Part shown: positions 1-63,647 of the stretch, one piece after another
Layout of the letters: each line of letters begins with the position of its first letter
How positions within the stretch are numbered: the first letter of the stretch is position 1
Source: Gnetum montanum
Lineage: Eukaryota; Plantae; Gnetophyta
Assembly: GCA_015680685.1 (NCBI GenBank)
Contig: MNCI01001745.1
Span: forward strand, 1,137,330-1,200,976
Length of the DNA stretch: 63,647 nt
Reading direction: 5' to 3'
Translations under genes and position numbers: made by a program
Notes under the pieces: model-generated
The model's database searches: none
What the model saw: the letters and a program-made list of their open reading frames with translations, nothing else
What the model was told of the DNA's origin: nothing

Positions 1-905
1 GAAGCTCTGGTAGATTTATCACTCCAGAGTTAGAATTTTTCCCATGTGCCCACAGTAGGAGTCCTAGAGTGAACGGCTCTTTATTCGAGTAGCTTGTAAC
101 CTGAACGCAAGTTGTGTACGATAATAAAGACAAAATTGATTGGATAAACCTTGCAGCATGTGGTTTTATTGTTGTTTATTTATTTCTTTCCTAGTGTGTA
201 CAAGTACGACTTGATTATGAGCAGCTACGGACGTGTACGGCTAATCAAGAAATCGGTTGCTTGTCGCAACGCGTGAGTACGACTTGACTACAAGCATTGA
301 CTGCTTGGTAACCCAGTAGCATATTCCAGGATTCTGTGCTTGGTAATCCCAGTGGTAGTTCAGTGTGTACGGCTAGTCAAGGAATCAGCTGCTCATCTCT
401 AGGCTAGAACGTGTGATAAGTACGACTTAGTTACGAGCACCCACGGGTGTGTACGGCTAGCTAAGGAATCGGCTGCTTATCACACTTAAGCTAAATAGGT
501 GCCTCAGTACGACCACTTCGAGCACTTGCGTTACGTGTGGTGATCCCAGTAACGATTAGCGTTTGGTAAGCCACAGTTGCATAGTTTAGGGTGTGTCCGG
601 TAAGTGGGAACGGATGCTGACGCTAGTTAATTTAGACTTAGGACATTAGTTAGAGTTAGCTTAGTTTCTCAACCCTTTCCTCTCATAGCTTAGAAGATAA
701 ACTAAAAAATACCAAAAAAATCACATACCTCAGACTTACTTAACCATACACCGTGACACTTACAAGCAAGCCTGGGAAGACAACAAACGATTAACCCCAA
801 GTGTTTCTTGTGGTGTTAAGGCATTTAGTCTGCGGAGTTCGACCGGATCGCGCATGCACGCTCGTATTCGTATGGTTGAGTGTAGGGGTACCTCGCCACT
901 CATCA
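1..905 (+). mobile_element. Young Ty3/gypsy LTR (Athila-like TGAT...ATCA termini), copy 1; the first ~117 bp lie outside the window
   Basis: Colinear with 23463-24364 at roughly 90% identity by eye. Ends ...CCACTCATCA at 905. Followed by GTATTAAAT with no PBS, so it is a 3' or solo LTR. CpG-rich against a CpG-depleted background. Confidence 0.9.
68..619 (+). ncRNA. Structured-RNA module array in LTR copy 1 (five hairpins with CGA / GWA(T)CGGC internal loops)
   Basis: Paired stems TCTTTATT/AATAAAGA, CTTGATTA/TAATCAAG, CTTGACTA/TAGTCAAG, CTTAGTTA/TAGCTAAG and CCACTT/AAGTGG, each flanked by near-invariant loop strands. Confidence 0.7.
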
Positions 906-2600
906 GTATTAAATATAGGGATTACTCTCAAAAAGATTCATTAATCAACAAGAAAGTATAGTCCATGAAGAACAAAAAATAATGCTAATTAGTATCTTAA
1001 CTAAAAGGAAGTTGTAGTAGACATAACTTTTTCTTATTAAATTGATTCAAGAAAGGTCATGAGAAGAAATTATAAGAAATGAAGAAAAATAATGTAAGAG
1101 ACAAGGGAAGTATAAAATATCTAGGCTAAAAGGAAAGAACCTTTCTTATACACAAATAATTACCTTAAGATTGCTCATGTAAAGATGAAGGTCATCCATG
1201 AACAACTCAAAATGATAAAGGAAATGATAAAAAGAGTTCTCCAAAATTCAACTTCTTTAATAAGTTATATGAATAGATGTGATACTCATCCTTTTTAAGA
1301 ACACATAGAATATTTAACCTATGTGATGTTAGGAATTGAAGATAAGGTGGATGCCATTCAAAGATATTTGATGCCAAAGAATGATAGAGACAAATGCTAT
1401 AAAAATGAAGCAAGGAATACAAGAAGTTATGAATAGGAAAATAAGTCGTATGATCGATTCCCTTAACCATATAAGTTGAGCCTTCCAAATTCCTACTATA
1501 TGGAGATACAAAATATGTATGTTAAATGATTAAGTAGTTTACTAGTAAAAGCTATATGTTTGTATCCATAAAATGAATCATGAAACTTTGTTTAACATAT
1601 CCACCACCTTGAATCATTAATGTTTAAGCTACCTTGATCATGATAAAATTAGTTTGTATTTTCATTAATTTTTAAAGACTTATCAATTTAAATAAGAAAA
1701 AAGTAAATTAAAAAATACAATAGGATTTGGGGTAAAGTTAAGTAAGAGTTTCTGCACTGAGCAAAATTAGGACTTTCTTGTAACTATAATTTTCAAAGGT
1801 GAAATCCATTTCCAAAGGTCCTGCTCATATAAGTTGAAGAGAAAATCATAAGATAAGTTGCTATCAAGATGAATGTAGAGAATAAATTTAATTTTAAAGT
1901 CATTTTGGTAGGCAATAAAGTGTTGTTAATGTAGTTCATAAATCCATTGTAAGGAAAGCTTAAATTAAACTGGAACATCATCTTTAATTCTAACTACTCT
2001 CCATGATTATTGATATAGAGATGCATGTAGTGCCCAATGTTGTTGAATTGATGTCATATAATACACTTGGGCTACTTATGAGCCAATTGATGATAGACAA
2101 AGAAATTATGAGGAGTTTGCAAACTTATAATAGGGGTATCATGGAAATTCTTTATAAAGGTAAGTATGTCCAAGCCTGTATCATAGAGGATCTCCTTCAC
2201 ATAATCATGGATGATTATAATGTCTAAATTTTATTTTTAGACACAAATTTTATAAATAGAAATTAATTGCTTTCTTCCTTTCTATCCCAACAAGATTTCA
2301 AGTAATGTAGGAATATCACTTATATAAATCTTGATCTCTTGGATGAGCTTGTCTGATCCATGAAAAAAGTCTACAATGCTTGGATCAATTGTTGATGGAT
2401 GGTAGAGTAGATCCTACACTCAAACACATCAATCATAAGCTTTCATGTACAATTTGATCAAATTCCATAGAACCAGACTATTATGGGTATCTAGATAGCT
2501 AGATGATAGATCGTTGGTTGTCATCTTCATAATCACACATGTGTAGACTAATTTGTATGCTTAAGTATGATCAAGACATATGATGATGATGATGGTGAGG
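906..2600 (-). pseudogene. Decayed coding relic of unknown protein (probable TE accessory ORF)
   Basis: Long minus-strand frames with sparse stops, e.g. DPSIVDFFHGSDKLIQEIK...LDIIIIHDYVKEILYDTG...MMFQFNLSFPYNGF. No recognisable gag/pol motifs. Confidence 0.3.
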
Positions 2601-3759
2601 CCTTGAATAAAATATTATTAGAATATTTAAGATTAAAATTCTAAATTATCTAGCCTAGGTATAAGAAATAAATCTAATTTAGCTTATGCATGAAGCATCC
2701 CTTTCCAATATGTTGTATACATCATAAACATACATTAAAGTCATTGGCTTACCAAGTGCCCACTACTATGCATACCAAGTGGTGCATTTCTAGGACTACT
2801 AAATGTTAACGTGTTTATTCTTGGAGCTAATAATACTCATGCCATGTAATTAAGTGTGATGGAATATAAAGGAATTAATTAAGTTCCTACAAATTAAAGA
2901 AATCATTAAAATTAAATTCTAATTAAGAATATCATTAAATTATGTTAATTGTTAGAATGAAGAAAAATTAATCTTGATCTTATTTCCATCACAAAAATGT
3001 GTTCAAATATAGTCAATTAAATGAGACTCTAAATAATCCACATAGTTCATGATGTAGGCACCAAGTGCTAAATTATAACTTTCACTTGAAGAAACTATAA
3101 GTGTTTAGTTATGCTATTGACCTAATGGTGCCCTCAATGAGGTTAGTATTTACATTTATATAGGTATTTATTTCCTCTATGTTAATGTTGTTATGTTTAC
3201 AATGTTGACCATGTGTTAAGGAAATAACATCAATGTTGATGCATCAATGTAACCTACAAAATCAAGACTCATCATACCCCTAAAATTGGTTAAAAATTTG
3301 TCCTGGAGCTAACAAAATTGAAATCAAGTTCATTTACAAAATTATAGGAGTGACTTAACTAACTCCAAATAATTAACTCATGTGCCACATTACAAAATTT
3401 ATTCAAGTGCTTTACAAATTCAAGTTGTGCAAAAATTGAACACATTGTCTTCTATAAAAACTTATGTAGATATGTACAAGATTGAATAAGGCATATGTCT
3501 TATGTTATGCTAGGCGTTGGTGGCTCCTCAAATCCTAATAGTGATTACAACTATCTTACTACTATTGTTGTTGCTAATTTTAACTACAACACATTAATTA
3601 GTGCTCTCATTTTTTTCTTCTTTCATCCTTGCATCATTAATTGTCTAGGCTAGTTCTCCTAGATTAGTTATTGTAAAAACCTCCCAAGGAAATAATAGAG
3701 TTAGAAATAATTCATGTGCACTAACAAATCATACAGTGAATTGTTTGCATTTGATATTA

Positions 3760-6150
3760 AATGACTTAATTATGTTTTCTAGCTCCTAGTGGTTGGTCAT
3801 TCTTCTAGCTAGACTTTCAGTGATGATCCTTTGATTCTTGAATCTTTTTTTAGGACCTCAAGATCTATCTTATCTATTTCAATATTCTAGTGCACCTCTT
3901 TATGAAGGTTATATTCATTTTCATACAATAAGTATGATTTGACCACCTATTTCTCCAACTATATTCTTAGCATCCTAGTAGTAAGCATTGCTATACTAGC
4001 ATAGCAAAGGTTAGTAAGCTTCAAGTATTCCATCATTTTTTCAATTTTTGGCTCCTTCATGTAAATCTTGGCTTTGTTTTATGTATTCAATCCATCAAAT
4101 ATGGGCTACCATGCATTACCTTGGAGTTTCTAGAGGGCTTGGTTCATCTTCATCTTGGCTAGTCAAATATTTTTTTGATTATTCTCCTTTTACATGCCAA
4201 CCTAGTCCTTGTAATGATTTTTCAGCTTTTCATTATTTTAGGAATTTATTTTTCCAAGTGATGATCTTCATTGTTAATTTTTCATGGACAACATACATCT
4301 CCTCCATAGAAAGATTCCTATTTTCCATTGCTAACCTTCATACATCTACACTAACTTTTATCAGTTACTCCTATTGGTGCTTAAGGTATTCTTCTAATTG
4401 TTCTTTGTACTTCTTTACCTTAAGTAGTCTTTTATTATTATTGGACAATTCTTTATTCTCATTGTGCACCATGGTGAGGTTTTTTTTTCTCTATTTAGCA
4501 TTTTTTCCATCAAGGATGTATTCTATGTGGCTTTTTCTTTCTCCATTTCAACCTATTATTGTTTGACCTTAAGTTGTTTGAAGATCTCATTCCTTATAAG
4601 CATTGGTTGATGAATGGAAATATTAGATAAATAGGCTTGTAACTATGCAACTTTGGCTATCAATTATTGATTAAGTGAAGTAGTCTTTTGAAGTTATTTT
4701 TCAACAATTATCAACTTATCCTTGATCTCAATGAGTGTAAACTGGATGAATGAAATTTCTTCTAAGATACCAAAGACATGGAAAATCAATAACACAACAT
4801 CAACTAGTCATTCTAGCACTTCTTCATGTTCTATTGTGCTTATCACCTATGATTTTCTTCCTACTAACATTTGGATGTCTAGATGAGTGTAAAATTTGAA
4901 GTAGAAACCTTCATAGCTTTACCTATGTAGTCTACCACCATCTCTAATATTCTCTATTAATCTTTCATTTGAACTATGACTACAATTTTTCCCATTTCTT
5001 CCTCAAGTGTCATTAAGAAAATTTTAACATTTCTTGGGATTTCTAGTAATTTTGCAAGTAAGGATATCATAACCCCTCTTGTAATTAGGTTGGTTTACAT
5101 AATAGCCAAGCTATGTTGTGTTGTGAATAATTTATAAAGATCTTTCTACTATCAACCAATGGTCCTTGCCACTTCATTAAGGTGTCTCATCTTAAAATAA
5201 TAATCTCCAACTCCACTTGTAGGTGCTTGGTAGGATGTTTTTGTCTGTCTAAATCTAACTAAAACACATGAGGTTTCTGAAACATCCATTATTTTTTCTG
5301 ATGGAGATGGAACCATCTCTTGAAGCCTTAGTGGTAGCTTCTCTTTTATCATCTCATACCTAGGCTATGATGTCCCTGCAATGAATATCATTGGAATAGA
5401 AAATAATTCCTTCCCTTTTACATAGTTTCTTGATTAAAATGGGAAGGGAAGTATCTTCTGACCTTTCTCATTTTCCTTAAAATACTTTTTGATCTCTAAA
5501 AGGATGAGGTAGGTCAATTTGATGGGGAATTTCCTACTAAGTACACCACAAGCCCTCACATAGAAGGATGTCATCTTAGTAGGATGTATCATGGAATTTA
5601 AGTTGTACACAATGATCTTGAAGTAAATTCACTTTCCCTAGATGAGTGCATCGTACTCCTTCCTATAGACTCCATAGCATCTTTAGGTCCACTTCATTTT
5701 TAAAGTGTCTACTTACATGGATACTTCTACCAACTTGGTTCACACATTTGGAAGCCCTGTGACCTTTGTGATGGCTTCCACCAAATAAAAGATGGTGATT
5801 TCCTTGATCTTGATAGTTACATCTCCTTGGTGGTTATTCCAAAAGAGATACGTCTCTCCAAGATTCCACTCTCCATTGGTTGAAATGATGGACCACAATG
5901 GAGATGCATGTAGTTGTTCCAAGATCTCTTAGAATGCAAAATCCATGAAATATCTAAAACTTGATTCCTATAGAATAGCAATTTGAAAGTTCTTAGTTCT
6001 GATGTTTCAAGATAGGCTTCAATAAGAGTCTTTTTTGGTGAAGGTTTCCTACTTTTATCCAATAAGTAATTGCATGGATTTAACATAAAATTTTTCACAT
6101 TGAAGAAGCTTTGATTTTAAGGCAACTTGAATGACATCTAGGAGGTTGTT
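3760..6150 (-). pseudogene. Retrotransposon env-like / 'putative plant transposon protein' ORF relic with coiled-coil C-terminus
   Basis: Translates ...IKEITIFYLVEAITKVTGLPNV...KLTYLILLEIKKYFKE...ILPFP(fs)ILIKKLCK. This matches the xxGLP ... LPFPxLIxxLC signature of Athila/SIRE extra ORFs. An E/K/L-rich segment follows at 3800-5100. Confidence 0.55.
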
Positions 6151-7759
6151 AGTATGGGATTCATAACCACAAATACTTGCATAGGTTTAGATGAACTATC
6201 TAGTCTTAAGAATGGATGTTTTTGATGCTCACACTTGAAACCACTTGAATTGCCATATGTCTACATGTTTATGGATATCATGGTATTTTGTCATTATGGA
6301 TGTGAAGAGATTTTACCTTGCATAGGTGGAGTAGGTGGCAATGAGTTGGAAGCATGTGTTTGAGAGTGCTAATGAGGATGAGAAGCATCAAAAGGAGATT
6401 CAGCCCATGGAGTGGCAGGTCTATAGTACTCAAGACGATAGTAGTAATGAGTAGAGACATGAGCGGTATAAAAACTTAGAGATATAGGTGGGAAAATGAG
6501 TTAATAATAAGCTTCTCAGACCAATTTTTCCAAAAAAATAATCTAATGACCTAATTTGTTATCATTCCCTATCAACATGAAGCCATGGTCAATAGATATA
6601 TATTTTTATCTCAAGATAGATTCCTTAGATGTAAACCTACAACTTAAGCAAACCCAAGACAAACTAACAAGAAATTGAGATATGCTAATATTGTTTTGCA
6701 TCAGGGTGCATTGGATCCTTTTTCTATTAGGCCCTTGTGATCCAAGGTTAAAAATATTTTGCACATGGAATTTTTGATTTTCCAGCAATCAATTTTTTTA
6801 GGCATAATAGTTAGAATCCTTAAAATTCTCCTATGAGAAATAGGATTCCCTCCCATTGAGATCCTTATATGATAGGTTCATATACTCCCATAGCTAGATT
6901 GTTCTTCCTCTTCATTTGTTCCATCTTCATCTATTTGTGAAACATATTTATCTAAATGTGCATGCTCATCAAGGACTAGCGTTCTTGAATACCTTTACAT
7001 AGATTTCATCTAATTGAGTAACCATAATATAGAAGGCATATGTCATGCTCTCCATGTCTTTGTTCAAGGCTTGAAATCTAAACTAAACAAAATCCTAAAT
7101 CAATTTGAACCAATAATCAACACAAAAACCAACACAAAGCTTCAATAGAAATAGCACTAGAGAAGGTTCACTCGAATGCTTAATCTTCTTCAAGTACTAA
7201 ATCCAAATATTATGAAAAAAATAATTTAATTTTCTAGGAAACAAGATGACTAGATATGTTAATTTATATAATTAGAATATTACAATAGGGTTTTCTAAAC
7301 TTAGAAAACATCAAAACCTCATAAAAAACTTAAATGATAATGTAGAGCATGATGCTCTATAATCACACAATGGCTATTCTCAATGTAAGATATAACCAAT
7401 GGAAAATCTCTTCCATAACCCATGACTAAGATTCATATCAAAGAATAAAATAATAGACAAGCACACATAGACCAATCAACATACACATTGATCACTAAGC
7501 TACAACTATACCTACACTCAATGTGCTCTATCATACTCTTTGCCAAGATCTCTTCAACTTAGTAGGTCTTAACAAGACTCTTCTTTTCATCCCCATGATT
7601 ACAAGCATGATTTATTAGAAAATAAAGATACAAAACCCATAGGAAAGCTTTTTCAAACTCTACTTGAAGATCCTCTACTATTTTCGATATTTGTCTACCT
7701 TCTTCCACTTCTTCCTAAATTGGAATAGCTAATTCTAGAAGTTTTTCCAACCGTACAAG

Positions 7760-8025
7760 CTATCTTTGACCATTTCAAATCATTTCATACAATATCCTAA
7801 CATTCAGAAAGGATATCTACTATTTTTGGAAGATGTCTCCTCCATTATAAGATTTCTTCTCCAAGATGTCTTCACTTTTGGAAAGATGTCTTCCTTGAGA
7901 CATCTCTTGTGCTGGCAAGAAATTTTCACTAAATCCAAGATACCTCCTAGTAGACTTAAGATGCCTTTTATGAAGACTCCACTCTTAGGAAAGACATCTC
8001 CTTGGCCTCCAAGGTGTCTTCATAG
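7760..8025. repeat. Cluster of degenerate AAGATGTCT / AGACATCT motifs in both orientations (TE UTR repeat)
   Basis: GGAAGATGTCTCC, CCAAGATGTCTTC, GAAAGATGTCTTCC, GAGACATCTC, AAGACATCTCC and CAAGGTGTCTTC occur within ~250 bp. Confidence 0.4.
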
Positions 8026-8099
8026 AGTTTGAAACCTACAAAAAATACACGTATGAAAGAACAAGAGGATTAGAAGAGGTTTTCCTACAATAAACTAGA

Positions 8100-8630
8100 A
8101 TTTGAAATTTTTATTATACCCACAAAATTACTAAGGATTTCATGGATGGTTATAAAGCCTTTACATATTTTTGAAGATTGTAGAAAACATCATTCATATA
8201 ATGACCCATGCAGATATGATTACTTGGAAATAAAGCAATCAGTAGGTTACAATTAATAGTATAATTTATTTAAATGTGAGCCAAATATAGGTAAAATAAA
8301 ATAATATATTCTTCATCTTCTATGCTTTCTTTGAATAGTTTGCAAATACAATCTTCTCTTAGTAAATTGATCCAACAACCTATCTCAATAATGAAATTAT
8401 GAGAGCTCATTTTTGCTCTAGCAATTTGATTTCTTAAATGAATAGGAATAGCTAAGAATAGATACCTTTGAATACTAGATAATATACCTCCTCTAATACT
8501 ATTTAAATAAAAATGCTTTTTTCCTGATAAGTTCAACCATGCATTAGCTAAGACTTCTTTTATAGCTTTCTGAAAGAGCCTTTTGTTTAGCTTTTGATGT
8601 TAAATTCTAAATAATTATCTTTTGATGTAA
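8100..8630 (-). mobile_element. 3' fragment of a non-LTR retrotransposon (RTEX/CR1-like C-terminal zinc finger)
   Basis: ORF 8270-8536 reads RNQIARAKMSSHNFIIEIGCW...REDCICKL...IEDEEYII. This is a decayed RxxIARLRxSSHxLxIExGRW...RxCxxC...EDExH LINE ORF2 tail. Confidence 0.65.
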
Positions 8631-9599
8631 GTAGTGGTTATTTATGGCATGGTGATGGTACCTTTTCTAAACCCTTGGATTTTATCTTTAGGTAGTATGG
8701 GGCCCTATGAGGCTAACATGATTTTGATGCAAGAGATCCTATCACTCTTGATTATGCTATGTGGTTGTCTAGTTTATTATTCTGGCTCTTTGAATTAGGT
8801 AAGAGGGTTTTGTATATTTTCCCTTCTCAATGTTACTGTACTAACTTTTCTTATTTTACCATATGTTACAAGTGTGAATAATGTTGATTATAATGATATT
8901 TATAATAGTGATAGGAACTAGTTAATTATGCTAGGCTAGAATTCTTATTATGCATTTTTTATGTAATATTTTAACGTTTTTTAGAGTTTTTGTAAGGTGT
9001 GAAGTTACTTATTGTACCTAGTATTTTGTACTCTTCAGTTAGTACTTGATGTACATTGTTTGATACACTTTAATTTGTATAGGTTTTCATTTAATTTCTA
9101 GCATTTTATTTATGAGTTGATAAATACTAGATTATCTTGTGGTTGTTTTAATATATTTTTTTATTGGATATGTGATGTAAAAATGTTTTTTTCTTTTCAA
9201 ACAACTCATTTGGAAAAGCTCTCTACACTATTATATACTAGAAAAATGTTAATCCTTTGGAAAATATTATATGATATTTTTCTCATGGGTAATAGGTTAT
9301 GAAGTTATTATCCTATAGTAGTACATAGGGTAGGTTTGTTTGTAAGGAAATATTATTAGTACTAAAAGTTTTTATCATGTTGCTTCTTTGCTTTTTTCTA
9401 AGTATATCTACTATTTTCCTAATCTTTTCTAGCATCCTCAAAACATTTTATTAAGTTTCTTTTTTAACTTCATTTTAATTTCATATTTTTTATCAAGTAA
9501 TACTCTATTTTCTTAAGCTTGGTAACTAGGGTGTTACACCAAATGAGCTTAAATGTTGCATCTTAAGAAGTCTAATGTGATAGATCTTACATAACTTTA

Positions 9600-10187
9600 C
9601 TATGTTAGGATTCTTTGAAAGAAACTCAAAGGATCAACATAGACTTAGCAAAATAGACTACTTAGCAAATTAGAGTTATTAGAAAGAGGCTAAAAAAAGA
9701 TCAAGACAAAACAACTAAGTATGTCAATATCAAATACATACCTTTAGAGTTCAATGATGATGATCATGTTTTCCTAAGGATTTCACCTTTGAAAAAACAT
9801 AATAAGTTTTGGAAAAGGATAGGTTAACTCTCCAATACATTGAATCCTTCTAGATTTTGAAAATATTAGTTTAGTTACTTAGTAGATCAATTTTCCATTG
9901 CAACTTCAAGGGATTCATGATATCCCTTTATCAATGCCTCTTTGATATATGTCAACTTACACTTATGTGATCAATTAGCAAGATGTGTAGATTTAACCTA
10001 ATGTCAGTAACTTCAAGAAATTAGTTAGAATTGCAAACTACACAAATAGAAAATTTAAAAATTATTCTAACTATTAAGATGTTATGGAAAAGGTATGGTA
10101 TACAAGAGGATAGATGGAAAGTCGAGCAAGGCATGCACTCTTCTCACAATAAAATTTTTGAGGAGGAAGATTCTTTAGGAAGGAGGA
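9600..10187 (+). mobile_element. Chromovirus (Tekay/Del) integrase C-terminus, chromodomain relic and PPT
   Basis: IRKRLKKDQDKTTKYVNIKYIPLEFNDDDHVFLRISPLKK..LQYIESF (GPF region), then IKMLWKRYGIQEDRWKVE. Followed by the Tekay-type AAATTTTTGAGGAGGAAGATTCTTTAGGAAGGAGGA PPT. Confidence 0.75.
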
Positions 10188-10700
10188 TATTACATCCATA
10201 TTCTAGGAGCCCCCTTTACCCCCATCATTAGTATGTTTAGCTTGTAGTAGGTTTAAATCGTTGACCCTTTATTTATTAGTTACTTATTATACATTTGTTT
10301 GCTTGTTAAGTAAGCTATGGTTACATGTAATTATGATTATTCATGTAGTCTCATTAAATATTTTTTATTTGAACCAATTTTGATAGAACATGTATTTTTC
10401 TTGTTTACCTATGACTTAATTTATTTTAATATTTTCTATATTTTTATGGATTTTATCTATGGTGTACAAAACTTACTACAGTATGTTATACTAGTCATCA
10501 TGTTACATGTGAGTTCAATTTGTATAATGGAGGAAAATTTACCTATTAAAGTCATTTTTATTTTGTATTTTGAGTTATAATTATCATGTGAGATTATAGA
10601 GTAGAGTTTATGGGGAAAATAGAATAAATTACAATCTTGGTTTAGTCATGATTAACCTTTGAAAGTCATGGTTTAGTTTTGGTTAGTTCTACTTTTGAAG
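10188..10700 (+). mobile_element. 5' part of the 3' LTR of the Tekay relic
   Basis: TATTACATCC (decayed TGTTACA/TGTAGCA) immediately after the PPT. Similar to the reverse complement of sequence ending at 14604. Confidence 0.45.
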
Positions 10701-10959
10701 CTTTGTATAAATAGCAAGTTACAATCCAACAATGATAAATAGCAAGTTAAAATAAGATAATAATTTTTAAGGAATAAATATCAAGTTAAAATAAAATAAT
10801 GAAAGTAAAAAAGAATAGACAAGTAACTAAAGAACAAAAATCAATTCCCTAGTAGTAATACATTGCTAAAACAAAATAAAAACTTAATCATACTACAAAA
10901 TTTGACATAAATAAATGAAGTATTAACATTATTTTCATTAGTTCTTATTGCATCACTAT

Positions 10960-12000
10960 CAAAATTAGAAATTCTATTGGTCCTTCCTAATATAATTCAA
11001 ACCTACAAAGTTTGATATAAAGCTTGGATGGATTATAACCTACAATGCCCAAATAAAGCTAGATTTTGGTAGTGCCATAAGAAGTAAAAAAGACATTCAA
11101 TGAAATATTTAATTTTTTGTTATTGTCATTTTCTCTTGGATTTGGCTAGTAGAATAATAATCATTATAATGTCTTATTCATTAGTATAGGGAACCCAAAG
11201 TAGCATTGGAATTCAATCTAAAAATTTTGGCTATGAATGTAATCAAAAAATAATTATCCATAGTTTCCTTCTTTACATGACACATATCATAAATATTATC
11301 AATAGTTAGCACCATATATATAACTAGGCTTTAAGTTAAACTCTTTCATGCAGCCATTTATTAAAGAAAATTTGGTATCTTGGAATTAAAGCAATATTCC
11401 ACCATATGAATTTAACAAGATTAGGGATCTTATTTTGAATAGTTTAATAAGCTTTGCTTTAATGAAAAGTATGGGACCTTAATCAAATTATTTTTTAGTT
11501 ATCAATTATCATATGCCCTTGAAACCAAGATTGGAGAAACTCAAATCCTCACCAAGTACTTAAAGCATGAGTAACAGACAAGGCCTCATGGTAAAGAAGC
11601 CACCATAAAGGTATTTTTCTCTCATAATTTTTACCCATGGTTTGTTAATCACATATAGTTACAAGACCAATACTCCTAAAATTGGTTGATTGATGTTAGT
11701 AAGTTAACATAATTTCCAATCTCAATATTTTGTTAATTGACATAGTGTATTCTAACTAATTAAATGACAAGCATTATCTCCCCATAAGAACTTCCATTCT
11801 AGTCTTTCCAAGTTTTGGATAACTACTATTGGGACTTTAAAACATGAGAGAACAAAGAAAGATGCAACCTATAATATAATGTGCTATAGGTATGAATCAT
11901 GATTTGGTTAATTATGAAGATGTTCCTACTAATGATAGGGCCTATTTTCTAATGAATATTTTCTATGTTTTATGACATTTTCATAAGATGTAAAATGTTA
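10960..12000 (-). mobile_element. Highly decayed Ty1/copia protease to integrase relic
   Basis: Minus-strand remnants resemble GSVLMGDNAC (post-protease), WLHER (LWHxRL) and a CxxC-like GAG-pre-integrase spacing. Many frameshifts. Confidence 0.4.
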
Positions 12001-14074
12001 CTTTTAGAGTTGACACCTAACACCAACTTAATAACTTAGAAATCACATCAACTTGTTTACTTAAATAAAATTCTAATATATAAATTATAATATAAGCATC
12101 AACTTCTCCAATACTTCTCATCTCAAATACCTATTGCATGTAGAAGATAAAATAAAGGGAAAGTTTAGTCCATAGACTATGTACGGAAAATAAATTATAA
12201 GTATTCCCTTAAGGGTTTTGAAATGAAACATTAAGTAGCTAGATAACCATACATAAGGGTTACCGCATTGAAAGAGTTAGTACCAAATATCCAAAATAAA
12301 CAATCAACAAATAACATCAAACGAAGTTACTAAATAAATAATATCAAAAGACCAAAATAGCCTAACCTAATTTCTCCACAATTCAACCCAAAATCTATGG
12401 AAGTTAGCATCCACTCTTAGTTTCAAATATGTCAAAGTTGGTATATGTGCTAATTATACATAATAATATTTTATCTAAATTCAAAACCAAAATTAAATGG
12501 TTCCTACAAGACTTATTTATTATTTCTTATCTTTGATATGAAGGTTAGCCTAAATACTACCTTGGTTTCTATCATTCACCAAAAGTTAAATCTCCCTCAA
12601 TGTATCCTTATTTAAAGGTTAGTGTAACATCAACTTCACTAGTATAGATAGTGAAGGATTACTAGAACACCTCAAGGTACCAATTGGTTCTTCCTCAATA
12701 CTAGCTTCACCAAAACTATCTAATGATTCACTGTGAAATATCTAATGATGGATTTAACAAACAAAAAATATCAACAATAAAAACATATAACTAATCCAAT
12801 ATTTAATGTTCGGAAAATAAACTAATCACATCCTAATTATCCAAAAATTAATAAGCCCAATGTATTCTATATTGTCAATCTTGATGAGTCCAAAGTCTCA
12901 TATCTACTCAAATGTTGAAAAGTTGTAAGCCTCATATGTACCAATTGGGATGGACCATATGTCTCATATTGATGTTTAGAAGTATTAATAAGCTATAAAT
13001 CTCATAATTATATGTCCAAAATGTAGATGATTCATAATTTTTATATTTCACCAATTGTTAGTAAGCCCTAAGTTTTCTAAAACTAACTTTTAAGTTCTAT
13101 AAAATTTTAGTAAGGTTTCTTCAACTTCTTTCAACATTCAAACTTCATGTGTGACCTTCTAGGGATAAAATAGACTTATACAAAAAAATTTTAAATGTTG
13201 GCATTCAAATGAGTATCAAATTATCACATTGCAACTTCTTTGTAACCGTCTAACATAGGTCATGATAGAGTAAAAATCATTCAAAAAGATGTTTCATGAT
13301 TTGTACTATCAAGTTGAGCAACTTTAACTTCTAGGCTTCAACGTTAGACAAAGTTTCAAGTCTTAAAAATTGAAAATACATTAGAAATCCTAGTGAAACA
13401 TCCCAGAAATTTAGTACAAAATAGAAACATTAAATTATTCACAAATTGAATAATTTTCATCATGGAATCTTAGAACATCAATGCAATTATAAATTTAAAC
13501 TCAAATTATAGAAATATACATCGCAAAAATCTTAGATCTAATAGATACATATTATAAATGAATTTACTCAAATAGTTACAAATAAAATAGAATGTGCATT
13601 AACCAAATTACTCCAAAAACCCAAAATATGAGAATTTTAATAAATTTCTCTACCTAACTAGATGTGTTAGTGATGAAAACCTTCACATGATTGAGATATC
13701 CTAAAATAGGCTTCAAACCCTAAGTGGAGACAAAGGTCAATGATCATATCTAAGAAAGATCTAAAATAAAACCTAAAATAAAAACCTTGGCTATAGTTTC
13801 TTTCCTATTTGGTAGTATCTCCCTCTCTAGATCTATCTTCTAGATATCAATGAAGCAATTGTATAATTTCTATTGGAAAGATTGTTAAGTATTTATACTC
13901 AAAATGGCATGCAAGAATCAAACTAATTGGATAATTACTAACTAAAAACTACAACGAAAAAGAAAATATAGATCCACTAAGTACCCCTTGGTGCTACCTA
14001 ATAGTTATGTCATTTTCAAATATTAAACAAGATCCAAGGTTCAAACCTAAACATAACTAACTAGGGTACTACAC

Positions 14075-14604
14075 TATGCTCCTACTCTATAAAATAAAAT
14101 AAAAAATTAATTAATTAATTACAAAATAATTACAAAATAAATGTTAGACACATACAAATAAAGCATACTAAATGCTAAATGTAGAATCCTATGTGTCAAT
14201 GACTCATCAAGCACATAATACTTACTTAAACACCAACAAAGGGTTTAGTACACATGTTGAAAATAAAATAAATCAAAGTATTCAATATACCTTATAAGGG
14301 TAATTAAAAAGCATATATCTTAAATATGTAATACATATATGCTTAAAGTAAAATAAGATAAAATAAAATACATATATGCTTAAAAATTATTAAAAGTAAA
14401 AACAAGACACATGTAAATAGAAACCCAAAAGTGCAATAATAACCAAAGCTCAAATACATAAATAAATGCAAAAATATGCAACATTTCAAAGCATAACAAA
14501 GATAAAGGTCCAATTATAAAGAAAGATTAGACAAACAAGATATCAAGGGCTCAAATCACAAGACATAATAATGAGGGAAGGGTATCTAGAATAGGGATGC
14601 TACA
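14075..14604 (-). mobile_element. LTR 5' end related to the Tekay LTR at 10188, in inverted orientation
   Basis: Reverse complement reads TGTAGCATCCCTATTCTAGATACCCTTCCCTCATTATTATG, versus TATTACATCCATATTCTAGGAGCCCCTTTACCCCCATCATTAGTATG at 10188. Confidence 0.4.
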
Positions 14605-15317
14605 TGATGTTTTTAGTAGTTTTTTTATTAGTGTCTAATGTATTAGTTTCAATATTTTAGTAGTCTTTTGTTAATGCAGGTGTTTTATTTATTTTTTACC
14701 AAATTTAAATCATTCTTTATGGATTCTTGGTATTTTAATTATGTCTCAACTACATCTCTATTTAATTAATGATGTATATATAACTTAGAAAGTTCAATAT
14801 ACTAGCTACTACTTAATGTTTATTCACTAAAAATATTGCGTATGATTTATATGATTTTTCTTATATGTAATAGAATTTGATTTTTCTATTTTGCACTAGT
14901 GTACATGATTGATTGATAGATGTGAAGCTTTGAAACTTGAGACTATTAACATCTTTAGGAACTTATCTTCTCAATTTGGAAAACTTGTTGAAAATGTGAG
15001 GTATTAAAATCTCTAATAATTTGCATTTGTTGTCCGATCCCGATCCCCCGGTTTGTTATTCCCCGGATTAAGTTACTAAGAAGGTTTGCACCTTGCATTA
15101 CTTGCTAAGGTATTGGAACACAATTTTTGTTGGCTTCTAAGTTACTGAGAGATTTTACATTGGCAATCAAGTTTGGGAATCAAGTTAAGATCCTCTTAGT
15201 GTACAAGTTATTCTAGTAGAAACCTTTTGAATGCTTCATGTCATTGGTATTAGGATTATTATAGAATGATATTATAGTAAGAAAAAAACCAAGATGAAAA
15301 AACTAGACCTAAGGCAA

Positions 15318-16553
15318 TAAAACACCACCAAGAAATATTATGTTGCAATTTGTAACCTCACCATTAAACCTAATGCTAGAATTATAGTAAAATGTGAAGA
15401 TTGTAATCCATGAGACACAATTTCACATACATTAACTTTTAGGATTAAAAAAATTCCTCATAAGTTGTCACAACCTCCATCCCTAAGTGAAAAATGCCAT
15501 ACCATGTCTATATTTGGGGTTGGTAAGGTTAAAAATCCCTTTTAGAATACCAAATTTGGTAATTTTTATGCATTTTTGTGGGACTATAGCCTCAACTATG
15601 CTAAAACAACCTACCCCTAGCATTGGTGGTGTTGGAGTTTCATTTTCCTAGCAATTGTATTCCACAACGCCAATGTAGGAGCTATTGGCTTTCCATTTTT
15701 TTCATGAAGCTAATGTTGGACTAGTTGGGGTTTTCACTTTTCCAACTATGGCCAACATAATTACCATATTTTCCAATGTAGCTGCAACAAAGCTAGTGTA
15801 GTACCAAAATTTCATTTACTAATTTTAGTATCTAATGTGATTTTGATGACTTTGGATGTATCAAAACTTACCATTAATGGAAACTATGCTAGAGTTGAAA
15901 GCCTACCGCACCTACACATGATTTTAATCTATCAGAAATCATGGAAGAGAATATGCAACAACAAATTGAACACCATCAACCTATTTAAATCAAATTCCAA
16001 TACTTTGAGAGGACTTTTAAAAAATTGGCAATTGGCTAAGCATTGGAGAATCTCAATTGCCTATTCGAAAAAATTCAAGCATTTTTTTCACTATTTTTTA
16101 CAACCAATGTAGTAGATCCACATCTAAGAATTAGCAAGGTGTTTCAAAAGTTGGAGCTTGGAAGCACTTGAATTTTGCAACTCACTATAGAACATAACCT
16201 ATTAGTTTCTTCAGACTTTAGGTAGCACTCAGGCAACTCCTTGTGCATCTTGGCACATACTTGTATATCTTGGAACTCTTCTCTTGCAAATTTTTTATTA
16301 TTTTAATAAAAATCATTAGTTCATTTATTTTTTCATATTTATTTCAAATTAAACTTTTCAGCTTTCTCTTATATTAGATCTACATTTTTCATTTAATTCG
16401 CTTGCACCATTTACAAGTCCTAAGTCGTTGGATGATCAACAAGACTATCCAAGGTGCTTTGGATCCTATTTTTAGAGGTCCTTGGGATCTAAAGTTAAAC
16501 TATTTCATCTAGAATTTTTGGTTTTATAAAGACTAAATTTCTAAAGTGTTATA
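15318..16553 (+). repeat. 5' LTR of element A
   Basis: Starts T(A)AAACACCAC (family consensus TGAAACACCAC) and ends GTGTTATA before the PBS. First ~290 bp align with 31157-31447. Confidence 0.7.
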
Positions 16554-16558
16554 GTTTT

Positions 16559-16573
16559 TGGCACTACAAGGAG
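16559..16573 (+). promoter_or_regulatory. Primer-binding site of element A (Tat/Retand-type TGGCGCTAGAAGGAG, decayed)
   Basis: TGGCACTACAAGGAG. The equivalent in element B is TGGTGCTAGAAAGAG at 44662. Confidence 0.6.
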
Positions 16574-17393
16574 AGCCTATGACCAAACATTCAGCTAAAA
16601 AAATATTTCAAAACATTTCCCAAAGGCCTTTTCCAAAACCTTTTTTTAAAACATTTTTCAAAAAAATTTTGAACCTTTTTCCAAATACCAATTCAATTAC
16701 ATTTCAAATTGAAAAACCTACAAACGTTTAACTTCAAAAACCAACGTTGGTGTTCAATCCCCCACAACCAACACCTAGTGTAGTTGTTATGGGTGAGTTG
16801 GGTTTTTACATCATTTTCACAGAAATTGTTGGACTTTTTAAGGCTAGCATAGTCAACACTTGAAATAGCAATTTTTACCCACCAAAACCTATGTTCAAGA
16901 TATCTTGAAAGTGAGCATAGATCCATAAAAAAATCCAAATATAGCTACTATGAAAATTTTGTAAGGAAGCTAGGCTAGACATTTCTAGGACTCTAGCGTA
17001 GTCCTAGGAAAATTGAAAATTTTCATATTTAATTTCTTAAAACAAACATACCTCCTTCAAGAGAAAAAAATCCTAGCTTGATTTTGGTAAGTGAAAACCA
17101 ACATAGTTTTGGATATACTGTGATCTATTGCACACTCCCTAGCATAGATCTTGCAAGTGAAACCAACATAGTTCTGGATATAAAATTTAAAATCATAACA
17201 TTATTTTCCTAAGTGTAGTATATACCATTTACACTTTAGTAGTAGTTTCAACCATTTTTTTCATTTATAACCAACTAAACCATTGGGAAATCCCACTTAT
17301 TGAAATGTTTACTAAAAATAGTAAAAGGACAAAACAAAATCTTTGATAATGCCTTTTAGCAAGTCCACAATTGTTTCTATTGACATGACAAAC

Positions 17394-20300
17394 ATGGCAT
17401 CTAGTCAAGATGGGGTAAGGATCTATGATCCAAAAGACCTTACTGTGGTTGAGCATAGACAATCACTTAGACAAAGAGGGCGAATCCCAAACTTTGTTTT
17501 ACTCACCGAAGAACATAATAACTATATCTTTGCTAAGATCCAAGCTAGATTACTCATTCCACATGCAAAGGCCAAAGCCAACCATAAGTATGAGTTGATT
17601 CACTATAATGGAAAAGTGTACATACCCTATCCCTATGAAAAAATACCATTGAAAAATGCTAATGTACACATACCCTCTTAATTAATTGAGAGAGACATAT
17701 CGAGTGAGAAGCCTAGTTCAGAGGACCTACATGAAAAACATGATGAATTTGAGGCAAAGCCTAAATTAGAAATTTTCATAGGAAGCCTATTCTAGCAAGC
17801 AGCCCATCAAACTACCACATCCACTTTGGCCTTGCCTATCTATTCCATGGGACAAAGATCTCAACCATCGTCTCCTATATATCCCAAAATGTTTGGGACT
17901 ACACTAGTTATACCAACACACTAGGCATAACCTGTGTCTCAAATAGGCTCCTATTTTTTCCATGCCTTTTTCCATGTAGCCTCAATCTATACAACCCTCT
18001 CACTGATGGTTCTCACCATTTCTTATCCTTTCTCTTTAACAGTGGAACCCACAACAGGACCACATGTAAACCAAGGAACATATACACTATTTGTTCTCTT
18101 TGTGCCTCAAGTACCAGCACAAACATCCTTTTCATTGTTTAGCACATCCATGACCACTATAACCTAGCCTCTTCCTTCTACACCTCAACCCATTATGAGG
18201 CCACAAGACTCTCAATTAACACCTCAATCATTCATACAAACATCACAATCCATGGGGATGCTCCAAGGATTAGATCAAACATTCCAGATGATTCAAGACT
18301 TGATAGAAGAATTACAGAAGCCTAAAGCCTCCACAACTCAAATGATAAAAATCATGTATTTTTATTAGGATGACTCAATTAGTCCTACCATCCCATAGAT
18401 AACTCTTTCATCAAGCATCCCTATACCTTAATTTACCAAGTACAATGGCAAAGGTGACCCTAATGCACACCTTATCACATTCCACTCTGAGTATTTATTG
18501 ATGCAAGCCTAGCTGCATACCATAAGGAAGGTTTTCCCTATGTCCCTTACTAGGAAAGCTTTGGATTGCTACCATGCACTACCAAGAGATCCATATCCTT
18601 ACTAGAATACTTAATTTCATAGTTCATTAAAAATTTCAAGTACAACTTGAAACCTAACATGATTCTTGACTAACTAATGAAGATTAAACAAGAACCCCTT
18701 AAGCTCATACAATTATTTTTACAATGATGGAATGCTCTTCTAAATCAGATTCTAGATCCAATAGCCAAGACTCACCTTCTTACCATATTGAAGAAGGTGG
18801 TTAATGATTTTATTAAGTCAAAACTTTACTATTTGGACCCATAGTCACTTAGCCAAGCATTTTCTCAAATTAAGAACATAGAGGATGTAGCTAAGGCCAG
18901 TCATGACCTAGCCTATGGGGCCTATAAAAATCAACACACAAGAAAGAATAATAATAAAATCAAGTAAGAGCATAAAACTATGGCTGTTGTAACAAAAGAA
19001 TCAAAACAAGTAGAGAGGTAGGGGTCACTGCTTTGCAACACATCTTTAGACTCATCACAACCATCTACTTCATATGCCCTAAATCAACCAAGGTCAAACT
19101 TTTGATGCAAGGATAGATATAAGTGCACAAGATTTCCTGTGAAGCCTTATGAGCTTAAAGAAAACTATACACAACGTAAGAAACTATTTGAGGAAGCTCA
19201 TAAGAGGTACAATCATCATTGCAACATAGTTAGAGATTCAAAAATGGCTACCAAAGATGATCAGAAGCTACCAAAGTACTTTATATTGGATAGGTTTTGC
19301 CATTATGATCAAATGGCCTGCCATGACACCTATTTTATCCTAGAATTAAAGGATGACCTCTAGAAGATGATAGACTATGAAGAGTTGGTGTTGAATGAGC
19401 CTAACTCTCTAAGAGCCAACAACAACTCTTACATTGTAGCCTTATTCATAGAAACCAAATAGTCTAATCTTCCTAGGGAATCATTTGTCATTAAGATGCC
19501 ACTAAGATCCCAAAACACAAAGCCTAGAGAGCCATTTGCCATTAGGATACCACCTCCTGTAACCCCTAAGAAGCCTTTCATCATACATGTCCCTTCTTTA
19601 GTGGCATCAACTTCACAACCAAGACCACAAGTTACCAATCCCCTAAAGCCTAGAAAACCATTTGTTATCTGGGTCCATTGATCTTGAATAAGTAATCCTA
19701 TAACAACCTATGATCAAAGCTCACCTATAGTGGCCCACAACTCTAAGGATAGCAAGAAACCATCACCCCAATGGTGACAAAAATTACTTGTTACCAAACC
19801 AACAACTAAGCCCACCAAAGGTGGCAAAAAATGAAAGGCTTCAAAGTTAACTAACTTACCTAGGTCTACACTAGAATTTACTACATCCATAGAAAAGGGG
19901 TACAAGGAACATATATCAAAACCTAGACAATAAACTCTAGGAAGAATGGAGGAAGTTAAAACCAATAAGGCCAAAAATTTTCACACCAAGGAAAAGAATT
20001 TCTACACAACAATGAAACAAGCCAGATGGTCATAAATAAAACAACACATGACCAAACTTGTATGACTTGATCATAACCTCTCGTGCACATAAGGATGCAC
20101 TAGCTCAAGTGTTAACCTCTATTCCTATGAGTAGAGACATGCTTGTCACTATAGAATCAATCAAATTTGTCATTGAGCAAGATTTTCTTAGGGAAAATGG
20201 GCATCAAACCATGCTCAACTTTCATGATAGTGAAGTTAATATTGACTCTCAAAATGGAGAGGTGCTATCCACTCCTCTGCCCATTACTATATGTGTTGGT

Positions 20301-20904
20301 GGGTACAAGGTTCATCAAGTTCATGTGGATGATGGGGCAATGACTAATGTGGTAGCATTTTCCATTGTTGGCAATCTAGGCTTAACCAAGAATATCTAAG
20401 CAACCACTACCTCAACACTCAAGTCATTTAATGGCTCACAAGTAGTGGTGTGAAGTTCAATCTCCTTGAACATCATGGTTGATGAGCAATTTCCTACATT
20501 TACCAACTTTGTAATGGTTGAGGAGACACATGGCTTCAACTTGATCTTATCAAGGCCATGATTAGCTAAGCTCAATGTAGTCTCATCCCCTATACATCAA
20601 GAGAGTCACTTACCCTATGAGGAAGGGGAAATTATCATTCATGGAGATAACATGTTACTAACTTCAATTAACTATGTCAGCATCGATTGAGGTTCAGAGG
20701 TGAAGTTTTAAAAGAAAACTCCTGATACATAGGTTGGAGCTACCAACAACAAAGATAACAATCATGCTAGCAATATCAACTCTATGACATGGGGTGATCA
20801 ACAAAAATGCATGTAGCTCACCATGTTGAACAAGTGAGATGGTGTACACAAGATCATGACAATGGAACTCATTGATCTATTGAAGATCAAGCAAAAATTT
20901 CATG
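17394..20904 (+). pseudogene. gag: gag-protease of element A (multiple stops and frameshifts)
   Basis: MASSQDGVRIYDPK...; FTKYNGKGDPNAHLITF...VFPMSLTRKALD (gag core); FCHYDQMACHDT..LKDDL (CHHC knuckle); VHQVHVDDGAMTNVV and LILSRP (aspartic protease). Confidence 0.85.
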
Positions 20905-21039
20905 GTAAATGTCTTATTCATTCTTTGGTTAATGATTGGTTGTTTACTTTTGCAACATTATGTCATATTTTGATATTGGCTCTAGGCTTATACGCTCTTT
21001 TGAGAGCATTCCAGACCTACTAGGAAAGCATGGATTGTG

Positions 21040-21190
21040 GCCCGATAAGGCCTAAAATTGGAAACCTAATGATCCTCCATGGCCTAAAATTGATAACCTA
21101 ATGGTCCTTCATGGCCTAAAATTGGCAAATAAAATGGCCTACCAAGGCCTTAAACTGGTGACCTACCATGGCCTAAAAGTGGTAATGTTT
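21040..21190 (+). repeat. ~32-bp tandem repeat (GGCCTAAAATTGG core, 5 units)
   Basis: Cores near 21050, 21081, 21113, 21146 and 21169. The same motif recurs at ~26120, ~26560 and ~26765. Confidence 0.8.
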
Positions 21191-23373
21191 GCATAACCTG
21201 TTTATAGTTGTTATTCCTTAGTCTACCTTTTGTTGGCCTAGTTAACTTACATTTTCACTTTACCGAATATTGCCATATCATCACATGATTCAACTAATTT
21301 AGCCTAGCATATCCTTATGACATGAACAAAACATAAAATAGAGAAGGCATGTAAAACTAAACATAGTCATGATTACATAGTGTGACAAAGGTTCAAACAC
21401 CATATAAAATGAACATAAGTCCAATAGCCATAGCTACACTATGTAGCAATAAAATAAAAAACAATAATAAACCATCTCTCAATAAAATCATCAAAAAAAA
21501 TAAACTAGCCAAAGATATAATCAATAGTTGGTGCTAGGGTGTAATTGGGGATGGTGAAGGATCACTTTTGTCTTGACCACTAGGGATCACTGCCATCATC
21601 TATATCCTGCAATGATTAAAATAAAACATGTTAATAACCAATAGAGGCTTTAACATTGTAATAAAAATTCCAAAAACAAACCAAAACCCTAAAATTAGGC
21701 ATATACAGTGTAGTCCTAAGCCTATAAAAAATTTTAACAAAAATCCAAAACCATAACCACATCCAACAAAAATTACACAAAAAACTTGGAATAGTAGAAA
21801 ATGGCCATAGTGAATCATTGATAAAAAATATGATTTTTTTTTAATATATCAAAAATAATGTCAAACCCTTCATAACACCTCCAAGGATCCCTAAGAACCT
21901 AGTACATTGGTTAAAAATGTTTTGCAAAGTGTCAACATTGCTCATATTCATAGGGTAAAGCCATAAAAGCCAAGAAGTTCACCATACATAGATCTACGAA
22001 AAAAATCACCAAAAATTAACTATGTAACCAACATTGATGATTCCATAGTTTTTGAAGTCTTAAACCATAAAATAAAAATCCAAAACTTGAAAACCCAAAA
22101 ATTCCTAGCCGTTTTTTGCAGAAAAAAGATACCAAAATAACATGAAAAATAGCCATAAACTGAAAATCCATTACACACTAGATTATGGAAACATTTGTAG
22201 AAAATCAACCATAGGTCAAAATTTAGTGGTTTAAAAACTATTTCAACCAATAAACATAGTACTACAACCCTATTGTCATAAAAATTATAAAATGCTAACC
22301 ATTTGCATACAAAAATAATACAAAAGTGGTGTTTCTTTTTTGCTGAAAACTACAGAAAAAACACCTAGGAAAGACTAAAATAAATTTTTAATTCAATATA
22401 CATCAATCCCAAAACAAGAGAAATATTGAAAACCCATAAACATAGCCTAGATCTAACATTTGGATTTTACAAAATTCAAATATACCTAATACACAAACCC
22501 ACACAACCAAAAATCCCTAGGAATCCAATGAAACTTTGCATGAAATGGATAAGAGTTGTGTACTTGGGGATCATGGTAGATGAACCTTCAATGATCAAGT
22601 ATCATCAAAGGTGGAAGAGGCCTTATGTACAAGCATCAACCTCCTGTAAGGCTAGATTCTTGTTGATTGCAACCCTCCTCTATGACATCTTGAACAAGTA
22701 GCACTAAAACTAGTAAAACCTTTAGACTTCTGGGGCCTCTTGCGATAATTGTGCCTACTCCTTGGGATAGAAAGGCAAGACTACATTGGGAATAAGTGTG
22801 GTGGAGGAAATAGTAGGATCAAAACTCTGGTGCTATGTGTTGAAGCGTGGGAGTGATGAAAGAATTATGATTTGTGTAAACTTGTAGTTTGGAAAATACT
22901 TCCAAACTTATGCACCTACCTGCAAAACCTTGGTTTTCTCAAACTGTTCATCCAAGTTTCACTAAACTCAATGATCATAATTATAAATTAAAACTACACT
23001 TGGTAGGTGGAAAATCAATTCATACAAAAACTCAAACTTAAGGTGGACCCCACTGGATGCCTCTACAATAAGCCAATGGAAATCCTAAAAAACTTAGGGT
23101 TTCAGTGTCTCCATGGTGACTACACTAGGGTTTAATCATCTACAAGCCTTGAAGTTCATTCTAAACCCCAAATTCTATCAAAACCCATTTCACAACTATC
23201 CATACATGTCATGAGACCTTATGCCTAAAATGGAAAACTAGGTGTTAACATTGATGGAAACTAAACACTAAGGAAGGCTAAAAAACATATCAAAACCTAC
23301 CATTTTGGTAACTATGCTAACTAGAATTTTGACTACATTACCTAGTGATGAGACGCAACTTGCACTAGGCCAC

Positions 23374-23420
23374 GATATCGCGTATGCGATATCACGTCCC
23401 GCCGCCATATCTATAAATAA
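23374..23420 (+). promoter_or_regulatory. LTR U3 promoter: palindrome GATATCGC-GTAT-GCGATATC and TATA box (TATAAATA, 23412-23419)
   Basis: Read directly from the sequence. A pyrimidine-rich initiator-like tract lies ~25-30 nt downstream. Confidence 0.65.
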
Positions 23421-23530
23421 GAGGCAGCACTCCCTTCATTTCCCAATCCTGGCTAGTGTAGCGAAGCTCTGGTAGATTGATCACTCCAGAGTTAGAATTT
23501 TTCCCCATGTGCCCGCAGTAGGAGTCCTAG

Positions 23531-24079
23531 AGTGAACGGCTCTTTATTCGAGCAGCTTGTAACCTGAACCCAAGTTGTGTACGGCAATAAAGACGAACTT
23601 GTTTGGATAAACCTTGCAGCACGTGGTTTCATTTATTGCTTTATTTCCTGCTTTCCTAGTGCGTTCAAGTACGACTTGATTATGAGCTTCTACGGACGTG
23701 TACGGCTAGTCAAGGAATCGGCTGCTTGACGCAATGCATGAGTACGACTCAATTACGAGCATTGGATGCTTGGTAACCCAGTAGCGTATTCCAGGATTCT
23801 GCGCTTGGTAACTCCCGGGTCTAATGTGTACGGCTAGTTGAGGAATCGGCTGCTCATTGCTAGGCTAGATCGTGTGATAAGTACGACTTAGTTACGAGCA
23901 CCCATGGGTGTGTACGGCTGGCTAAGGAATCGGCTGCTTATCACACGTAGGCTAAATAGGTGCCTCAGTACGACCACTTCGAGCACTTGCGTTACGTGTG
24001 GCGATCCCAGTAACGATTAGCGTTTGGTAAGCTGCAGTTGCATAGTTCAGGGTGTGTCCAGTAAGTGGGAACGGATGCT
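23531..24079 (+). ncRNA. Structured-RNA module array in the solo LTR (hairpins 23531-23609, 23660-23733, 23731-23860, 23871-23947, 23967-24079)
   Basis: Stems differ in sequence between units but always pair. Loop strands CGA and GTACGGC/GAATCGGC/GAACGGC are conserved. Compensatory changes are seen relative to copy 1. Confidence 0.75.
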
Positions 24080-27000
24080 AACGCTAGTTAATTTAGACTT
24101 AGATTTTAGTTAGAGTTAGCTTAGTTTCTCAACCCTTTCCCCTGGTAGCATAGAAGATAAGCCGAAAATACCCAAAAAATCACATACCTCAGACTTGCTT
24201 AACCATACACCGTGACACTTACAAGCAAGCCTGGGAAGACAACGAACGATTAACCCCAAGTGTTTCTTGTGGTGTTAAGGTATTTAGTCTGCGGAGTTCG
24301 ACCGGATCGCGCGTGTACGCTCATATTCGTATGGTTGAGTGTAGGGGTATCTCGCCACTCATCACCTAGCATAGTTCCAAGTTTAATTGTGTACTCTACC
24401 ATTAAACAAACTCCCAACTAACTTTGAAATCATCACACCACACCCCAAATCCTAACCACAGCTTCTAGTAGCTTCGAAATTCCACAAAACTGGTCAAAGA
24501 GCACCAAAGATCATTTCTCTTACATGGGATACATTGTGGCAGGCTTCACCTATTATGGCCTACATATTCCCAACATATTTGAGTAAGAAATGAACGCCAA
24601 AATATGGAAATAGCCTCCAAAATGATGCACCTTGAACCCCAAAGTCACTGGTAAGCCTGAAACCCAAGGAAATCAAGCAAAAGTAGAAACTTTCCTACTC
24701 CCACCTTCAAACTATGCTAGTGATGGCCATGAATACACTTACCTATGTATTCCTCGTGTATTTGGAAGAAGATATATCAATAAAAGTGAAAAATAATCTC
24801 TAACTTAACATATCTTAACCTTAAAAATCCTTCAAAAACTTTGATGACCTTGCATTGGCAAATTGTAGGACAACAGAAGGTAAAAGCTCATTTCCACCTT
24901 GGGTGTACATTGAGGAAGCTTGGGACTATGCTAGCCAACATAGCCTAAGTGTAGTTCCATTTTAAAGGCATGAAAATAGGTCACCAACATGCCAAATTAG
25001 CTTTTGGAAGCATCATCTTAGTTCTAAACCTTGCCAAAGACTTTAGAGACCAATAAATCATAAAAACCAAGTTAAAAATCAATAGAACTTAGCCTACACC
25101 CCTCAACTATGCTAGGATTACATTGGTCACTATAGTCTAAGGGTGTTGGATTAGTCTAGAACTCAAATTATCATTAAAGCTAATCATCTTGGACTTGAAA
25201 CCCTACTTCTAAGCACTAGTGATCGAAATACTTGAAAACCTAGTCGATTAACCATGGAATTTCACCAAAATTAAAGATTCATCTTGTGACTATGCTAGAG
25301 GAGACCTAGACTATGCTAGCCAATGTAGTCCCAATGTAGTCATGAACATAGGATGATTTCACTAATAATTTGACCCTCCAAGTAGTCCAAAGCTTGACTA
25401 GGAAACCCAAAACATTGTTTGGCCTTACCCGTACAATTTCACCTTATTATGATCATGGGAATGCTAGATTCCATTCATCTACATGAGGTAGGCCTAGAAC
25501 TATTCTAGCCAATGTACTCCCAACATAGTCTCTACCTCAAAATGTTTGGCCAAAAATTTATTTCTTGAAGCCTAGATCCTTGAAATCCTAAAGTGAGTTA
25601 TGGTGGCCAACATAGTTATGAGGTGTGCATGCCCAAATGCCATTTACAATGGCCTATTTTAACTTCCAAATGTTTAACCCTTCTCTTCTAGGACCGTGTG
25701 CTACCCTAGGAAGCTACCAAAGCACTAGTTTTCACTCTAAAACCCCATAAACCCATTTCTCACATGCATCAACATTAGGACTACAATAGTCAATATAGTC
25801 CCAGTGTAGTCATAAGTTTTGGCACCATCTTCACCTTCTATAGGGTGAAAACAAGGTCAAAATGCACTAATCCTCCACCCTAGTCCATTATGTAAGCCAT
25901 ACAGACCATTAAGAACTCATAACTAGCCACAAAAAACCTAGAAAATCACCTATGGATGTTGACTATGTTAGGGCCTATTTTGACTATGCTAGTCAATGTA
26001 GTCCCTAGTTGGGGCCAATGTAATCATAATAAAAGATGTCATTTATACCTTCAAACAACCTTATAATGACCACAACAAATTCCCAAAATCTTCTATTAGC
26101 CCCATATCCTTCCACTATGGCCTACTAAGGCCTAAAACTAGCAAAATCTAACCATAATTGACCAATATTGATAATGTTTTACCATATGTTTCCTGTCTGA
26201 ATTGGTATGTCCTTGTTCCATCAAATGTTTCTATCATTGACATAATTTGTACCTTGGCCTATTTTAGCATTAACTAATGTCATTGAACATTAAAAGTACC
26301 TTATTTAATTTTACCCAACTTCATTCCATGAATATTAGCTTGAATATGATCTTCTTTAACCACAATTTGGTCATCATTTCACCTCATTTGGTTTTTATTT
26401 GGCTTTGTATTAACCTTATTTACCATATCATCTCACTTGTGGCCTTAATTACCCTATTTGACCATTGTTGTATGTCATTTGATGGGGTTTGACCATCCCT
26501 TGACCATTTTAGGCATCATTTGACCATCATATGATTTGCTAAGGACTTAAACTAGCAACATGGCCTACTAAGGCCTAAAACTGGTAATGTGTAACCATAG
26601 TTGATCATGTTTAACCTTATACTATCTTAATTTACCCCTAGTGATCACTACTAACCATGTTTCAACCTGGTTTGGATTTAATTTAATTTTTCTACTTAAC
26701 TTCACTTTATTATCAAAGTATTTTACATTTTTACATGTTTAAGCTTATACTATCTTAATTTAAGCCTAAAACTGGTAAAGTGTAATCATAGTTGATCATG
26801 TTTAAGCTTATACTATCTTAATTTACCCCTAGTGATCACTGCCACTTGATGTGCTTATGTTGTCATGCAAGAATAAGCTAGGAGGATAAGAAAGCAAATT
26901 CAACTAGTATTAAAGCCTAAATAACCCCCTCTCATGATTTTGTTAAACTAAGTTAACCTTACATGCCTAAATCTTAAGCCTTAAAGCCATTCTACCATAC

Positions 27001-27288
27001 AGCCTCAATGCCCTAGAGTAGCCTAATGACTGTTGACCTCAAAGCTAGAGACATCATGGAGGATCTATTAGTTGAAATTTCCATGTAAATCACAATGATA
27101 AGGAGAAAATGCATAGGACCAAGTACCTCACCACAAATTAAGCTTTCTTATGACATCATCAATCCCTTGTAATACAACTTTAATTCCATAATATAGCCTT
27201 GATTACATCTAATACTTACATGTTTGCTTATAGTGTTGTTTATCATTGTTAACAAGTTGCAACTAATGATTGATGTTGATGAATCCAA

Positions 27289-30115
27289 TGAAAGGATTGA
27301 GAGAATTAAGATAGATAAATTTGAAAAATGATAAAGAATCAAAATAATCAAACTTTAGAATCCATAATAGAATATAATGAAAGTAGAGAAATGAGGATTT
27401 AGTCCACACCCCCAACCAAATTGAGGTAAGCAGTGAAGGACTGTATTTTCATTCACATGGGTTCATATATATACATGGCATGATGTAATAATATTCCCAA
27501 ATTAGCTTTTGACTAATCCCTTGATTTTATGGATTCTTCTTTACCATCTCTCATATAAATCATATTATTTATATGTTTTCTCTCATATGTACCTTGAATA
27601 GGTACATGTATATTATCATCCTCTTACTTTGTCATATGCCATATATTTAATGTTGGCATTATCCTAAAAATCATCCCCTTAATGACAACATAATACTTAT
27701 CATTTAATACATCCCTTAATGCATGCACTATTCTATTTCATGTCATGCATTCACATAAGGATTATGTAACTATATTTAACAACTTGACCTTGAAGCTTTT
27801 TGGCTTCTATGTTATCTTCTAAATGAAGTATTGGTAGAGATCTCCTTGTTTGTTGATGGCATCACCATGCTAGCTCTCCCCTTGGTCTTTTTGCATGGTG
27901 TTGAAGTCTTGATTTATCTTCTGATTACTCCTCATCTATGTTTGTTGGCAAGAGGAGTATGACCTTGTTGTGCATGATCTCTATTACATAATCTCTAAAG
28001 TCAATCCTCTTGATAATGCACTTTCTCAAGAATTAAACTCTCCATTTGAAGTTGCATTAAATAAATAATGTACCTTATCTTATTAAATTCACACTCATCT
28101 TGTTGTAGTCTTGAGGTTATGTCTTCATCTTGCATTGGTTATTACCTAGGCCTTTTTTCTTCCATATTGTTCTTCCTTATCAAAAATATAATATGCCTCA
28201 TAATTTTGAAGGGTAAAAGAACTACAAATTACAATTAGGAATTAGGTGCCTTCTTCAATTCTAGGTCACCTAAATACAAATATAGGATGGTCAATCCTAT
28301 GGTTCATTACCCATTTAGGTAGATGGGATGATATCAATGGAGTGAGAATATAAAAATCTTGATATTGATTTGGATTTCTTCCCTCCTTTAATGGGAAATG
28401 TTTTTTAAAAAATGTTAAATAAATAAAATGGTAAAAATACTTGCCTCTCCTAATATAGTTTCATCTTCTTATTCATTAGATTTCAATCATTTAGCATGAC
28501 CATTTGTAATTTCATTTGGATTTCTTAGCAAGCGATCAAATTGGGGCTTCCATACATAGTGAATTGATAAGCTTGGGTATTTGAAACTTCCAAAAACACC
28601 ACAAAAATTTGTGCAAGCTTAGAAACAACCTATTTTTTGGTAGTAAAAGTTAGCATAGTTATTTCTTGCATGGTCCATATGATGTTTCTTGGGCATCATC
28701 TCCAAGAACATAGTGATACAAAAGATTCATGAAAGTAGAAACCATCAAGATCATTAGTTTTTCCATTGTGAATTTTAGGCTCTTGGATTCTAGCCCTATT
28801 TCATAGGCTCTTACCACCATGTCTTTGTTAAATAAGGATTCATAATAATGGCTAACAAAAACATAGTTCTAGCTATACAAATATGGATTTTGGCCATTGG
28901 ACTTTAGTAGAATGGTTGTGAAGGCAATGCTATCATCCATGAACTTGGAGAAGCCCAAATACATTTTATATCTAGATATGCATGGCTCCTTATTTTGGCA
29001 CCAATCTATATCGTTCATGGCTAATGATCTAGTTGTTGACTCCTAATCTAGATCCTTGATCCCAGTGATAAGCTAGTGGGCTTCCATCAGTGCACATGGC
29101 ATCATGAGACACTACCTTCTCCAGTATTGTAATGTTGACTAAAAAAATACCAAAATTATATGCTCCATCATTTTGTAGTCTTACATGGATTGAATGCTCT
29201 CCTTAGTGTATATCACATTTAGGCTCATAAGGTAGAAATTTTTGTTTAACATCTTCACTTAGAAAGAAAAGGTAGCATTCCCATGGTTTGAGGATATCTC
29301 AAATCTTTTGTTTTTTCTCATTTTTTAGAAGTTGAGTGCATCAACAACAAGCTACAGTTGCAATTCCTTCTTTGTGTCTAGATCAAGTTTGAAATACTTT
29401 TTTGTCTTTAGCTTTACTCATTTGCATTCTAGAACTTGGCCTATCATTTCAAGCCTTGCTTCTATCAAGAAGCAAAAGAAACTATTGTGTTGAAAAGATT
29501 TATCACTACATGAGGCACATATTTACTTGCATGCTAGAATTTCATTTTAAATTTTGATACATTATGCATCAAAACATAGAGCACAGATGAAGTAGTTTGT
29601 AAATTCACAAGAATTATGAAATAATAACTTTTTTTGACAATATAGGCATGATTTATTAGAGGATGCATTTTTCAAATGATATATCCAAGGATCTTTTTCT
29701 CAAGACTATTAAACTAAAACTAAATATGAGTACTCAACTCCAATACCAAATGAAAAGATTGAGAGCATTAAGATAGAGAAATTTGAGAAATGAGAAAGAA
29801 TTAAAATAATCAAACATCAAACTCCATGATAGAACATAAAGAATGCATAGAAATAAGGAGCTAGTTCACACCCCCAACCAAACTGAGATAAGCAGTGAGG
29901 CATCACAATTCCATTATCATTGGTTCATATATATACATGAAGTGATGTAACAATATTCCCAAATTAGCTTTTGACTAATCCCTTGATTTTAGGGATTCTT
30001 CCTTACCGTCTCTCATATAAATCATATTATTTATAGGATTTCTCTAATATGTTCCTTGAATTGGCACATGTTAATATTATCATCCTCTTGCTTTGTCATA
30101 TGCCATATATTTGAT
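27289..30115 (-). mobile_element. Non-autonomous LTR element (~2.8 kb) nested in element A
   Basis: Direct repeats 27289-~27710 and 29751-~30115. Minus-strand PBS TGGTATTGGAGT (decayed tRNA-iMet, 29737-29748) and PPT-like TTAAGGGA next to 27711. No gag/pol recognised inside. Confidence 0.8.
28808..29145 (-). pseudogene. Intron-less pectin acetylesterase (PAE/Notum family) N-terminal fragment captured in an LTR element
   Basis: VNITILEKVVSHDAMCTDGSPLAYHWDQGSRLGVNN*II(fs)MNDIDWCQNKEPCISRYKMYLGFSKFMDDSIAFTTILLKSNGQNPYLYS*NYVFVSHYYESLFNKD matches the PAE pattern AVCLDGSPPAYH..G.GSG.NNW..MEGGGWC....C..R....LGSSK.M.....FSGILS......NPDFYNWN.V.VRYCDGSSF.GD. Confidence 0.85.
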
Positions 30116-31156
30116 GATCTATGACCAGTGAGCCTCCATGCTTTATTTCTCTCAAACTCTCTATTTGATGTAATCAATAAACTACAAGTTTTGTAAATCC
30201 AATATGCATCACACAAATCTCTCTATGTTCTAATGATGGTAATCTTTGATGGCCTAGTTTTTTGGTTCTCTCATATAGCCCTATTCATTGTACTATGATA
30301 ACATGTTTTCTTTATCTTATTTTCATGTTCTCTTAGAGTTGTGCTTGTAGGATGAAGCTTGAGTCATCACAAAGGTTCAACTCATTACAGTAACAAGTTA
30401 CCATGTGATCTTGATGTGTACGATTTGATTAGCTTGTCCTAATGTGTCAAGAGTGCTTATTTTACATAACTCTTATTTGTCTTCCTTGAGCCACCATCCC
30501 ATAGCCTACTTATAACCTTCTGTATCCTAAACAAGAATGATGACCTATGTTTGACATTCATACATTATGGCCATGTGACATATTTTTCTTCATGCTCCAC
30601 CATCAAGTCCATTAGATGCAACACATCTCATTCAACAAAAAAACCAAATTAAATATGGCCTTGGGAATGAAACCTAATGAAGGTTTCACCTCCCAAATAA
30701 AGGAAAACTGGGAAAGAAAATTGCTAAGAATCTAAAAGACTAATGAACACCAAAAGGAAAACTAATGGCTCTAAACAATCAAGGGGATGAGCCTAATGGT
30801 TAATGAAACCTTGGAGTGAGGTGTTGATTCCTCAAAAACATTACCAAGTAACCAACACTTTGAAGCATGAAGCGTGAAGACCACATTGACTAGTCATTAT
30901 ATCATTACCATGATGTCAACATTGCAAATTCATTGTTAACCCATGTGACCACTCCTTCATGACCAAATATAACCTTTAACCTATATCATCTCATCATAAT
31001 ATTTAATCCCATCATCACAAGCACTCTTTGGCATGTTTTAACATTACTAAATCAAGCACAGAGAGGAAACATTGATGATAAGCCTATGGTGGTATTTTAT
31101 ATTATTTGTGGATGTCTCTCGGGTCAATCCTCCAAACATCAACAAAGAGGCACCAA

Positions 31157-31447
31157 TGAAACACTACCAAGAAATCTCATTTTATATTTTGTAACCTTAC
31201 CATTAAACCCAAGACTAGAATTTTATTGAAAAATGTGAATATTGTAATCCATGAGATGAAATTTCACATTCTTTAACTTTTGGGACTGAAAAAATGCCTC
31301 ATAAGTTCTCATAGCCTAACTTCCCAAGTTAAAAGGGTCATACCATGTTTATATCTTGGCTTGGGGTGGTTAAAAATTGGCATTTTCATGGGTTTTTATG
31401 TGGGCATAACTCAACTATGTTGTAGCCACCTACCCCCAACGTTGGAT
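31157..31447 (+). repeat. Truncated 3' LTR of element A, preceded by PPT (CAACAAAGAGGCACCA)
   Basis: Starts TGAAACACTACC. The upstream ~70 bp match the PPT region of element D (reverse complement of 55218-55290). Confidence 0.75.
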
Positions 31448-32955
31448 AATTATATGTTATTTAAAGAACGATATACAATTTATATTTAATTATTTAAGTT
31501 TTTATTTCTCATGCACTTTTTTAGTTTAATAAAAAAATTTAATTTGGCTTAAAATTAAGTTGAGGTGTGATAGTAAGTCATTGTTAAGATAGACTTTCCA
31601 TAATAAATATAATACATATAATTTTCATAAAAAATATGAAATGCATAACTTTATGTCATGATTATTTTGCATTATGCTTAGTGAAATTTCCTAAAACATA
31701 TACTTAATTTACATGATCTAATAAGATTAGTCCACAACTGGTAAAAATGAAAATAACAATCATGCAAAACATTAGAAAATATACATGCTTCAAAACAAAC
31801 TTCCTAAAATAAACAATTTAATCAAGCTAACACATGAAATATATTCACACACATGCAATCATAATAAAATACCATATATACGTAGCTATCATAAAGATAA
31901 TAAGATATTATCCAAGTATTAAGACTCATAATTTAGAAACTCCAAGTTATAGGTTTAATTCTAGTAGATAATACTAAGTTATTAAGTTCTAATACGACTA
32001 TGTGTCTTGAGGGTAAATATTATTTTAAAAAATGGTATTAGGTTTCAACACCTTATTAGTTTTCATAAAAATAATTTAATAAAATCTTGCAAACCTCTAT
32101 CAACAAGTAAAGGGTTAAGGGTTCAGATACACATACTTCTATATAAGGATAAAATGTACCATCAAGAAAAAATGGTTCCTATACTAGAGAGTTATATGAA
32201 TTGTATTAACATTTTAAAATAAGAGTTGATGTGGAAAAGAACATAAAATAATGGTATGTGATACATGAAATACTAACTAACTTCTTCCTATTGGAATTAA
32301 GCAAGTAGATCTCACCTCCTATTATAAATACCTTAGTTGAAACTTTCTTATAACTATAAGTAGGAGAAATATATTAATTAAAGGATTGCAAGTGATTAAA
32401 AGCATCATTTTCTCTAAAAGGCAAGTACAAGAAACATCATTTTGGCATAGGAGGTTAGAAAATAACTAATTTGTTCTATTGTGCAACCAACTCTTGAATA
32501 CAAGTATGAAGTATGAGATTCTAGATGGGCAAGCAAATAGAAAGAATCATCACTTAGAGGTTCAGTACTTATGCCACCAAAGTAGGGTACTAAGTGAGCA
32601 AAGAACGAGTGAAATCATAACCTCTTTGGAGTGGCTACATCCAAGCCTGAACCTTGGTCTTATGACTTGAGAAACAAGCACCTTACCATCAATTGAAGTG
32701 GTGGTCCATTAGATTCGTAAGAAAATGCTAGGAAAAAACTAAAGAACTTTGTAACCTTGTTTTTTCACTTAAAAAAAATTAAATTTAAAAAAAAATACAA
32801 TATGATTTTCTACTACATGAAGCATATATGATTTCTTTACAAATAGAATCCTTTTTCTAATTTATATCACTTATTTGTAATCTTTTTGATTGAATAGTAG
32901 ATAAATTTTTTTTAGAAAGTCATAGCTACTATATGAAAAAAGGATGATTTGACAA

Positions 32956-33960
32956 TGTCACACCTTGAATTTAACTATATATAAATTTCTAAAGTTACTT
33001 AAAATACATAATAAATAAGTCTAAATGGCTTAATAAATCCTAGAAAAAATTAAACATGTATAAAACCACATAAGCATACAAATACTTAGAAAATTAATAA
33101 CTTAGAAGTCACTTGGAAATCCACATTAACATATTAATGTCTAAATAGGCCTCACCACAACATGAATCAAAGTTCAACTAAAAATCCATATTTATCACTA
33201 GAATAAAAATCCATTAAATGGACAAATCAAAATATGAAATACAAAATGAGATAATTCTTCATTCACTATTGATCCTTCCTTTAACTTTACCTTGATCATT
33301 TCCAAAGCTTCTAGCTAAATCTGCATGGAGCACATGCAAGAAGGGTTAGAACACATTCAAGTAGAGGAAATTTTCCTAGAAGCTCTCTAGAATAGGACTA
33401 GATGATGGGGTGTAAGCTTAAAAACACATCATTAGTGCTACTAAAATGTTTATCCACATAAATGTTAGCTTACAGTTAATCATAAAATGCATAAATTACA
33501 CATAGATGTTTGTTTTACTAGTAGTAATATTTCCATGAGGTTTCCAACATCAAACATTAAAATAAATACAAGGCTTATGCTAACTTAAGCTAGCTCTTAT
33601 GACAAGACCAACTATTCTATTAGAAATCCTCATGCATCTCTAGAAGAACTATTGGATTATGTTATGACTAGTATCAATCCTATAGCTACCCTAACATCTT
33701 AGCTTCTAAAACCATCTTAACAAGTGTGATATTTGACTAAACATCAATCCCCAAGCTAACATGATCATTTTAAAATCCCACAAAACTTACCTTAAACAAA
33801 AAGTCCTAAACGAGACATGATATTGACTACATGTACAACCATTAAGCCAACATGGTTAGTCTACAAACCTCAAAAATACTTTCATATTAACAACAAGTCA
33901 TATGTTAGTAACCTCCTAAAATTGTATTGATTATGTTTCTTACATGACTATTCAAGTGTA
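32956..33960 (-). mobile_element. Probable Tekay-like LTR fragment
   Basis: TGTCACACC terminus, with composition and motifs typical of a reversed Del/Tekay LTR. No partner LTR seen. Confidence 0.35.
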
Positions 33961-34551
33961 CCCATACATGTTTGAAATGTCCACTAGTTATTTTCTAAAT
34001 GCTTCACTCCCACCTAATGTTGAGGTGAATGCATAGCTTGAAAAAATGTCCACAAATTCATTGTGATTCCTAGCTAAGTCATGGCATACAAAAACACCAT
34101 TGCTTCCACCATCAAGAGGAGATGACACATTAGAACAATGATGTCGAAATGTAAAGCAAAAATTCATGAAAATCGTGAAGTATGGATTAATCATTAAAGG
34201 CCATGGTTAGATTGATAATATATAAAATATGATTATATCATCAATGAAATGGTCATAGGAAGAAGAGAAAGTATGTGAAGATAAGCTACTTATCAAAATT
34301 GATGGAATCAAGAATATTTTCTCTATCTTGGAAGATTAACTACAAGTAAGCTTTGTAAAGTAAGAATAAGTTCAAATCTAGAAGTCACTAAGAGATCTGC
34401 AAAGCATAACCATAAGTAAGAGAATGAAAGAGAGAGTAATGTAAAATTAATGCCAAGAGAGCTAGAATTTCCAAGTATTTATAGCCATAAAAGATAGGAT
34501 TTGGAAATTTCAAGAATAAAGAATTAATAATTTATTATAAATCAAGTAACC

Positions 34552-35135
34552 TCATCATCATTATTCTAGCCTTGTTCCAACAAAATGGGTTTAGCTATAT
34601 GAGTTCTTTTTTAATATTCATCTCTATGATGAGCTAGATTTTTATTTATTTGGAGCTTCTTCAAATCATCTTTAATAATTTTTTTATGTCTTCTTTGATC
34701 TTTCTTTTGATGCCTTGCATGGAACAATGATGTAGCAACCTTTATTTATAGGCTTATTGTCTAATCTTCTTTACACATATTCAAACCATCTAAGATAATG
34801 TTCTTGTAGCTTATTTGAAATAGAAGTTACTCCAAGTCTTCCTTTAATGTATGCATTATGTTGTTCATGTCTGCCACACTAATTTGAAGCATTTACATTT
34901 CTGCCACACTAATTTGTTGTTCATGTCTCTTTTGTACTATCTAACATTTAGCACCATGTAAGATAGTAGTCTTAATTGTTGTCTTGTAAATTTTTTTTCT
35001 TGAATTTTATTGGTATTATTTTATCATATAGAACACCACTAGCCTATCTCCATTTTGACCATCCTACCTCAATTTTATTTTTGGTATCTTATCAATTTTA
35101 TCATCTAGTTGGAGGATTGATCCTAGATAGAAAAA
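34552..35135 (-). mobile_element. 5'-truncated RTE-clade LINE
   Basis: YLGSILQ..IEVGWSKWR*ASGVLYDK...HEQQISVAEM*ML...LGVTSISNKLQEHYLRWF. Typical RTE 3' end ATAGCTAAACCC...GGAACAAGGCT with an (ATG)n tail. Confidence 0.85.
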
Positions 35136-35249
35136 CTATTTCTAGTGAGGGAAATTTCATGAATCCATAAAAAGTGGATAACATGAAGCCATGAAAAGCA
35201 TCCAAGGATCCACCAATAGGTTGAAGTTACTGAGAGAATACTAAAATGA

Positions 35250-36375
35250 TTCACTTATCAAAGAATTGATTGCAAGATAAAATAAAAGAATAACTAGAAT
35301 AAACTCCAAAAGGAGATTACAATATAATCTTAGCAAATTCTCTCAGCAATTTGTCAATCTCATGGATTTTTGATGAATTTTTTATACTAGAAATTTGTTT
35401 AATTAGGAATGATCTAAAGATGAAAAATACTAATATGTCTCTATGTATAGAGATGAAAAGTTCTAAAAAATTTGACTTTATTTTACCTAATGATTTATAT
35501 GAATCATGTCAAAAGATATCACTTCACGATACATATTTCTACATATTATTGGATTTGTTCACTCAAATAAGAATTTTACACTAATGATTTAAGTAATTCT
35601 TGAATGTTATGAAATTAATTTTTTGCATGCCTACTTATTTTCCAAATCCTTTTCCTTGTCAAATTGGCTAATTCTAAAATAGTTAACAAAATCATTAGAT
35701 CTTAAAGTTTTTATGGATCAATGTAATACTTTTATAGCTTGAGAATGAAACATGAATTTTTATCCATATTATTCTAATTACTCTAAAATTTCTTATTTGA
35801 TTGAATTAGAAAATGTTAAAAGTAAGATTGCTAGTAGCATTAGCAAAATCCTAAAGATAGAGTTCAAAACATCATTAGATGGTCTACAACACACATTTTA
35901 TTTTATAGAGATTGATTTATAAAAAAAGAAACAAAATTAAAACTCAAGGATAGTAATCAATATTTTTCCCAAAAAATTACATATTATAATTTATGAGGAT
36001 ATTACAGCTATTGTTATTGTGAAGGCTATGTTATTAGAATCTATCCTATTCTTAATAAAAAAAGGTTATTCACGAAAAAAAATAATTTTTAGAAGAGGAA
36101 AATATTGGTAGTATTCAACAAGAATAAATGAAATATTGTTCAAAAATTTCTCAATATTTTACTAATTTTTGTAATTCTAAAGATGCTAATAAACTCATGA
36201 TATCTAAAGAAAATTCCTCTTTAGAAAAAATTCAAAATTTTTTTATAGAAACCATTAATAAAAATACTAATGCAAATAGATTTCACTCAATGTAACATAA
36301 AAAGAAGACATCTACAAATGCTGCTTTCAATTGAAAAACCACAAAGGTATCTCATTCTCTTTCTACTTCTATTAC
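35250..36375 (+). pseudogene. Very AT-rich coding relic of unknown identity
   Basis: Long frames with few stops (...SISWIFDEFFILEICLIRNDLK...FLHAYLFSKSFSLSNWLILK...YLIELENVKSKI...). No recognisable domain. Confidence 0.25.
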
Positions 36376-36948
36376 TGTCATGTCCCCATCACCAAATGAT
36401 GCTCCTGCCTAATGAAGATGGTATCTCTTCATAAAAAGTGTTATTGTTATCTTAACAAGACTTGAAAGGGTAGTTGTAATTAAGACTTGAAAGGACATGT
36501 TGTAATAATGGATGTGTCTCTTGAGGTAATCTTTAGGGATTTGACCTAAGGCATTTATACCTAGGCTTAGAGGTCATGCTAGCATGGAGTGGTAGAGCTA
36601 GTATAGGCAAGTTATGAGAGTTAAGTAAAGTGGGATAGGAAGTGGAGAGGCCATCCCTTCTAGCTAGTGTTAGGCCTAACCATGGTGGCAGTGCTGGATT
36701 ACCTCTAAGGGATAAATGCCAAAGAAAGAAAACCCCAAGGAACACTCTCAAAGAATGATCTAGATACTTTATTTCATATGAATAAAGCATTATTTTCTTT
36801 CTCTTCTTATATTTTCTTTATTATTTTCTTCACAAATAATGTTAAATATTACATATATTTGATGTTCAGTATATTGTCTTCTTATGAATAATGTCTAATA
36901 TAACCTATATTTGATGTTTTTCATGACATCAGGGGATGGGATGTGACA
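36376..36948 (+). mobile_element. 5' LTR (573 bp) with decayed tRNA-iMet PBS; internal part truncated at the L1
   Basis: TGTCATGTCCC...GGGATGTGACA inverted termini, followed by ATTAGTATCAAAG (compare TGGTATCAGAG). Confidence 0.75.
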
Positions 36949-37179
36949 ATTAGTATCAAAGAAAATCATGACTCAAGGTCCATTCAAAACCATGGATCAA
37001 CTAAAACATCAATCTAATGATGAACCATAAAGACACAACATAAGGAAAATCATTTCTCATCATTGGATGCATCACACATCTAAGAATATCATTGACCAAT
37101 GAAGATCTAATTACACCTCATCAAGACTCATCAATTTCATGAGATGTTGATAAGATAAGAATACACCAATCTAGGTAAC

Positions 37180-39304
37180 TCTTACCCATCAATTTATTAT
37201 TGCTTGCCTTCATAAATATGGTTTTCACATTAATTTTATTAAAATTTTGGAGACTCTTTTTACCGACGCCAATGCCCTTGTGGCTACTAACATTGGCTTA
37301 ACTAATTGCTTCAAGCTTGAGTGCTATGTTAGGCAAGGTTGTCCTCTTGCTCCTTACCTCTTCATTATTGCTGCGGACTTTTTGTGTCATGCTATTCATA
37401 AGGATAAGGAACAAAATTTGCTTCAAGGTATTTTCATTGATCATAATGTTCCTTCCTTATTGAATATGCATTTTGTTGATGACTCATTCTTTATGATAAA
37501 AAATGATGCTCTTATTGTTGATCGTCTTTTTTATTGCATTGATCAATATTGTAGACTCTCTGGCTCTCAAATTAATTGGTTCAAATCTTGTATCTTTTGC
37601 AACAAATAGGTTCAAGCCTGGGCGTTGTCTAAGTCTTGGCAATTTTTAGGAAAGGATCAAGTTTTTAAGCTTCTTGGCATTCCCTTTTCTTTTGGCGGAT
37701 CATCCAAAACATTATGGGATGTCACTGTGAAGAAACTTGAACAAAAGCTTATAAAGTGGAAGGAAAAGAAGCTATCTATGGCTGGTAAATTTATTGTCTG
37801 AAAGCATATTCTCCAAGCTACCCATGTGTATTACTCTTCTTGTTGGGCTCTTAGCATCTCTGCTTATCGTCACATTGATCAACTAGTCAAACACTTTCTT
37901 TGGAACAGCAGCCATACTAAGAAAGGATTTTGTCAGGTTGCTTGGAACATCTGTACTTCTCATAAAGAGGACAACGGTTTGGGCCTCATTAATTGCTACA
38001 AATAGGGCATTGTGTTATGTGCCAAATGTATGGCCAAATGCTTATCTGGCTCTAAACCTTGGAAGCTTCTTTTCCTTAAATGCATATAGCTTGGGAAGCC
38101 CAAAGGTAGTAATTATTGGAATAATACTCATTTCCTTAAATGGATTCTTTTTCCCATTGGTATTACCATTTCTGGTTCTATTGTCATCAAACACATTTGG
38201 AAGGCATGGTGTTATATTAGTTAGTTTTGGAACTTTAACACTATCACTATTTCTTTCTCTACACTTGATAAGCTTTCTCCTTGGTGGATTCCCATTCACA
38301 ATGAACCTTGGGCCATTAAGCATCCTCGTATATGTAGCACTTGGGATAAGCTTGGCATCTCCTCCCTCTCCTCTCTTTGCATTCATAATCATTGGATTAC
38401 TTGGAATGAATGTCACCTTATTTACGGTATTAATGTTGCTCAAAAGTCTACCTTTTGTACGATTTTGGATAGCTTGAACAAAAATGTTGTTATTCAAGAC
38501 TCCCTTGATGGTTTTTTAGATCTTTCTTGGATTTCTGGTCATCAAGTTTTTCCCTCTCATTCTAAGATTTTTTACTCTCTTATTAATTCCACTACTAATA
38601 TTTGGCCTAGATTCAACCATCTTTGGCAAGTTAATCTTAATGTGCAGGTTTGGAAGCAACGTATTCAGACTATTTGGACTACTCCTACTTCTTCAAAGAT
38701 TCAACATTTTCTGTGGTATTTGATTCACCAAGGTCTTCCTGTGGGTGTTCGGCACTCTCATCTGGGGGTTCCTGACCCACGATGTCCTATTTGTCACAGG
38801 GAAGATGCATTTACTCACTGTTTTTTTTCTTGTCCCCTTGCTCATAGCTCTTGGATTTGGTGTGGTAGGTTTTTACAGGGTTTTTGACCAAGCTTGGATT
38901 AGGTTCTTTTTGGTGACACTCCGCATCTTCAAGGCTCTTTGATTTATATCGGGTGTCACCTTCATCCCCTTATTCTCCATGCTATCTAGAAATTTATATC
39001 GGGTGTCACCTTCAACGTGATTCTCCTACTAATATTCTCTCCTTGTCTATTCAAGGAGACATTGTTCAACAACTAATGTTGCAGTTGAGCTCTTGAACTT
39101 TTTCTCTCCCATTTTTCCTAATTTCTTGTAGTTTCTCCTCTTTTGAGGTGAGCTTTTCCCCTTTGGCTGTTAGTGTCTCCTTCTTTGAGACCTCTTCATC
39201 TGTTTTGACCCTCTCTTTTATCCCCTTTGTACTATTTTCTTTTTTCTCTATTAATTAAATTTATTTTTTGGGGCCTGACACCCCCCAACTCTTACCGATC
39301 TAAA
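37180..39304 (+). mobile_element. 5'-truncated L1-clade LINE (RT C-terminal half and zf-RVT)
   Basis: VRQGCPLAPYLF...HFVDDS...SGSQINWFKS; KIQHFLW....GLPVG......CPICHREDAFTHCFFSC. 3' end TTACCGATCTAAA. Confidence 0.9.
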
Positions 39305-39866
39305 TACTATAAATATTAATTGATTAAGATCATTATTATTTTCCTCCTAAAAAAGTTAGTAACAATTACTCGAATTGATTTTGTTTTGTTGAAACTCATT
39401 ATCCAAGTAATTTAGAAAACCTCAAGTTATCATTTGTTAGCCTAGAAATGTTAGTTCAACAAAATAGGATATGTTGGTCCTTTTAATTCATAAAATTTCA
39501 ACGTTATTTTTGAAACCTAAAATCATGTCCAATGCATAGTACTCATTGAGATGATTCCAATGGTACAAATTTCTTCTCAATCAAACTTACAGTTTGGGAG
39601 ATATTGATGTTTTAAATTTCTCATTATGTATGCATTAAAATACTATTAAACTATTAAAATAATAATAATTTAAAAATATGTCAAATATTTGCGATTTGAA
39701 ATCAAACTTAAAATCACCATTTAACCATATTGAAGCCCTACCCTATCCTCGACTAAACCACCACATCAACTGCCAAGGTAAGGTAAAATAAAATAATAAT
39801 AAAAAGTAAAAAGAAAATTGAGTGGGAGATCATGAGTTCAAACCAAAGCTCCCATAATTTTCATTA

Positions 39867-39888
39867 ATATATATATATATATATATAT
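39867..39888. repeat. (AT)11 microsatellite
   Basis: Read directly from the sequence. Confidence 0.9.
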
Positions 39889-41549
39889 CTTATTTTTAAA
39901 ATAATAATAATAAAATAAAAAATAAAAAAACCCTTTGATAGGACTATGACCAGCCCTATTGCCAGCCACAATAGGACCTACCATGCACTGGCACAATAAG
40001 GCCTATAGGTTCAGCCAGCACTAATGGGGCTAGCCCCAAGGACTAGCAAACAAGGATGGCCACATGCATTGCATTTCCCCTAGTTGCCACATGCCATGCT
40101 ACTCGCAGTATCCCTCCTACACTACCCTACCACATACTAGGTCACTCCCAACTGTCCTCCAATCATTTCTTTGCCTCCTAGCCATGCTACACATTACCCT
40201 CCTAATTCTTCTTATCATTTTCATTTGATCTACCACAATGCCACTCTACAATGCACTATGTCCTATAGTGTCTACTTTCTATGACATCATGCATCATCAC
40301 CTTCTCTAACACTGTACATACACCATCGATCACTACCTTTCGCACTACTGATCATCACCTCTCTTGTCATCAATCATCACCTATCATACCACTAATCATC
40401 ATCTATCACTTCATCAATCATCACCTATTGCACTACTGATCATTACCTACTACAAATCTGATCATTTCCTCCCCTACTATAGATCATTCTCTCTTTTGGA
40501 AGCTTTTGGCACTACTCATCATAGCCTGTACTGAAAGGAAAAACCTTGGTGAATGACAAGATGCATCATGCAAGCCTTGTTTTGGTCATGCTAAACCTAG
40601 TGTAGGGTGAGCTATGAGAACCCAGTGATGGGTTACATAGGCCTTGCAATAGGCCACATAGATCCCAGAGAGGTCTACGTAGGCCTGGGCCATGCTACTT
40701 AGTGTAACCCTCTACCAATTTTGCATTGCTAATCTCATGTCCATCCTACACTACCGACCTCATGCCACCAACTTTGTCCCACCACTGCCAACCCACACTT
40801 TCACCTACCTCACCAATCATTACTCTCATCTATGTTCCCTACTTCACTACCATCCTTGTCTAACAACTATCATAGCCTTCAGTGATGGAAAATTTATACT
40901 TTTGTCAAAAGCTAGGAAATTTAAAAACTTTCATCAACTAATGAGAAATTCAAATTTTCAATGTTAACCAATTGATTCAAATAAAAACACATGTAGTAAT
41001 AAATTTGAAAATTGGAATTGCTGCCTTGGTCACCACAAGAATAAAAATTCTATAATTAAGTGTGCTCGTTTTGGAGTAGTATGAGGATGGGTGGCCTCTC
41101 AAGAAGTCTTGTTTTTCATGCCAAAAAGATACTGAACTCTAGAAGCCATAACTTTTGATTTGGGAAGCCTTTGTTGATGAATGAAGAGTTTTTTCCTATA
41201 GACATTAACCTTCTAGACTCAATGGTAAAGTTAGATCTACCCTAGGGAACCTCAAAATTTAGTTTGTAATACTTACCCAACATAGTACCTTAAGACCCTC
41301 AAAAACTTACGTTTAGCATAATTCGAGCATACAATATCATTTCTCAACATATGAATAGTCATTTCTAACATTTTTTATCCTTTTGAACTCAATGGTGAGG
41401 TCAAATTCATCATCTAAATACTTGATAATTCAATGATATTATGGAACTATGCCTTAAAAGTTAGCAACATAAGGATAACTAATCATGCCTTATTGGGAAA
41501 ATAACCTTTGCAAATAGCCTTAAGATCCCTAGGTCATGTCATTACTTAC

Positions 41550-42900
41550 ACTACCAGAGTCAATGTTCTAAAGGAGTTAGAAAGGTCATTAAGAATTAGT
41601 TGATGCATTACTCCAGTTGATGTATTAGTTAATGATCATTTGAAGAATCAGTTGAGAAAATAGAATGGTCTTCAATGGTCAAGAAAAGGTATATTAATTC
41701 ACCCTACAATCAAAACATATGACACAACAACATGGAGACTCAAAATATCATTTCCACCAGGTGTATGATATCCATAAAGAGTGATGATCCAAAAGAAAAT
41801 CAAAGAATGAGAATAAAAGTTGTAACATACAATGTGCTTGTAAGATCCTTAACCAGTAAGAAACAACATCAATTATATCCACCATGGGCCTTAGATTGTC
41901 ATAAACATTAATATCCATACATTTTAGCAAAATTACAATATTTGGATGCTAATATTTTATGCCTATAAGAAGTTTTGCCATGGAAATTCCTATATCATTT
42001 CCATCTAGATTTGGAAAAGATGGGATACAAAGGTATTTATAAGCAAAAATATTCTTCTAGTTCTTCTTTTGAGTCCTATTAATTACCCTATTGCAAAAAT
42101 CACAACATTGATGGTTGTGCAATCTTTTATAAAAAAAGCCAAGTTTGAATTAGTACAAAGATTTAATGTAGTTTAGAAAATATGATTTTTGAAATTTTAG
42201 AACTTCAAGAGATGGAAAAGAAAGAACAATTAAGATTTTAGAAAAATCACATAGCCTTGGTAGTTATTCTAAAATGTCCATCTATTAAGAAGATGTGTAT
42301 GCATGGTTAACACACATTTAATGGCCAAAATAACATGTTCCAATGTTAGAATATGTCAAAGAACATAGTTGATTAAGAAAATAGAAGAAAGTCTCAAGAA
42401 TAAGTTATTCCTAACTTATACTAATCCAGTGTCATTTATTCTTTGTGGAGACTTCCATGCAAAAGTTGGAAGTAGTGTTTATCAATTCTTCAAATATGGA
42501 TGTGTAACGAAATCTTTGGAAAATGAACCTGATTTGAAGAAGATGTTTCCATCAATTCAACATGCAATTCCATTAGCCAGTGCATATTCTACTTATTTTG
42601 AATCTTTAGTAGATAAATTAGGTTCCAAAATTTAGGAATAGATGATGTTGATGGATAGTACTCATTAAGAACCATAGTTTATGAATTACTTTGCTATCAT
42701 TAAAGAGAATGGATCAACAAAATTCTTCATTAAGAATTTAGACTATATTTGGTACGATGTCAAATTCTTCCAAATTACCAAGTTACTAGAGCTAATTTCT
42801 AAAGAAGAAGATAAGAAGAATCAAGATTAAGATTTTCCATCTCAAACAAGACCATCTAATCATTTACCACTTATGGCAGAACTACAATTACTTCCATCGG
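41550..42900 (+). pseudogene. Intron-less CCR4/nocturnin/PDE12-type EEP deadenylase pseudogene
   Basis: Ordered motifs VVTYNVL, DANILCL*EV, GYKGIYK, IDGCAIFYKK, NHIALVVIL, VNTHL, ILCGDFHA..GSSVYQF, HAIPLASAY, EP*FMNY, LDYIWY and PSNHLPLMAEL, with no intron-sized gaps. Confidence 0.85.
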
Positions 42901-42959
42901 TTCATAAGGTTGGTGAAGATCAAGAAGTATCTCACCCTTACTTTTATTGATAAATCTTA

Positions 42960-45900
42960 TGAAACACCACAAAAATTTGCATGTTATAGCCAATTTTCAT
43001 CATGTAGCTTTCACCCCATGAAACTCAAGGTAAAACTTCATTGTAAATGTAAAGATTGTAACCCATAGTGGGAAATTTTACATACTTTATACTTTTGGGG
43101 TTGAAAAATGTTTTAAAAGTGTTTAAAGTCTTGTTCCCCAAGTAAACAAAGTTACCTAGTATCTGTATTTGGGCTTGTGCGATCAAAAATTCCTTTTAAA
43201 ATACCAAAAAAAGGTAATTTAATGGGTTTTATTGGGGGTATACACTTTTCTATGCTGAAAACACATATAGGGGGATAAATCTAACCTACCCCAAGTGTGG
43301 AAGGGTGGGGGTCTTGGAAACTTGCTCCCCTCAATGTGGGGACTACATGCACAGTGTAGAAATCTTCCCCCCTCATTGTGAAAGTTTCTTCCTAGTATGG
43401 AGTCTTCATCCCTAGTGTTGAAAATTGCAACCCCCTAGCATGAAAGCTACAAAAGCCAAAATTCATCACTTTATTCACTTTGACATTGACCAACCACTTC
43501 AACAAGCATGGTGGAGATCTTAGTGCAAAAGATTCATCTCTAGCATGGAAGGTGCAGCATGATTACTATTTATAGTAAATGGAATGGCCATGGGGAAAAG
43601 CATTTACTATGTATAGTAACACCCTAAATTTGGGCATCCATCTCACCTGAATGAGGAAAACATTTGGCAACCAATTTGTTGCCATTTCATAGCCATTTTG
43701 CAGCCCCATTCATGGCCCAAAACCTATAAAAACTAGCCTTAAACACCATTTATGGCTTTAGTAATTTTTAGTAGGTTCCATTCTTTTATCACTTGAATAA
43801 ATTGAGCATGCATACATTTTCCAAGCAATAATTCCACACCTAGTGCATTTTCAAGCACTCAAGGGCTCTTGAAATCTCCCACATTTGCATTCTCTTAAAA
43901 CCCAATGTGGAAGCATTTTCACCCTAAGATTTGTGGATTTTTGATGTCAACATTGCACTTTTGGAATTTTTGGACCCCAACATGAAGCAATCTCACATCA
44001 AAATTTTCCTCTTTTCTAATCTCCCAGTAATAGCCAATGTTGTAGATTTGAGAATGCAGCACCATAGGTTCAATAGCATCTAGAGTGGTAGGACATTTGG
44101 ATCATGGAGTTAACTACATGGACTTCAATAGATCCTGAACCCCTGTCCAACTAAACCCCCTTGCTACCCATTTAGGCATCATTTTTACACATTTCTCGAA
44201 CTTATTCTTTATTTTTTCTCATTAAAATTTCAGGTTTTGGGTTTTGTGTGCAAGATATATTTGTTTATTTGGTATTTGAATTTGTTATTATTTTTTCTTG
44301 CATTCCATTTTATTAGACTATTTTTCAAACCTCCTAAGTTTCTAGTTGATCTACTAAACTAGCTAGGGCACCTTAGATTCCATTTTCATAGAGGCCCTAA
44401 GGATTCAAGGTTGAGGATTTTTATGCATTGTATCCATAGTTATGTGCGTTATTTGAATCTATTATTAGTTTTTCTTGCATTCCATTTTATTAGACTATTT
44501 TACAAACCTCATAAGTTTCTAGTTGATCTACCAAATTGGCTGGGGCACCTTAGATCCCATTTTCATAGAGGCCCTAAGGATTCAAGGTTGGGGATTTCTA
44601 TGCACCATATCCATCGTTCTTTATTCTAGTGATTGATTTTTTTCAATCGTAATAGTTTTCTTGGTGCTAGAAAGAGCATCTTCATTCAAATTTTATGACT
44701 AGATTTTTTCTTCTTCATTTCCAACATTACCATTTTCAAGCTTTTCTTTGATTTCTTGTAGCCAAGACTTTGAAGAACCTACATTGGTCTTTTCCCGCTA
44801 TGACCAAAACTGTAGCATGGAAGTTGCAAGTGGTTGGGTGGTGGCTTTTCACAACAACTGCTTTGAATTTTTTCAGCCCAAAATCCAATGTGAAAACCTT
44901 CCCCCCACCCCCTCCCCCTTTTTTTTCTTTTTCTACCAATTTTTATAGCTTCCAAAGTGGGTGTTTCAACAATTCTAGAAATTACCAAACTTCCAAAAGT
45001 TAGCTTCCCCCCATTTTTTCTCAAGCTAAGAAAATTGACAACCTACCAAAACTAAGTTCTTAGTGGGGGAAATACTGAATTTTTACTTTCATTTTCAGAC
45101 TTTTCCCCTTGTCAATGTTGGGTTAGGAAGTGTGAGATTCCCATTATCTCACCCCCACCCCCTTCTTTCCCCTCTTTCCATACCCTGCATAGAATCAATT
45201 GGAAAGGATAGTATGGAAGAGGCTTAATACCAACTTCCCCAAAGCCAACATTGCAAATTGAAAGCCTTATTTCATATTTTTGTAGAAAAAACTCCTAAAA
45301 GATCAATGCTACCCCTTCTTCCTTATGACCAAAGCTACAGCATGGAAGCTGTAGGTAGTTAGGGGGTGGATTTTTGTAGCAATTGCTATGGATTTCTCTA
45401 CCCTAAAGCTAGTGTTGAAACCTTTCCCCTTTTCTTTTTTGTTTCCAAATTCATTCTTTTTAGCTTCTAAAGTTGGTGGTGCAGCCCTTCTATGAATTAC
45501 CAAACTTCTAGAAGTTAGCTTCCCCCCATTTTTCCAAGCAAAGAAACTTGGTAACCTACCAAAACCATGTTTTAGTGAAAAATCCCAACTTTCCACTTTG
45601 ATTTTTAGCCTTTTCCCCATCAAAATTGGAATAGAAGAGGTGAGATTCTTCTTATGTCATTTCCCTTTCTTTTCCTCCTATCATACCTAGTGTAGAGGTA
45701 GTTGGGAGGCCAACTTGGGAAAGGCTTGACACCAACATTTTCAACTTTTCATTTTTAGCAAAGGGTAAACCCCTCTTATCCCCAACTTACTAATTATAGT
45801 AATTACTTCATTTCTAGCCATTATTTTTTATTTAAATGTTTTTGAATTCCATTTACTAGAATTTACTTTTATTTTATCATTTATAGCTTTTTTTTAAGCC

Positions 45901-47245
45901 ATTCTTAGCACCATAGCCATGTTTTTCTAGCAAACTACAAAGTTGCCCCTCACCTTCACTAGCAAAGGTCCTAGCCAATAAGCCATGAGGGTATATGACT
46001 CCAAAGACCCTGTTGACATCAAATGTAGGTAATCTTTGAGAGTTAGAGGGAAAATTCATGATTTTGTAGTAATAAATGAAGATCGATATAACTTCATCTA
46101 CACCAAAATACAGGCTAGCATGTTGATTTCACATTTAGAAGCAGAAGCCAAAAGGGAGTTCAAACTTATCTATCATAATGGTAAGGAATACATCTCTTCC
46201 TCCTATGAATAGATACCTATATCTAATATCTATGTGGGTATACTAGCCTAATTTATTGAGATGGAGGAAGAGGATGAAAAACATAGCTCTAAGAAATAAC
46301 AAGAAGAGAAGGATAAATTTAGGCAAAATCTGAGTCCAAAAACATCCTGGGGGGATTGTTCCAAAAAGCAACCTCCAAGGTCATTGAGCCTTCCTCTAAT
46401 GCTTTTATTTTCTCCATGGGCATGGTGTTACCATTTTCCACTTATTTCTACCCAACCACAGCTAGTCGCACACCAATGATAGCCATGCATCAAACACAAT
46501 CAATGCCACAAGCTATGATCCATAATCCATTCATGTCATTTACCACATGACCTCAATCTATGCAACCATAAATGGTGTTTTTTACCATCACAAATCCATT
46601 AACTACTTGTGCAGGGCCCACAATTTGACCCTAAGCAACTCAAGGATCACACAACCCATTTATCCCATTTGTGCCTTAAGTATTAACACAAACATCCTTT
46701 TCCTTGTTTAGCCCACAAGCTACAACCATAATGAAACCACTTCCTTCTATCATGAAACACATAGCAAGGCCACAAGCCTCACAACAAATACCACAATCTT
46801 ATGTACATACCCCATAACTAACAGGGCCACCACAGGGCTTTGATCAAGCCTTCCAAATGATACAAGACCTGATCGAGGAGTTTAAAAGGCTTAAATCCTC
46901 TACCTCATAGACTATCAAGATTATGGACTTCTACTAGGATGATCCCATAAGTCCTATAGTCCCATCCTTGACACTTCCTCTTGGTGTCCCTATTCTCTAA
47001 TTTAGCAAATATAATAGAGAAGGTGATCCTAATGTTCACCTTATTACCTTTTAATCCAAATGTTTACTCTTACAGCCATGGCCTCATACCATCATGAGGA
47101 TTTTCTTTATTTCTTTTACTAGGAAAGCACTTGACTAGTACCACGTGTTACCTAGGGGATCCATATCCTCTTTGGAGGACTTCATTGTCCAGTTTGTCAA
47201 CCACTTCAAGTATAACATGAAACTGAACACAACACTTGACCAACT
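42960..47245 (+). mobile_element. Tat/Ogre-type element B: 5' LTR 42960-44654, PBS 44662-44676, 5' UTR, gag interrupted by element C
   Basis: Starts TGAAACACCAC. LTR end TTTCAATCGTAATA. gag FSKYNREGDPNVHLITF is homologous to A and C. Confidence 0.85.
44270..44620 (+). repeat. ~178-bp tandem duplication within LTR B
   Basis: Two near-identical units (TTCTTGCATTCCATTTTATTAGACTATTTT...GGCCCTAAGGATTCAAGGTTG). Confidence 0.9.
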
Positions 47246-50200
47246 TGAAATACCACAAAAACTTGCATGTTATAACTAATCTTCATCATGTAGCTTTCAC
47301 CCCATGAAAATCAATATAAAGCTTCATTTTAAATGTGAAAATTATAACCCATAGTGGACAATTTCACATACTTTATACTTTTGGGACCAAAAAATACCTT
47401 ATAAGTGGCCAAAGCCTTATTCCCCAAGTGAAAACAATTACCTAGTGTCTATATTTGGGCTTGGGGGAGGGGTCAAAAATGCCTTTTGAAATGCAAAAAA
47501 AGGAAATTTGATGGGTTTTATGGGGGATATAAATTTCTCTATGCTAGAAACACATGCATGGGGATAGATCTCACCTACGCCCAACGTGAAAGGATGGGGG
47601 TTTTGGAAACTTTCCCCCTTCAATGTGGAGACCACATGCACAGCCTGGAAACCTTTCCCCTTAGCATGGAAGTTTTCCCTATCATGGAATCTTCATCCCT
47701 AGTGTAAAAAATTACATCCCCCAACATGGAAGCCACAAAATCCAAAATTCATCACTTCATGCAGTTCAATGTTGACTAGCCACTTTAGTAAGCATGGTGG
47801 AGAGATTATTGTAAAAGATTCATCTGTAGCATTAAAGGTATGTCTTGGTTACTATTTATAATAAATGGAATGGCCATTAGTGAAATCACTTACTATCTAT
47901 AGTAACCCCCCAAATTTGGGCATCCAACTCACCTGAATTTAGTAGTCAATTTATAGCCATTTTTGTAGCTAAATCATAGCCATTTTGCAGTGCCATTCAT
48001 GGCCCAAAGAAACTTTAAAAACTAGCCTCCAACATAATTTATAGGTTCAACATTTTTGACAAGATTTAGCCCTTTACATTGTTAAGAAAATTCTCAAAAA
48101 CGTTCAACCATTTTTTCACAATTTCACACTTGGGACATTTTTAAGCACTCAAGGGTTATTGTAATCTCCCATGTTTGCATCCTCATGAACCCTATAGTGG
48201 AAGCATAATCACCTTGAGATTTGTGGATTTTTGGTATCAACACTACACTTCTAGGATTTCCAAACCCCAATGTGGAGCAACCTAGCATCCAAATTTTCCA
48301 CTCCTCTCACCTTCCAACAGTGATCCAACTTGCAAAAGTGACGTTGTAGTAGCTAAGGAAGGTTCAATAGCATCAGGAGTGGCTTAGTACCTAGATCATG
48401 GAGCAGATCCCATTAACTTCAATAGGATTTAAACTCCTACACTAGTGAACCCCTTTTTCTTGCCCACTTAAGCACCATTTGTATGCATTTCTTGAATTTA
48501 TTATTTATTTTCTTTCTCAATAAAGTTTTAAATTTTGGGTTTTTTGTACAAAATATATTTGTTATTATCTATGCATTATTTCAGATCTGCTATCAATTTT
48601 ACATCCTATTTCTTTCTTTCTTTTATTTATTCCCATGTTTTGCATTTCATAAGTCCTTCGTTGATTTTCCAGATCAACCAAAGTATCTTGAATCCCATTT
48701 TTCTCATGGAAGCCCTCAGGATTTTGGGTTGGGAAACTACTGCATTAAGGATCCTTAGTTTTTCAAGTGACCAAGGTTTTCAATCACAACAATTTTCCTT
48801 GAGACTAAAAGGATGGCCTTTGCCTAAATTCTATGACCATATTTGTTCCTTTTGTTGCCATTTGCAACCTTTTCCTTGATTTTTGTAGTCAAAACCTTTG
48901 AATAATCAATGTTGATCTTTCCCCCCCTGTGATCAAAATTATAGCATGGAAGTTGTAGGTGGTTGGGTTTGGCTTTTTACAGCACTTGCTATGAATTTTA
49001 CAGCCCAAAGCTAGCGTTGATATCTCTACCCCTTATTTTTTTCTTTTTACTATCAAAACTTTATTCTCTAGTTTCTAAAGTGGATGGTTCAACTCTTCCA
49101 TAAGTTGGCTTCCTCCCATTTTTCTAAGTTGAGACAATTAGTAGCTAGCTAAAACCAATTTTAGTTGAAAAGCACCAACTTTTCACTTTGGTTTTTAGCC
49201 TTCCCCTCATCAACATTGAAGTAGGAGGTGTGACATTCCCATCATCTCACCCCCCTTCTCTTCCCCCTTTATCATACCTAGCATGGAAGTAGCTAGGAAG
49301 CCAAGGCTGGTGAGGTTTGTTACCAATTTAATGATCAAACATGATTTTATTGCAAGTTGAAAGCCATTTTATATATTTTTTTAAGCCAAAACCTCTAAGG
49401 AATCCAATGTTGCCTTTAGACCCCTATAGTAGAAACCTTAGCATGGAAGCTGCAAGTGGTTTGGGTGCTAAAATTTCACAACATCTGCTGTGAATTTCTA
49501 GAGCAAAGCCATCGTGGAGGCCTTAATAACCATTTAATTTTTTCTACCATATTTTTTGCAACTAAATTAATGTTGGTTTTCATACCAGCCAAACCTACTA
49601 TTCCCTCCTTTATGGTAAAAGTTGGAAACTTGCCAAAAACATCTATGGAAACTACCAAGGTTTCATTTTGGTCTTCAAACTTCTGTGCTCAACCCACCCC
49701 ACTCCCACCACCCCCCACCCCCTCGCCCCCCACCCCCTCGCNNNNNNNNNNNNNNNNNNNNNNNNNNNNNNNNNNNNNNNNNNNNNNNNNNNNNNNNNNN
49801 NNNNNNNNNNNNNNNNNNNNNNNNNNNNNNNNNNNNNNNNNNNNNNNNNNNNNNNNNNNNNNNNNNNNNNNNNNNNNNNNACTCTCCAACATTGAAATAA
49901 GAATGTGTGATATTTTCACTACCTCACCCCTCTTCTTTCCTTGCCTCTCCCTCCCACCCTACCATACGTAGTGTAGAGGTAGTTGGGAGGCCAACTTAGG
50001 TGAGGTTTGAAACCAATTTTTTTAATATTCCATTTATGGTAAAGGGGTAAACCCCCCTTATCCCACATTTACTAATTATATTAAGTACATCATTTTTTGC
50101 CATTTTCATTTTCTTTAATAATTTTTGAATTCCATTCACTAGAAGTTACTCCTATTTTACCATTTATAACCTATTTTTAAGCCATTCTTAGTACTATAGC

Positions 50201-53200
50201 CATGTCTTTCCAAAAATTCACCAAATTACCCTTCATCCTCACTAGCAAGGATCATAACCAACAAGCCATGAGGATGTATGATTCCAAAGTCCTAGTCATC
50301 ATTGAGTGTAGGCAATCTTTAAGGATCAAAGGGAAGTGTCTTGATTTTTCAGTCATAAATGAAGATTGTTATAACTTCATTTGTGCTAAATACAAGCAAG
50401 CATGTTAATTCCCTAAATTAAAGTTGAGGCCAAAAATAATTTTGAGCTCATACATAAGCATGGAAAGGAGTACATCCTTTTCCCATATGACCAAATTCTC
50501 CTTAACAATATCTATTCTAGCATCCTAGGCCAATTGATTATCATGGAAGAGGAAGATGACAAGCCTAGCTTTGAGGAACAACAGGAAGAGAAGGATGAAT
50601 TTAAGGTAGAATATAAGCCTAAAAACATCCTTGGAGGACTATTCCAACAAACATTCCCCAAAGTCACAATGCCTTCCTCTAATGCTTTTGTTTTCTTCAT
50701 GGGCATGGCGCCACCATCTTCCACTCCTTCCTACCCTACTATGGTAAATCCCACACATGTTATAATGACACATCACACTTAACTAATGCCACAAACAAAC
50801 AACATTAGCACATCAATATCATTTATAACATAGGCTCAATATATAAAACCATCAATAGTCGTTGTTACCAGCACAAATCCATTAACTACTCACGTAGGGT
50901 CCACCATGGCATCTCAAGCAACATAGGGGTCATACACCCCATTTGTCTCATTTGTGCCTCAAATACTAGCACAAATATATTTTCCTTTATTTGGCCCACA
51001 AGACACAACTATAATGTAACCTCTTCCTTCTATCATGCAATCCATAACAAGGACACAAGCCTCACAATAGACACCACAACCTTATGTACAAACCTCACAA
51101 CCTATGGGGCCACCATAAGGCTTGGATCAAGCCTTCCAAATTATTCAAGACCTAATAGAGGAGTTGAAAAGGCTTAAAGACTCTACCATAAAAACTATCA
51201 ATATTATGAACTTCTTCTAGGAAAATCCCATAAGTCATGTAGTCCCACCCTTCACACTTCCTCCTAGTGTTCCCATTCCACAATTTAGCAAATATAATGG
51301 AGAAGGTTACCATAATGCTCACCTTAATATATTTTGATTAGAATGTTTAGTCTTGCATCTATGTTCTATACCATCATGAGGATTTTCCCTATGTCTTTGA
51401 TTGGGAAAGCACTTGATTGGTATTGCACATTACCGAGAGGATCCATATCCTCTTTGGAGGACTTAGTAGCCTAATTTGTCAACTACCTCAAGTATAACTT
51501 GAAGCCTAATACAATGCTTGGTCAACTCATGATGGTCAAGTAGGGATCCTTAGAACCTATACAATAATTCATTCAGTGGTGGAATGAACTATTAAATGAA
51601 ATACCAAATTCCATGGTTGAAGCCCACTTGTTAGCCATAGTCAAGGGAGTAGTTAATGACTTCATCAAGTCCAAACTCTACTACCTTGATCCATAATCTC
51701 TTAGCCAAGTGTTCTTGCAAACTAAAAACATAGAGGATGCTATGGATGCCAAACATGATCCAACCTATACAAAATATAAAAACCAACACACTCAAAGAGA
51801 CAAAGAAAAGAGAAAACACAACAACACTACCATAGTAATTGTAACTATGGAAAAAGAGACCACAAACCAAGGGCCAAAGTTCAATTTGCCAAAGCATCAC
51901 CAATGATTGTAGTAATCAACCATTAACTTTTGGTACCACTACATCAAAAACAAATAGGCCTTACTTTGAAATTAAGGATAGGTCTAAATACACTACATTT
52001 CCATTAAATCCATCCAAGTTGCTAGACTAAGTACTAAGAAATGGGCGCATGAAACAAAAACAAATGACCAAAGCTGCTTAAAAGAAACACGAGCAACTAT
52101 GTGAAATAGGAAAAGATTCCATTGAGGCAATGAAGGATTATCCCCATTTGCCTAGATACCTAAAGCTAGATCACTTTTTCCATTATCATCAATTTTCTAG
52201 TCATGACACAGAATTCTTCCATGTGCTAAAGGATGACCTACAAAGGATGATAGATAGGGGGGAATTGGTCTTAGATGCTTCTAACCTAGTTCAACCACAA
52301 AACTAGTTGATGCAAGTCTACAAAGATGCATTGAATGCTAATGATATCCCCTATGTTCTTTTAGCATTCAACATCAATGATAATCGAAGACCTAGAAGAA
52401 AACCATTCGTGATTCAAGTACCCCTCTACAATGAAAGGGCTTCATCAACTTTCCATAGCTCAAGATCCCACTTCATTATGAGAGTACCATCACAAATGCC
52501 TCTAAGGAAACCTTTTTTCATCAAGGTCTCCCAACCCAATACTACCCAAAAAACTATAGCTCAACCAACTGGACAAATAGCCCTTATGGTGGCCAATGCT
52601 ACTACCTCTTCCTTACAACCAATAGTTGAAAACCAATAGCCAAACAAAGGAATAAACATAAGAAAAAGCCTAATAATAAGGGAGACAAACATAAAGTGGT
52701 ATAAAAGGAAGTGGGTCCATCGAAGCCCACTTCCATTTTGGCTATACCCATGACCTCCTCTATTCCAACCTCTTCAACCAACAAGCCACAAGAGGACACC
52801 AAAGCCAACAACCAAAACAACAAGGAAAAGCCACAACAACTATAGCCTAAAGTTGAAGTTCACATTTTGGGACACATGAATAAAGTAAAGAACAATCAGG
52901 ATCACAAGCCCATGGCCAATGATAGAAACTTCCTCAATGCACTGGACCAAATCAGGCAATCCCTTAAGTAGAAAAACACAACCCAAAGCTTGAATGACTT
53001 GATCATGACTTCTGCCACATATCATGAGGCTCTAGTCAAAATCTTAACCTCCATACCTATTAGTGAGGATATTCCTACTAATGAGGAAGCCATCCAAGAA
53101 GTGATGATTCATCCCTCACTAGAGGAGTAGAAGTCAACACCCCTAACATTTTGTGATAGTGAAATTAAGGTTAATCCTTAGAATGGCAACGTGACTGCAA

Positions 53201-53752
53201 TTTCTTTATTCATAATCATACACATAGGACAATTTAAAATACATCAGGTGCATGTTGATGATGGAGCTACAACCAACATCATCTTATGCACCATCATTAA
53301 ATTCTTGGGCTTAACTAAGTAAGTACATCCTGCAACCACCAAAACTCTTAAGTCCTTTAATGGATCAAGAGTTACTATCAAGGGGTCCATCTCCTAAAAA
53401 TTTTGTAGCTAGATAAAAATTCCCTACAATCACCAACTTCTTAGTATTGGAAGAGACACCAGGATTCAAATTGATCCTGGGAAGGCCTTGGTTGGCTTAG
53501 TTACAAGTTGTGTCCTCACCCATTTATTAAGAAATTCATGTTCCTTACAAGGAAGGTCAAATCATCATTCATGATAATAATGTAATTTCCCTAGCTATCA
53601 ATCATGTAGACATAGAATAGTGGTCCAAAGTGGAGCTTCAAGAAGGAGCTCCTAGCCATGAAGAGAAAACACTAAAGATAGTCAACTCTGAAAACAATAA
53701 GCAATGGGATACATTATGGGATGAACTCACTTTTAACATCATAAGCAAAGGG
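47246..53752 (+). mobile_element. Tat/Ogre-type element C: 5' LTR 47246-48791, gag-protease ~50202-53750, interrupted by element D
   Basis: Starts TGAAATACCAC inside the gag of B. LTR end TTTTCAATCACAACA. Protease HQVHVDDGATTNI...LILGRPWL. Confidence 0.85.
49742..49880. other. Assembly gap (N run) after a C-rich tract
   Basis: Read directly from the sequence. Confidence 0.99.
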
Positions 53753-55476
53753 TATTACAATCAAAAACCTTTGTTGCTGGAATGAAAAACAAAGGATCCT
53801 TAGTGTAAGCAGTTCCCCAACCTCAAATGCCCAGGGCCTTTGCAATAAAAATGGGATTCATGGCACCCTAGCTAGTTTTGCAAATTAAGCAAGGACTTAT
53901 GAGATGCAAAATGTGGAAATATTCATAAATCCAAATAATGCACAAATAATAAATTTCCTTTTGAACACAAAACTCAAAACATAAAAACTTTATTAAGAAA
54001 GAATAAAGAAAAAGTTAGAGAAATGTGTACAAATGGTGCCTGGATGAGCAAAAAAGGGGGGTTTCACTTGAGCAAGAGCTCAAATCTCATTGAATCCAAT
54101 GTGATGAGCTCCACGATTCAGCTCCTAAAGCACTCTTAATGTTATTGAAATTTCCTTTACCACTGCAACCTTGGATCTATCAATTGGGTCACTCAAGCCT
54201 ACAATGCTTCCATGCTAGGATTCAAGAGAATGCAAGTATGGAAACTTGTAAGAGCTCTTAAGTGCTTGAAAATGTCCCAAGTGTGGAATTTTGTGTATCC
54301 AAATTACATATTACTTATATGGCCAAAAATTATTGAACTTTGTCAAAAACATAGAACCATGAGAAAAATTGTTACAGCCACTAAATGGTGTTTAAGATTC
54401 ACTTTTATAGGATCTTTGGACAATCAATGGGGCTAAAAATTGGCTATGACTTGGTTGTATATTGGCTATAAAATTTCTACAAGTTGGCTACAAATTTAGG
54501 TGAGATGGGTGCCCAAATTTTGGGGGTTACTATACATAGTAAGTGCTCCTTCCATTGTCATTCCATTTACTATAAATAGTAACCAGGGCATGCCTTTCAT
54601 GATGGAGATGAATCTTCCACCCTGAGCTCTTCACCATGCTTGTTGAAGTGGTTGGTCAACATTGAAGTTCATGAATTCATAAATTTTTCTTCTTGTGGCA
54701 TCCACATTGGGGGATTGAATTTTCCATGCTTGGGAAAAGTTTCTACATGAACTTTCACATTGGGGGGAAAGTTTTCAAGTTGGGGGAGGGGGGAAGAGAA
54801 CTTTCACATTGGGGAAAAATTTTCCAAGATAAGGGGAAAAGTTTCCAAGCTAGGGGAAAGTCTCCAAGTTATGCATTTGATCTCCACATTGAACAAGGGA
54901 AAATCTTCCAAACCCTCCATCCTTCCATGCTAGGGGTAGGTGAGATCTACCCTCCTACAAGTGTTTCTAGCATAGAAAAATGCATATCCCCCATAAAACC
55001 CATCAAATATAGATAATAGATGACTTTTTTTTCACTTGGGGAATGAGGCTTTAATCACTTATGAGGCATTTTTCAATCCCAAAAGTATAACATATGTGAA
55101 ATTACCCATTGTGGGATATAATTTTCACTTTTACAATGAGATATTTCCTTAGGTTTCATGCGGTGAAAGCTACATGATGAAGACTAGTTATAACATGCAA
55201 AATTTTGTGGTGTTTCTATGGCCCCTCTTTGTTGATGCCTAGAGGATTGTCCCAAGAGGCACTAACAAAGAATACAAAACATCACTACATATTATAATGT
55301 TACAATGCATATAGGCCACATGATAATTAGGCTATCCAAGTCATCAATGTTGCTAGTTTAAGGCAATGGTGGGCCATGGTACCAAGTTAAGGTCTTAACA
55401 ACCCATGTTGCAAGTTTAAGGTCATAGAGGACCATTGAAAGAAGGCTTGCTTGTTGACAATCTATCAGCTACATGT

Positions 55477-58400
55477 AGTATGAATTTAGATAGCAATGAT
55501 TGACCAAATTGGCTAGCTCATTCCCATCCATATTAGCTATTTTGAATGCTCCATTCCTGTAGGCTCTAGTGATAAGAAAGGACCCTTCCCAGTTGGCTAA
55601 GAATTTGTTTGTATGCTCACTAGGTTGTCCTCCTTGATCTTGCTTATGCTCAAGTTATGGTGATATTCTTTCTTTTTCCTCTCTTGATAATTCTTGATGT
55701 GAGCAACGACTTGCATATGCCACTCCTCCACCAAATCTAAGGCTACCATCTATAACTCCTTCTTCTGCTCGTTGTTGATGAAGTCGATCAAGGCTACTTA
55801 GAGTGATGGCACCTACAATTCAAGAGGTAAAACAACTTCAAAATCATAAACAAGGCTATAAGGGATCATGTGGGTTGCCATGCAATAGGTTTTTTTATAT
55901 ACCCATAGTGCATGGACAAGCCACTCATGCCACTTCTACTTACTATTGTTGAGCATCTTCTTAAGCAAGTTGATGATGGCCTTGTTGCTTGCTTTTTCTT
56001 GTCTATTGGCTTGAGGGTAGTAAGAGGAGATAGAATGCTTAATGCCTAGGTCATGACAAAAATCCTTGGTTTCTTAGCTACTAAATTAAGGTTTTTTGTC
56101 TATAACTATGATCTTGGGTATGCTCAAACAAGCTATAATGTTATATAGGATAAATTTGCAAACTTCCTTAGATGTGATCTTCCTTAGGGGAATAGCCTCA
56201 ACCCACTTGGTAGAGTATTTGGTTGCAGTGATGATGAAGTTATGTCCTACAGAAGACTGAGGCATTATGGGTTCAATGATATCCAACCCCCATTGTTCAA
56301 ATGACCATGTTATCTAGGTTGTATGTAACTTAGTTGGTAATACATGTATTAGGTTGCCATATCATTGGCATGTGTCACATCACTTAACCTTTTATAGGAA
56401 GTCATTTTCTATATGGGGCCAATAGTAGCTTAACCATGTAATATTAGTGGCCATGGCTCTAGGTCCTATATTCCCTTCACAAACTCTCTCGTGAACCTCC
56501 TCTAGGACTGTTCTAGCTTTGGCTTTACTAAAGCACTTTAGGAGTATGCCATCATAGGATTTTTGACATAATGTGTTATCACCTACAATGACATACTACT
56601 TCAATTACTTGCATATGGCATCCTTTTGAGAAGTAGTAGGCATTATGAGGATTCATCATGTATACAGTAAAATTTGAGATCATCATACCACTCCTTCGGA
56701 GGAGAACTATGGACGATGTCCATAAAGGTATCCTTAGTATTTTATGTGATGGAAGTAGCATAGTCCATGGTTAATGTGCACAACTTACTAAACACATGAA
56801 ATCATACTAAGGGCTAATGTTGAAATTTCATCAACTATGGCATTTTTGTTTTGAGGTATGTGTTGGATATCAATATCTATGAATTTTTATAACTAGTTTC
56901 CTAGGTCATAGTAAGGTTGTAAATGCTTAGATTTGCATGCATAGGCTTTGGTTACTTGGTTGAACATAAGTTGTGAATTTCCTTTGATGGCTATGTATCT
57001 AATTCCTAGGTCATGAGCTACCATTATCCCTCTAATCAAACCCTCATATTCTGCTATGTTGTTGGTACATGAAAACCCAAAACAATAGGTTAAGGGTTGG
57101 ATCTCACCAAATGAAAATGTTATGATGGAAACAACACTAGCCCCATGGATAATTGGAGCTCTGTCAAAGTTTATGATTACCTCGTAATCCTTAGGCACTT
57201 GGATAACTATGTTAATGTGTTCATTAGGGAACTCAATGTCTATGGCTCATTGGTCATCAACAAGTAAAACTATGAGTTGTACAACTATAGCTTGACCTTT
57301 TGTTGAGGACTGAGTACATAATGAAGGTTGAATTCTGTGGTTATGGCTTTCCATTAAGCTATATGGCTACTTTTGTAGATGTTGATCCTTATGGCCTTGA
57401 GTATGTTGTCCTTACGAATTACATTGACTTGGCTTCTAAAGAGGTAGTGCCTCCATTTCTTCAAACAGAAGACTAGTGCTAGACAATACATCTCCACCTT
57501 AGTGTATCAAGTATTATAGGAAACTAACACATGGTTAAGGTAGTATACAAGCATTTTTGTCCTGTCATCACATTTTTGATAGAATAGAAAGGTAATGGAT
57601 GTACCAAAGATGGCAAGAAAAATGTAAAATAGTTTACCCTCTTTTGGAGGATAGACTATTAGTAGTTGTGCCAACTCTTGCTCAAGGTTTTCAAAGGCCT
57701 CTTGGCATTGAGTAATTTACTCATAATGAACTCCTTTCTTTAGCAAGTGTTGCATAGGCTGTAACTTATCCATAAGCCTAGTGATAAACTTAAGAATAAA
57801 CTATAATATACTTGTAATCCCTGAAGCTCTTTAAGGTTGGTAGGTATCTCCAATTTGGATATGGCCTTAACCTTATCAGGATCTAAATGTATCCCTACTT
57901 TAGAGATTACAAATCCAAGCATCTTACCAGTCTTGACATCAAAGACACACTTTTTAGGATTGAGCCTAAGCTCATATTTGAGGCATTACTTAAACATGAG
58001 ATCTAGGTCATTAGCTATCTTAGACTTCAGAACTATTTCATCTACATAATCATTAAGCAAACCTAACATGTAATCACTAAAGATATAGGCCATGGATCTT
58101 TGGTATATTACTCTAACATTCTTAAGGCCAAAGGACATCTTGGTATAACAAAAGTTATCCCATGGGTCATAAAATTCATGTTGAGCTGGTGCTCTACGTT
58201 AATCCTAATTTGGTTATATCCTAAGAATCCATCCATAAAGGACAACAAGGCATGTTTGGCTATAGTATTGATAAGTTGATCAATACTAAGCAAAGGGATG
58301 TCATCCTTGATGGTTGCTTTATTTAGGTCTTGAAAATTAATGCAAATATGGATACTCCCATTTTTCTTAGGAACTACCACTATGTTGGATACCCACTTTG

Positions 58401-58917
58401 CGTAATCAATAGCCCTAATGAAACCTGCTTGGTAGAGCTTTGAGATTTCATTGTGAACTTCCAAGGCCAAATTAGCTCGAATCTTTCACACTTTTTGCTT
58501 AACTAGTCTAATGGTAGGATCCAATATGATGTTGTGTTGGACTAGACATGGATCTAGGCCCAACATATCTTCATATGACTAGGAAAATGCCTTAAGGTTA
58601 GTTGTAAGATTTTGGTGATACCTTGAGCATATTGAGGCTTGAGTGAGGAACTTAGTTTAAGGATTTTCTCCTCACCACTATGTGTTGCGATAAGAACCTC
58701 AACTAGAGAATCTTCAATTATGTCTCTTGCTTCTAAATTAAGGTTTTAACTGGGTTTTTAGGCCATTCTAGAGTTTTCTCTATTGAGGCTATGTGGTCTA
58801 CAAGACTCTTAGGCTCAAGATCTAGGTAATCAGGTCAATACACTATTTAATATCATTGTGAGGTTCATGTAGATACAAATGCAAACTAATTTGCTCCTAG
58901 GTACTCATACTTTAACC
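55477..58917 (-). pseudogene. pol: pol of element D: RT - RNase H - additional RNase H - integrase
   Basis: WVSNIVVVPKKNG..CINFQDLNKA..LSFMDGFLGYNQI; YVDEI; LGFVIS..GIHLDPDKVKAI; WGLDIIEP...STKWVEAIPL; YYPQANRQ; FLANWEGSF. Confidence 0.92.
56893..57198 (-). pseudogene. Additional (archaeal-type) RNase H domain, diagnostic of Tat/Ogre elements
   Basis: INFDRA...CTNNIAEYEGLIRGIMVAHDLGIRYIAIKGNSQLMFNQV, located between the native RH and the integrase. Confidence 0.9.
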
Positions 58918-59699
58918 CTGCATATCAACCAAAAGGATATTAAGTAGCACTTTGTTAAAAGTGAATAAATAATGTTAAAATATCATAAAAAATATGTCAA
59001 TCTAATGTAATCTAGGCCATCCAAGATCATCAATGAGATAAGATCAATTTGAAAAAGTTCAATAGATGTGAACAAAGGTCACATAAAGGTCAAATAAGGG
59101 AAATTATGAGTAATGGTACAAATGATCAATAAATGTCACAATTTTGCTAGTTTAAGTCCTTAGCAGGCCATGGTCAAATGGTGTCAAACAATGGTCAAGA
59201 AAGGTCAAATCTCAAGCCAAATAGAACTATAATAAGACAAGCAATGAACATATAAGGTTGTATAAAGGCTATAGAAGGTTAACCATGTCACTGAGGCAAC
59301 ATAAGTCCAAAATCAAGCCAAAACATTATGTAATAAGGCAAATACTCAAGCAAAATAGGTTATATATGATGAAATTTTTTTAATATAGGAAAAAATGGTT
59401 AGGTTTTTGCTATGTTTAGGCCTTAGTGGGCCATGTTTTAAGGCTACAGGGCTATCAGGTGAGTTCAAGCATTAATCAGGGCTATTTCTAAGCTATTTAG
59501 ATTTAAAAATCCAACATATTAAGGATTCCATGTTGGGCACAATGTGAAAATAAGGGCCCTTGGTATGAAGATTAAGGAAAATAGGTTTTGGCACAATTAG
59601 AGGTCCAAAATTGAGGTCTTGGAACCTTCCCAAGGTAGTGTAGAGTTGTATCCCTCAAAATTGGGCTCTCTAGAGGTTTGTAAGGGAAAAAAGTAGTTT

Positions 59700-62600
59700 C
59701 TAAAGCCTTCCCCCCTTGTTTCCATGCTAGTTAGCATGGAAAATAGGGGGGCTTGACATGGGGAGCCAAAATCCAAGAAAATATAAGGTCAACCATGGTC
59801 AAGCAAGCTAACGGAGTCCAGATCTAGAACTTGTGCATCTCCCAGCTTTGTTTCAAGGAAATTTGAAGTCATTTTGAGTGTCAATAAATGTTAAAATGGA
59901 TTATCTCATCCTCCCCTCCCCCCNNNNNNNNNNNNNNNNNNNNNNNNNNNNNNNNNNNNNNNNNNNNNNNNNNNNNNNNNNNNNNNNNNNNNNNNNNNNN
60001 NNNNNNNNNNNNNNNNNNNNNNNNNNNNNNNNNNNNNNNNNNNNNNNNNNNNNNNNNNNNNNNNNNNNNNNNNNNNNNNNNNNNNNNNNNNNNNNNNNNN
60101 NNNNNNNNNNNNNNNNNNNNNNCCCAAAACTTTTTCCTTGCTATCCATAGTATCCTCAAAGTGGGAAAATATGGGAACACTTATTTTATAAATTCAAAGT
60201 GATTTTGGGGCATTTTGACTAGGTTTCTAGGCCCCTGGGGCTACAAAATTTGATTCTATAAGCTTCTGGATACTTTTGGGCATGTTTGAAGGCTATTTAA
60301 GGCTATTTAATGTTCTTCCCATGTTTTCACACTGGGGGAGTTACTCGAACATGGAAGAATTGGAGGAATGGATTTCAAAGATTGAAATGAGCTCAAACAA
60401 GTGAAATCTTGAGGCTATGGCGTCCTAGGCTTCTCTAGTGAAGATCTTTTCTTTTGGGATTGTCATCTTGCCTCCAAAATTGGAAAAACAGCTTCCCCAC
60501 CTTGTTTCCATGTTGTGGAAGTTACTTTAGCATGGAGGAAGTAAGAATATTAGATCTACACCAATCTAGATCACAATCAACCATGCATGTTACTTCCCAA
60601 GGTTGCTAGGATCAAGGGCTATGGATCCATGTTAAAATTTAGCAATTTTGGGCATCCCTAAGTGGCTTTTTGGTTATCCCCCATTTCTTCCATGATGAGG
60701 ATAGAGAGATCAACATGGAAAATAAGGGGAAATGGATTTTTGGCAATCTGGGATCAACTTTATGAAGTTTAAGACCTCCAACAGCTACTACTAGGGTTCT
60801 AGAGTGCATGAAATGTTATTTGATGTCATTTTGAGATGTTCAGGAGTCCCAAATAGGTCTCCCCTTGAGTTGCCATGCTGGGGAAGCTACCCTTAATGTG
60901 GAAAAATGGATCCCCAATGTGGAAGAATCATGAATCTTAGATCTAGATCAAAATTTCCCTCAATCAACATTGCATGTTAGCACTTGGGGCTATTGTGGTC
61001 AAGGACTAGGGTTTGATGTTAAATTTTGGTAATTTTGAGTATTTCTAAGTGTTTTTTGGACTTCCCCCTTCTTTCCACTCTAGGGATGTAGACTGCATTA
61101 TGGAAAACAAGGGAGAATACATTTTTTTTCCTTCTGACATCAATTTATTGATGTTTGAAAGCTCGAAATGATGTTGGAAGGGTCCTAGAGCACATACAAG
61201 TGTGGTTAATGTTATTCTAAGGTAGTTATGGAATCCAAATGGGTTTCTCCTTTAATGTACACACTAAGAAGGATGGAGGAAGGAATTCCCAGCATAAAGA
61301 AACCATAAAAATTAGATCTAACCTAGTTTTAACTTCAATCAACCATGCATGTCAGCCTTTGGGGCTACCAAGGTTGAGGACTAGGGTTTGGAGTTAAAAC
61401 TAGTCATTATTTTAAAGGTTTTTAAAGTGGTTGTTAGAATCCCCCCTGCACCCCCTCCCCCCTCCCCCCTCCCCCCTCATTTTCATGTTTTGTCTTCCAT
61501 GTTCAATGTGGAAAATTAGGGGGATAAGCTTTTTGAATCTTTATAGTCATTTTTGATCATGCATGTAGGCTTCTAAGGTTGCTAGAGACGATGGTCAATG
61601 CCTGGTGTCAAATTTTGGTTGTCTTGAAGGTTGATGACTAGTTTTTTGGCTTTGCCTCTTTTTCCACATTGGGGACTCTATACTCAACATGGAAAATTGC
61701 GGGAAAATCTTTTTGATGTTTTATCATCACTTTTAGTCATGCATGTGCATTCTTGAGGTTGTTGGTGTTGACTGCTAGCATCTAATATCAAAATTTGGCT
61801 GTCTCAAGGGTCATAAGGTAATTTTTGAACTTTTCCAACTTTCTCCATGGTAGGATTTCCATGCTCAATTTGGAAAAATGTAGTGAAATATTTTTGACCA
61901 TTTTTGACTACTTTCAATCATGCATGTATTTTTCTAAGGTCATTGGTGTCAACTGGTGTTACTTGATGTCAAAATTTGGTTGTTTCATGTTTGATAAGGC
62001 ATTATTTAGACTTCCCATACATTTCCCATACTAGGGCTTCCATGCTTAGTGTGGAAAAATGAAAAAACAAATTTTGGCTATTTTGACTACTTTTAGTCAT
62101 TCATGCAGTTTTCTAAGGTCACCGGTGCTAACTACTATTACTTGATGTCAAATTTTGGTTGTTTTAAGTTTGATAAGATATTTTTTAAACTTCCCCCTAT
62201 TTTTCCACATTAGAGATTCCATGATTAGTTTGGAAAAATGGGTGGAAAGCTTTTGGACTTGTGATCACTTTTGGGCATGCATGCAAACTTTTGAGATTGT
62301 TGGCATCAACTATTAACATCTGATGTAAAAATCTGATTGTTCTAAGGGTTGCTAGGCATTTTTTGGACATCCCCTCATTTTTCCACAGTGGGGCTTTCAT
62401 TTTAAATATGGAAAAGTAGGGGGGAAATAATTTTTAATCATTTTTTATTAATCTAGCTATGCATGAGTTCTCACAGGGTTCCTGGCATTGGCCATCAATG
62501 CCTAAGGGCAAGATTTGGTTGTTTTGTGGGATGTGAGGGGATTTTAGTCTTATCTTCTTTTCTCCACTTTGGGGGTCAAATGATCTACGTGGAAAGGTTC

Positions 62601-63190
62601 CCTTTTTGAAAAAAATTAGATCTAGGCCCAATTGATAGTTGATCGATCATGCATGTTAACCTCTGGGGTTGCTGATGTTGATTATCAATGTTGGGTGTCA
62701 AGATTTGGCAGTTTGTAGGCTTCTAAGTGTCTCATGAAATCTTCCCCATTTATTCGATGCTAGGAATGATGGTCCTAGCATGGATGAGAATGGTTTGATA
62801 GTTTTGTATCATATCTAACCCATTTTTGAGCTTCTGGAAGCTCCAAAGAGTTATAATAGGGTTTAGGGTTCACCAAGCATCAAGAAATGGTCATTAGGTG
62901 ATCAATCTAGGTCCATTTTGGCTTCCCCCATCTATCAATGTTGAGGGTGAGAAGCTCAACATGAAAGAAGCCTCCCCCAACATGGAACGCATCAAATCCT
63001 AGATTTTGACTAGTTTTGACTAGGTTTGGTGAGGTTCTGAGGCTTTCAGAGATGATTGGAGGGATTCTAGGTCATGTCGGGTCCACTTTTGAGTCAAATT
63101 TATGATATATGGATGTTGGGAGGCAAGAGTGACTATTAACTCCATTCTTCCATGCTATGCACTTTTTCCCCAACATGGAAATCCATGGTA
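59700..63190. repeat. Satellite-like tandem array (~180-190-bp unit) inside the spacer of element D
   Basis: CATGCATG anchors near 61558, 61738, 61919, 62098, 62276, 62458 and 62648. Spacing is ~380 bp (dimers) at 60582/60969/61344. Each unit has a TTTCCAYRYT...CATGGAAA inverted repeat. Confidence 0.8.
59924..60122. other. Assembly gap (N run) after a C-rich tract
   Basis: Read directly from the sequence. Confidence 0.99.
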
Positions 63191-63313
63191 CTTAACCTTG
63201 CTCATGTTTTACCCAATTTTGGAAACTTAGGGTTGAAAAAGGTAAGTTTGGGTTACCAAAAATAGAAAGATATTTTTAAGTCTAATGAATTTTTAAAATT
63301 ATAAACATGTTTC

Positions 63314-63647
63314 TGTTGGCGACCGTTTGGGATGCGACCGCCAACGAGTGTCCTCGAACAGGATTTAGGTGCCTGCTGGTCTCTGGCAACACCAAGGCCC
63401 AGATACCTCCAAATAACTCAGTAGTTAACGTGAGTATGTGTGTATGCTGTTGCGGCGTGCGGTTGTGTGCAATGTAATGATTGCGTGTGTGTGAAATATA
63501 AATGACTTACTTTAAAGAGATTCAGCCAACTTTGTCCAGTACTGTGAGTTATTGAAAGTTTCCTATTTTGTTCAACTACCTAGTCTACACGGTCCTTATA
63601 ATACCTGCTTGTAACAAGTAAAATTTTGCAAAAACATTTGAGCACAA
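63314..63647 (-). mobile_element. End of another young CpG-rich insertion (probable LTR 3' end ...CGCCAACA), running off the window
   Basis: Abrupt switch to CpG-rich sequence at TGTTGGCGACCG. Terminal hairpin GTTGGCG...CGCCAAC. Confidence 0.5.

Follow-up and report, generated by a model that had tools for sequence, protein, structure and literature searches.

LTR insertions and their surroundings

The stretch of DNA analysed here, referred to as the window, comprises 63,647 nucleotides of the Gnetum montanum genome. It is AT-rich and repeat-rich, with LINE-like and RNase H remains, and carries two copies of one long terminal repeat (LTR) on its plus strand. Copy 1 lies at 1..905, with about 117 of its bases cut off by the left edge of the window, and is 91% identical to positions 118-1019 of copy 2 by blastn. 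Copy 2, at 23346..24364, measures 1019 bases and has 7-base terminal inverted repeats (TG...CA) at 23346 and 24364. It is flanked by the target-site duplication CCTAG on the left (23341..23345) and on the right (24365..24369), so that its inverted ends and its flanks together identify it as a solo LTR. The same boundaries are reflected in family depth, which is high from 23400 and drops after 24364. Behind position 905 of copy 1 no primer-binding site is present, and thus copy 1 is a solo or a 3' LTR. The two copies were considered as paired LTRs of one element and rejected as such, as no TGG junction follows 905 and a separate target duplication flanks copy 2. None of the nine open reading frames of at least 100 aa between them gave a Pfam match. 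Copies 1 and 2 are independent insertions and likely belong to different subfamilies. A preliminary description of this DNA had recognised two LTR copies; however, it began copy 2 at 23463 instead of 23346, and it neither saw that the insertions are separate nor named their lineage. Since they are separate, the differences between them mix lineage changes acquired during replication with decay after insertion.

Alignment of 1-905 with 23463-24364 gives 75 substitutions over 896 sites, including 53 transitions, 29 of which fall at CG or CHG. The ratio of observed to expected CpG is 0.90 and 1.01 in the LTR copies, compared with 0.10 in the remaining window, which points to young insertions within old and heavily decayed repeat DNA. 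Copy 2 contains a single TATAAAT, a TATA-like box at 23412..23418 (plus strand), and a single AATAAA, at 23586. As the TATA-like box stands 66 bases into the LTR, the start inferred from it would place all the hairpins described below downstream, in R/U5, as transcribed parts of a roughly 900-base leader. Additionally, a branched long stem near the 3' end of the LTR (738-881 and 24197-24340) is predicted in both copies, with z scores of -1.8 and -1.6; it is free of double changes, and it lies where coverage of the family is deepest.

The rest of the window holds older repeats. A tandem duplication of about 4.28 kb with 72-83% identity spans 42960-51527 and 53800-55300, including a third copy in inverted orientation; fragments of it occur near 15.4 and 31.2 kb. 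Within it, the comparison of 45650-46100 with 49931-50385 gave 6 double changes against 2.5 (P 0.025) in the control test described below. A broken gypsy-type pol lies on the minus strand at about 55600-58700, with an RNase H-like RVT_3 hit at 56896-57246 and stretches that resemble reverse transcriptase and integrase by eye. These remains are possibly Tat/Ogre and, as far as seen, unrelated to both LTRs. LINE-like reverse transcriptase and zf-RVT fragments occupy 37175-38887 on the plus strand, and two diverged tandem arrays lie at 61555-62708 and 44273-44618, their periods being about 180 and 177 bases.

The LTR family is very abundant and high-copy. It is partly present in 20 of the 24 runs listed, and at least half of its words occur in 12 of the 24. 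In each of the four runs examined, between 46,444 and 69,532 pieces of contigs map to 1021 bases, and depth collapses after 24364. Two of the listed runs are recorded as RNA, at a share of 0.17; as contigs, they are uninformative for start or strand. In all four runs the loose ends that follow 24364 look by eye like a tRNA-Asp/Asn primer site, at a cell agreement of 0.40-0.44 with other flanks mixed in. A primer site for tRNA-Asp/Asn behind the LTR ends is described for Athila in the available part of the ATHILAfinder report (10.64898/2026.03.20.713144). The loose ends thus suggest that the plus strand is the sense strand and that Athila is the likely lineage; the TATA-like box at 23412 agrees with this orientation.

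Judged from sequence features, the family is probably Athila-like. Athila is a plant Ty3/gypsy lineage among the non-chromovirus OTA elements (PMC6317226, in the portion available). According to the accessible parts of PMC6317226 and 10.64898/2026.03.20.713144, the likeness extends to a TG...CA LTR of about 1 kb, an ATCA end and a 5-bp target duplication, as well as to the solo LTR and perhaps, by eye, to a family junction resembling a tRNA-Asp/Asn primer site. In contrast, an LTR hairpin array is absent from the descriptions in those parts, and the comparison covers the LTRs of the present family. Neither the window nor the pattern scans contained an internal region, a full-length element or a gag of this family, and the pattern scans gave no family copies in viral, metagenome or prokaryote contigs. 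The 23 + 2 loci returned by a loose two-arm pattern were dismissed as chance, since each was an isolated GC-rich match and blastn found no similarity to the LTR at E<0.01.

A five-hairpin array in the LTR

Five homologous hairpins are predicted on the plus strand of the LTR, all of them 3' of the TATA-like box. Hairpin 1 (78..130; 23541-23593 in copy 2) shares the distal bulge motif of the others and holds AAUAAA (123-128; 23586-23591) in its 3' stem arm. Hairpin 2, a short module at 196..267, has its main stem at 201-263 (23666-23728). It is followed by hairpin 3, a long module at 274..395 (23739..23856), by hairpin 4, a short module at 411..485 (23872-23946), and by hairpin 5, a long module at 504..620 (23965-24081). 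Hairpin 5 has a shorter core of other sequence that still pairs, and its apical domain is a homologue of the one in hairpin 3. The homologous apical domains of modules 3 and 5 suggest duplication of a short-plus-long unit.

Each module is built from a core stem followed by a two-pair CG/CG helix, which has a GC-type bulge on one side and, on the other, an A-against-GUA loop closed by G-U. The resulting asymmetric loop, 5' CG-A-G against 3' U-GUA-CG-GC, is near-invariant. Modules 2-5 also have a related proximal loop below the core, in which the bulges are GAA and GC, and the asymmetric-loop motif recurs about nine times over the five hairpins. Letters in the loops hardly change, whereas the stem pairs vary among modules and use different Watson-Crick pairs. 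Furthermore, the apical domains of hairpin 3 (306-352) and hairpin 5 (538-573) contain a two-fold symmetric internal loop, UAAY against UAAY, with UGG/CCA flanks. Symmetry of this kind is typically found where dimeric proteins bind.

Uninterrupted helices in the module folds reach only 6-12 bp. The whole LTR does not fold better than its shuffles (z -1.27 and -0.29 for the two copies), and among the five modules taken individually only hairpin 4 is significant, with z scores of -4.3 and -3.9. AUG is scarce, with 6 occurrences against 16.5 expected and 9 against 16.3. No match to any of 4227 Rfam families was found in the window, and the LTR of copy 2 gave one weak hit outside the array, at 21.7 bits compared with a gathering score of 57. 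A retrozyme was considered and rejected, as no Rfam hammerhead occurs in copy 2 at E up to 5. Structural variants of the array were also observed. In one contig from each of two runs, three letters stand in place of the hairpin-3 apical domain (23764-23823) and the inner stem remains closed. At further joints of low depth, 79-295 bases between modules are skipped; near-identical arms can be misplaced, and these joints are maybe an artefact.

Paired changes between copies, modules and family members

The clearest differences between the two copies lie in the core of hairpin 3 (283-290/374-381 in copy 1; 23748-23755/23835-23842 in copy 2), where 8/8 positions pair in each copy. Pair 285-379 is U-A in copy 1 and C-G in copy 2 (23750-23840), and the adjacent pair 286-378 is G-C in copy 1 and A-U in copy 2 (23751-23839). 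This exchange of two neighbouring pairs on both sides of the stem, already noticed in the preliminary description, is confirmed by the alignment and the pair table. Pair 288-376 differs as C-G versus U-G. Two further points from that description hold as well: the inner stem of hairpin 3 pairs in the folds of both copies, and in the cores of hairpins 2 and 4 the copies are distinguished solely by U-A versus U-G (215-244 and 432-459). It had not mentioned two additional double changes. One, in the hairpin-3 apical stem, is A-U versus G-C at 321-337 and is of CpG type on both sides. The other, at the base of hairpin 2, is A-U at 200-264 against U-A at 23665-23729; it comprises two transversions and is paired in both minimum-free-energy folds. 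Doubles at 244-257 and 300-360, the fourth of each one-sided fold, and at 52-197 were left out, being absent from the fold of the other copy or lying in an indel region.

A two-copy null was applied to the region 66-622, in which one copy was folded and the other read, with outcomes permuted within letter and CpG/TpG/CpA context. Three doubles are common to both folds, compared with a null mean of 0.87-0.93 (P(>=3) 0.050-0.057). When adjacent pairs are merged as one event and the hairpin-2 base pair is left uncounted, P(>=2) becomes 0.21-0.24. The plus strand gives 4 doubles per fold, 3 of them shared, and the minus strand 0 and 1. Broken pairs are not below the null in the 66-622 test (13 versus 14.6-14.9), though the whole-LTR test finds fewer than the null in one of its directions (15 versus 27). 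A simpler context model was used for 20 control tests on the window's other repeats, where the lowest P is 0.025 and one test falls below 0.05. With P at 0.05-0.06, and about 0.2 after merging, the two-copy signal alone is borderline and only suggestive of selected pairing.

Stronger support for structural selection comes from the paralogous hairpins, the strand bias of G-U pairs and the lower rate of substitution in stems. The pair list used here was hand-drawn from folds of these same sequences and contains 111 pairs. Over hairpins 2-5 in both copies, i.e. eight modules, 94.9% of 178 cells pair, compared with 24-36% in slid controls, and 7 of the 23 pairs change on both sides. Double-changed cells number 15 versus 4.7 in shuffles, and 0/500 shuffles reach 15, in a control that ignores the relatedness of the modules. 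Further pair types in hairpins 2-5 are not above the shuffles (13 versus 13.3). Variation affects 14 of 34 stem sites within hairpins 2-4 and involves both sides in 6 columns (P 0.002; 0.04 when 5 are counted), and collapsing adjacent doubles brings the paralogue test to P 0.014-0.07. One column takes A-U, G-C and C-G, and the cores of modules 1 and 5 retain pairing with different sequence. On the sense strand, G-U outnumbers A-C by 14:2 and 15:2 over the 111 pairs (P 0.002 and 0.001). Moreover, substitutions between the copies affect 13 of 222 stem sites and 43 of 331 others (Fisher P 0.006). Four architecture pairs are broken in one copy, all by G-to-A type changes at CpG or TpG. The earlier proposal of selection on structure is thus probably right in view of the five paralogous hairpins, the G-U bias and the fewer stem substitutions, although the swap between two copies, on which it had been built, is insufficient by itself.

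Matching changes on both arms may also arise at once and without RNA selection, through short template switches between the arms of a DNA hairpin, a route that the preliminary description had not considered, or through 2-base micro-inversions. In the accessible part of PMC8794818, arm-to-arm template switching makes multi-base compensatory changes in one step and is documented for hairpins of RNA genes. The present swap is an exact TG/CA exchange between arms, TG and CA being reverse complements, and neighbouring pairs tend to carry the doubles (285/286; outer pairs 0/1; core pairs 2-4). However, this process predicts perfect Watson-Crick stems, whereas all five modules keep G-U pairs and the shared asymmetric bulges next to the swapped pairs, and the uninterrupted helices are only 6-12 bp long. 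It does not account for the one-strand preference of G-U over A-C, and it leaves the lower stem substitution unexplained. As the full explanation it is considered unlikely; it may nevertheless be a source of variants on which selection acts.

Still less probable is a chance self-complementary tandem repeat that was homogenised from hairpin 2 and in which TG and CA arose by CpG deamination. Such an origin would agree with the high share of transitions and of CG or CHG sites among the substitutions given above, with TG and CA both being decay products of CG, and with the CpG-type double at 321-337. Likewise, the hairpin-3 arms of copy 1 match hairpin 2 at the swapped sites, and the low-depth joints between modules, though maybe misplaced contigs, would fit conversion. 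The family data argue against it. A former CG at 23750-23751 predicts A>G above C>T, yet C>T is never below A>G there in 4/4 runs, and nearby CpGs have decayed in only 2-9% of depth, i.e. 91-98% are intact. In the four runs, the two letters of the 5' arm change in equal or nearly equal proportion (0.38/0.37, 0.28/0.26, 0.19/0.19 and 0.46/0.46, among the 40 of 202 rows listed and with depth flat per contig). The swap therefore acts as two haplotypes rather than as CG decay, and CpG decay after insertion does not fit it. The 3'-side shares are mismatched, at 0.30-0.37 and 0.47-0.55, in data that other modules confound and in which 5' and 3' alleles are unphased; the two 5'-arm changes do not appear among the 14 rows of that second variant listing. 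At 23840, G>A lies 17-18 points above the neighbouring T>C in 3/3 large runs, suggesting another stem class.

The stem of copy 2 is the majority state of the family, with 54-81% of depth at 23750-23751 in 4/4 runs, and it is unique among the modules. Conversion from hairpin 2, which the preliminary description had offered as a partial explanation, could give the stem of copy 1, which might also derive from shared descent; however, it cannot create the stem of copy 2, which is found in no other module. As that stem is both unique and in the majority, the two compensated changes arose at least once. Finally, neither deamination nor hairpin 2 explains the transversion doubles (200-264, and the outer pair with A-U, G-C and C-G) or the paired cores of hairpins 1 and 5.

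A candidate RNA element in the LTR leader

Taken as a model, the array is likely to be a selected RNA structure on the genomic RNA of the element. With somewhat less confidence, and still as the favoured account, we propose independent insertions of a probably Athila-like LTR family whose five bulged leader hairpins are kept by selection on the RNA fold, and which probably bind an element-encoded protein, e.g. Gag. In this scheme, the modules would have come from tandem duplication, with a short-plus-long unit repeated, and the stems would drift by compensated steps during replication, with a tandem G-U intermediate available. The paired stems would serve as a scaffold on which a protein recognises the repeated loops, and the loop letters are proposed to be held because something reads them. 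Gag or nucleocapsid, picking full-length RNA for packaging, would be the first guess for this reader, and an export factor the second. Hairpin 1 would hide AAUAAA at the 5' LTR, as the HIV-1 polyA hairpin does by keeping AAUAAA inside a stem near the RNA 5' end, a likeness of position only (PMC2645353, in the part available). After insertion, copies would decay and lose architecture pairs by G-to-A type changes. The scarcity of AUG fits a leader that ribosomes must pass.

Retroviral Psi is a structured 5' leader for dimerisation and packaging, mostly a unique fold near or past the primer site. CTE and RRE are export elements, stem-loops with internal loops that are read by proteins. The yeast Ty1 RNA likewise has a structured 5' end, proposed as a Gag target, in the accessible text of PMC6844567; its folds are mostly unique and lie near or past the primer site, whereas the present array has five homologous modules inside the LTR, upstream of it. 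The available portion of PMC12786077 describes RTE (of IAP) and MTE (of MusD) as extended stem-loops with conserved internal loops that are protein-read and repeated or symmetric. Unlike these likenesses of form, no sequence or Rfam match to RTE, MTE, CTE or RRE occurs in the array. In the same portion, RNA export of plant LTR elements is said not to have been studied directly, and plants not to use NXF1. The reading by Gag or an export factor draws on the fixed loops and free stems and on the likeness to Ty1 and to RTE/MTE. A more specific possibility, held only tentatively and by analogy, is a modular RNA response element of about nine loop motifs and two symmetric apical loops, on which an element protein would assemble cooperatively for export or packaging in the manner of RRE/Rev or CTE.

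Among plant LTRs, the palindromes of maize Sireviruses (Ty1/copia) offer the nearest form, with repeated GC-rich hairpin units and module-sized indels in the part of PMC4728375 available. They stand before the TATA box and are tied to siRNA hotspots, in contrast to the present modules, which follow a TATA-like box, are bulged and show pair swaps; the string 'compensat' has 0 occurrences in the text of PMC4728375. Identity with the Sirevirus palindrome region, which is perfect and upstream of TATA, was rejected on these grounds. No such hairpin array in Athila or another gypsy LTR was found in the literature searched, which took in few subscription journals.

The fold may be real and yet serve translation or 3'-end control, through ribosome shunting or internal entry along the 900-base leader, hiding of the poly(A) signal, or limitation of Dicer by broken helices. 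The depletion of AUG and the short helices agree with these roles, as does AAUAAA in the hairpin-1 stem, comparable to the HIV-1 polyA hairpin (available part of PMC2645353). However, such roles do not need the same loop letters about nine times, and masking of the poly(A) signal would apply to hairpin 1 alone, whose folding does not exceed that of its shuffles, so that this reading has a slim chance of being correct. A DNA-level element, i.e. sites for transcription or anti-silencing factors or siRNA-attracting palindromes like the palindrome-rich hairpin regions of Sirevirus LTRs (PMC4728375, in part), is highly improbable: its motifs do recur exactly and CpG is retained as stated above, yet the retained CpG may simply be a sign of young age, the palindromes of Sireviruses lie before the TATA box and the present modules after it, and neither long-range pairing nor a G-U bias on one strand would be maintained by sites in double-stranded DNA.

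Structured leaders are expected in retroelements, and the surprise is limited to that extent; the modular, LTR-borne form of the proposed RNA structure appears new. If true, the modular response element would be the first described for a plant LTR retrotransposon within the literature searched. The repeated loop motif, with its support from pair swaps and its place in an abundant family, offers a concrete candidate for an export or packaging mark, together with natural variants.

What the first reader, a model, noticed from the sequence alone, without database searches (positions are those of the whole stretch)
20905..26870. Tat/Ogre family with gag-PR and RT-RH-INT split by a giant (~5 kb) spacer or intron
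In A, coding stops after the protease at CATG|GTAAAT and resumes ~6 kb later (about 4.9 kb without the solo LTR) with the pre-RT linker. In D, the linker is preceded on the minus strand by TTTTGGTTGATATGCAG| at 58918 and at least 4.4 kb of non-coding DNA (including a gap). That DNA shares blocks with A, such as GCTAAGGACTTAAACTAGCAA and GGCCYACTAAGGCCTAAA. The spacer is therefore a family feature, not a chance insertion. A spliced intron between PR and RT is known in Ogre elements, but to my knowledge is much shorter. Inference: splicing-controlled Pol expression, or a separate internal promoter for pol.
Basis: partly seen in the sequence, partly recalled or inferred. Interest (0 to 1): 0.7.

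Follow-up and report, generated by a model that had tools for sequence, protein, structure and literature searches.

The report
Plant retrotransposon with giant intron-like spacer
Two decayed copies of an old plant jumping gene carry 4-5 kb of non-coding DNA just ahead of their copying-enzyme region, which is likely an intron about twenty times longer than the one known from Ogre elements, though no spliced RNA was seen and neither copy is complete.

Summary
Copy A has gag-protease, a GT donor-like site at 20905, 5,966 bp of non-coding DNA (4,942 bp without a solo LTR), then about 300 bp of pre-RT linker. It then breaks off: A has no RT-RH-INT. Copy D has the acceptor (58918), linker and RT-RH-aRH-INT, but no gag-protease in the window. 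The title's layout is therefore a composite of two copies. A and D share only the last ~0.6-0.9 kb of the spacer; their middles do not align above background. Genomic contigs show on the order of 150 copy-equivalents running from the protease tail across the donor. The middle is repeated at lower depth, with no terminus or well-supported short-cut joint among the rows shown. Ogre-type relatives have 201-249 bp introns with similar splice-site words. Five RNA runs gave too few reads to test splicing. Best reading (0.55): an Ogre-like retained intron with conserved ends and an expanded, subfamily-variable interior, in a probably gymnosperm Tat lineage. Main rival (0.25): a ~1.2 kb intron inflated by old independent insertions. 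New variant of a known kind; interest 0.45.

The parts
15317..16580 (+). A 5' LTR (start clear, end approximate)
   Evidence: 80% identical to 31154-31377 over the first 222 bp, ~72% to the C and D LTRs
17325..20051 (+). A gag region, decayed
   Evidence: 67-69% DNA identity to B and C gag; C gag has a weak Retrotrans_gag hit, E 0.003, below the Pfam cut-off
20052..20904 (+). A protease (core 20271-20633) and C-terminal tail
   Evidence: profile of Tat-type proteases E 4e-28; 8 stops in 284 codons in this frame against 22 and 25 in the other plus frames
20905..21300 (+). donor-like GT and T-rich 5' block of the spacer with a 24-32 bp repeat array; resembles D's post-integrase 3' UTR
   Evidence: local score 68 against shuffle maximum 41, 0 of 200; contig depth 876-1372 over 20896-21231
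21301..23340 (.). spacer middle, first half: non-coding, A-rich on plus, moderately repeated
   Evidence: no Pfam hit in the 3 minus frames (plus frames not scanned by Pfam), stops in all 6 frames, depth 58-860 with non-self contigs
23346..24364 (+). young solo LTR of an unrelated, very abundant family, with 5-bp target duplication
   Evidence: 91% to window 1-905; depth 1.3-3.1 million; termini and flanks
24370..26008 (.). spacer middle, second half: non-coding
   Evidence: depth 229-840 in run X1; no alignment to D above background
26009..26870 (+). conserved T-rich 3' block of the spacer ending in a branch-point-like word and a decayed acceptor
   Evidence: aligns to D 59542-58918; 50-mer at the acceptor outscored 3653 of 3653 anchored control 50-mers; depth 4486-11144
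26871..27180 (+). pre-RT linker coding fragment; A breaks off here
   Evidence: 70% DNA identity to D 58732-58643; a contig of a second organism spans the break with 2 differences
31089..31420 (+). end of a 3' UTR, polypurine tract and start of an LTR, probably A's own 3' end
   Evidence: 77% to D's 3' UTR end; LTR pair alignment
55470..58917 (-). D linker-RT-RH-aRH-INT, decayed
   Evidence: Pfam RT_RNaseH, RVT_3, Integrase_H2C2 and rve (rve below its cut-off) in this order; RT relatives
58918..63307 (-). D spacer (at least 4.39 kb, 199 N): canonical acceptor at 58918, conserved block to 59542, tandem arrays of ~180 and ~390 bp at 60533-62445
   Evidence: no Pfam hit in the 3 antisense frames of 60123-63306
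53746..55216 (-). D 3' LTR, inserted into the protease tail of copy C (end approximate)

Best explanation
A and D are decayed copies of a Tat-clade LTR retrotransposon lineage in which the pol region lies behind 4-5 kb of non-coding DNA that is likely a retained, Ogre-like intron with conserved ends and an expanded, subfamily-variable interior. Shown: the anatomy of each copy, the conserved acceptor block, and family-level continuity across the donor. Inferred: unspliced RNA would give Gag-PR and serve as the packaged genome, so new copies keep the spacer; a spliced fraction would give the full polyprotein and set the Gag:Pol ratio, as reported for Ogre. Also inferred: the interior grows by tandem arrays and turns over between subfamilies while the splice-proximal blocks stay. 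The host is probably a gymnosperm (best named hits Taxus 54% RT, Cryptomeria 43% INT); this is not established.
For: Donor word GTAAAT and acceptor TGCAG|G with a T-rich tract resemble Ogre-type relatives, whose introns were 201-249 bp in 49 of 56 loci with both junctions mapped (of 80 fetched, many redundant); 5 of those 56 show the same CAA at the acceptor as A. Both spacer ends are T-rich, 0.35-0.40. The acceptor 50-mer is homologous in A and D (0 of 3653 controls reach its score). Contig depth is flat at 1190-1370 over the protease tail and across the donor, against 5-14 for single contigs. Every bin of the middle is repeated (depth at least 58), non-self contigs lie on it, and one bridges 21234-21489 from the 5' block into the middle. 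Among the 15 joints shown of 1,195, those skipping the middle have depth at most 40 and sides of at most 28 letters at the repeated motif. Both of 2 copies that keep the acceptor have at least 4.3 kb without protease upstream of it. A's spacer lies between two LTRs that are 80% alike.
Against: No copy holds both halves. No RNA joint was seen; coverage was 12-15 reads per run on 20000-23335, none at least 95% alike, and depth 0-6 outside the solo LTR, so splicing is untested. The A and D middles do not align above background. Middle depth is several- to 100-fold below the coding bins and drops sharply near 26000. Splice phase could not be fixed: best frame-pair score 25 against 18-22 for the others. 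Four relatives that group loosely with the Taxus protein (L003, L005, L064, L068) have protease and RT 0.9-1.3 kb apart with coding-like DNA between, so the split is not universal in this part of the clade. D's tree position is unresolved. Only the top rows of the lay tables were visible.
Confidence: 0.55

Rival explanations
1. The native intron is modest (~1.2 kb, the two T-rich ends), and the middles of A and D are separate old insertions or captured DNA whose termini have decayed.
For: Middles unrelated; much lower depth than the ends, with a jump from 229 to 11144 between adjacent bins near 25930; composition switch to A-rich near 21300; both spacers already hold later insertions; weak DNA joints 21129-26117, 21156-26559 and 21158-26127 exist.
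Against: No termini or target duplication seen; no well-supported joint skipping the middle among the rows shown; a non-self contig bridges the 5' block into the middle; it needs independent multi-kb inserts in the same interval of both copies.
Confidence: 0.25
2. There are two transcription units: the gag-PR message ends in the 3'-UTR-like block after the protease, and pol is read from a separate promoter or separately processed RNA within the spacer.
For: The first ~330 bp of the spacer align to D's post-integrase 3' UTR (68 against shuffle maximum 41); the 3' block has higher depth than the linker or the protease tail.
Against: A conserved acceptor-like end; the ATG beside it is closed by a stop in both copies; no promoter evidence was gathered. 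Not exclusive of splicing.
Confidence: 0.13
3. A is a rearranged or non-autonomous chimera, so the gag-PR-to-linker distance says nothing about the active family.
For: A lost all of RT-RH-aRH-INT and carries other DNA at 27180-31089; D's 5' half is outside the window.
Against: Near-identical contigs span 25454-26141 and 26878-27222, so those joins are not assembly errors; sister copies continue across the donor; D independently has over 4 kb of non-coding DNA before the same acceptor.
Confidence: 0.07

Closest known systems
Ogre (REXdb non-chromovirus|OTA|Tat|Ogre; PMC6317226)
   Same: GAG-PROT separated from RT-RH-aRH-INT by a non-coding region; similar donor and acceptor words; splicing of this region is reported for pea and Medicago (as cited in PMC6317226 and PMC4408406; the primary paper was not held).
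   Different: Ogre's region averages 274 bp and was 201-249 bp in 49 of 56 loci here, against ~4.9 kb in A and at least 4.4 kb in D. REXdb lists Ogre in angiosperms. RT identity to the Ogre-type loci is only 45-50%. No extra ORF was found in the spacer.
Gymnosperm Tat clusters J and K with the retrovirus-like RT-RH-aRH-INT order (PMC10508981, PMC13468544)
   Same: Same domain order; best named relatives are Taxus and Cryptomeria proteins.
   Different: The word 'intron' or 'spacer' does not occur in PMC13468544, and the two parts of three read of PMC10508981 mention none. Four loosely related loci have contiguous protease-RT.
Retand (PMC11963269)
   Same: Tat element with a 2.9-6.6 kb internal region rich in family-specific tandem arrays.
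   Different: Retand's long region lies between pol and the 3' LTR and holds antisense ORFs; here it lies between protease and RT and no ORF was detected.

Membership tests
Tat clade of Ty3/gypsy | additional archaeal-type RNase H (aRH) in pol | tested here: met
   RVT_3 hit E 8e-12 between RT_RNaseH and integrase in D
Ogre (REXdb) | aRH between RH and INT | tested here: met
Ogre (REXdb) | [quoted passage not shown] | tested here: inconclusive
   seen only as a composite of A and D; no single copy holds both halves
Ogre (REXdb) | that region is spliced in part of the transcripts | tested here: inconclusive
   5 RNA runs laid, too few reads, no joint listed
Ogre (REXdb) | RT/INT phylogeny inside the Ogre clade | tested here: inconclusive
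   D sits on a long branch in an unresolved fork with Ogre-type and Taxus-like rows; weak grouping with L005 and L064 at 84/82; no reference set on hand
Ogre (REXdb) | tRNA-Arg primer binding site and 5-bp target duplication | tested here: inconclusive
   LTR ends inspected by eye are too decayed to call
Ogre (REXdb) | extra ORF (often plant mobile domain) | tested here: inconclusive
   no Pfam hit in antisense spacer frames; D's 3' UTR is only ~250 bp; leaders were not scanned; decay could hide one
Tat J/K (gymnosperm, retrovirus-like structure) | RT-RH-aRH-INT order | tested here: met
Tat J/K (gymnosperm, retrovirus-like structure) | RT placement in cluster J or K, gymnosperm host | not testable with these tools
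   no genome held; cluster reference sequences not available; named hits are only suggestive

The most novel reading that the evidence does not exclude
A non-angiosperm Tat lineage replicated to hundreds of copies with a native ~5 kb retained intron between protease and RT, and the 3'-UTR-like block duplicated at its 5' end lets the element choose between ending a gag-PR message inside the intron and splicing on to pol.
Probability: 0.25. Interest if true: 0.68.

Novelty: new variant of a known kind. Interest (0 to 1): 0.45.

Why it matters
If true, intron-controlled pol expression is not confined to angiosperm Ogre elements, and it tolerates an intron about twenty times longer that must still be packaged and reverse-transcribed in an element of roughly 16 kb or more (sum of A's and D's parts). 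It would show that long internal regions of Tat elements can grow between protease and RT rather than after pol as in Retand. It also predicts that domain-based annotation splits such elements into gag-only and pol-only pieces (inference). The question becomes directly testable with long reads, since a stop-free aRH-INT relative 72% identical to D exists in a public assembly.

Tried and rejected
No genome held, so copy-by-copy spacing could not be measured. No RNA holder listed. RNA runs X15, X16, X17, X18 and X20 (5 of the 6 raw-read RNA runs offered; about 2 or 26 in 100 of each run read) gave no junction and too little depth to count as evidence. The motif scan of metagenome contigs found 0 matches; viral contigs 0 relatives; Rfam 0 on 20500-27500; Pfam found nothing in 9 antisense spacer translations. 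Protease searches found only distant relatives, about 22-35% identical; 20 of 149 also carry RT, but none is family-close, and one search found none. Three loci with protease 8 kb from RT (L063, L066, L071) were dropped: they are one locus at 98-99% identity, with their own donor next to the acceptor region, so the distant protease belongs to another element. In 27 of 80 loci no protease was found upstream, many because the contig ends. Three collinear-looking weak A-D blocks were rejected as chosen after the fact once controls were run. An exon-like antisense stretch in A's middle had no Pfam or read support. Earlier-findings look-ups returned nothing. Seven literature searches listed no paper on a multi-kb protease-RT intron; subscription papers, including the primary Ogre papers, are not held, and supplements of the two Tat phylogeny papers were not read.
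Full report
Setting. The window is a stack of decayed plant retrotransposons. Self-comparison shows four related LTR elements (A, B, C on plus, D on minus) with LTRs 70-82% alike, and a young unrelated solo LTR. No genome is held. The best named relatives are a Taxus protein (RT, 54%) and a Cryptomeria protein (INT, 43%), so a gymnosperm host is a guess, not a result.

What A contains. An LTR from about 15317, gag, and a protease (profile E 4e-28 at 20271-20633) lead to CATG|GTAAAT with GT at 20905. Non-coding DNA runs to 26870, 5,966 bp in all, with stops in all six frames (46-81 per ~820 codons, against 8 per 284 in the protease frame). A solo LTR at 23346-24364 with a 5-bp duplication accounts for 1,024 bp. 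After 26870 about 300 bp match D's pre-RT linker, then homology stops. No pol-like coding is found up to 31089, where a 3' UTR end, polypurine tract and an LTR start 80% like A's 5' LTR appear. A has therefore lost RT-RH-aRH-INT.

What D contains. Linker, RT, RH, aRH and INT in that order, a short 3' UTR, and an LTR inserted in C's protease tail, which removes C's donor from view. Upstream of a canonical TGCAG|G at 58918 lie 4,390 bp without a protease hit, including tandem arrays and a 199-N gap, up to a young element at 63308. The layout in the title is thus assembled from two copies.

How much A and D share. They align from A 26009 / D 59542 through the acceptor into the linker. The 50 letters at the acceptor outscore all 3,653 anchored control 50-mers, which shows homology but not selection. 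A reads CAA where D reads CAG; 5 of 56 Ogre-type loci show the same decay. Upstream, three weak collinear blocks did not survive a control: best p 0.005-0.04 in 62 tests. The quoted motif also occurs just after A's donor, and that block aligns over ~170 bp with D's post-integrase 3' UTR (68 against shuffle maximum 41). So the DNA following gag-PR resembles the DNA following pol.

Copy evidence from sequencing runs. Contigs laid at 80% likeness give summed depth, which the tool warns is not a copy number; I use it only as a relative measure against 5-14 for single contigs. Depth in run X1 was mostly 2,000-11,500 over gag and protease, 1,190-1,370 over the tail and across the donor, 876-959 to 21231, 58-860 in the middle, 4,486-11,144 in the 3' block and 2,046 in the linker. 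Run X5, from a second organism, gave the same profile. Non-self contigs with 14-18% other letters lie on the middle, and one bridges 21234-21489. Joints that skip the middle are weak (depth at most 40, sides at most 28 letters, at the repeated motif) among the 15 shown of 1,195. Near-identical contigs span 25454-26141 and 26878-27222, so those joins are real DNA. Against the best reading, depth jumps about 50-fold between adjacent bins where A-D homology begins, and linkage of the middle to the 3' block in sister copies was not tested. Five RNA runs gave too few reads to show or exclude a junction.

Baseline from relatives. Of 80 metagenome loci (many redundant), 50 have protease 880-1,875 bp before RT, 27 show no protease upstream, and 3 were dropped as one nested locus. 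The A/D composite gives about 5.6 kb without the solo LTR. Ogre-type loci have 201-249 bp introns in 49 of 56 mapped, with donors beginning GTAA and acceptors ending CAG|G. Four loci near the Taxus protein have contiguous protease-RT, so the split is not general in this part of the clade. Trees leave D unresolved, so shared origin with Ogre's intron versus independent gain is open. Splice phase could not be fixed because both linkers have frame changes.

Mechanism. The most likely reading is an Ogre-like retained intron: unspliced RNA would make Gag-PR and be the packaged genome, and a spliced fraction would make the full polyprotein. This step is inferred from Ogre. The interior would be a fast-changing region, as Retand's array-rich region is after pol. 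I give 0.55 to this, 0.25 to a ~1.2 kb intron plus old insertions, 0.13 to two transcription units and 0.07 to a chimera.

Literature seen. PMC6317226: passages and supplementary file 3 in full (Ogre ORFs on average 274 bp apart and spliced in pea and Medicago). PMC4408406, PMC6431247, PMC11963269, PMC12786077: passages. PMC10508981: parts 1-2 of 3; PMC13468544: parts 1-2 of 10 plus passages; they report the RT-RH-aRH-INT order in gymnosperm clusters J and K. The primary Ogre splicing paper was not held. Seven searches listed no report of a multi-kb protease-RT intron. The labels 'branch-point-like', 'polypurine tract' and 'primer-binding-like' are my own reading from recalled consensus, not tool output.

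Verdict. The anatomy is real, the title overstates it, the Ogre-like reading is plausible, and the size is the unproven novelty. New variant of a known kind; interest 0.45.

Noticed in passing
window 23346-24364 and 1-905: Young CpG-rich LTR family with contig depth 1.3-3.1 million against 5-10 for single contigs; transcribed in both RNA runs laid, with 197 poly(A) loose ends behind 23611 in X15 and primer-binding-like loose ends behind 24364.
   Followed up: partly
window 42960-55216: Nest of three related copies: C interrupts B's gag at 47246 in the same orientation, and D sits in C's protease tail in the opposite one; B has a 177-bp tandem duplication at 44273-44618.
   Followed up: partly
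window 37175-38887: LINE-type remnant with RVT_1 and zf-RVT hits.
   Followed up: partly
window 27287-27652 and 29749-30116: An 86% identical 368-bp direct repeat in the DNA that replaces A's pol; possibly the ends of another element.
   Followed up: no
window 21500-22900, minus strand: An exon-like / T-rich / exon-like pattern by eye inside A's spacer, with a few reads on the strand opposite to gag reads in X15 only; not reproduced in X16, X17 or X20 and no Pfam hit.
   Followed up: partly
protein P0164: Stop-free aRH-INT 72% identical to D, fused to a Pol_BBD domain of a different element type; an assembly chimera or a nested junction, but it shows intact relatives exist.
   Followed up: partly
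window 63308-63647: Start of a young CpG-rich element inside D's spacer, on the plus strand.
   Followed up: no
L003 5200-6400, L005 200-1600, L064, L068: Tat relatives near the Taxus protein with contiguous protease-RT; L005 and L068 show a G-patch-like stretch by eye.
   Followed up: partly

Follow-up and report, generated by a model that had tools for sequence, protein, structure and literature searches.

Repeated internal-loop RNA modules in the R/U5 region of an Athila-like LTR from Gnetum montanum: a candidate protein-docking leader

A solo long terminal repeat (LTR) in the genome of Gnetum montanum carries, downstream of its TATA box, an array of ten nearly identical copies of one small internal-loop RNA module, predicted to lie on five hairpins. 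This array in the R/U5 region of an Athila-like LTR is real and apparently undescribed, and its function is at present a candidate one. The kind of signal is already known, namely the cis-acting leader signals of LTR elements. Little is known about how plant LTR retrotransposons choose their own RNA for packaging or avoid the 5' poly(A) stop. The array represents a natural stem-swap experiment on this subject, in which a motif of 10–11 nt is repeated ten times on exchangeable stems around a mapped R/U5 boundary. "The window" below means the whole stretch of DNA analysed, 63,647 nucleotides in length.

Host LTR and its surroundings

The TG...CA ends with inverted termini, together with identical 5-bp flanks at 23341–23345 and 24365–24369 that represent the target duplication, identify positions 23346–24364 as a solo LTR. 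A second copy opens the window.

23346..24364, + strand: solo LTR, 1,019 bp, TG...CA ends, 5-bp inverted termini; Athila-like Ty3/gypsy by the primer site of other copies
1..905, + strand: second LTR copy, more decayed, 91% identity; its 5' end lies beyond the window and no primer site follows it
23412..23419, + strand: TATA box, recognized from the sequence

The solo LTR has an observed/expected CpG ratio of 1.01; the flanks have 0.06–0.09 and the whole window 0.15, and this contrast suggests that the LTR is young. Transcription would start near 23440, and U3 would thus comprise only about 95 bp. CpG-rich palindromes at 23370–23400 are found in this very short U3; they show opposite-strand joints, vary between subfamilies and recall the repeated motifs of Sireviruses. 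The array itself shares with the Sirevirus motifs the clustering of CpG-rich repeats in a plant LTR. However, the latter, in the part of PMC2829016 devoted to them, are DNA palindromes of Ty1/copia elements that precede the TATA box, whereas the array follows it and has asymmetric, strand-specific motifs. A nearer parallel to the Sirevirus motifs is provided by the U3 palindromes.

The remainder of the window consists of decayed transposon sequence. Pieces of Ty3/gypsy reverse transcriptase and RNase-H-like sequence, a LINE-like reverse transcriptase and what may be gag/protease remains from older elements lie at 56896–58590 (− strand), 37175–38884 (+ strand) and 17325–20396 (+ strand). Positions 42960–51527, 44273–44618 and 61721–62418 contain a diverged direct repeat, whose period is 4.28 kb, and two tandem arrays (177–181 bp) that look unrelated.

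The LTR family is abundant. It occurs in whole or in part in 20 sequencing runs (12 studies, 9 organisms), with at least half of its words present in 12. In a DNA run, 18,758 contigs were mapped onto 579 bases of the LTR, a figure which is not a copy number.

Hairpins and modules

A preliminary description of this DNA proposed ten modules on five hairpins in the LTR, downstream of the TATA box. All ten, along with the quoted stems, are located there at the following positions.

23530..23600, + strand: hairpin 1, in R; mirror modules 23534–40/23594–96 and 23549–51/23579–85 around an 8-bp stem containing AAUAAA
23660..23733, + strand: hairpin 2, in U5; modules 23672–74/23715–22 and 23683–85/23700–06; z −2.1
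23738..23857, + strand: hairpin 3, in U5; modules 23745–47/23843–50 and 23756–58/23828–34; long tip with a second module type at 23778–23808
23871..23947, + strand: hairpin 4, in U5; modules 23884–86/23927–34 and 23895–97/23912–18; z −4.0
23964..24082, + strand: hairpin 5, in U5; 6-bp middle stem, divergent modules 23971–73/24069–75 and 23980–82/24056–62; second module type at 24007–24027

The short strand of the module, described as 5'-CGA-3', is present in nine of the ten copies; the exception is TGA at 23683, where 94% of the DNA depth (run X6) is C. A long strand resembling G(T/A)A(T)CGGC is found in all ten, the inner module of hairpin 5 being the most divergent (at 24060, within this module, 87% of the reads of RNA run X24 have G). 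Middle stems of 8, 8, 8, 8 and 6 bp pair at 38 of 38 positions, and the outer module of hairpin 1 is mirrored, as the description held. A model built from hairpins 2–5 detects hairpin 1 (19 bits, a rough E of 0.005) despite its unrelated stems.

In the full transcript context the middle stems of hairpins 1–4 pair at P ≥ 0.98, while hairpin 5 has zero probability in this copy. As proposed, it lies 5.8 kcal/mol above the optimum here and is predicted in the other copy, at 503–621; at 24060 and 24080 the alleles of the solo LTR are minority ones, and the family-majority alleles are needed for hairpin 5 to form. The hairpin 1 stem reaches 0.97–0.99 in three transcript contexts. In hairpin 3 the middle stem pairs at P 0.98 and the outer stem at P 0.18 in the full context, and the inner stem of hairpin 2 retains only the 2 pairs adjoining the loop in the solo LTR. 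By folding energy, hairpins 2 and 4 are individually significant and hairpins 1, 3 and 5 are not.

Within the loops, the energy model lets the two CG dinucleotides pair, which divides the module into a 2-nt bulge, a CG/CG helix and either a 1x3 loop rich in purines or a 3-nt bulge. The module is better drawn in this way than as a single open loop. The CG/CG pairs are never swapped in the ten modules, unlike the stem pairs, and this points to base-specific reading. The spacing from one short strand to the next is 11 nt in hairpins 2–4, which is one turn of A-form RNA, and 9 nt in hairpin 5.

Two established motifs were considered for the module and rejected. A kink-turn is formed by a 3-nt bulge 5' of tandem G-A/A-G pairs, and its descriptor gives four weak sites in the LTR, none of them at a module. 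The sarcin-ricin (bulged-G) motif consists of AGUA facing GAA. This combination is found at the four outer modules of hairpins 2–5, but there AGUA is tied up in the covarying closing stem, and the inner modules lack it.

A second recurring module is seen at the tips of hairpins 3 and 5 (23778–23808 and 24007–24027; 313–343 and 546–566 in the other copy). It comprises CCA, a 2-nt GU bulge, a variable paired stem and UGG, and a further stem variant of it appears in the loose ends of contigs from runs X13 and X14 behind 23811. Some contigs skip the tip of hairpin 3 (23764–23823) or the whole of hairpins 3–4 (23719–23961); tip length and unit number therefore vary within the family.

Transcription and the R/U5 boundary

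Sense transcription of the region, which the preliminary description presupposed, is borne out for the LTR family, whose RNA is mostly sense. Raw RNA reads span the entire LTR and none lie on its flanks, the read depth beginning and ending at 23346 and 24364. Transcription is therefore seen for the family and not for the locus 23346–24364 itself; 176 of 4333 and 20 of 3014 reads match this locus at ≥ 99%. In RNA run X21 the counts on the two strands are 1026 versus 80 at 23504–47 and 233 versus 26 at 23856–99 (X24 is unstranded). This bias, together with the A-tail described below, identifies the + strand as the RNA.

23586..23591, + strand: AAUAAA poly(A) signal in hairpin 1, with 5 of 6 bases predicted to be paired
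23608..23611, + strand: poly(A) site, that is the R/U5 boundary; in run X21 an A-tail follows 23611 in 197 reads
23622..23657, + strand: U/GU-rich stretch 3' of the cleavage site, recognized from the sequence; a likely downstream element

The cleavage site lies 17–20 nt 3' of AAUAAA and before the U-rich stretch, and only three genomic A follow 23611 in either copy of the window. The site is placed by one run, X21, with no multi-molecule end among those listed. Across it the sense depth falls from 734 to 61 (12-fold) in X21; the drop is about 3-fold in X24 and in the DNA run X6, where mapping may cause a dip. If this placement is accepted, R ends at about 23610, hairpin 1 belongs to R and eight modules belong to U5. 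The array is thus split into two modules in R and eight in the 750-nt U5 upstream of the primer site, and only read-through leaders would carry the eight U5 modules. An alternative fold in which the U-rich stretch captures AAUAAA was rejected, since its P falls below 0.01 once the upstream part of R is included.

This layout raises an alternative for the main job of the array, namely the control of 5' polyadenylation or elongation, for which TAR and the polyA hairpin of HIV-1 and the nut sites of phage lambda are parallels. A protein bound to the nascent array could clamp the AAUAAA stem of hairpin 1 and so permit read-through of the 5' LTR. The signal does sit in an 8-bp stem between two mirror modules, the site downstream of it is used, the array directly follows the promoter, and the excerpted text of PMC2645353 describes a polyA hairpin in HIV-1 that masks AAUAAA. 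However, hairpin 1 and U5 are transcribed at the 3' LTR too, so that the array alone could not distinguish the two ends; pairing by itself can mask a signal without any ligand; and eight of the modules lie 3' of the cleavage site. As the main function, such control is a serious but unlikely alternative.

The R-U5 region also holds nine upstream AUGs, which together with the strong hairpins would block scanning. The array could accordingly be imagined as a translation element, acting by internal entry or shunting to bypass a leader of more than 900 nt. Ten interchangeable copies are atypical of internal entry sites, and no GT..AG splice-like joint occurs among the 15 joints listed of 20. We regard a translational role as quite improbable.

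At 23856, the 3' foot of hairpin 3, 138 X21 reads start with foreign letters in front, which we take to resemble a template-switch adapter. This pile is possibly a reverse transcriptase stop, an RNA 5' end or PCR copies of one molecule. It is one of two observations that would suit a self-cleaving or otherwise catalytic RNA of the retrozyme kind, a suggestion of the preliminary description; the other is that plant LTR elements with hammerheads exist (PMC4918200). The suggestion finds no backing in the sequence. The LTR matches no Rfam ribozyme family, neither the hammerhead nor another small-ribozyme core, and contains no hammerhead core strings. Moreover, no multi-molecule start or end is listed among the RNA reads, and cleavage of the leader would separate R from the primer site. 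Catalysis is therefore extremely unlikely.

Evidence for selection on the sense RNA

The two-sided changes in the stems, the near-fixed loops and the restriction to the sense strand indicate selection on the array at the RNA level, in agreement with the preliminary description, which had argued for an RNA structure under selection rather than a DNA repeat.

Covariation was assessed in an alignment of hairpins 2–5 from both LTR copies (8 rows), in which related rows inflate the score and the structure was read from the same rows. In it 148 of 154 cells are paired and 9 of 20 pairs are changed on both sides. The covariation score is 0.395 versus 0.193 for shuffled alignments, none of 500 of which reach it, and slid registers leave 27–42% paired. 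In units 2–4 of the solo LTR, 1 of 21 loop columns varies versus 19 of 40 stem columns (Fisher p 0.0005). The contrast is not significant in the decayed copy at 1–905 (5 of 21 versus 16 of 40, p 0.26), nor for all six units (2–4 of both copies; p 0.055). The loops are near-fixed though they bear CpG, in a flanking genome with a CpG ratio of 0.06–0.15.

Strand specificity is apparent from the module descriptor (nine matches on the + strand and zero on the − strand) and from the 105 stem pairs, which include 19 G-U versus 1 A-C pair, a count that is partly circular. In a motif-blind scan, which looks for asymmetric loops that recur between stems of 5 bp, both loops emerge from the + strand of the LTR with three copies each, and its − strand yields none. 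Among 59 other 1-kb pieces of the window the scan reports a repeat in six, the sole threefold one being an A/T-only loop at 61121; in the decayed copy at 1–905 it detects no repeated loop.

Frequent variants of the family were also compared with the structure. For the region 34 of the 35 variants listed were classified, the omitted one (23623) lying outside stems and loops; those from RNA were drawn from 40 of 453 table rows. Thirteen fall in stems: seven keep or restore a pair, two keep it with a listed partner (23750/23840 and 23751/23839), and four break it, three of these at stem termini and one internally at 23987 (29% in X6). Linkage of partner variants is beyond the variant tables on which this classification is based. 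Of three loop variants two restore the motif and one (23594, 18%) damages it; the other 18 lie outside stems and loops. Several of the pair-keeping changes are G>A, that is ordinary deamination-type changes, and some of the paired variants could be products of unit exchange or artefacts of cross-mapping.

The same data bear on the opposite reading, in which the array has no RNA function and is a tandem-duplicated palindromic DNA unit maintained by template-switch repair or unit conversion, or a set of sites for a DNA factor. Hairpins 2–5 are clear duplicates of one unit, and the ten module copies are thus not independent; the folding energy of the 549-nt region is ordinary (z +0.9 and +0.7 versus shuffles); contigs that skip or repeat units exist. 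On the other hand, neither the loop asymmetry nor the G-U pairs would survive copying of one arm from the other, the mirrored module of hairpin 1 sits on unrelated stems, stems of 6 and 8 bp are both fully paired, and the − strand is empty. A purely DNA-level explanation is very unlikely.

Relationship to known RNA elements

The preliminary description compared the mirrored loops of hairpin 1 with the constitutive transport element (CTE) that binds NXF1. In the excerpt of PMC4377836, the CTE has two 16-nt loops, is located in the 3' UTR and binds NXF1. The MPMV CTE resembles the array in that identical internal loops are repeated on a hairpin with free stems, and hairpin 1 bears such a mirror pair. 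The likeness goes no further: the loops have 10–11 nt (3+7 or 3+8) rather than 16, they number ten rather than two, they are placed in the R/U5 leader rather than in a 3' UTR, and four of the hairpins are in tandem rather than mirror orientation.

The array might nevertheless act in CTE- or RRE-like fashion on unspliced RNA, promoting its nuclear export or stability once recognized by a host factor or by an extra-ORF protein of the element. To our knowledge, plants have no clear NXF1 orthologue. Such a role would be in line with repeated identical loops on long hairpins, which is the design of the CTE in the same excerpt of PMC4377836, and with the extra ORFs present in most OTA elements (PMC6317226, in the section available). 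The unlike size, number and position of the loops speak against it, and an export function appears rather improbable.

The 5' leader of HIV-1, as covered by the available portions of PMC2645353 and PMC8096270, offers further likenesses: an AAUAAA paired in an R hairpin, purine-rich asymmetric loops, and a long structured leader before the primer site. The plant LTR shares the polyA hairpin arrangement, since the AAUAAA that is used is paired in an R hairpin (by predicted pairing and the poly(A) reads of one run). There is no sequence likeness, and the plant array differs in having one loop ten times at fixed spacing; two of the copies bracket the poly(A) signal, and the U5, 750 nt long, holds the other eight.

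The belief expressed earlier that this is no known plant LTR motif agrees with the searches, in which neither an Rfam match nor a counterpart described in the open literature was found. Rfam gives no gathering-level match in the window and three chance matches (E 0.1–4.5) around the LTR. Searches of the open-access literature found no description of an RNA element in an Athila LTR. The strict hairpin pattern has zero matches in metagenome contigs, the family pattern zero in prokaryote genomes and the primer-site pattern zero in viral contigs. Loop-only patterns match 120 and 95 chance loci in viral contigs; a single weak module accompanies them in 0 of 120 and 2 of 95, and two-module hairpins in none.

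Proposed role of the array

Fixed loops on free stems, repeated and confined to the sense strand, make the array resemble a multivalent binding site. It is tentatively read, at somewhat less than an even chance, as a selected protein-docking leader, likely for the Gag of the element itself in packaging, Gag being a candidate ligand only. Gag and packaging are placed first because of precedents in HIV-1, where asymmetric purine-rich internal loops are Gag sites, and in Ty1, whose 5' end is required for packaging (both in the accessible part of PMC8096270).

In the proposed mechanism, the fixed loop bases on free stems would be bound sequence-specifically by one RNA-binding protein. With short strands spaced by 11 nt, one A-form turn, two such sites in each of hairpins 2–4 would face the same side of the helix. 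RNAs that terminate at the poly(A) site, as 3' ends and solo-LTR transcripts do, would carry two modules and a leader reaching the primer site ten, and this difference could provide selectivity by avidity. Gag docked on the array would mark the full-length RNA for packaging. Hairpin 1 may in addition damp the 5' poly(A) signal by pairing AAUAAA, as in HIV-1. We infer both the fold in vivo and each step from fold to ligand.

Retroviral packaging signals are mostly located downstream of the primer site, and the array lies upstream of it. The docking leader for Gag and the control of poly(A) read-through are mutually compatible. A combination of both could amount to a Tat/TAR- or Rev/RRE-like circuit based on a single new RNA motif, in which an element-encoded protein binds ten phased loops, two of them clamping the poly(A) signal; this is an unlikely possibility. 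If true, one ligand would couple read-through of the 5' LTR to the selection of full-length RNA, which would be picked out from a background of transcripts that come from very many decayed and solo copies. The array provides a compact ligand site that can be put directly to the test, a counterpart in plants of the HIV-1 polyA hairpin, and perhaps an RNA structural module of a new kind.

Lineage and distribution

RNA reads running off the 3' end of the LTR number 329 in X21 and 422 in X24, and about half of them (agreement 0.48 and 0.56) agree on one primer site. After these other LTR copies, beyond a short spacer, the reads show a site of the ATHILA type, for tRNA-Asn/Asp, which is the ATHILA primer type in the available text of bioRxiv 10.64898/2026.03.20.713144. 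The family is therefore called Athila-like, the primer site being the sole criterion for the name. A search for the primer tRNA gene gave eight matches, all bacterial and non-tRNA.

The LTR ends TGATG/CATCA and a length within 299–1,225 bp agree with the CRM chromoviruses, which, however, have a tRNA-Met primer site (PMC3059260, excerpt). The tRNA-Asn/Asp site rules out the CRM assignment. With ATHILA retrotransposons, on the other hand, the family shares the primer site sequence, an LTR of about 1 kb ending in ATCA, the 5-bp duplication and the occurrence of solo LTRs. No LTR RNA structure is described in the consulted portions of the two sources for these traits (bioRxiv 10.64898/2026.03.20.713144; PMC6317226).

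At least 111 other metagenome loci carry the same primer site, nearly all of them A/T-rich with LTR-like ends. The module is found in none of the 111 listed, many of which hold only part of the LTR; it is therefore not a general Athila packaging signal, and within this sample of at least 111 partly incomplete loci the array looks lineage-restricted. The covariance model has no match in 80 primer-site loci with filters. When 20 of these loci are searched without filters, its best score is 10 bits (E 2). In 58 upstream pieces of at least 600 nt from such loci, the repeated loops seen are A/T-rich ones, present in 15, and none is comparable to the module.

Downstream of the same primer site, Retrotrans_gag is encoded in four of six scanned loci. 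One further Athila-type LTR (locus L165, about 900–1070), in which the descriptor recognizes no stem-bearing module, contains several short GAACGG-containing repeats in its U5.
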